The notes below the pieces were generated by a model, which did not search any database, was not told the origin of the DNA, and worked only from the letters and a program-made list of their open reading frames with translations. Positions 1-32,730 of a stretch of DNA of 32,730 bases are shown here, in pieces. Positions within the stretch are counted from its first letter, which is position 1. Every line of letters starts with the position of its first letter. A program made the translations under genes and the position numbers. The stretch is from the NCBI GenBank assembly GCA_947457925.1, contig CANGYA010000020.1, positions 1-32,730 of the forward strand, given 5' to 3'. This DNA is from Cytophagales bacterium. GTDB lineage: Bacteria > Bacteroidota > Bacteroidia > Cytophagales > Thermoflexibacteraceae.

Positions 1-467
1 ATTTTGTACTTGTCCTGCTGCAAGTGGCTGGGCTGTAGGGTGTCTTGGCGGTGCATACCTACAAAGTTGGTTTGGGCGGTGTAAATATAATCTGCTCCCT
101 GCCCTAAACCAAAATAGACAATATTAATAGAAATTACCTTTTTGATAGTGCCGTAAGCCTGTGCCTCTTGTATGTACTCTGTAACCAACTTAGCTACACC
201 GTATAACATACGGTGAAAATAGTCTAATTCGGGGTCGTTTTGTATTTCTATCAATACCAATTCGTTTTGTTCGGTACGTGCCAAAATATCCACTCGGTTA
301 AACTTGGCGTATTCGGTTTCTTTGTTGCTTTCACTCTCCAAAATAGCCTCTATACTTACATCAAACTTTAAGAGTTCGGACAAAAAACCCTCTAAGATTT
401 CATAGTTTGCCTTTTGGCGTAATAGTTTTTTGATAGCCCAATCAAAATGTACTAATTTTTTAGACAT
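1..467 (-). CDS. Rpn-family recombination-promoting nuclease / PD-(D/E)XK 'transposase_31'-like protein (C-terminal part runs off window start)
   Basis: Not in ORF track because no stop inside window. Manual translation from ATG at 465-467 (minus): MSKKLVHFDWAIKKLLRQKANYEILEGFLSELLKFDVSIEAILESESNKETEYAKFNRVDILARTEQNELVLIEIQNDPELDYFHRMLYGVAKL... This is the characteristic N-terminus of the multi-copy PD-(D/E)XK putative transposase family common in Bacteroidetes and cyanobacteria. Confidence 0.65.
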   Translation of the reverse strand, partial: MSKKLVHFDWAIKKLLRQKANYEILEGFLSELLKFDVSIEAILESESNKETEYAKFNRVDILARTEQNELVLIEIQNDPELDYFHRMLYGVAKLVTEYIQEAQAYGTIKKVISINIVYFGLGQGADYIYTAQTNFVGMHRQDTLQPSHLQQDKYK

Positions 468-584
468 TGTTCTTATGGTTTTGTACTCAAAAATACGAAA
501 AAAAGGTGTTAAGGTGTAAAAATAAAAGATGACTGCTTTAGGTTAAAACAGTCATCTTTTTATTTCTCCTAAAAGAAAAAAACA

Positions 585-1193
585 TCACAATTCTTGCTGC
601 ATCAAACGGGCTATGGCTACCGCCAAAGGCTCTTGGGTAGCCTCCAAAGCCTGTATCACACTTTCTTGGTCTTCTCTTTTTTTGCCCTGATTCAGTTTTT
701 TCTTTGCATCTATTCGGGTTACAGTTAGCTCAAAAGCTACTAATTCTTCTAACAAAGTTTTGCGGTAATTAGGCGGTAAGTTGTCCCAAAAATTAGCCTT
801 GTGGGTGGGTTCAAAATGCTGCACCGTTTTTTCCATTAAATTGAAAGTAGCTTGTTCGTCCAAAATACGCACCTTTCCGTAGGCGTGTACGGCTACGTAG
901 TTCCATGTGGGGACATTAGGCGAAGAAGTGTACCATGTAGGCGAAATATAGGCGTGAGGCTCACTGAAAATCACTAAAACCTCCTGATTTTCCAACTGTT
1001 GTGCCTGTGGGTTGGCTTTGGCAAGGTGCGAAAACAAAATAAGGTCGTCTTCTTGGTGTTGCAATAAAAAAGGTAAATGCGTGGCAGTCAAATGATTATC
1101 CAACAAACTTACCATACAAGCAAAATTGTATTGACGCATAAAACCCAAAATTTCTTCGGGTTTATCCATGTTATAATGTGGAGGAATATACAT
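585..1193 (-). CDS. paiB: FMN-binding negative transcriptional regulator, PaiB family
   Basis: 202 aa starting MYIPPHY..., very close to B. subtilis PaiB (MYIPKHF...). Size typical of the family. Confidence 0.8.
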   Translation of the reverse strand: MYIPPHYNMDKPEEILGFMRQYNFACMVSLLDNHLTATHLPFLLQHQEDDLILFSHLAKANPQAQQLENQEVLVIFSEPHAYISPTWYTSSPNVPTWNYVAVHAYGKVRILDEQATFNLMEKTVQHFEPTHKANFWDNLPPNYRKTLLEELVAFELTVTRIDAKKKLNQGKKREDQESVIQALEATQEPLAVAIARLMQQEL

Positions 1194-1235
1194 TAGGAGT
1201 AATTATTTAAGTAATGTAAGTTGCGTAGTATAAAA

Positions 1236-1407
1236 TGTACCGTACCCTTTAGGGTGCAAGGTCAATGATATAATTTTTCAAACTTAATATTTTAATTTAG
1301 TGTCGTGCTATAACTTTTTAAGGCACGACACTATATTAAAATCGTTATACAACAATAAACTTAAAATTTAACTTATATTGACCTTGCACCCTAAAGGGTA
1401 CGGTACA
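1236..1407. repeat. ~170-bp nested inverted-repeat element: perfect 31-bp terminal arms (1236-1266 / 1377-1407) enclosing an inner 11-bp IR (1298-1308 / 1323-1333) and AT-rich sub-palindromes
   Basis: Direct reading: GTACCGTACCCTTTAGGGTGCAAGGTCAAT ... ATTGACCTTGCACCCTAAAGGGTACGGTAC is an exact reverse complement. Inner TAGTGTCGTGC/GCACGACACTA is also exact. Sits between the paiB start and the stop of the OmpA-propeller gene. Confidence 0.8.
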
Positions 1408-1439
1408 CTACTCAACTTATGCTAATTAAAAATTACACT

Positions 1440-3071
1440 TTACCAGCTCAAAATTCGCATTTCTACTCGTCTGTTTTTTTCGGTGCTAAAACTTGCGACT
1501 AAAGGCTTGCTACCTCCGTAGGCTTTCGTAACAATTCGGTCTTGTTTCACGCCACCTGCGACCAAAAACAAAGCCACTGCATCTACCCGTCTTTGCGAAA
1601 GGTCTAAGAATTGCTGCGAAATTTTGTCATAATCAGGGTGATTCGTATCGGGGTTGCGGTCTGTATGCCCCGATAATTCTATGCTTGCTGTTGGATTTTC
1701 TATCATGAATTTAAGTAGTTGATTCACACCGTCATAGCTAATCAACTCCTCACTATTCGTCTTGAAAAAGATGCCTTTTAACTGAATAACTGCCCCTTTC
1801 TTTATTTCTTGTCCTTGAATCACAGCTACTTTGTTTTCGTCTGCTTTGGGTTCAACCTTTGTTACCACAGGCGTAACAACTTCTTCAAAATCAGGTCTTT
1901 CTACAGGTTTGGCAGCCAATAATTCTTCTGGTACTTTGTAGGGTGTAGGTGCTTTTACTGTTAAGGTTGGTGCAGCTACTTTTTTAGTTGGTATGGGTAT
2001 GGCTTTTTTGCGTTGTGGCGAGGCTGTCAAGATAATTTTTTCGGGCATAGGTTCAGGTTTTGGCTGCTCCACAGGGCGAGGGTCTAATTTATACAAGCCG
2101 TCATCAAACGTACCAATCCAAATCATATCGTCTTTGTCTAAGGCTAAACAAGTGGCTTGGCGAGATTTAAAATTAGAGTTTTTGGGTTCATAAATAACCC
2201 TGTCTTCGGTTTCATATCGGGCTAAACCATGTCCCGCAGCCCAAATTACGCCTTTTCGGTCTATCAATAAATCTTTGACCACTGTAAATTCATCTTTACC
2301 TTTTACTTTGTGTACTTCATTGTTGCAATAAACCATTGGTTTACTGCGTTTTTCCATACACAAACACACATTATTTTTACGGTCTGTCGTAATTGCCGTT
2401 ACCCAACCATTCATATCATACAAATCCCAAATGCTGCCGTCTTTTGTACTACATAAACCTTTGTCTGTGCCTACCCACTTTACATCTTCACTATCTACGG
2501 CAATGGCGTAAATATGATTACTTGGAATTTCGTACACCGTAGAAATATCGTAATTGTACCATTTTCCTTTGTCGTCCAGCATCCATACACCACTTTCCTT
2601 AGTTGCCACCCATTTCTTGCCTTGTTGGTCTATGGCAATACCCATGATGTAGTGATTTTTGTTTTGGAAATTGGGCATTTCATAATGTCTTACATATTGC
2701 CCTTCTCTGTTGAGTTGTATCAATGAAACGCCATTGTGGTAAGAACCTACCCACTTATTGCCCGACCTGTCCACTGCTATAGCCGTAATGTGCCGCAATA
2801 AGGTATCAGTTGTATGTGGATTGCTGTAAGGTTGCCATGCTTGGGCTACTGTATCTCCTGTAAATTTGTAAAATAACGTATTTGTGCCTACCCACTTTAT
2901 GCCGTCTTGGTCGACTGCCACACACAGCACCTCGCCCAACTGCATATTAGCGGGTTCATATTTTCTAAAAATTTGGGCATACAAAGGAAAAATATTGATG
3001 ACTACAAGCCAACTTGCTACTAATCCTAAAAGTAGGTTACGCTGCATACTTATTTTCATTGAATCTCTCAA
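1440..3071 (-). CDS. Secreted β-propeller (two-component-regulator-propeller/Reg_prop-like repeats) protein with Pro-rich linker and C-terminal OmpA-family peptidoglycan-binding domain
   Basis: N-terminal signal/TM segment. Repeated 'KWVGT / KWVAT / VWMLD / IWIGT' propeller-blade motifs. P/E/K-rich linker (PKPEPMPEK...KAPTPYKVPEEL). The C-terminal ~110 aa (TNSEELISYDGVNQLLKFMIENPTASIELSGHTDR...RRVDAVALFLV...NRRVEMRIL) matches the OmpA_C-like domain. Confidence 0.7.
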   Translation of the reverse strand: MRDSMKISMQRNLLLGLVASWLVVINIFPLYAQIFRKYEPANMQLGEVLCVAVDQDGIKWVGTNTLFYKFTGDTVAQAWQPYSNPHTTDTLLRHITAIAVDRSGNKWVGSYHNGVSLIQLNREGQYVRHYEMPNFQNKNHYIMGIAIDQQGKKWVATKESGVWMLDDKGKWYNYDISTVYEIPSNHIYAIAVDSEDVKWVGTDKGLCSTKDGSIWDLYDMNGWVTAITTDRKNNVCLCMEKRSKPMVYCNNEVHKVKGKDEFTVVKDLLIDRKGVIWAAGHGLARYETEDRVIYEPKNSNFKSRQATCLALDKDDMIWIGTFDDGLYKLDPRPVEQPKPEPMPEKIILTASPQRKKAIPIPTKKVAAPTLTVKAPTPYKVPEELLAAKPVERPDFEEVVTPVVTKVEPKADENKVAVIQGQEIKKGAVIQLKGIFFKTNSEELISYDGVNQLLKFMIENPTASIELSGHTDRNPDTNHPDYDKISQQFLDLSQRRVDAVALFLVAGGVKQDRIVTKAYGGSKPLVASFSTEKNRRVEMRILSW

Positions 3072-3204
3072 ATCTACATTTTTTTTCTAATACTTTATAG
3101 CAAATTATGAAAAAGTCAATTCTTTAATAGTGTATTTATTACACTATTTAACAGCTCTTGATTAATATGAAATATTGAGTATATTTTCTAACAATAAAAA
3201 AACT

Positions 3205-3624
3205 CTATTGAATAGAAAAATTAACCGTGGTCGTTGTTTTTTCATTCAACTGTATATCACATTTGTAAGTACCTTTTTGCCAAGGTCTTGCCAAAGAAAA
3301 CGGAAAAACTACTTGTTGGCTCAATGAATCTGTAATTGCCTCTAAAGCCCGTACTTCGTAGTTCTCAAAACCACCTTCCGCCTCCACAGCTATTAAAGTA
3401 GCAACAAGTTTTGCCCCAGCCTCTTTTTTATTCAGTTGTACGACACAATGAAAAGTATTGTCTGTAGCAGGTACTACCGCCAGTTTTTCGCCTACTTGCC
3501 CTTCTTTGTCCTTAGCTATATATACTTCGCTAATAGCCAATGCTTGTGTCGTTTCTTTGGTCGAATTACAAGCATACATAATAAAAGTAAACACAAAAAG
3601 AATAAAAGAGTGTGTAAAACGCAT
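3205..3624 (-). CDS. Hypothetical lipoprotein (139 aa)
   Basis: Signal peptide with lipobox-like Cys (FTFIMYAC|NSTKE). No recognisable domain. Confidence 0.5.
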   Translation of the reverse strand: MRFTHSFILFVFTFIMYACNSTKETTQALAISEVYIAKDKEGQVGEKLAVVPATDNTFHCVVQLNKKEAGAKLVATLIAVEAEGGFENYEVRALEAITDSLSQQVVFPFSLARPWQKGTYKCDIQLNEKTTTTVNFSIQ

Positions 3625-3715
3625 AGCGTATGTAATTTTTAATTAGTAAATTTTAAATTAAGACTTTCCAAGTTTTATAAACTTGAAAAGTCTTACAACG
3701 GCACTATATTATGTA

Positions 3716-4813
3716 CTACACATTGAAACGGAAGTGCATAATATCTCCGTCTTGTACCACATAGTCCTTGCCTTCTACACCTATTTTCCCTGCATTACGG
3801 CAAGCTGCTTCGGTTTTATATTGCTGATAGTCATTGATTTTAATTACTTCTGCACGAATAAAACCACGTTCAAAGTCAGAGTGAATGACCCCTGCTGCTT
3901 GTGGGGCTTTCCAACCTCTAAGAATTGTCCAAGCACGTACTTCTTTTTCGCCTGCGGTAAAGTAAGTAATAAGGTTCAACAAACTGTAGGCAGCACGAAT
4001 CAACTTATTTAAGCCAGACTCTTTCAAGCCGTATTCTTCCAAAAATAACTGTTTTTCTTCTTCGGTGTCCATAATAGCAATTTGCGACTCTATGGCAGCA
4101 CACACCATAATTACTTGTGCATTTTCGTCTTTTACGGCATTTTTCAATGTTTCAACGTATTCATTGCCCGAAATAATAGACTTTTCATCTACATTCGCCA
4201 CATAAATTACAGGCTTGATAGTCAATAAGAACAAATCAGCTACGGCTTCTTTTTCTTCGGCTGTTACGTCTAAACCTCTTGCATTTTTGCCTTGCTCCAA
4301 ATGGGCTTTGAATCTTTCTAAAGCTGCCAACTCTTTTTTGGCTTTGTCATCACCTATCTTTGCTGCACGAGAAACCTTCAATAGTTTCTTTTCAACTGCC
4401 TCCAAATCTTTGAGTTGTAGCTCCATGTCTATCACCTCTTTGTCTGATACAGGGTCGACTTTGCCTGCTACGTGAATCACGTTGTCGTCTGCAAAGCACC
4501 GAACTACGTGAGCTATGGCATCTACTTCGCGTATATTTGCCAAAAATTGGTTGCCCAAACCTTCGCCTTTGCTTGCTCCTTTAACTAAACCCGCAATATC
4601 CACAAATTCGAAAACTGTAGGAATTACTTTTTGAGGATTTACCAAGTCTTCTAATACCTTCAGGCGGTTGTCTGGTACTGTTACCACTCCCACGTTAGGC
4701 TCTATAGTACAGAAAGGATAATTAGCTGCTTCGGCTTTGGCACTCGACAGTGCATTGAAAAGAGTTGATTTACCTACATTTGGCAAACCAACGATACCAC
4801 ATTGCAAACCCAT
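3716..4813 (-). CDS. ychF: Redox-regulated ribosome-binding ATPase YchF (Obg-family GTPase)
   Basis: [23 protein letters not shown]... G1 motif, 365 aa, TGS domain at the C-terminus. Unmistakable YchF/OLA1. Confidence 0.95.
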
Positions 4814-4877
4814 GTTTATTTTGATATAAATAAAGAATAATGAAAACTGTGTTGAATAATCTGCGTTGTGTAGTATC

Positions 4878-4983
4878 TGTAGAACGGACTTTAGTCCGTT
4901 TTTAGCAATGAAAATAAGTTTTTTTCATATAAAAACAACTTTTTATAGAAAACACACAAAAACGGACTAAAGTCCGTTCTACA
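4878..4983. repeat. Inverted-repeat element: perfect 26-bp arms (4878-4903 / 4958-4983) separated by 54 bp
   Basis: TGTAGAACGGACTTTAGTCCGTTTTT vs AAAAACGGACTAAAGTCCGTTCTACA are exact reverse complements. Each arm itself contains the near-palindrome GGACTTTAGTCC. Confidence 0.8.
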
Positions 4984-5128
4984 TTAGGGACTAAACAACT
5001 CTCATTGATTAATAAAGTGCAAAGGTAATATTTTTTTGGTAGTGCTACGCAAATTGTGTAGAACTGTTAGTAAGTTCTAAAAACATTCATTAGTTCTATT
5101 CGTAACTCGTAATTTCTAATTCGTAATT

Positions 5129-6223
5129 TTAATTACTGTTTTTGGGTGCAAATAGTTTTTTGGTATCTACTGTTAAGCCAATCGTATGTACTGCCCCTGC
5201 GATGTGCTGCACACTGTAGGCATAGTTACATTCAAAGGCTTTGAGGCGGAGCATAAAGCCCAAAGACAAGCCTGTCAAGCCCTTGCTTACGCCTTGAATA
5301 CCCAACTCTCTGCGTGTCAGGAAATTATAACCTGCTCGTACCTGAAAACTATTGCTTAAAATTATCTCTGTACCTACCACAAAACGGCTCGTTAGTTTTT
5401 CTACAAAATTGGGGGATTGATGAATAGGATTGCCGTTTTCGTCTGTGGCATTGGCGATATTGGGATTGTCATAAATAATGTCTGTAGGATAAAAATGATG
5501 TACGGTAAAAGACAAACGAAAAGGCATTTTTTTAGGCTTAAAACTTGTTCCCACCTGCACATCAAAAGGCATTGTAAAGTTATTGACTGCTGTATAATTA
5601 CTTAAGGCAAAGCCTACATTTTTTACGACCATGCCTACTCTAAAATCATGTTTGGGGTGAATAAATGCACCGCCCATGTCCACCAACAAAGCACTGCTAC
5701 CATAACCCGCAATTTGGGAGTTTACAAATTTGATACTACCGCCCAAACTAAACACACCAACTTGTTTGGCATAGCCAAGAGCCAAGGCGTAGTCTGTGGC
5801 AGAAAAACTATTGGTAGGGTTGCCCAATGCGTCATAGCCTTGTATCGTGCCGTAGTTGAGGTACTGAATACCTGCCGACCAGTTGCCTGTGCGTGCATGA
5901 TGCCAACCGAAAGTAGTGCAGAGTTGCGAAATGCCTGCGTAGTAGCTCGTGTAGTTGAGGCTAAGTTGGCGGTGGTTGTCTGCGTGAGCTAAGGCGGGGT
6001 TTTGCCAAAACATATTCACATCTTGTGTAGTAGCCGAAACATTCATGCCTCCCAAAGCTGCAATGCGTGGATTTTGGGGCAATTTGACGAAATTAAAAGA
6101 ACTTCGCCCTCCTAAGTTTTGGGCTACTGCCCACGAACAACTAAGGAATAAGCAACCTACCAATACGCCTACTATTTTGGACACTACGGTAAAACCTGTA
6201 AATATTTTTGAGCTAAAAAACAT
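5129..6223 (-). CDS. T9SS-associated outer-membrane β-barrel protein, PorQ-like (PorQ/PorV FadL-like family)
   Basis: Signal peptide followed by 'GGRSSFNFVKLPQNPRIAALGGMNVS', which resembles the PorQ-family N-terminal signature (G-x-S-F-x-F-L-x-L-P-x-x-A-R-x-x-A-L-G-G). Size ~360 aa, β-strand-rich, aromatic-rich. The assignment rests on motif recall rather than a search. Confidence 0.5.
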   Translation of the reverse strand: MFFSSKIFTGFTVVSKIVGVLVGCLFLSCSWAVAQNLGGRSSFNFVKLPQNPRIAALGGMNVSATTQDVNMFWQNPALAHADNHRQLSLNYTSYYAGISQLCTTFGWHHARTGNWSAGIQYLNYGTIQGYDALGNPTNSFSATDYALALGYAKQVGVFSLGGSIKFVNSQIAGYGSSALLVDMGGAFIHPKHDFRVGMVVKNVGFALSNYTAVNNFTMPFDVQVGTSFKPKKMPFRLSFTVHHFYPTDIIYDNPNIANATDENGNPIHQSPNFVEKLTSRFVVGTEIILSNSFQVRAGYNFLTRRELGIQGVSKGLTGLSLGFMLRLKAFECNYAYSVQHIAGAVHTIGLTVDTKKLFAPKNSN

Positions 6224-6380
6224 GGTAGTTTGTGAATAAATAGAAAATTATTTGATTCATTAGAGATTATTAAGTTGTTGTAACATAGATTTTAGTCTGT
6301 GTAATAATTAATTGATTAGCAATGTATTACAGGCACAGACTAAAGTCTATGCTACAGACCTTAATAAGTTCTATTAAAGA

Positions 6381-6424
6381 TTAAAAAAAACTAACAGTAT
6401 ATTCGCCTAAAGACGAATATACTG
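6381..6424 (-). terminator. Intrinsic terminator for the cytidylyltransferase gene (hairpin CAGTATATTCG-cctaaaga-CGAATATACTG, then UUAGUUUUUUUU on minus strand)
   Basis: 11-bp perfect stem 6395-6405/6414-6424, 1 nt after the stop at 6426-6428. A-run at 6381-6390 on plus corresponds to a U-run on the minus transcript. Confidence 0.7.
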
Positions 6425-6425
6425 C

Positions 6426-7103
6426 TTAACCATTGTAATATTTATGAGCCATTTCCGTCAAAGTAAAGTCTATTTCTTCGTCGATGTCTAAGGCTTCGGA
6501 CTTCGGAATTTCAAATAAATAAGGACGGTTGCCGATACGATTGTGTTTTTCTTCTAAGAGTTGTTTGCTGAAAATATACATACAAGAGTTTTCTTCGTAA
6601 ATAGGCGGAAGGTCTTGTGTACGCAACAAAATATTAGGATTGTGGTTCACTGCCCTTGCCAAACCGTCCCACAAACGAGTTTGTAGCCTTGTAACCGTAA
6701 ATAGTGAGTCGTAAATAGGATATTGACCAATGAATTGTTCTATGGCTTTGCTAATCGTAGCTGCTTTGAGCAAAGGGTTGGTACTGTGTGTTTGCAAGTA
6801 AAAATCGGCTGGCACTTGGTTCACAATATTCAATAAAACGTCATTCATCGGGATATTGCCATCTCTTAGGTGTTCGGGGCGTTGTAATACAAGCACTTGC
6901 GGAAATACCTCTTTGGCATAGTCCATAATCACAGGGCTGTCTGTGTCTATCACCACTTTGTAAAGCTGTGGACAATCCAATAAACTCTGTATGATATGGT
7001 GAAAAAGAGGTTTGCCGTTAAAATCTCTGTAGTTTTTGCCTTTTACTCTTTCGCTGCTGTGTCGCATGGGGATAAGAGCTACTATAGTCGGTTTTTGTCG
7101 CAT
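6426..7103 (-). CDS. Acylneuraminate (CMP-nonulosonic acid / CMP-sugar) cytidylyltransferase family protein
   Basis: 225 aa. N-terminal 'IVALIPMRHSSERVKGKNYRDFNGKPL' matches the CMP-NeuAc/CMP-Kdo synthetase-type cytidylyltransferase motif (IPAR-GSKR-KN). Confidence 0.7.
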   Translation of the reverse strand: MRQKPTIVALIPMRHSSERVKGKNYRDFNGKPLFHHIIQSLLDCPQLYKVVIDTDSPVIMDYAKEVFPQVLVLQRPEHLRDGNIPMNDVLLNIVNQVPADFYLQTHSTNPLLKAATISKAIEQFIGQYPIYDSLFTVTRLQTRLWDGLARAVNHNPNILLRTQDLPPIYEENSCMYIFSKQLLEEKHNRIGNRPYLFEIPKSEALDIDEEIDFTLTEMAHKYYNG

Positions 7104-7177
7104 GGTAGTAAAGTGGTTGATTATTCAAAAACAATATTGAACAAATATAGAAATTAGGTATTGAAAAGGCAGGAATT

Positions 7178-7237
7178 TATTAAAAAAACTATTACTACTA
7201 CCAAGTGCATTGCAGCATTTGGTAGTAGTAATAGTTT
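7178..7237 (-). terminator. Intrinsic terminator downstream of the DUF2147 gene (19-bp stem 7186-7204/7219-7237, 14-nt loop, U-rich tail on minus strand)
   Basis: AAACTATTACTACTACCAA / TTGGTAGTAGTAATAGTTT are an exact inverted repeat. The minus-strand transcript continues UUUUAAUAAA. Confidence 0.65.
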
Positions 7238-7302
7238 TGCAAAAACTTAATGAATTACCTACTAAAAAACTCTATAATTTTTAGTAGGTATATTAAATGG
7301 TG

Positions 7303-7791
7303 TTATTTGCCTGTAGTTACAGAAGTTTTTACTTGTAATCTTTTCCAAGTATCTGTTTTGCCAAACAACGAAACACCAATAAAGCCACGCACTTCCATCG
7401 TGTTGGGGTCTGGCATTTCTACTTTACAGCTATACGTGCTACCACTTTCTGGGTCATAGATAGTTCCATTTTCCCATAGTTTTTCGCCTTTGTACTCAAA
7501 ACCTTGTAACAATAGATAGCCTAACAAGGGCGTAGTACGTTTGCTTTCGTCTGGGTTGTTTTTATCTACCTTTGGTTTGCCCGTATTAGGGTCGTTAGGT
7601 TCTTTTAACCATACGATTCTCCCATAATATTTGCCGTCTTTTGCTTTGTAAATATTTACACGAGCTTTGCCGTTACTGGGTAACCAAAGTCCCACTAAGC
7701 CGTCTGCTTCTTGAGCCATTGCATTTGTACCTAAAAAGAACAAAAATGCGAAAAATACTGAAAGTTTTAAGATGGTGTTTTTCATACTCAA
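7303..7791 (-). CDS. DUF2147 domain-containing secreted protein
   Basis: Signal peptide. 'GLWLPSNGKARVNIYKAKDGKYYGRIVWLKEP...GTIYDPESGSTYSCKVEMPDPNTMEVRGF' matches the DUF2147 pattern (G-W...G-x-Y-x-G-K-I...YDP-x-x-G-K-x-Y-x-C-K-M). Confidence 0.65.
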   Translation of the reverse strand: MSMKNTILKLSVFFAFLFFLGTNAMAQEADGLVGLWLPSNGKARVNIYKAKDGKYYGRIVWLKEPNDPNTGKPKVDKNNPDESKRTTPLLGYLLLQGFEYKGEKLWENGTIYDPESGSTYSCKVEMPDPNTMEVRGFIGVSLFGKTDTWKRLQVKTSVTTGK

Positions 7792-7844
7792 TGATTAATG
7801 GTTTTAAAAGTAAATGATAAAAGTGAAAACAAGATTTTAGGATT

Positions 7845-8948
7845 TTATGGACTTACTAAATTGATACTTACATTGAAGTACAATGGATTGGTAACACTGT
7901 TTGTGAATACATAAGGGTCATTGCTAAAGAAGCTGCGGAAAGGGTCGCCATGGTCTATATTATAGCTATTTCTCCAGTTGTAACGGTAGCCTGCTTGCAC
8001 AGACAGCCAAATGAAGTCATACAAAGACCTTTCATAAATGACACGCAAACGCAATTCAGACCTTTTCAATTCTAAGTCATGGTGCATTTTGCCATCTGCA
8101 TTAAACACCATATCTCTGTTTTGCAAACGGTACGTATGCCCTTCTAATTCATAACCCAACATCAGTAAACTTCTTGGGCTAAAAGAACGGCGGTAATGAG
8201 CCCTTGCAGGAAACACAGCCTCTACACCCCATTTGCGGTTTTCAGAAGTATAATTATACAAAACAACAGGAATGTAGTTTAATGCACCTACTCTGTAAGT
8301 ACGAGCAGCACCAAAACCAAATTGCAGACGGTCATGCTTTTTCCAACCAAATACGCCCAACACACTGTGTCGTAGGTAGCTCAAAGACTGCCATTCGTTT
8401 AGGCGATAGTCGCCATTAAGGTCGTGGCTGGTTTGTAGCAAAATAAAATTCTTTTCGTTCAAAGGCTTGAATACGGTAAGATTTACGCCTGTACTACGCA
8501 AGGCAGACGCATTCAAAGATTTTGTAAGCCCACTTGTCAATTCAGCAGGTTTTTCAAAACTGTAGTTGGTTTCCATGTAGGTAGCCCCTAAGTTCACTGT
8601 AATTTTATTGTGAGAAATCACAGGGAAATTAGCTAAAAAACGCAAACCATGTGCAGCCGATACTTTGTTAGTGCTTTCCTTAGTTCCTCCACCTGTATTA
8701 GAGGTCATGTCATAACCTAATTGGTAGTCATAGCCCAAAGACACCAATTTAGTAGGGCTAATCCCAAAGATTTTTGAGGTGCAATATCTCTTTACGCCTG
8801 AAGCCTCCTCTATATCGCCTGCAAACTGGCTAAAATCCATTTCTGGCTCACCACCTGCCGCTGCCGTAGAGTCTGCTGTAGTTTGTGCATAAGCCGTAGC
8901 AACACCTAAACAGCTTAACATGGCAGCCGTTACAAATAATTTTTTCAT
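7845..8948 (-). CDS. Hypothetical outer-membrane β-barrel protein (signal peptide, 367 aa)
   Basis: Cleavable signal peptide (AYAQ). Alternating-hydrophobic, aromatic/Gly-rich composition typical of OM β-barrels. No specific family recognised. Confidence 0.4.
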   Translation of the reverse strand: MKKLFVTAAMLSCLGVATAYAQTTADSTAAAGGEPEMDFSQFAGDIEEASGVKRYCTSKIFGISPTKLVSLGYDYQLGYDMTSNTGGGTKESTNKVSAAHGLRFLANFPVISHNKITVNLGATYMETNYSFEKPAELTSGLTKSLNASALRSTGVNLTVFKPLNEKNFILLQTSHDLNGDYRLNEWQSLSYLRHSVLGVFGWKKHDRLQFGFGAARTYRVGALNYIPVVLYNYTSENRKWGVEAVFPARAHYRRSFSPRSLLMLGYELEGHTYRLQNRDMVFNADGKMHHDLELKRSELRLRVIYERSLYDFIWLSVQAGYRYNWRNSYNIDHGDPFRSFFSNDPYVFTNSVTNPLYFNVSINLVSP

Positions 8949-9061
8949 CTTGTCGTTGATAGGTTAAGATAGTATAAAAATTTCCGACATTAAAATAGTA
9001 TTAATTTTTGTATTAACAATTAGTGTGCTAAAATGTTTTAAAAAAACAAGGCTACTATTTT

Positions 9062-9385
9062 TTAGTCTTCATCTATCAACATATTTTGATACGCATTTTG
9101 GAGTTCTGCCAATGCCTTGCGGTCTTGTTGCAACTGACATTGCTGTATGCCTTGTTGGTAAATTTCTTCGGCTTTTTGGCGTTGGTTCAGTGCTACCAAT
9201 ACCTCTGCATAATGGTAATAGGTGGCGGTGTAGGTCGGAAAATCTTTTACCAACCTTTCATAATATGGTAAAGATTTTTTGGGGTCAATGTTTTTATATT
9301 CATTAGCTACGGCATACAATAAAAACGTATCGTTGGGTTCTGCTGTTAGCCATGTGAGGAGTTGTTCTAAACGGGTCATAAACAA
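9062..9385 (-). CDS. Small tetratricopeptide-repeat protein
   Basis: 107 aa with TPR-like helical repeats (YYERLVKDFPTYTATYYHYAEVLVALNQRQKAEEIYQQGIQ). Lies 81 bp downstream of, and co-directional with, the double-AAA gene. Confidence 0.55.
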   Translation of the reverse strand: MFMTRLEQLLTWLTAEPNDTFLLYAVANEYKNIDPKKSLPYYERLVKDFPTYTATYYHYAEVLVALNQRQKAEEIYQQGIQQCQLQQDRKALAELQNAYQNMLIDED

Positions 9386-9466
9386 ATAGTTTTTGAGTAA
9401 ACTACATTACAGAAAACCTATAAGATTTTAGAAATCTTATAGGTTTTAATTGTTAATTATTAATTG

Positions 9467-12127
9467 TTACCGCATAAACCCAATCCGTTTAGAGTTGCCT
9501 GCTTCCTCGTCTATATTGAAGTCTTTGAGGTCTTCTACGGTCAGGGTTGCCAACATTTCGGCAGTGCGTAGTTTTTTGTCTATCATAGACATACGCAAGT
9601 GTTGGTTTTTTACAGCCTGCTGAATAATCTTACGTACAGACCTTGCATTACCAAAGTATTTATCCCTGCGGTCATACAAAGTTTTGAGGTACTTTTGCAG
9701 ATGTACTTCCGCCTCTGCGTCAGGCACAAGCCTTTCTATCATCAGCATAGACGCAGCTATTTCATATAAATCTTCGGCAGAGTAATCTTGAAAAACAATG
9801 GTCTTGTCGAAACGAGATTTTAACCCGGGGTTCATTTCTATAAACCTGTCCATGTTGTCGGGGTAGCCCGCCGCAATTACAATGAACTCACCACGTTTGT
9901 CTTCCATCTGCTTCAGTATTACTTCTAAGGCTTCTTTGCCAAAGTCGTTGCCTGTTTCGGAGGCTAATGCGTAGGCTTCATCTATAAATAACACGCCACC
10001 TACGGCTTCATCTATTTTTTCTTTGGTCTTAATGGCAGTCTGCCCCACAAAACCAGCTACTAAGGCTTGTCTATCGCACTCTACCACATGCCCACGTTCC
10101 AACACACCCAAAGCCTTGTAAATCTTGGCAATGATACGAGCCACCGTAGTTTTACCAGTTCCGGGGTTGCCCTTAAAAATGGTGTGCATAGAGAAACGAC
10201 CCAAAACATCTTTGCCCGTTTCTTTGTAAAACTGCACAAGTTTCACTAAGTCATGCACCTGATTTTTCACCTCCCGCAAGCCTATCATGGTGTTGAGTTC
10301 AGACATTGCCTCTTGTAACAGAGAGTCGTCCACAGGTAATTCTGGTAGGCGTTTTTCCTTGCTCTTAAATACTTTTTCTACGTCCTCAAACGTAATGGTG
10401 CGTAGAGTTTCTTCAGATACTTTGGTGTTGCTGCCTGCCGTAGCTTCCGAACTTTTCATGACACGCAAACCCATGTTCATTTTCGCCTCATCTACCAATG
10501 AATTGACCAAACGGGCATTGCCGAAAGAATTGTCCCTTGCTCTGTATGCCTCTGTAATTTTTTTGAACAAATAGGCTTGTGCGTCCTCCGTAAATGCCAC
10601 ATTGCGTTGCGTTGCACACAATTCCGCAATTTGATGTAATTCTTGTGGCAAATAATCTGGAAAATCGAAATACAAGTTAAATCTTGACTTGAAACCGGGA
10701 TTTGAACCCAAAAAAACGTCCATTTCTTTGGGATAGCCCGCCACAATAATTGCAATGTCGCCTGTGCCATCAGACATTTCTTTGATAAGGGTTTCTACTA
10801 CTTCTTGACCGTAGTCTTTTGTGTCTTCTTTGCTCCTTATCAATGAATACGCCTCGTCTATGAATAGTACGCCACCTTTGGCTTTTTCTATGGCTTCTTT
10901 CACTTTGGGGGCTGTTTGTCCGATGTACTGCCCTACCAAATCTGCTCTGCCTACTTCGTGTACTTTTCCGTTGCTCAATAAGCCCATTTTGTGGTAAATC
11001 TTGCCCAACATCTTGGCTAAACTCGTCTTACCTGTCCCAGGATTGCCTTTGAAAACAGAATGTAAACTTATTTTTTGCGATTCGTCAAAACCTTGTTCTT
11101 TCCGCAACTGCAAAAATTTGAGGTAGTGAATATAATCCTTTACTCTTGCTTTTACAGGCTCCAGACCTATCATAGAATTTAATTTTTCCATGACATCATC
11201 TAAAGTTTCGTTGGGGTCTTCTGGCTTGTGCGTGGCTTGTGGCAAAATGGCATTACCTGTCAAAATAGGACTGACACCCTCTATAAATTCATCGTTTGCC
11301 TCAAAAGTAACCACAGCTATCAACTGATCCATGAAAATCACTTGTAACGTATATTTATCTTCGTACCAAGTTCCTTTGCTATCAGACCCCCAACCAGTCG
11401 TAACGGTAACAGAATCGTCTTCGGGGTTTATTTTCTTCACTTCTACTGTTCTTCCTTTGAGTTGCCCCGCATCATTGTAAAAATGAAAGAACATTTCACA
11501 ATACCAAGAAGACGACTGTAAGTTGTTGATATTCAACTCTGCCCATACATAACGAGTATCTTTAGCATTGAAATGAGTGTAGTACACTCTTTCTTCTGCC
11601 CCTACGCCCTTGTTAGGTCCTTCATAAAGTTTGATACTTTCTATGTCAAAATAAGGGTTTTCATCGGGTGTTACCGAACCACCATTTTCTACATAAAAAT
11701 ATTTAGTTCCTACTAAATCCTCGTCCATGTAGGCTTCCCACACATAGTCGCCACGTACCCAAAACACACCTACTTCTTTGTTGCCCCAACCCTCACGGAT
11801 TTGCACAATATTGTCTTCTTTAGACACATGATAGTCAAGGTCTATAGAGCATAATTCTTCCCGAATATTTTTTTCTTTGAGGCGAAAGGCTTTTAGTTTT
11901 ATTTTAATGTCCCAGTCTTCTTCGTCAAATAATTTATTGTAAAAAGACAATTCGGCATATAAATAGCTCGTTTCGCTGTTTTCAAAGACACTACGATACT
12001 TCTTTTTACCATCGGCTAACCACTCCGTAGAGGCATAGACCTTTAAGTCTTTAAATTTATATTTTTTATCTAATGGCGGCATGAATGTAATAGTATGTGG
12101 TGATGAAATTTTTAGCATACTATACAT
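9467..12127 (-). CDS. Tandem CbbX/SpoVK-type AAA+ ATPase with duplicated N-terminal domain of unknown function
   Basis: Two complete AAA modules (FKGNPGTGKTSLAKMLGKIY...GVLFIDEAYSL and FKGNPGTGKTTVARIIAKIY...GVLFIDEAYAL) matching the CbbX/SpoVK/EccA signature. The N-terminal ~290 aa shows an internal duplication (Y-x-[YW]AEL...N and GWG-x4-G-x-W-x4-Y motifs each occur twice). Confidence 0.75.
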   Translation of the reverse strand: MYSMLKISSPHTITFMPPLDKKYKFKDLKVYASTEWLADGKKKYRSVFENSETSYLYAELSFYNKLFDEEDWDIKIKLKAFRLKEKNIREELCSIDLDYHVSKEDNIVQIREGWGNKEVGVFWVRGDYVWEAYMDEDLVGTKYFYVENGGSVTPDENPYFDIESIKLYEGPNKGVGAEERVYYTHFNAKDTRYVWAELNINNLQSSSWYCEMFFHFYNDAGQLKGRTVEVKKINPEDDSVTVTTGWGSDSKGTWYEDKYTLQVIFMDQLIAVVTFEANDEFIEGVSPILTGNAILPQATHKPEDPNETLDDVMEKLNSMIGLEPVKARVKDYIHYLKFLQLRKEQGFDESQKISLHSVFKGNPGTGKTSLAKMLGKIYHKMGLLSNGKVHEVGRADLVGQYIGQTAPKVKEAIEKAKGGVLFIDEAYSLIRSKEDTKDYGQEVVETLIKEMSDGTGDIAIIVAGYPKEMDVFLGSNPGFKSRFNLYFDFPDYLPQELHQIAELCATQRNVAFTEDAQAYLFKKITEAYRARDNSFGNARLVNSLVDEAKMNMGLRVMKSSEATAGSNTKVSEETLRTITFEDVEKVFKSKEKRLPELPVDDSLLQEAMSELNTMIGLREVKNQVHDLVKLVQFYKETGKDVLGRFSMHTIFKGNPGTGKTTVARIIAKIYKALGVLERGHVVECDRQALVAGFVGQTAIKTKEKIDEAVGGVLFIDEAYALASETGNDFGKEALEVILKQMEDKRGEFIVIAAGYPDNMDRFIEMNPGLKSRFDKTIVFQDYSAEDLYEIAASMLMIERLVPDAEAEVHLQKYLKTLYDRRDKYFGNARSVRKIIQQAVKNQHLRMSMIDKKLRTAEMLATLTVEDLKDFNIDEEAGNSKRIGFMR

Positions 12128-12296
12128 TTTTATAGAATTTTCAAATAAAAGTTACAAGTTTTTATTTGTTTAACACCCGTAAGGTTTTTAAAAACGTATT
12201 GAGTAAAGGAAAATTACAAGACTTTAAAAAGTGTTAATTTTAATGACAAATAGCAAGTTCTACCTGAAATTTTGTCAGGATTTAAACTTTTTACTA

Positions 12297-12304
12297 TATA
12301 TTTG
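12297..12304 (+). promoter_or_regulatory. Candidate Bacteroidetes sigma-A -7 box (TATATTTG = TAnnTTTG) upstream of ftsH
   Basis: Exact match to the Bacteroidetes -7 consensus ~134 nt upstream of the ftsH ATG. Position and usage are unverified. Confidence 0.3.
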
Positions 12305-12437
12305 TGTATATTTCCAAAGATTGAGTAGGTTTATAAATGAAATGTTATATAGGCTTTGAAAAACTTATTCACACAACCTCAATGCTAAATATATCATTAA
12401 CCAATCATGTTTGTAATCATTGCATAACTAAAATTAT

Positions 12438-14435
12438 ATGTCTGAGAACCAAGAAAGCAAAAAACCTTTTTTATCCAAATCCTCACCCAATGGTCGTGGT
12501 AATTACCAGATTTGGCTCTTAGTGAGTTTGGTGTTATTAATTGTAGGGCTTACGTATTTCAATAAAACTAATACAGTAGGAGAAATTACCGAGCAACGTT
12601 TCCAACGTATGTTAGACGAGGGAGATGTAAAAGAAATTATTATTGTCAAAGGAGCTAATGAAAATCATTTTGTAGAGGTTTTTTTGAAACCCGAAACTCT
12701 TGCTAAATACCAAAAAGACTTTGGACAACAAAACCCTTTTGCGGTTCGCCAAGGTCCTCAATATAGATTTGACATTAGTGATGTAAAAGAATTTAAGGAA
12801 AATCTTAAAACTTGGCAAAAAGAAATACCAGATATAAACAGAATAGCCTACAAAATAGATAATAACCGTACAGACTTTACAAGTTGGTTTTTTAGCTGGG
12901 GCTTCTTCATTTTGTTGTTGTTTGGTTTCTATTTGCTTATGCGGAGAATGGCAGGTATGGGACCGGGTGGTCAGATTTTCAATATTGGTAAATCTAAAGC
13001 AGCCTTATTTGATGCAGACAATAAAGTGAAAATTACTTTTGCAGACGTAGCAGGCTTAGATGAAGCCAAAGAAGAAGTACAAGAAGTAGTGGATTTCTTA
13101 AAACACCCTTCTAAATACACGAACTTAGGTGGTAAAATTCCAAAAGGTGTGTTATTAGTAGGACCTCCCGGAACAGGTAAAACCTTGTTAGCCAAAGCCG
13201 TAGCAGGTGAGGCAGGTGTCCCTTTTTTCTCCTTGTCAGGTTCAGATTTCGTAGAAATGTTTGTAGGTGTAGGTGCAGCCAGAGTACGTGATTTGTTCCG
13301 CCAAGCCAGAGAAAAAGCCCCTTGTATCATCTTCATCGACGAGATTGATGCCATAGGTAGGTCAAGAGGACGTGGTGCAATGCCGGGTTCTAATGACGAA
13401 AGAGAAAATACATTGAACTCCTTGTTAGTAGAAATGGACGGTTTCGGTACAGATTCGGGTGTTATAATCATGGCAGCTACCAACAGACCAGACGTTTTGG
13501 ACAGTGCTTTGTTGCGTCCCGGTCGTTTTGACAGGGAAATTAGTGTAGATGTGCCAGATATTGCAGGACGTGAGGCTATTCTCAAAGTGCATTTACAACC
13601 TCTCAAATTAGCAGCAGACGTAGATGTCAAGAAAATAGCAGCCCAAACACCGGGTTTTGCAGGGGCAGAGTTGGCGAATTTGTGTAACGAGGCAGCCCTC
13701 ATTGCAGCCCGCCGCAACAAACCAGCCGTAGAATTGCAAGATTTCCAAGATGCCGTAGATAGAGTCATTGGCGGTTTGGAAAAGAAAAACAAAATTATTT
13801 CTCCCGAAGAAAAAAATATTGTGGCATATCACGAAGCTGGTCATGCCATTGCAGGTTGGTTCTTAGAACACGCCAATCCGTTGGTAAAAGTAAGTATTGT
13901 ACCAAGAGGCGTAGCTGCGTTGGGTTATGCCTTGTACTTGCCAAAAGAACAGTTTTTACGCACAGCAGAACAGTTGATAGACGAAATTTGTGTGTCTTTG
14001 GGCGGTAGAGTAGCTGAAGATATTGTTTTTGGTAAAATCTCTACAGGTGCTTTGAGTGATTTGGAGCATATCACCAAAGTAGCTTACAGCATGATTACGG
14101 TCTATGGTATGAATGACAAAATAGGTAACATTTCTTTCTACGACTCAAAAAGGTCTGAATATGCTTTTGATAAACCGTATTCAGATGCTACAGCCGAATT
14201 AATAGACAAAGAAGTGAAGATTTTGATAGAAGGTGCTTATCAACGTACCAAAAACTTGTTGGTAGAAAAACGCAGAGAGTTAGAAATATTAGCTCAAGAA
14301 TTGTTGAAAAAAGAAGTAATTTTCCAACATGACCTTGAACTGTTGATTGGTAAAAGACCTTTTAATCACCCAACGGCTTATGAAGAATATGTAAAAAATT
14401 CTCAAACGCCTAACGCAACATCTGAAAGCAAATAA
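12438..14435 (+). CDS. ftsH: ATP-dependent zinc metalloprotease FtsH
   Basis: 665 aa. N-terminal TM segments, AAA module (VLLVGPPGTGKTLLAKAVAGEA, IIFIDEIDA), SRH, and zinc motif HEAGHAIAG. Confidence 0.97.
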   Translation: MSENQESKKPFLSKSSPNGRGNYQIWLLVSLVLLIVGLTYFNKTNTVGEITEQRFQRMLDEGDVKEIIIVKGANENHFVEVFLKPETLAKYQKDFGQQNPFAVRQGPQYRFDISDVKEFKENLKTWQKEIPDINRIAYKIDNNRTDFTSWFFSWGFFILLLFGFYLLMRRMAGMGPGGQIFNIGKSKAALFDADNKVKITFADVAGLDEAKEEVQEVVDFLKHPSKYTNLGGKIPKGVLLVGPPGTGKTLLAKAVAGEAGVPFFSLSGSDFVEMFVGVGAARVRDLFRQAREKAPCIIFIDEIDAIGRSRGRGAMPGSNDERENTLNSLLVEMDGFGTDSGVIIMAATNRPDVLDSALLRPGRFDREISVDVPDIAGREAILKVHLQPLKLAADVDVKKIAAQTPGFAGAELANLCNEAALIAARRNKPAVELQDFQDAVDRVIGGLEKKNKIISPEEKNIVAYHEAGHAIAGWFLEHANPLVKVSIVPRGVAALGYALYLPKEQFLRTAEQLIDEICVSLGGRVAEDIVFGKISTGALSDLEHITKVAYSMITVYGMNDKIGNISFYDSKRSEYAFDKPYSDATAELIDKEVKILIEGAYQRTKNLLVEKRRELEILAQELLKKEVIFQHDLELLIGKRPFNHPTAYEEYVKNSQTPNATSESK

Positions 14436-14451
14436 TTTAAAATAGAAGTTT

Positions 14452-14488
14452 AAAAGCCCAAAATGAAAGTTTTGGGCTTTTTTTATTG
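14452..14488 (+). terminator. Intrinsic terminator of ftsH (12-bp stem 14452-14463/14470-14481, loop TGAAAG, then TTTTATTG)
   Basis: AAAAGCCCAAAA-tgaaag-TTTTGGGCTTTT, followed by a T-run. Confidence 0.8.
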
Positions 14489-14532
14489 CGTTTTTCTATT
14501 AACTTTACTAACAACTAAACTTTACAAGGCTT

Positions 14533-16455
14533 ATGTGGCGAAATTATTTTTTTTCACTCTTATTATTGGCAAGTGCTGGGCAAGTGTTGGCTCAAAATGC
14601 ACAACAAAAAATTACGACTAAAATAGAAAAAGTTACTGTTTTTACGAGTGGCGGACAAGTAAGCAGAAAGGCGAAAGTCAATGTGCCACAAGGCAAAACG
14701 GTATTGGTATTTGCAGGAATTTCACCGAATATTGAGAAGCAAAGTATTCAGGTAAAAGGCGAAGGCAATTTTACTATACTTTCTGTCAATCATCAAACAA
14801 ACTATCTTAATGAACAAGAAAGGCGTACCGAAATAGAAAAGTTAGAAAGGCAAAATACAACATGGCGAAGACAACAAATCACTGAAGGTAGTATTAAAAG
14901 TGTTTTTGACCAAGAGGAAGCTATGTTGCTAAAAAACCAAGTGATTGGCGGAGCTAATGTAGGAGTAAAGGCAGCAGATTTAAAAGAAGCCGTTGATTTT
15001 CAGCGCAGTAGATTAACCGAAGTGCTATTGAAACAAAACGAGATAGAGGAAAATCTACGGAAATTAGACAGCCTTATCCGCAAAAATGAGCTACAACTCA
15101 AAGCCCTGAACCAAAACAAAGACTATAGCACTAGTGAAGTATTGGTAACGGTAAATGCCAAAGAAGCTGTAAACAATGCCAATTTTGAACTCAACTATTT
15201 CGTACAAAATGCGGGCTGGTACGCCACTTATGACCTGCGTGTGAAAGACATTAGCAATCCCATAGACCTTACTTTTAAGGCAAATATTTTTCAAAGTTCT
15301 GGCGAAGATTGGAAAGACGTAAAACTGACTATTTCCAACGGCAACCCCAAAGAAAGTGGTGTATCGCCTACACTACCTGCGTGGTATTTGCGTTTTGGTT
15401 ATTTGCCTACTAGCTATGAACTTTGGAAACAAAGTTTGGGACAAAAATCTGATGGCATTAGAGGCAAAGTTATTTCCGCAGATGATAATACACCTATACC
15501 GGGGGTTACTATCATGGTCAAAGGCACGACCATAGGCACACAAACAGATGTAGATGGCAATTATGCACTTGCATTACCGCCTAATGCACAAACCTTAGTG
15601 GCAAGTTTTGTAGGAATGGAAACAATGGAGCAAACTATTACTTCTAATAAAATGGATTTTGCGTTGCGTAATGCAGATGTGATATTAGATGAAGTAGTGG
15701 TTACAGGTTATGGGTTAGAAGGCAGAGCAGCAGGTGTACAAATCAAAAAAGAGAAAAGCCAATCTAAAACAACTGTTAGAATAAGAGGAGTTTCTACTAT
15801 TTCATCTTATTCTTCTTTACCCTTAGAAGTTGCAACTTCTTATCAACCCACTACCATTAACTATGAAATAGCTATGCCCTACACAATTTTGAATGATGGC
15901 AAAGTTTATACGGCAGAGGTCAAAAACCAAAGTGTAACAGCTTACTACGAATATTTTGCTGTGCCTAAATTAGAAAAAGACGCATTTCTAACGGCAAACT
16001 TGTTGGATTGGAAAGAGTTAAATTTATTAGAAGGCGAAATTAATTTGTTTTTTGAAGGGGCTTTTTTGGGCAAATCTGTGCTTAACCTTAAAAATGCAAG
16101 TGATACTTTGTCTATTTCTTTGGGTAGGGACAAAAGTATTGTGGTAGAAAGAAAAAAATTGAAAGAATACACCAAAAAACAGTTTTTGAGCAGCTACCAA
16201 ACCGAAACAAGGGCATACGAACTGATTATCAGGAACAACAAACCGCAAGCTATTCAGCTAACCGTTTTAGACCAGTTCCCTATTTCGACCAACAAGCAAA
16301 TAGAAGTAGAAGAACAAGAGTCTTCGGGAGCTATCATAGACAAAGAAACTCGCCAACTGACATGGAAATATGAGCTACCTGCCCGCCAAGAACGAAAACA
16401 CTTGTTGCGGTACAGTGTAAAATACCCGAAAGAATCGGTAGTTACAGTAGAGTAA
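14533..16455 (+). CDS. DUF4139/DUF4140 (mucoidy-inhibitor MuiA-like family) secreted protein with CarboxypepD_reg-like insert
   Basis: Signal peptide. N-terminal 'KIEKVTVFTSGGQVSRKAKVNVPQGKTVLVFAGISPNIEKQSIQVKGEG' is DUF4140-like. Long coiled coil, then 'WYATYDLRV'. An internal 'GKVISADDNTPIPGVTIMVKGTTIGTQTDVDGNYAL' matches the carboxypeptidase-regulatory-like fold. Confidence 0.55.
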   Translation: MWRNYFFSLLLLASAGQVLAQNAQQKITTKIEKVTVFTSGGQVSRKAKVNVPQGKTVLVFAGISPNIEKQSIQVKGEGNFTILSVNHQTNYLNEQERRTEIEKLERQNTTWRRQQITEGSIKSVFDQEEAMLLKNQVIGGANVGVKAADLKEAVDFQRSRLTEVLLKQNEIEENLRKLDSLIRKNELQLKALNQNKDYSTSEVLVTVNAKEAVNNANFELNYFVQNAGWYATYDLRVKDISNPIDLTFKANIFQSSGEDWKDVKLTISNGNPKESGVSPTLPAWYLRFGYLPTSYELWKQSLGQKSDGIRGKVISADDNTPIPGVTIMVKGTTIGTQTDVDGNYALALPPNAQTLVASFVGMETMEQTITSNKMDFALRNADVILDEVVVTGYGLEGRAAGVQIKKEKSQSKTTVRIRGVSTISSYSSLPLEVATSYQPTTINYEIAMPYTILNDGKVYTAEVKNQSVTAYYEYFAVPKLEKDAFLTANLLDWKELNLLEGEINLFFEGAFLGKSVLNLKNASDTLSISLGRDKSIVVERKKLKEYTKKQFLSSYQTETRAYELIIRNNKPQAIQLTVLDQFPISTNKQIEVEEQESSGAIIDKETRQLTWKYELPARQERKHLLRYSVKYPKESVVTVE

Positions 16456-16471
16456 AACAAAGGTTCATAGC

Positions 16472-16534
16472 TTAACACAAAAAATTAGAGATGTAATCTT
16501 TTTGAAAGGTTACATCTCTAATTTTTTGTGTTAA
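16472..16534. terminator. Perfect 25-bp inverted repeat (16472-16496 / 16510-16534) with 13-nt loop between convergent genes; likely bidirectional terminator
   Basis: TTAACACAAAAAATTAGAGATGTAA / TTACATCTCTAATTTTTTGTGTTAA are exact. The right arm overlaps the stop codon (16531-16533) of the minus-strand gene. Confidence 0.6.
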
Positions 16535-17010
16535 TCCAAACCTTCACCAAAATCTTCGTCTTCACCGCCTCCTTTGTTGCCTTTACGTTTTCCGCCTCTT
16601 TTCAGTATTTTATCTACCAAAAATGCCTTGAACTGTATTTCGGCTTTGTATAACTCAAAAATTTGGCGAACCGAAATAGCTTTTTGAAATTCCTTATAAT
16701 ATTTACGGTCAATGTCTGCCTCTTTGTCCCGCAACTCCAACATTTTTTCCATGTTCTTGACTAACTGCTCGTCTGTGGCGGTTCGGCTGTTGTTAAACAG
16801 TTTGGTGAGTTCCTGTCTAATTGCTTTTTTTTCTGCACTGTATTGGTTGTAAATTACCCAAAAAGTTTTGGACTGTTCGGCAGAAAGATTGAGCTTTTGG
16901 GTAATGATACCAATTTTTGCTGCCTCTATCTTATCCAACATTTCTGGATTTTGTGCAAAAGCAATGCTTTGCCAACAAAAAAATAAAAATATCGTAATCA
17001 GTTTTTTCAT
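16531..17010 (-). CDS. Periplasmic LTxxQ-motif protein (Spy/CpxP-like), last gene of ECF sigma operon
   Basis: Signal peptide (AFAQ). 'LNLSAEQSKTFWVIYNQYSAEKK' LTxxQ-like motif, helical/charged, Gly/Lys-rich C-tail. Confidence 0.4.
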   Translation of the reverse strand: MKKLITIFLFFCWQSIAFAQNPEMLDKIEAAKIGIITQKLNLSAEQSKTFWVIYNQYSAEKKAIRQELTKLFNNSRTATDEQLVKNMEKMLELRDKEADIDRKYYKEFQKAISVRQIFELYKAEIQFKAFLVDKILKRGGKRKGNKGGGEDEDFGEGLD

Positions 17011-17133
17011 GGTTATTCTTTATTAAAGTACATTCACAGATAGAAAAATTAGTAAATGAAAACTACATACTTTGCCTATTGCAAATGTACTAATAGGTAA
17101 AAGTTTGTGCTATTAAATAGCCCTTGCTGGTTG

Positions 17134-17565
17134 TTATAAATAATCTTCTACGTCTTCTACTTCTATTTCTTCCAATAACTCATCAGGAATTTCTGCATTA
17201 AATACTCCCGATAAGTCTGCCTCTTGTGTAGCTACAATTTCTATAATTTCTGCCTCTGCAATACCCGACTGCAATAAATATTCTTTTACATCATCTTCGC
17301 TTACAGTAGCTAAGGCGTGTGCCACAGGATATTTTTCTGGAATAGGTTGGTCGTATTGGCGAATACCAACGACTACTCCTATCAACATTACCGCAAAACC
17401 TACGGCTACTTTGCCTATAATCTGCCAATTCAGACTATAAAGCACCGTTTTTTTGCGATTTTTTTCATAAATTTTTTGTTGGATTTTGGCAGGCAAAGTA
17501 TCAAAATACTTTTCTGGCACATCAAACAAATCTGTTTTTTTAGGTATATCGTTAAGATTTTTCAT
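17134..17565 (-). CDS. Single-pass membrane protein, putative anti-sigma factor
   Basis: 143 aa. One TM helix (IIGKVAVGFAVMLIGVVVGI), acidic C-terminus. Immediately downstream of the ECF sigma gene. Confidence 0.4.
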   Translation of the reverse strand: MKNLNDIPKKTDLFDVPEKYFDTLPAKIQQKIYEKNRKKTVLYSLNWQIIGKVAVGFAVMLIGVVVGIRQYDQPIPEKYPVAHALATVSEDDVKEYLLQSGIAEAEIIEIVATQEADLSGVFNAEIPDELLEEIEVEDVEDYL

Positions 17566-17622
17566 CTGTTGAATTAAGTTTAATGGAGTTAGAAATCACG
17601 CCACAATAATTTTGCAAGAAGT

Positions 17623-18288
17623 CTAATCAAATTTTCCTATGTATTCCTCAATTTTCTTTACTGCATGATGGTAAGATGCTTTTAAAGCCCCTACCGAAGT
17701 CCCCACAATTTCAGAAATTTCCTCATAACTTAGGTCATCAAAATATTTCATATTGAAAACCAATCTTTGTTTATCGGGCAAAGTTAATAAGGCTTTTTGC
17801 AATTTCATCTGAATCTCATCACCTGTAAAACCGCCTGATGTTGTAAGTTTTGCGGTCAATTCTTTGTTTACATCAACTATTGGCAGCAAAAATTTTCTAC
17901 GTTTACGGTTCAAAAACGCCAAACTTTCGTTCACAGCAATTCGGTAAATCCAAGTGTACAGTTGAGCATCTTGGCGAAACTTCTCCAAATTGTTCCACAC
18001 CTTAATAAAGGTTTCTTGCACCAAATCATTCGTATCGTCATGGTCAATTACCATTTTGCGTATAAGTTGGTACACCCTCACTTGGTACTTGCGAATAATC
18101 TGGTTGAAGGCAAAGTTACGAGAATTTTCGTTTTGAAACTTCGCTATCAAGTCGGCATCATTGAGTTGAGCCTCCACATTTTCGGTGTTGGTAGTGGGCG
18201 TTGCTTTTTGTGCCATATTTTCCTGCTGTGCTGTCTTGCGAGTACCGTTCATCTGCTTGCCTTGTTTGAATTTTAGATACAAGAGCAA
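17623..18288 (-). CDS. RNA polymerase sigma-70 factor, ECF subfamily
   Basis: Region 2 (DLVQETFIKVWNNLEKFRQDAQLYTWIYRIAVNESLAFLNRKRRK) and region 4 (LPDKQRLVFNMKYFDDLSYEEISEIVGTSVGALKASYHHAVKKI). The ORF has an N-terminal extension, and the true start may be an internal Met (~aa 12 or 26). Confidence 0.85.
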   Translation of the reverse strand: MLLYLKFKQGKQMNGTRKTAQQENMAQKATPTTNTENVEAQLNDADLIAKFQNENSRNFAFNQIIRKYQVRVYQLIRKMVIDHDDTNDLVQETFIKVWNNLEKFRQDAQLYTWIYRIAVNESLAFLNRKRRKFLLPIVDVNKELTAKLTTSGGFTGDEIQMKLQKALLTLPDKQRLVFNMKYFDDLSYEEISEIVGTSVGALKASYHHAVKKIEEYIGKFD

Positions 18289-18375
18289 CTCAAAGGTTTA
18301 ATGGTATAGAGAAAAAATTAATTTTTTTACAGAGTATATTTGTATGTAGTTTTTCTATTATTAAGGTTATAGCAC

Positions 18376-18409
18376 ATAAAAAAATCCTCTCTCCAAATAG
18401 AAAGAGGAT
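18376..18409 (-). terminator. Intrinsic terminator of parA (stem ATCCTCT/AGAGGAT, then UUUUUUU on minus strand)
   Basis: Hairpin 18384-18390/18403-18409. A7 on plus at 18377-18383 gives U7 on the minus transcript. 22 nt after the parA stop. Confidence 0.6.
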
Positions 18410-18430
18410 AATGAACTAATAAAGGTAAAC

Positions 18431-19297
18431 TTATTTCACCAAACCATTTTTTTCAGCAATCTCTTGGGCTAAATTCAAGAAACTAATAGCCCCTTTACTA
18501 TCTGCATCATGGGCAATCGTTGGCAAACCAAAACTTGGAGATTCACTTAGTCTGATATTGCGTGGTATCATCGTCTTGAAAACCATGTCTTTGAAGTGTG
18601 TCGTAACTTCATCTACCACTTGGTTAGAAAGACGCAACCTCACATCATACATTGTCAATAAAATGCCTTCTATGCTTAAATTAGGGTTCAAACGACTTTG
18701 AATAATTTTGATAGTGTTTAATAATTTGCCCAAACCTTCTAAGGCAAAGTATTCGCATTGCACAGGCACAATCACCGAGTCAGCAGCCGTCAAAGCATTG
18801 ACCGTAACCAAACCCAATGAAGGAGAACAATCTATAAAAATAAAGTCATATTGGTCTTTGATAGGAGCTAAGGCTTGTCGCATTCTCTCCTCTCTTTGTT
18901 CTATGTTAATCATTTCAACCTCCGCACCGACCAAATCTATGTGTGAAGGCACAATGTCTAAATACTCAAAATTTGTGGGAATAATGGCATCTTCAATGCT
19001 TTCTTGGTCTATCATGCAGTTGTAGATACTTTTACGAACCTCTTTGGGGTTAATGCCTAAACCCGAAGACGCATTCGATTGCGGGTCTGCGTCTATCACT
19101 AAACATTTATATTCTAATACTGCCATACTTGCCGACAAGTTGATGGCTGCTGTAGTTTTGCCTACTCCACCTTTTTGATTGGCAATAGCTATAATTTTTC
19201 CCATATACAATACAGTTTGTAGCAAGTAGTTGATAGTCAATCTTTCAACTATTTGCGGTTCTTTTGCCCTACAAAATACGGTTTGTAAACAAGACAA
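18431..19297 (-). CDS. parA: ParA/Soj-family partitioning ATPase (orphan; probable true start at Met32, ~19204)
   Basis: KIIAIANQKGGVGKTTAAINL deviant Walker A and the rest of the ParA fold. No parB adjacent. Confidence 0.85.
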   Translation of the reverse strand: MSCLQTVFCRAKEPQIVERLTINYLLQTVLYMGKIIAIANQKGGVGKTTAAINLSASMAVLEYKCLVIDADPQSNASSGLGINPKEVRKSIYNCMIDQESIEDAIIPTNFEYLDIVPSHIDLVGAEVEMINIEQREERMRQALAPIKDQYDFIFIDCSPSLGLVTVNALTAADSVIVPVQCEYFALEGLGKLLNTIKIIQSRLNPNLSIEGILLTMYDVRLRLSNQVVDEVTTHFKDMVFKTMIPRNIRLSESPSFGLPTIAHDADSKGAISFLNLAQEIAEKNGLVK

Positions 19298-19302
19298 AAA
19301 AC

Positions 19303-19341
19303 TAACAGCTGTAAAATTTTAGGAAAATTTTACAGCTGTTA
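19303..19341. repeat. Perfect 39-bp palindrome (18-bp arms, 3-bp spacer) TAACAGCTGTAAAATTTT-agg-AAAATTTTACAGCTGTTA
   Basis: Exact reverse-complement symmetry. Followed on the minus strand by GUUUUUUUGUCUU. Lies between the gldJ/K-like stop and the parA start. Confidence 0.8.
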
Positions 19342-19359
19342 TAGAATATACACAACATA

Positions 19360-19402
19360 AAAACACAAAACCACTTGATAGTGTCAAGTGGTTTTGTGTT
19401 TT
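19360..19402 (-). terminator. 19-bp perfect stem / 5-nt loop hairpin 15 nt downstream of the gldJ/K-like gene stop
   Basis: AAAACACAAAACCACTTGA-tagtg-TCAAGTGGTTTTGTGTTTT, with the U-rich 3' arm on the minus strand. Confidence 0.6.
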
Positions 19403-19416
19403 AAATATTGTATTGA

Positions 19417-20709
19417 TTATTTGTTACTACCAGCACGAATCATTGCACAACGGAAACCTATGGTTGAAGTAGAAGAATCTTCTTCTAAATAACGGCGAGT
19501 ACCGGGAGCTAACCAGTAAGCTACGTCTTTCCAAGAACCACCTTTATACACACGCACTTTGTTGTCAATCAATGTAGTAAAGTTAGTTTTATCATACATT
19601 TTTACATCATCAACATAATCAACTGTTTTCTTACGCAATGGGTCAGGGTTGCTTCTTACAAGATACTTACCATCTGTACGTACAGGGTTCAAGTCTTGCA
19701 CATCTTCAAATGACAATGGACGATACACATCTTCTACCCATTCGTTTACGTTACCAGCCATGTTATACAAACCGAAGTCGTTTGGTGGGAAAGCATAAAT
19801 CCAATCTGTAATCATAGCACCGTCATTCAATTTACCTGCAATACCCGCATAATCACCACGACCACGTTTGAAGTTGGCTAAGAACATACCCATTTGGCGA
19901 CCATAAGGGTTACGCAAAGAGTGTCCGTCCCAAGGGTAAATACGTTGATAATCGTTATTTTCATCTAAATATTGCGTACCCACCATCGCCTTTGCAGCAT
20001 ATTCCCACTCAGCTTCTGTTGGTAAACGGTAGCCCGGTAATACTACACCAGATTCCAAAGGAATACGTCCACTACCATCTTTTGCCATTTGTTTTTCTTC
20101 TTTGTTACCATTTTTCATGGCTAACACTCTGTTTACAGCTTCTGTACGCCAGATAGAGTAGTTTTGAGCTTGTTTCCAGTTTACACCCACCACAGGGAAG
20201 AAACGAAAACCGGGATAACGCAAATAATGGTCGATATAAGGGTCGTTAAACGCCAATTCAGCAGCCCATACTAAGGTATCTGGTAATGCTTCTTCGTAAT
20301 ATTGTTGTCCAGAATCTTTTGCAAATTGCAAATATTCTAACCAGTGAATGTTCGCAACTTCGGTTTCGTCCATATAAAAAGACGCAACAGTTACTGTTCT
20401 TTCCAAGTTATCTCTGGCAGTTAAAAGGTCTTCTTCTTGTGAACCCATCACATGACGACCACCCTCGATAAATACTAAGTTAGGACCATCGGGCTGTCCT
20501 TTGAACTTACGCACTGCAAATTGTCCTTCTTTTGGTTTGCCTGTATTATACTTCAAACCAGTAGCAGTACTTGATTTCCCCGGCTTTATGCTTGTTGGTT
20601 TGCCCTTACCGCAACCTGTGAGCAGTGTTGCCACACACAGCACCAAACAGCCAATCAAATGCACTTTTTTCATCATATCCCTAAAAAGTAAGTCGCTATT
20701 AGATTCCAA
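19417..20709 (-). CDS. FGE-sulfatase (SUMF1) domain lipoprotein, GldJ/GldK (PorK)-family
   Basis: Lipoprotein signal (LLTGC|GKGKP). FGE-domain motifs (RLPTEAEWEYAA, NMAGNVNEWVEDVY, RVYKGGSW). C-terminal ...IGFRCAMIRA as in GldK/GldJ. No gldLMN downstream, so either a stand-alone paralog or GldJ-like. Confidence 0.6.
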   Translation of the reverse strand: MESNSDLLFRDMMKKVHLIGCLVLCVATLLTGCGKGKPTSIKPGKSSTATGLKYNTGKPKEGQFAVRKFKGQPDGPNLVFIEGGRHVMGSQEEDLLTARDNLERTVTVASFYMDETEVANIHWLEYLQFAKDSGQQYYEEALPDTLVWAAELAFNDPYIDHYLRYPGFRFFPVVGVNWKQAQNYSIWRTEAVNRVLAMKNGNKEEKQMAKDGSGRIPLESGVVLPGYRLPTEAEWEYAAKAMVGTQYLDENNDYQRIYPWDGHSLRNPYGRQMGMFLANFKRGRGDYAGIAGKLNDGAMITDWIYAFPPNDFGLYNMAGNVNEWVEDVYRPLSFEDVQDLNPVRTDGKYLVRSNPDPLRKKTVDYVDDVKMYDKTNFTTLIDNKVRVYKGGSWKDVAYWLAPGTRRYLEEDSSTSTIGFRCAMIRAGSNK

Positions 20710-20773
20710 AGTTATATTAAAATGAGGAGTTTTTTTTATTTGTCTGCAAAAAGACCCTCGTTTATTTGTTTTA

Positions 20774-20795
20774 TGACAAAGTTACAACTTTGTCA
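20774..20795. promoter_or_regulatory. 22-bp perfect palindrome TGACAAAGTT-ac-AACTTTGTCA upstream of the gldJ/K-like gene (candidate operator)
   Basis: Exact 10-bp half-sites, 2-bp spacer, ~65-100 bp upstream of the candidate start codons. Confidence 0.4.
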
Positions 20796-20825
20796 ATGTA
20801 TTTAGTCAAAAAATATGCCTTTTTA

Positions 20826-20860
20826 ATAAGAAAAAACCTAAGTCTATAAAAAACTTAGGT
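20826..20860 (-). terminator. Intrinsic terminator of the infC-rpmI-rplT operon (stem ACCTAAGT/ACTTAGGT, then U6-7 on minus strand)
   Basis: Hairpin 20836-20843/20853-20860. A-run 20826-20835 on plus gives a U-run on the minus transcript. 30 nt after the rplT stop. Confidence 0.7.
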
Positions 20861-20890
20861 CTTTTTGTTGTGCAACATTATTTACAAAGA

Positions 20891-21235
20891 TTAGTTTACA
20901 GCTTTTACAACGGCTGCAAAGGCTTGTGGGTGGTTCATTGCCAAGTCTGCCAATACCTTACGGTTCAACTGGATACCTTTAGCATGAATTTTACCAATGA
21001 ACTGAGAGTAAGACAAACCATGCTCACGAGATGCAGCGTTGATACGTGCAATCCACAATGAACGGTATTCTCTTTTCTTCATTTTGCGGTGTTCATACGC
21101 ATACAACAAACCTTTTTCAACGGTGTTTTTTGCAACTGTCCACACATTTTTTCTTCTTCCCCAATAACCTTTGGCTCTTGCCAAGACTTTTTTACGTCTG
21201 GCTCTCGAAGCAACTGAATTGACTGAACGAGGCAT
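20891..21235 (-). CDS. rplT: 50S ribosomal protein L20
   Basis: 114 aa, basic. [30 protein letters not shown]... is canonical L20. Confidence 0.95.
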
Positions 21236-21392
21236 AGTATAATTTTGTTTTGACTGTAAGGAGTTCTATTATTCCAAGAAACTTAGCTTCCAAACAATCG
21301 GGTTAAACCATTAAATTTAGAATTTGGCAACACTACAAAGTGTGCCTCAATAATGAGCCATGCCTATAGAATAGGATGGCGGCGAAATGTGA

Positions 21393-21587
21393 TTATAGTG
21401 CCAACATCTCTTTTACTCGTCCCATATCGGCTTTGCACACATAGCCCATTTGACCTAAACGGTTTTTACGGTCTTTCGTCTTTTTGGTCAAAATGTGGTT
21501 TTTAAAGGCTTTTTTGTGTTTGATTTTGCCAGAAGCCGTTACAGAAAAACGTTTTTTCGCACTTGATTTGGTTTTTACCTTTGGCAT
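21393..21587 (-). CDS. rpmI: 50S ribosomal protein L35
   Basis: 64 aa. [36 protein letters not shown]... is canonical L35. Confidence 0.95.
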
Positions 21588-21701
21588 TTTCTTAGTAAAT
21601 TAGTAAGTGAATAATATATGAAAACTCTGCATAGCACTTGGTTGCACAACACACTATACAGCAGCATTTCCGTAGCTTGAACTTGCGTTGTTTACAGATT
21701 A

Positions 21702-22319
21702 CTATTTAGCTTTAGGGGCTAACAGTAAGAACATTCGTTTGCCTTCTAATTTTGGTAGTTGTTCTACACGACCTACCTCCTCGATACCTTGTGCAAAACG
21801 CAACAAAAGAGTTTCGCCTCTTTCTTTGAACACAATAGTACGACCTACAAATTGCACGTAAGCCTTTACTTTATTGCCTTCTTTCAAGAAATTGATGGCG
21901 TGTTTGAGTTTAAACTCAAAATCGTGGTCGTCTGTATTAGGACCGAAACGAATTTCTTTGACAACGACTTTTTGAGCATTAGCCTTTATTTCCTTTTGTT
22001 TTTTCTTTTGCTCGTACTTAAATTTTGAGTAGTCTATAATCTTGCAAACGGGTGGCGTAGCTTTATCCGAAATCTCGACCAAATCTAATGCTTGTGCCTG
22101 TGCCATTTCAAGAGCTTTGGCAGTTGGGTAGATGCCCGGCTCTATGTTATCTCCTACCAAACGCACCTCTGGAACACGAATATTACCGTTGATACGGTGT
22201 TCGTCTTGTTGTGGCTGTCTGCCCCTATAATCTCTTGAATTAGGGTATCTTTTCTGCCCCCCACCATAACTACTGCTGTTATTGGGTTTGTTGTTATTAG
22301 GTTTTACTGGAGTACTCAT
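21702..22319 (-). CDS. infC: Translation initiation factor IF-3 (with Asn/Gly-rich N-terminal extension if the ATG at 22319 is used)
   Basis: [57 protein letters not shown]...[17 protein letters not shown] matches the IF3 N and C domains. infC-rpmI-rplT order is conserved. Confidence 0.9.
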
Positions 22320-22470
22320 GTAAAATGTTTAAGTGAAACAAAGGAAATTAAAGTCTGATTTGACTTGCAAAATTAAGCAAGATTTTTTGATAAAAAAAAG
22401 CATTTCGATAGTTTTTACAGTTTAATTTACAAAAAGCTATTTGGCGTGCTTACTCTTAGGGCTTTTTTGG

Positions 22471-23475
22471 TTAATGATGGTGATTATCACTTAGTTGATG
22501 CTTTTGATTATACGAAATATTGTTTCTTGTCCAAGTTATTTGTTGCACAAAATCGTGTTGGCGGTGTGGGCATTGTGTGATGCTACAGAGTTGGCAGGAG
22601 GTAGGCACACAGCCGTCTAAATGCACAAATAACTCTACATCTTCTCCGTATTTTTGGCGAATGAGGTGTTCTAAAGCTGCGGTTTCGTCATGTCCTTGTT
22701 GTACGGTAAAATACCAAGGTACGGTTAAATGACAATCTACGTGCAGCAACATTCCGTATTTGATAATCCTGAAATTGTGAATATCTACCCAAGTTGCTCG
22801 CCTATTTTCGTGTAAATAAGCTATCATCTCTAACAATAAATCCTCGTCTGCCTCGTCCATTACGCCTGCCACTACACTACGCAAAATGCTCAAACCGTTA
22901 TAGACAATTAGCAACGCAAAAAGTACGGCTACTACGCTGTCTATCCACTTGTAAGAAGTAAAATAAAGGAAAATTAAGCCGATAATAATGCCTACTGTGG
23001 TGTAAGTATCTGCTTGTAAATGTTTGCCACTGGCTACTAAAGCCAAAGATTGGTGTTTTTTTCCTTGTTGAATGGCTATGTAGCCCAAAATATAATTGGC
23101 GAGGGCTGCTACTGCTACCAAAATAATTCCATCATCTAATTGTTGTAAGGAATGTGGGTGCGTAAAATTATCTACAGCCTCATAAATAATGATTAAACCT
23201 GCCAATAAAATAAGAGTCCCCTCTACACCTGCGGACACAAACTCTACTTTTCCGTGTCCGTAAGGGTGATTTTGGTCTTTGGGGCGTGCAGAAAGGTACA
23301 AACTGTATAAACCGACAAAGGCACTGACAACATTGACCGTACTTTCAAGGGCATCTGTAAGAATAGCCACAGATTTTGTTAGATACCACGCCAATAATTT
23401 GATAATGAATAGAATAACTCCGACAACACAAATCCATTGTTGGAGGCGAAAATTTTGGCGTGCTGTTGTGTTCAT
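22471..23475 (-). CDS. Cation diffusion facilitator (CDF) family metal efflux transporter with Cys/His-rich C-terminal tail
   Basis: Six TM helices. 'AILTDALESTVNVVS' and 'HPYGHGKVEF' CDF signatures. C-terminus CVPTSCQLCSITQCPHRQHD...SDNHHH. Confidence 0.85.
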   Translation of the reverse strand: MNTTARQNFRLQQWICVVGVILFIIKLLAWYLTKSVAILTDALESTVNVVSAFVGLYSLYLSARPKDQNHPYGHGKVEFVSAGVEGTLILLAGLIIIYEAVDNFTHPHSLQQLDDGIILVAVAALANYILGYIAIQQGKKHQSLALVASGKHLQADTYTTVGIIIGLIFLYFTSYKWIDSVVAVLFALLIVYNGLSILRSVVAGVMDEADEDLLLEMIAYLHENRRATWVDIHNFRIIKYGMLLHVDCHLTVPWYFTVQQGHDETAALEHLIRQKYGEDVELFVHLDGCVPTSCQLCSITQCPHRQHDFVQQITWTRNNISYNQKHQLSDNHHH

Positions 23476-23604
23476 TTCGTTAAAGTAAATTAGTTGGGAT
23501 AAAATTATTGATTATTAGGCAATTTAACACAGAAAAAAAATAGGAAAGTTTATCTTTTTAATTACAATCACACTGTTTTTTGTAATTTCGCAGCCTACAG
23601 TTTT

Positions 23605-25176
23605 TTGCATACGACAATGGTCAAACCCATCCGCATACTTCTTTTCTTGTTTTACATAGCTTGTTTCATGGCTGTTATTATGGTAATGTCGCCAAAGGAA
23701 ATTCCTTTGGGCAATGATTTAGCCATAAAAGTTATGTCTGTTGAAGATTTTAGCCCTTCCGAAGCCGACACGCAACAAGTGGATATGACAGCTTTTTTAG
23801 AAAAGCAAGTTCAATTAGACAGCCTTGCTAAAGTGCGTGAAGCCCAATTAGCTGCCCAAGAAGACTCTATAAACCGCCTCAAATTGGCAGGAGCTACAGA
23901 CGGCAAGGAAATGACCACACGCAAGGAAAGAACAGAAACCATTGGAGATGTAAAATATACGATTCAGTACCCCGACAGTGGGGCATACTATGCCTTAGAC
24001 AACTTTTTTGCTTCTTTACAGTCCCTTTCTGAAAAACCCAACCTTATTAGGGTTGTACATTATGGCGACTCACAAGTAGAAGGAGATAGAATTACGGATT
24101 ATTTACGCAACCGTATGCAAACAAGATTTGGCGGTTGTGGTGTTGGAATTGTGCCGTTGTTAGAAAAACAGGCTTTTCGGAACACCATAAGTTCTGACGA
24201 GGCAGGGAATTGGCAAAAAATAGCTGTTTATGGCGACAACAAAGGTAAACCTAACCAATTTTATGGCTTATTAGCCTCCATGTACCGTTTTGCTCCAGCC
24301 CTTAACAAAGATTCTTTGAGTGATAAAGTCTATAAGTCTTGGGTAAAATATAAAGAAACAGGCTATTTGAGCAAAACAGATTTGAATAATAAAATAGAAA
24401 ACATCAAGATTCTTTACAATAGCCCCAAAAACGAATTAACAACAAGCATTACGATTGATAGGGCTGGTAAAAATGAAAATGATACTACCTTTAAGTACAA
24501 ATTGCCACAACAAGACCAAAGAGGCGTAGTGGGGCTTTTTGAGCAAGTGATTGAAACAAGGTTTAAGAAAGTAAATATGAGTTTTGAGGCGGAGGCAGGT
24601 ACGGAATTTTATGGGGTGGCGTTTGACTGTCATACAGGCGTGGCGGTGGACAATGTGGCGTTGCGGGGTAGTGCAGGTGTAGAATTTACGAAGATGAACA
24701 AGGATTTTGTTCGCCAACACCTCAAAAAAATGAATGTAAAATTGTTGATTTTACAGTTTGGTGTAAACGTAGTGCCAAGCCCTGTAAGTAATTATAGTTT
24801 TTATGAAAAATTGGTCATTAAACAGTTGCGTTTCTTCAAGTCTATAGACCCCGATTTGGCTATTTTGGTCGTTGGCGTGTCTGATATGGCACATAAATCG
24901 GGTACAGGCTACGTTTCTTACGCTAATATCCCCAAAATTAGAGATGCCCAACGCAATGCAGCCTTTGCCACTGGTTGTGCTTTTTGGGATTTGTACGAGG
25001 CTATGGGTGGTGCAGGAGCTATGAAAAGTTGGGTAAGTTCACGCCCACCATTGGCAGGAAAAGATTATACACACTTCAACTCAAGAGGAGCAACGGTAGT
25101 AGGTGAAATGTTGTACGAGGCTTTGATGAAAAGTTATGAGGAGTACAAAGAAAGGAATAAAGTTATTTTTCCGTAA
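23605..25176 (+). CDS. Membrane-anchored SGNH/GDSL-hydrolase family protein
   Basis: N-terminal TM helix. SGNH block I (VVHYGDSQVEGDRIT) and block V (KDYTHFNSRGATVVGEML). 523 aa. Confidence 0.5.
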   Translation: MHTTMVKPIRILLFLFYIACFMAVIMVMSPKEIPLGNDLAIKVMSVEDFSPSEADTQQVDMTAFLEKQVQLDSLAKVREAQLAAQEDSINRLKLAGATDGKEMTTRKERTETIGDVKYTIQYPDSGAYYALDNFFASLQSLSEKPNLIRVVHYGDSQVEGDRITDYLRNRMQTRFGGCGVGIVPLLEKQAFRNTISSDEAGNWQKIAVYGDNKGKPNQFYGLLASMYRFAPALNKDSLSDKVYKSWVKYKETGYLSKTDLNNKIENIKILYNSPKNELTTSITIDRAGKNENDTTFKYKLPQQDQRGVVGLFEQVIETRFKKVNMSFEAEAGTEFYGVAFDCHTGVAVDNVALRGSAGVEFTKMNKDFVRQHLKKMNVKLLILQFGVNVVPSPVSNYSFYEKLVIKQLRFFKSIDPDLAILVVGVSDMAHKSGTGYVSYANIPKIRDAQRNAAFATGCAFWDLYEAMGGAGAMKSWVSSRPPLAGKDYTHFNSRGATVVGEMLYEALMKSYEEYKERNKVIFP

Positions 25177-25360
25177 ATAAAACAAAATAAAAGTATATTC
25201 GCCTTCAGGCGAATGTCTTGATTGTCAAGTCATTCGCCTAAAGGCAAATATACATTAATAATTGCCATTTACTTAAAACAAAATAAAAGTACATTCTTCT
25301 TTCGGCAAATAGCTTAATAGCCAATGTATTCGCCTGAAAAGAATGTACTTTTTTTAATTT
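25177..25360. repeat. Degenerate tandem duplication (~96-bp units starting TAAAACAAAATAAAAGTA[T/C]ATTC at 25178 and 25274) carrying 'ATTCGCC-loop-GGCGAAT' hairpins; ends in stem 25285-25298/25339-25352 plus T7 (probable terminator of the SGNH gene)
   Basis: The 23-nt direct repeat is 22/23 identical. Hairpins ATTCGCC-ttca-GGCGAAT (25197-25214) and ATTCGCC-taaa-GGCAAAT (25234-25251). AAAAGTACATTCTT/AAGAATGTACTTTT stem followed by TTTTTAATTT. Confidence 0.6.
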
Positions 25361-25389
25361 GCTAACTAATCATTGTGCAGTAGCACTAC

Positions 25390-26226
25390 TTAGTCTATTA
25401 CTTTAATATCAAAAATCACATCTTGGTCTGCGGTGTTGCTGCCATTACGAACAAAACTTTTTACTCGTAACAAACCTCTTTTGCCCGCAGCATTTTGGAA
25501 AATATACACCCCATTTTGAACAACACTTATAGAAGTAGCCGATGGCGTAGCAGCAGTAGTTAGTTCTTGGCGAGTTACTGTATCAAAATTAAGGTTAGAA
25601 CTGGCAAAAGTTGTTCTTGTCCAACCTGTTCTACCGCCCACACTAAGCCCCAAACTCTCACGACTATCAGGAGAAACGAAAGTAGGATTACCACTTACGA
25701 TACCATACGTAATATCCACATTTGCCGTATTTGCATTCGCAGAGTTAGAAATTGTATTGGTGGAGCTTGCATAAAAACTACCTGCACTACTCAATGTCGC
25801 AGCATTTTGGTTCAATAGGCGAATGTCATTGGTGTTATTTACACCTGTGCCTACATTCAAGGTATAAGTAGCCTCTTGCGTGTTTCCTTTGGTGTCTTGT
25901 GCTACAAAACGGAACGAAAGTGTACGCCCTGCATCTACAACTGCCGTTGTGTATTCAAAATTATACTGAAAAGTAGTGCCTGTTAGTCCTGCACGCAAGT
26001 CGAGAGAAGAATTGTTTTTAGATACTTCTAATTGTTTCAAGGTGTTGGGAGCAGAAACACTCACCGTAAAAGCTACTTTTTCACCTACTTTGGCAGTAGC
26101 AGGAGCAGACGAAGGCACTGTTACCGTAAAACTTGTAGGGGTAGGCGTAGGTGTTTCTGTTGTAAGATTACACGCAGACAATAAGCCTACTAAAACCAAA
26201 ACAAAATACAACGATAATTTTTTCAT
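25390..26226 (-). CDS. Thr/Ser-rich hypothetical lipoprotein (278 aa)
   Basis: Signal peptide with lipobox (LLSAC|NLTT), TPTPTPT linker, β-rich Ig-like composition. No family recognised. Confidence 0.45.
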   Translation of the reverse strand: MKKLSLYFVLVLVGLLSACNLTTETPTPTPTSFTVTVPSSAPATAKVGEKVAFTVSVSAPNTLKQLEVSKNNSSLDLRAGLTGTTFQYNFEYTTAVVDAGRTLSFRFVAQDTKGNTQEATYTLNVGTGVNNTNDIRLLNQNAATLSSAGSFYASSTNTISNSANANTANVDITYGIVSGNPTFVSPDSRESLGLSVGGRTGWTRTTFASSNLNFDTVTRQELTTAATPSATSISVVQNGVYIFQNAAGKRGLLRVKSFVRNGSNTADQDVIFDIKVID

Positions 26227-26324
26227 GTTGAATAGTTATTGAGTGATACCATTAATTAACAGTACAAAAGACGTTAATTATTCTATGTAGGGTTACTAAT
26301 GCCTCGTTAAAGGTTGTTAAGTTC

Positions 26325-26374
26325 TTGTTAAAATGAAAAGCACTGTTACATAAATTGTTCTGTAACAGTGCTTT
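26325..26374 (-). terminator. Probable terminator of guaB (14-bp perfect stem 26337-26350/26361-26374, 10-nt loop)
   Basis: AAAGCACTGTTACA-taaattgttc-TGTAACAGTGCTTT. The minus-strand tail is UUCAUUUUAAC. Confidence 0.5.
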
Positions 26375-26393
26375 AAGTATATCTATAATTTTT

Positions 26394-27905
<1,512 letters not shown>

Positions 27906-28094
27906 TTATTTGCCATGTAAAACTACGTACTCTACTGTTACTTTCCAAACAAACAAGTAATTATTCTTGGAATCAAGTTTGAAATAAAATTGAGGAGGCA
28001 ATGAATAGCTACAATGTTGCTAAAAAGGGGTTTGTTTTTTTATTAAACATACAGTATTTTTCTTATCTTTGAGTTACAATAAAAAAAATGAATT

Positions 28095-28700
28095 ATGGGA
28101 TATAGCAATTATAAGAACTTCAAGTACACCTTGAAAGCCCTACATTTAGAGGAATTTGAGCTTCCTCTGTTTGATACTATTGTCCCCATAGAACCTTCTG
28201 AATGGCTCAAACAAAGTTTATTAGTGGCAGAAGAATTACCTTTAACCAACGAAAAAAGCAAATCAGAACGGATTATTTCGCCTATTTTATCTGAAATAGC
28301 TTTGCATTACAAACAACAAATTACTTTTTATTCAGGAGAGGACTTGACCGTAGATAGCAGCAAAGATTTGGCAGGAGAGTGTGATTTTTTCTTTTCCAAA
28401 CACCCTCGTAAAAGTGTGATGCAAGCCCCAATCATTACCTTAGTAGAGGCAAAGGACGAGGATTTTGAGTATGGCAAAGCCCAATGTACCGCCCAAATGT
28501 ATGCTTCGAGCCTATTCAATGAACAAGAGGGACACCCAATGCCTTTTATTTATGGTTGTGCAGTAACGGCAGATGCTTGGAAATTTTTGAAATTGGAAAA
28601 ACAACAGCTATTTGTCGATTCCAAAACTTATTATTTATCCGACTTGCCGAAAATCATAGGCATTTTTCATCAAGTAATTGAAAAATTTTTGGCTTTCTAA
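28095..28700 (+). CDS. Small PD-(D/E)XK nuclease-fold protein, HsdR-N-terminal-domain-like (restriction-endonuclease-like), stand-alone
   Basis: 201 aa. Motif order E-R-IISPIL ... G-E-C-D-FFF ... ITLVEAK ... Q-x3-YA ... IYGCAVTADAWKF parallels the HSDR_N / Mrr-cat-like PD-(D/E)XK core (D ... E-x-K). Assignment from motif inspection only. Confidence 0.5.
   Translation: MGYSNYKNFKYTLKALHLEEFELPLFDTIVPIEPSEWLKQSLLVAEELPLTNEKSKSERIISPILSEIALHYKQQITFYSGEDLTVDSSKDLAGECDFFFSKHPRKSVMQAPIITLVEAKDEDFEYGKAQCTAQMYASSLFNEQEGHPMPFIYGCAVTADAWKFLKLEKQQLFVDSKTYYLSDLPKIIGIFHQVIEKFLAF

Positions 28701-32730: not shown

Follow-up and report, generated by a model that had tools for sequence, protein, structure and literature searches.

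A tandem SpoVK/CbbX/EccA-type AAA+ protein of Bacteroidota with a duplicated β-sandwich N-domain: a candidate protein remodeller

Introduction

In the SpoVK/CbbX/EccA clade of AAA+ ATPases, variable N-domains recruit narrow clients, and PMC11513918 reports no association with a peptidase anywhere in the clade. SpoVK is a single-module protein of ~320 aa with a short N-terminal domain of three strands and one helix, confined to sporulating Bacillota, and EccA carries TPRs in one chain with a related AAA module (PMC11513918). The current picture of the clade is one of single-ring, narrow-client chaperones with no protease link. Clp ATPases, for their part, dock onto ClpP through an (L/I/V)-G-(F/L) tripeptide (PMC8745299). 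Here we describe an AAA+ protein encoded in a 32,730-nt stretch of a Cytophagales genome (the window), in which two ATPase modules of the SpoVK/CbbX/EccA clade follow a pair of β-sandwich domains. The protein is real, widely conserved in Bacteroidota and unstudied.

Results

The AAA protein is organized in the order N1, N2, linker, AAA1, linker, AAA2 and tail, as follows.

9467..12127, minus strand: whole AAA open reading frame, 886 aa counted from the first ATG
12118 (M4, giving an 883-aa form) and 12082 (M16), minus strand: alternative starts
11678..12070, minus strand: N1 β-sandwich module, aa ~20-150, with Y-L-Y-A-E-L ... G-W-G-N-K-E-V-G-V-F-W
11273..11665, minus strand: N2 β-sandwich module, aa ~155-285, with Y-V-W-A-E-L ... 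G-W-G-S-D-S-K-G-T-W
11198..11272, minus strand: N2-AAA1 linker, aa ~286-310, flexible, conservation 0.39
10358..11197, minus strand: AAA1 and its lid, aa ~311-590, 188 bits to CbbX (3SYL/3ZUH)
9518..10312, minus strand: AAA2 and its lid, aa ~606-870, 168 bits to EccA1 (9LUR)
9470..9517, minus strand: flexible tail, aa 871-886, with conserved K-R-I-G-F-M-R, read directly from the sequence
9476..9484, minus strand: IGF tripeptide, aa 882-884

Every feature of the original prediction was found in the sequence where it had been placed. Public collections hold the protein as the 883-aa form beginning at M4, and ortholog alignments begin only at about residue 12-23, so M16 is also a possible start; the true start is likely M4 or M16 rather than the first ATG. 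A full-length AlphaFold2 monomer model, numbered from M16, contains four folded modules, low-confidence linkers and a disordered tail (pLDDT 84), with a pTM of 0.41 that leaves the placement of the domains relative to one another uncertain.

Both ATPase modules are of the CbbX/SpoVK type. Pfam detects PF00004 twice and AAA_lid_6 twice, with no match to AAA_2, the Clp/Hsp100-type family, and the two modules are 41% identical to each other (BLAST, E 4e-70). The signature motifs on which the tandem had been proposed are present in each, GNPGTGKT spanning 361-368 in AAA1 and 653-660 in AAA2, and GGVLFIDEAY with its last residue at 427 and 719, respectively. AAA1 carries Walker A (G361-T368), Walker B (D424-E425), sensor-1 G464-Y465, the N476-PGF-K480-S-R482 stretch and sensor-2 R539, and presents Y401 in a VGQYIGQTAPK pore loop, as in CbbX; the corresponding AAA2 elements are G653-T660, D716-E717, G754-Y755, N766-PGL-K770-S-R772 and R829, with F693 in a VAGFVGQTAIK pore loop. 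[quoted passage not shown] Across 21 diverse full-length relatives, the sensor-1 glycine is invariant in both modules and the tyrosine is invariant in AAA2 and conserved in at least 90% in AAA1. N476 and N766 are invariant, as are the arginines two residues beyond K480 and K770 (R482 and R772), the two lysines themselves standing where CbbX has the first arginine of N-P-G-F-R-S-R. [quoted passage not shown] With Walker A and B, the sensor-1 GY pair, the N-P-G-x-x-S-R-F arginine and the sensor-2 arginine all retained, both rings would be expected to hydrolyse ATP. Each chain thus holds two complete modules, both of them having Walker A/B plus an aromatic pore loop, the layout of type II AAA+ proteins.

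Among NCBIfam models, SpoVK (TIGR02881) ranks first with 518.7 bits over two stretches; this score sums two modules and is therefore no sign of orthology. The CbbX model (TIGR02880) collects 446.2 bits from the two modules, below its cutoff of 459.25, and the EccA model (TIGR03922) reaches 433.7 bits against a cutoff of 466.65, through the C-terminal half of the profile alone.

The N-terminal region contains an internal duplication, as had been proposed, of a module ~130 aa long. Its halves are 19% identical over 133 aa (BLAST, E 3e-6), and alignment of the two profiles over 40 homologs with hhalign gave a probability of 99.1% (E 1.2e-18, 123 aligned columns). In an AlphaFold2 model the region is all-β and forms two eight-stranded β-sandwiches (mean pLDDT 90.7), the predicted fold being a generic Ig-like sandwich; pLDDT falls below 50 at residues 276-289 (M16 numbering), which correspond to the N2-AAA1 linker. 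Mean identity to orthologs is 61% for N1 and 52% for N2, compared with 60% and 59% for the ATPase cores. The N-modules are thus as conserved as the motors, which fits the expectation for a fixed binding partner. A PDB sequence search with the N-region gave no match and Pfam and NCBIfam gave none above noise; neither these resources nor the searchable literature assigns the domain a function. Literature searches on DUF3859/DUF6941 and on CbbX/SpoVK/EccA (tandem, Bacteroidetes) returned no description of the tandem architecture or of the N-module.

The C-terminal tail yielded a feature new to this analysis, a conserved [I/L/V/M]-G-F motif that matches, at the level of sequence, the ClpP-docking tripeptide. 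IGF occurs in 57 of 69 orthologs and LGF, VGF or MGF in 7 more (64/69 in all), at a variable distance from the C-terminus, and the motif is present in 18 of the 21 two-AAA representative clusters. The tail is predicted to be disordered (pLDDT <50 in the full-length model), in keeping with the flexible (L/I/V)-G-(F/L) element of ClpP-partner ATPases. IGF comprises three residues only and could instead serve autoinhibition, inter-subunit contacts or another partner. The window contains no clpP gene.

The AAA protein, named in databases only as 'AAA family ATPase', is encoded in at least 580 Bacteroidota species genomes. Each of the 80 related loci, drawn from Cytophagales, Saprospiraceae and Chitinophagales, encodes the four-part protein collinearly at 53-84% identity, and each of the 69 complete ORFs of 850-960 aa carries two Walker A motifs. 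At first sight L090 has a naturally split gene, with a two-module gene ahead of a 497-aa tandem-AAA gene, but this is a frameshifted full-length gene; the name of its contig suggests 6x long-read coverage. Identity to Chitinophagales orthologs is 55% for the AAA protein and 62% for the adjacent FtsH, and this form of the protein looks vertically inherited. Gene context in the window is housekeeping. The only recurrent neighbours of the AAA gene are proteostasis AAA+ genes: FtsH directly adjoins it in the window and in two other loci (L033 and L067), and 18 loci have an atypical Clp/Hsp100 gene on the opposite strand no more than 4.5 kb upstream, the distance being ~570 bp or less in 15 of them. 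Neighbours otherwise vary, with no conserved operon partner among the related loci. No relatives were found in the viral contigs scanned, and PADLOC returned no specific defence match, only partial generic AAA hits (IetA 1.2e-18, TRIP13, DolB). The window holds no T7SS, cbb or Rubisco genes.

The N-module had been described as unrecognised, which holds for the subfamily found in the AAA protein; viewed more widely, the module forms one branch within a large superfamily of β-sandwich repeats. A search for the module elsewhere placed it in a superfamily of 1,328 clusters (50% identity), where its partners are TIR, EAD11, caspase, trypsin, kinase, Ank and TPR domains. Distant relatives of the N-module, recovered at profile E 1e-34 to 1e-53, match Pfam DUF3859 and DUF6941, with the TRY-x-[WY]-E and G-W-G...PG-x-W-x-x-G-x-Y motifs in common; both families are without assigned function, and a literature search found no work on either. 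The N-region of the AAA protein itself has no match to these families at E ≤ 1 and stays below the gathering threshold, and DUF6941 is matched by 3 of 40 subfamily members, weakly (E ≥ 0.0027); the homology to the DUF3859/DUF6941-matching repeats was recovered through profile search alone. Other proteins couple the same two-module N-region to different outputs. In P0001 the N-region, 78% identical to that of the AAA protein, precedes a C-terminal TIR domain, and the gene is surrounded by toxin-antitoxin-type genes (DUF433/DUF5615/DUF2281). P0091 combines it with an N-terminal ThsB-like TIR (PADLOC 1e-28), with no ThsA-like partner in its vicinity, and five proteins (P0054, P0058, P0134, P0146 and P0169) fuse it to EAD11; little sequence surrounds P0058, and the gene upstream of it offered no clue. 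A Por_Secre_tail match in P0126 was not relied on (25.3 bits against a cutoff of 27, no signal peptide).

A small TPR gene lies 81 nt downstream of the AAA gene on the same strand, as claimed, and had been taken for the detached partner of a split EccA. The features of this region are as follows.

9413..9447, minus strand: intergenic inverted repeat (after the AAA stop, before the TPR start) with perfect 16-bp arms and a 3-nt loop
9062..9385, minus strand: small TPR protein, of 107 aa if started at TTG and 105 aa if started at the ATG at 9379
7845..8948: DUF6268 gene, downstream of the TPR gene
7303..7791: DUF2147 gene, downstream of the TPR gene

The database form of the TPR protein has 105 aa; it matches TPR_19 (28.3 bits, cutoff 25) and has no PADLOC match. 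The intergenic hairpin (-17.5 kcal/mol, z -6.25, with 0 of 200 shuffles equally stable) is likely an intrinsic terminator and an insertion-prone boundary. Conservation of the pair, on which the split depended, was not borne out: tblastn detected a TPR homolog in 0 of 80 related loci, and the downstream gene differs among them. L089, whose AAA protein clusters with that of the window at 90% identity, has an insertion of three genes on the opposite strand between AAA and TPR. Another relative at ≥90% identity has ribD after the AAA gene, its 90%-identical TPR gene lying on a different contig after a peptidase S9 gene and keeping its DUF6268-DUF2147 neighbours. These arrangements indicate that the TPR gene moves together with DUF6268/DUF2147 rather than with the AAA gene; ETF and thioesterase genes lie beside a TPR homolog of 47% identity. 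Since a word-indexed search with the TPR protein found two relatives only, the evidence that more remote TPR homologs are absent from the neighbourhood of the AAA gene comes from tblastn and from inspection of the ORFs. The TPR gene is an accidental neighbour and no part of the AAA system.

Discussion

We favour, with a probability of roughly 0.6, a cytoplasmic type-II AAA+ remodeller or unfoldase of the SpoVK-CbbX-EccA clade with two stacked rings, acting without the TPR gene. The proposal of a dedicated protein remodeller remains the best reading, and the architecture is conserved as one unit. Further support comes from a divergence close to that of FtsH, from the housekeeping surroundings in the window and from the proteostasis AAA+ genes as recurrent neighbours. 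By homology to hexameric CbbX, six subunits would assemble into two stacked rings, one of AAA1 and one of AAA2 modules. The Ig-like pair, held on a ~25-aa flexible linker, would bind a specific client or ligand; recruitment of a conserved client is the best reading of the pair, given its position, its conservation and the clade rule of variable narrow-client N-domains. Both rings are predicted from the retained motifs to hydrolyse ATP, the aromatic pore loops (Y401 and F693) may grip and pull the client, and through the conserved [I/L/V/M]-G-F tail the AAA2 face may dock onto a partner. As a docking site, the hydrophobic H-pocket of ClpP is the most specific candidate, so the remodeller is possibly coupled to ClpP, judging from the tripeptide; with such docking it would serve degradation and not act purely as a chaperone.

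Several points count against the remodeller reading: no operon partner is conserved, both modules have lysine where CbbX has the first arginine of N-P-G-F-R-S-R, the IGF motif is short, and PMC11513918 reports no peptidase association in the clade. Fusion of the N-region to TIR and EAD11 elsewhere also counts against it and points towards conflict systems. The β-sandwich pair would then sense an invader-derived molecule or a perturbation, and the tandem AAA would be the output, which might unfold or take apart a target or else set a threshold and would be swappable with the TIR or EAD11 of sister proteins. We consider this unlikely, though the best placed of the alternatives. In its favour are the TIR-bearing P0001 and P0091 and the toxin-antitoxin-type surroundings of P0001. 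The wider caspase, trypsin, kinase, Ank and TPR fusions are typical of the systems described in two studies (PMC7159879, PMC8195603), and among the host lineages are some of the filamentous or gliding Bacteroidota that these studies name (e.g. Haliscomenobacter). However, neither main text mentions CbbX/SpoVK-type ATPases or the N-module. The AAA form moreover looks vertically inherited, with identity across orders similar to that of FtsH, and sits in housekeeping surroundings. Its N-modules show the same slow evolution as the ATPase cores and no sign of arms-race diversification. Further points against a conflict role are that the PADLOC hits are generic (IetA 1e-18, partial), that the scanned viral contigs hold no relatives and that P0091 has no ThsA-like partner nearby.

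A bolder and marginally more doubtful proposal would join the two lines: an unrecognised class of ClpP-coupled unfoldases in Bacteroidota, built from SpoVK/CbbX/EccA motors, whose Ig-like pair reads a degron or ligand and whose recognition module has repeatedly been re-coupled to TIR, EAD11 or caspase outputs. If true, a single recognition domain would be at work in regulated proteolysis as well as in cell-suicide or conflict pathways.

It is improbable that the protein acts like CbbX in activating a multimeric enzyme, be it Rubisco or another, freeing an inhibited site by tail pulling without unfolding or degradation. AAA1 is indeed closest to CbbX, with an almost identical pore loop, and the characterised clade members are narrow-client chaperones, not degraders. 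Yet TIGR02880 stays below cutoff despite two modules, Rubisco and cbb genes are absent both from the window and from the recurrent neighbours, CbbX has neither N-domain nor second ATPase ring, and the IGF tail is left unexplained. An EccA-like machine split over two genes, suggested by the same-strand 81-nt spacing, the in-chain TPRs of the related EccA (PMC11513918) and the EccA1 match of AAA2, is effectively refuted by the hairpin, the unpaired loci and variable downstream genes, the ≥90% relatives in which a three-gene insertion or different contigs and neighbours separate the genes, the ETF/thioesterase setting of the TPR homolog, the lack of T7SS genes in the window and an EccA model score below cutoff even with two modules summed.

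A two-ring form found across hundreds of Bacteroidota species, in which an unstudied, putative client-binding domain is combined with a tail resembling a ClpP-docking element, would extend the present picture of the clade. Proteostasis is little studied in this phylum, and the AAA protein would offer a concrete, testable candidate for a new pathway of regulated proteolysis or remodelling. Its N-module defines a large uncharacterised β-sandwich repeat family common to AAA, TIR, EAD11, caspase and kinase proteins, and because the module is shared, a ligand found in one setting would inform many. For annotation, the adjacent TPR gene should not be taken as a partner, and the label 'stage V sporulation protein K' is misleading when given to these AAA proteins.

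Comparison with known systems

CbbX, the red-type Rubisco activase, is a narrow-client remodeller whose whole ATPase is aligned by AAA1 (PDB 3SYL and 3ZUH, 188 bits). The two share the VGQYIG-x-TAPK pore loop, GY sensor-1, NPG..SRF and the AAA_lid_6 lid, but CbbX has one AAA module, is tied to Rubisco and lacks the β-sandwich N-domain and the IGF tail. EccA1 (PDB 9LUR), of the same AAA+ clade, is the best solved-structure match of AAA2 (168 bits), and in EccA, too, a substrate-recruiting N-domain precedes the ATPase. EccA differs in its in-chain TPRs and β-helix, its single AAA module and its T7SS gene context; Pfam finds no TPR within the AAA protein chain. SpoVK, the sporulation MurG chaperone of Bacillota, shares the clade-defining motifs, whereas the AAA protein has two modules, a 290-aa β-sandwich N-region and a home in Bacteroidota.

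Beyond the clade, ClpX, ClpA and ClpC likewise bear (L/I/V)-G-(F/L) on a flexible element for ClpP docking, and ClpA and ClpC have the two-ring layout predicted here. Clp ATPases are nevertheless built from Clp/Hsp100 AAA_2 modules rather than the classical-AAA modules of the SpoVK/CbbX clade, and carry the tripeptide in an internal loop rather than on a C-terminal tail. PAN and Mpa are classical AAA unfoldases with HbYX tails, and the AAA protein resembles them in placing its motif on a C-terminal tail beyond the last lid.

Domain architecture of the AAA protein

Both genes of the original prediction are present in the ORF list:

9467–12127, minus strand: AAA ORF, 886 aa
9062–9385, minus strand: 107-aa TPR ORF (Pfam TPR_19/TPR_14), 81 nt downstream of the AAA ORF

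The AAA protein is laid out as N1, N2, linker, AAA1, linker, AAA2 and tail. Pfam recognises AAA (PF00004) and AAA_lid_6 twice each, and NCBIfam matches SpoVK (518.7 bits), CbbX (446.2) and EccA (433.7), each score summed over two stretches. These matches and the 41% identity between AAA1 and AAA2 (E = 4e-70) bear out the predicted pair of CbbX/SpoVK/EccA-type modules. Among solved structures, AAA1 aligned with CbbX (PDB 3SYL/3ZUH) at 188 bits and AAA2 with EccA1 (9LUR) at 168 bits. The motifs kept in both modules define the SpoVK-EccA-like clade, according to PMC11513918. Both modules deviate at a single position: four residues past the conserved Asn, where CbbX carries Arg, they have Lys (K480, K770).

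Motor motifs and pore-loop residues (AAA1; AAA2)
Walker A: aa 361–368; aa 653–660
Walker B: D424–E425; D716–E717
Sensor-1 GY: aa 464–465; aa 754–755
Invariant Arg of N-P-G-x-x-S-R-F: R482; R772
Sensor-2 Arg in F-G-N-A-R: R539; R829
Aromatic pore-loop residue: Y401 in VGQYIGQTAPK; F693 in VAGFVGQTAIK

The N-terminal 290 residues comprise two copies of a ~130-aa unit. Direct BLAST between the halves was weak (19% identity, E = 3e-6); profile–profile comparison, built from 40 homologs, was decisive (probability 99.1%, E = 1.2e-18, 123 columns), and AlphaFold2 predicts a pair of 8-stranded β-sandwiches for these residues (mean pLDDT 90.7), in agreement with the claimed internal duplication. The full-length model (pLDDT 84) is confident for the four modules; its values fall below 50 in both linkers and over the final 12 residues. 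Since ORFs, domains and N-terminal duplication were all recovered, the initial description of the locus was correct.

Conservation and genomic context

A species scan (one genome per species) found relatives of the N-region in at least 580 genomes. The best 80 of these at least 580 loci carry a collinear N1–N2–AAA1–AAA2 relative (53–84% identity) or a copy ended by a contig edge. Complete ORFs (n = 69) span 850–960 aa, with two Walker A motifs in 69/69. Hosts are Cytophagales (including Thermoflexibacteraceae), Saprospiraceae and other Chitinophagales. An 'uncultured Roseobacteraceae' MAG also holds a typical Bacteroidota-type copy (contig CAZFQW010000203.1, 55% identity), a contig that is probably mis-binned. 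One Saprospiraceae contig (locus L061) carries two tandem full-length paralogs (1201–3816 and ~6001–8643), which share 50% and 54% identity with the protein of the window. Public collections contain the exact 883-aa protein, where 'SpoVK/Ycf46/Vps4 family AAA+-type ATPase' and 'AAA family ATPase' are its sole labels.

The window is ordinary chromosome, with FtsH, DUF4139, an ECF sigma factor, GldJ, IF-3, IMP dehydrogenase, a CDF transporter and YchF as neighbours. GldJ, a gliding-motility lipoprotein, occurs in a short form (19417–20709, minus strand) that scores 597 bits against TIGR03530, as would fit a Cytophagales host that glides. Several sizeable ORFs, one of 836 aa, lack a family match: those at 28875–31385 (+), 23605–25176 (+), 25390–26226 (−) and 31452–32270 (−) have no NCBIfam match at E ≤ 1e-5, and that at 5129–6223 (−) has no Pfam match at E ≤ 1e-4.

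Across loci, the only recurrent neighbours of the AAA gene are proteostasis AAA+ genes. FtsH adjoins it in the window (12438–14435, plus strand), divergently and across a 310-nt AT-rich spacer, and lies directly upstream on the same strand in two Chitinophagales-type loci, L033 (1997–3844) and L067 (2748–4685). Three direct adjacencies in two orientations among ~70 loci are more than would be expected by chance. An atypical Clp/Hsp100 gene (~1,080–1,120 aa; AAA_2 and ClpB_D2-small, unusual N-terminal half; 2467–5838, minus strand, in locus L040) is found upstream on the opposite strand in 18 Saprospiraceae-type loci, at a distance of up to 4.5 kb overall and of no more than ~570 bp in 15; this proximity could be explained by lineage-limited synteny.

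N-module relatives and functional interpretation

An exhaustive N-module profile search returned 1,328 clusters at E ≤ 1e-3, of which 530 reach ≤ 1e-10 and 181 reach ≤ 1e-30. Among the top 150, 21 contain two AAA modules, seven contain one (some being truncated fragments) and 27 contain other domains; the remainder are module-only proteins or fragments. One representative, P0123 (1,145 aa), places four β-sandwich modules, or two N-region copies, before two motors. Distant multi-repeat relatives carry caspase, trypsin plus SLH, or a Ser/Thr kinase with a transmembrane segment after it, as well as ankyrin, TPR, HEAT and PQQ propeller domains; several begin with a hydrophobic, signal-peptide-like N-terminus, as read by eye. 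These distant relatives match Pfam DUF3859 and DUF6941, two uncharacterised families that do not appear in the searched literature.

Stand-alone two-module proteins are genuine: P0072 is solitary, as are others at loci L091 and L092. An apparent split gene at L090 proved to be a frameshift artefact. At L093, a 292-aa two-module protein (6001–6879) lies 840 bp upstream of a full-length 883-aa gene (7718–10369), with 64% identity to the N-region of the latter; this paralog could be a competitor or regulator.

We favour, at a probability of roughly 60%, a dedicated two-ring AAA+ remodeller or unfoldase, in which the β-sandwich pair would recruit a conserved endogenous client, and the pore loops of the two rings, with their Tyr and Phe, would then thread it. 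The main alternative, a role in a conflict system, draws on reuse of the same two-module N-region, joined to TIR at one end or the other (P0001, P0091) or to EAD11 (P0054, P0058, P0134, P0146, P0169); the N-region of P0001 is 78% identical to that of the window protein, and its locus lies among toxin–antitoxin-type genes. Such a role is nevertheless unlikely. Conservation looks vertical, with window and Chitinophagales AAA proteins 55% identical, close to the adjacent FtsH (62%). The putative sensor region evolves slowly: mean ortholog identity to the window protein is 61% and 52% for the N-modules and 60% and 59% for the motors, so the N-modules are conserved to the same degree as the motors. 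The context is housekeeping, viral contigs yielded no relatives and PADLOC gave no specific match. Less probable still is a CbbX-like enzyme activase, even though the CbbX pore loop is almost identical to that of AAA1.

The downstream TPR gene

The remodeller reading involves the motor protein without its small neighbour, which had been proposed as the detached TPR part of a split EccA. Two further genes bear on this proposal:

7845–8948: DUF6268 gene
7303–7791: DUF2147 gene

The interval from the AAA stop codon to the TPR start holds a perfect 16-bp inverted repeat (9413–9447) with a U-run at its end (−17.5 kcal/mol, z = −6.25; 0/200 shuffles as stable). Lack of conservation of the pair had been set beforehand as a refuting outcome; tblastn with the TPR protein found no homolog near the AAA gene in the best 80 of at least 580 loci, where the gene 3′ of the ATPase varies in size and strand. 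Close relatives also separate the pair. Locus L089, whose AAA protein shares a 90%-identity cluster with the window's, retains the FtsH–AAA arrangement, and three opposite-strand genes separate its AAA gene from a TPR–DUF6268–DUF2147 block. In a second relative at ≥90%, ribD comes next after the AAA gene, and a 90%-identical TPR gene follows a peptidase S9 gene and precedes DUF6268 and DUF2147. A 47%-identical TPR homolog adjoins ETF and thioesterase genes. Given the hairpin, the 80 loci, the L089 insertion and the separated relatives, the TPR gene is a companion of DUF6268/DUF2147 and incidental to the AAA gene. A split EccA working with the downstream TPR protein is accordingly very improbable.

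The L089 cassette (7738–10893) encodes a 591-aa ParA/AAA_31–TIR_2 protein and 246-aa and 210-aa ORFs without Pfam match. It fills the interval where the window has the hairpin alone, and resembles a defence-type cassette inserted into a hot spot.

The C-terminal tail and comparison with known systems

A feature absent from the original prediction is a [KR]-x-I-G-F-[KR] motif after the AAA2 lid, within an otherwise variable tail:

9470–9517, minus strand: tail, aa 871–886, with IGF at nt 9476–9484

Among 69 orthologs the tripeptide is IGF in 57, LGF in four, VGF in two and MGF in one, 0–19 residues from the C-terminus. The motif recurs in 18/21 two-AAA representative clusters and in the single-module variant P0125; P0123 ends in AGF instead. 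Because the last 12 residues, IGF included, have pLDDT below 50, the motif is predicted to sit on a flexible tether.

The SpoVK-EccA-like clade and its logic of a variable N-domain plus a conserved motor are already known; PMC11513918 describes recruitment of narrow clients by variable N-terminal domains and reports no known peptidase association, and its available text carries no mention of tandem-module members. The literature searched holds no description of the tandem motors, the N-domain pair or the IGF tail. Within that literature, the claim of an undescribed architecture stands for the tandem AAA protein with its N-domain pair; it falls for the TPR partnership. The family is large, uncharacterised and generically annotated, and the IGF tail offers a specific, testable mechanistic lead.

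Clp ATPases dock onto ClpP by inserting a flexible (L/I/V)-G-(F/L) tripeptide into the hydrophobic H-pockets (PMC8745299). The [I/L/V/M]-G-F tripeptide of the AAA protein matches this docking motif. In classical-clade unfoldases such as PAN and Mpa, an analogous peptidase contact is made by C-terminal tails. Coupling of the AAA protein to ClpP through its IGF tail is an attractive, if doubtful, proposition; were it true, it would be new for the SpoVK-EccA-like clade.
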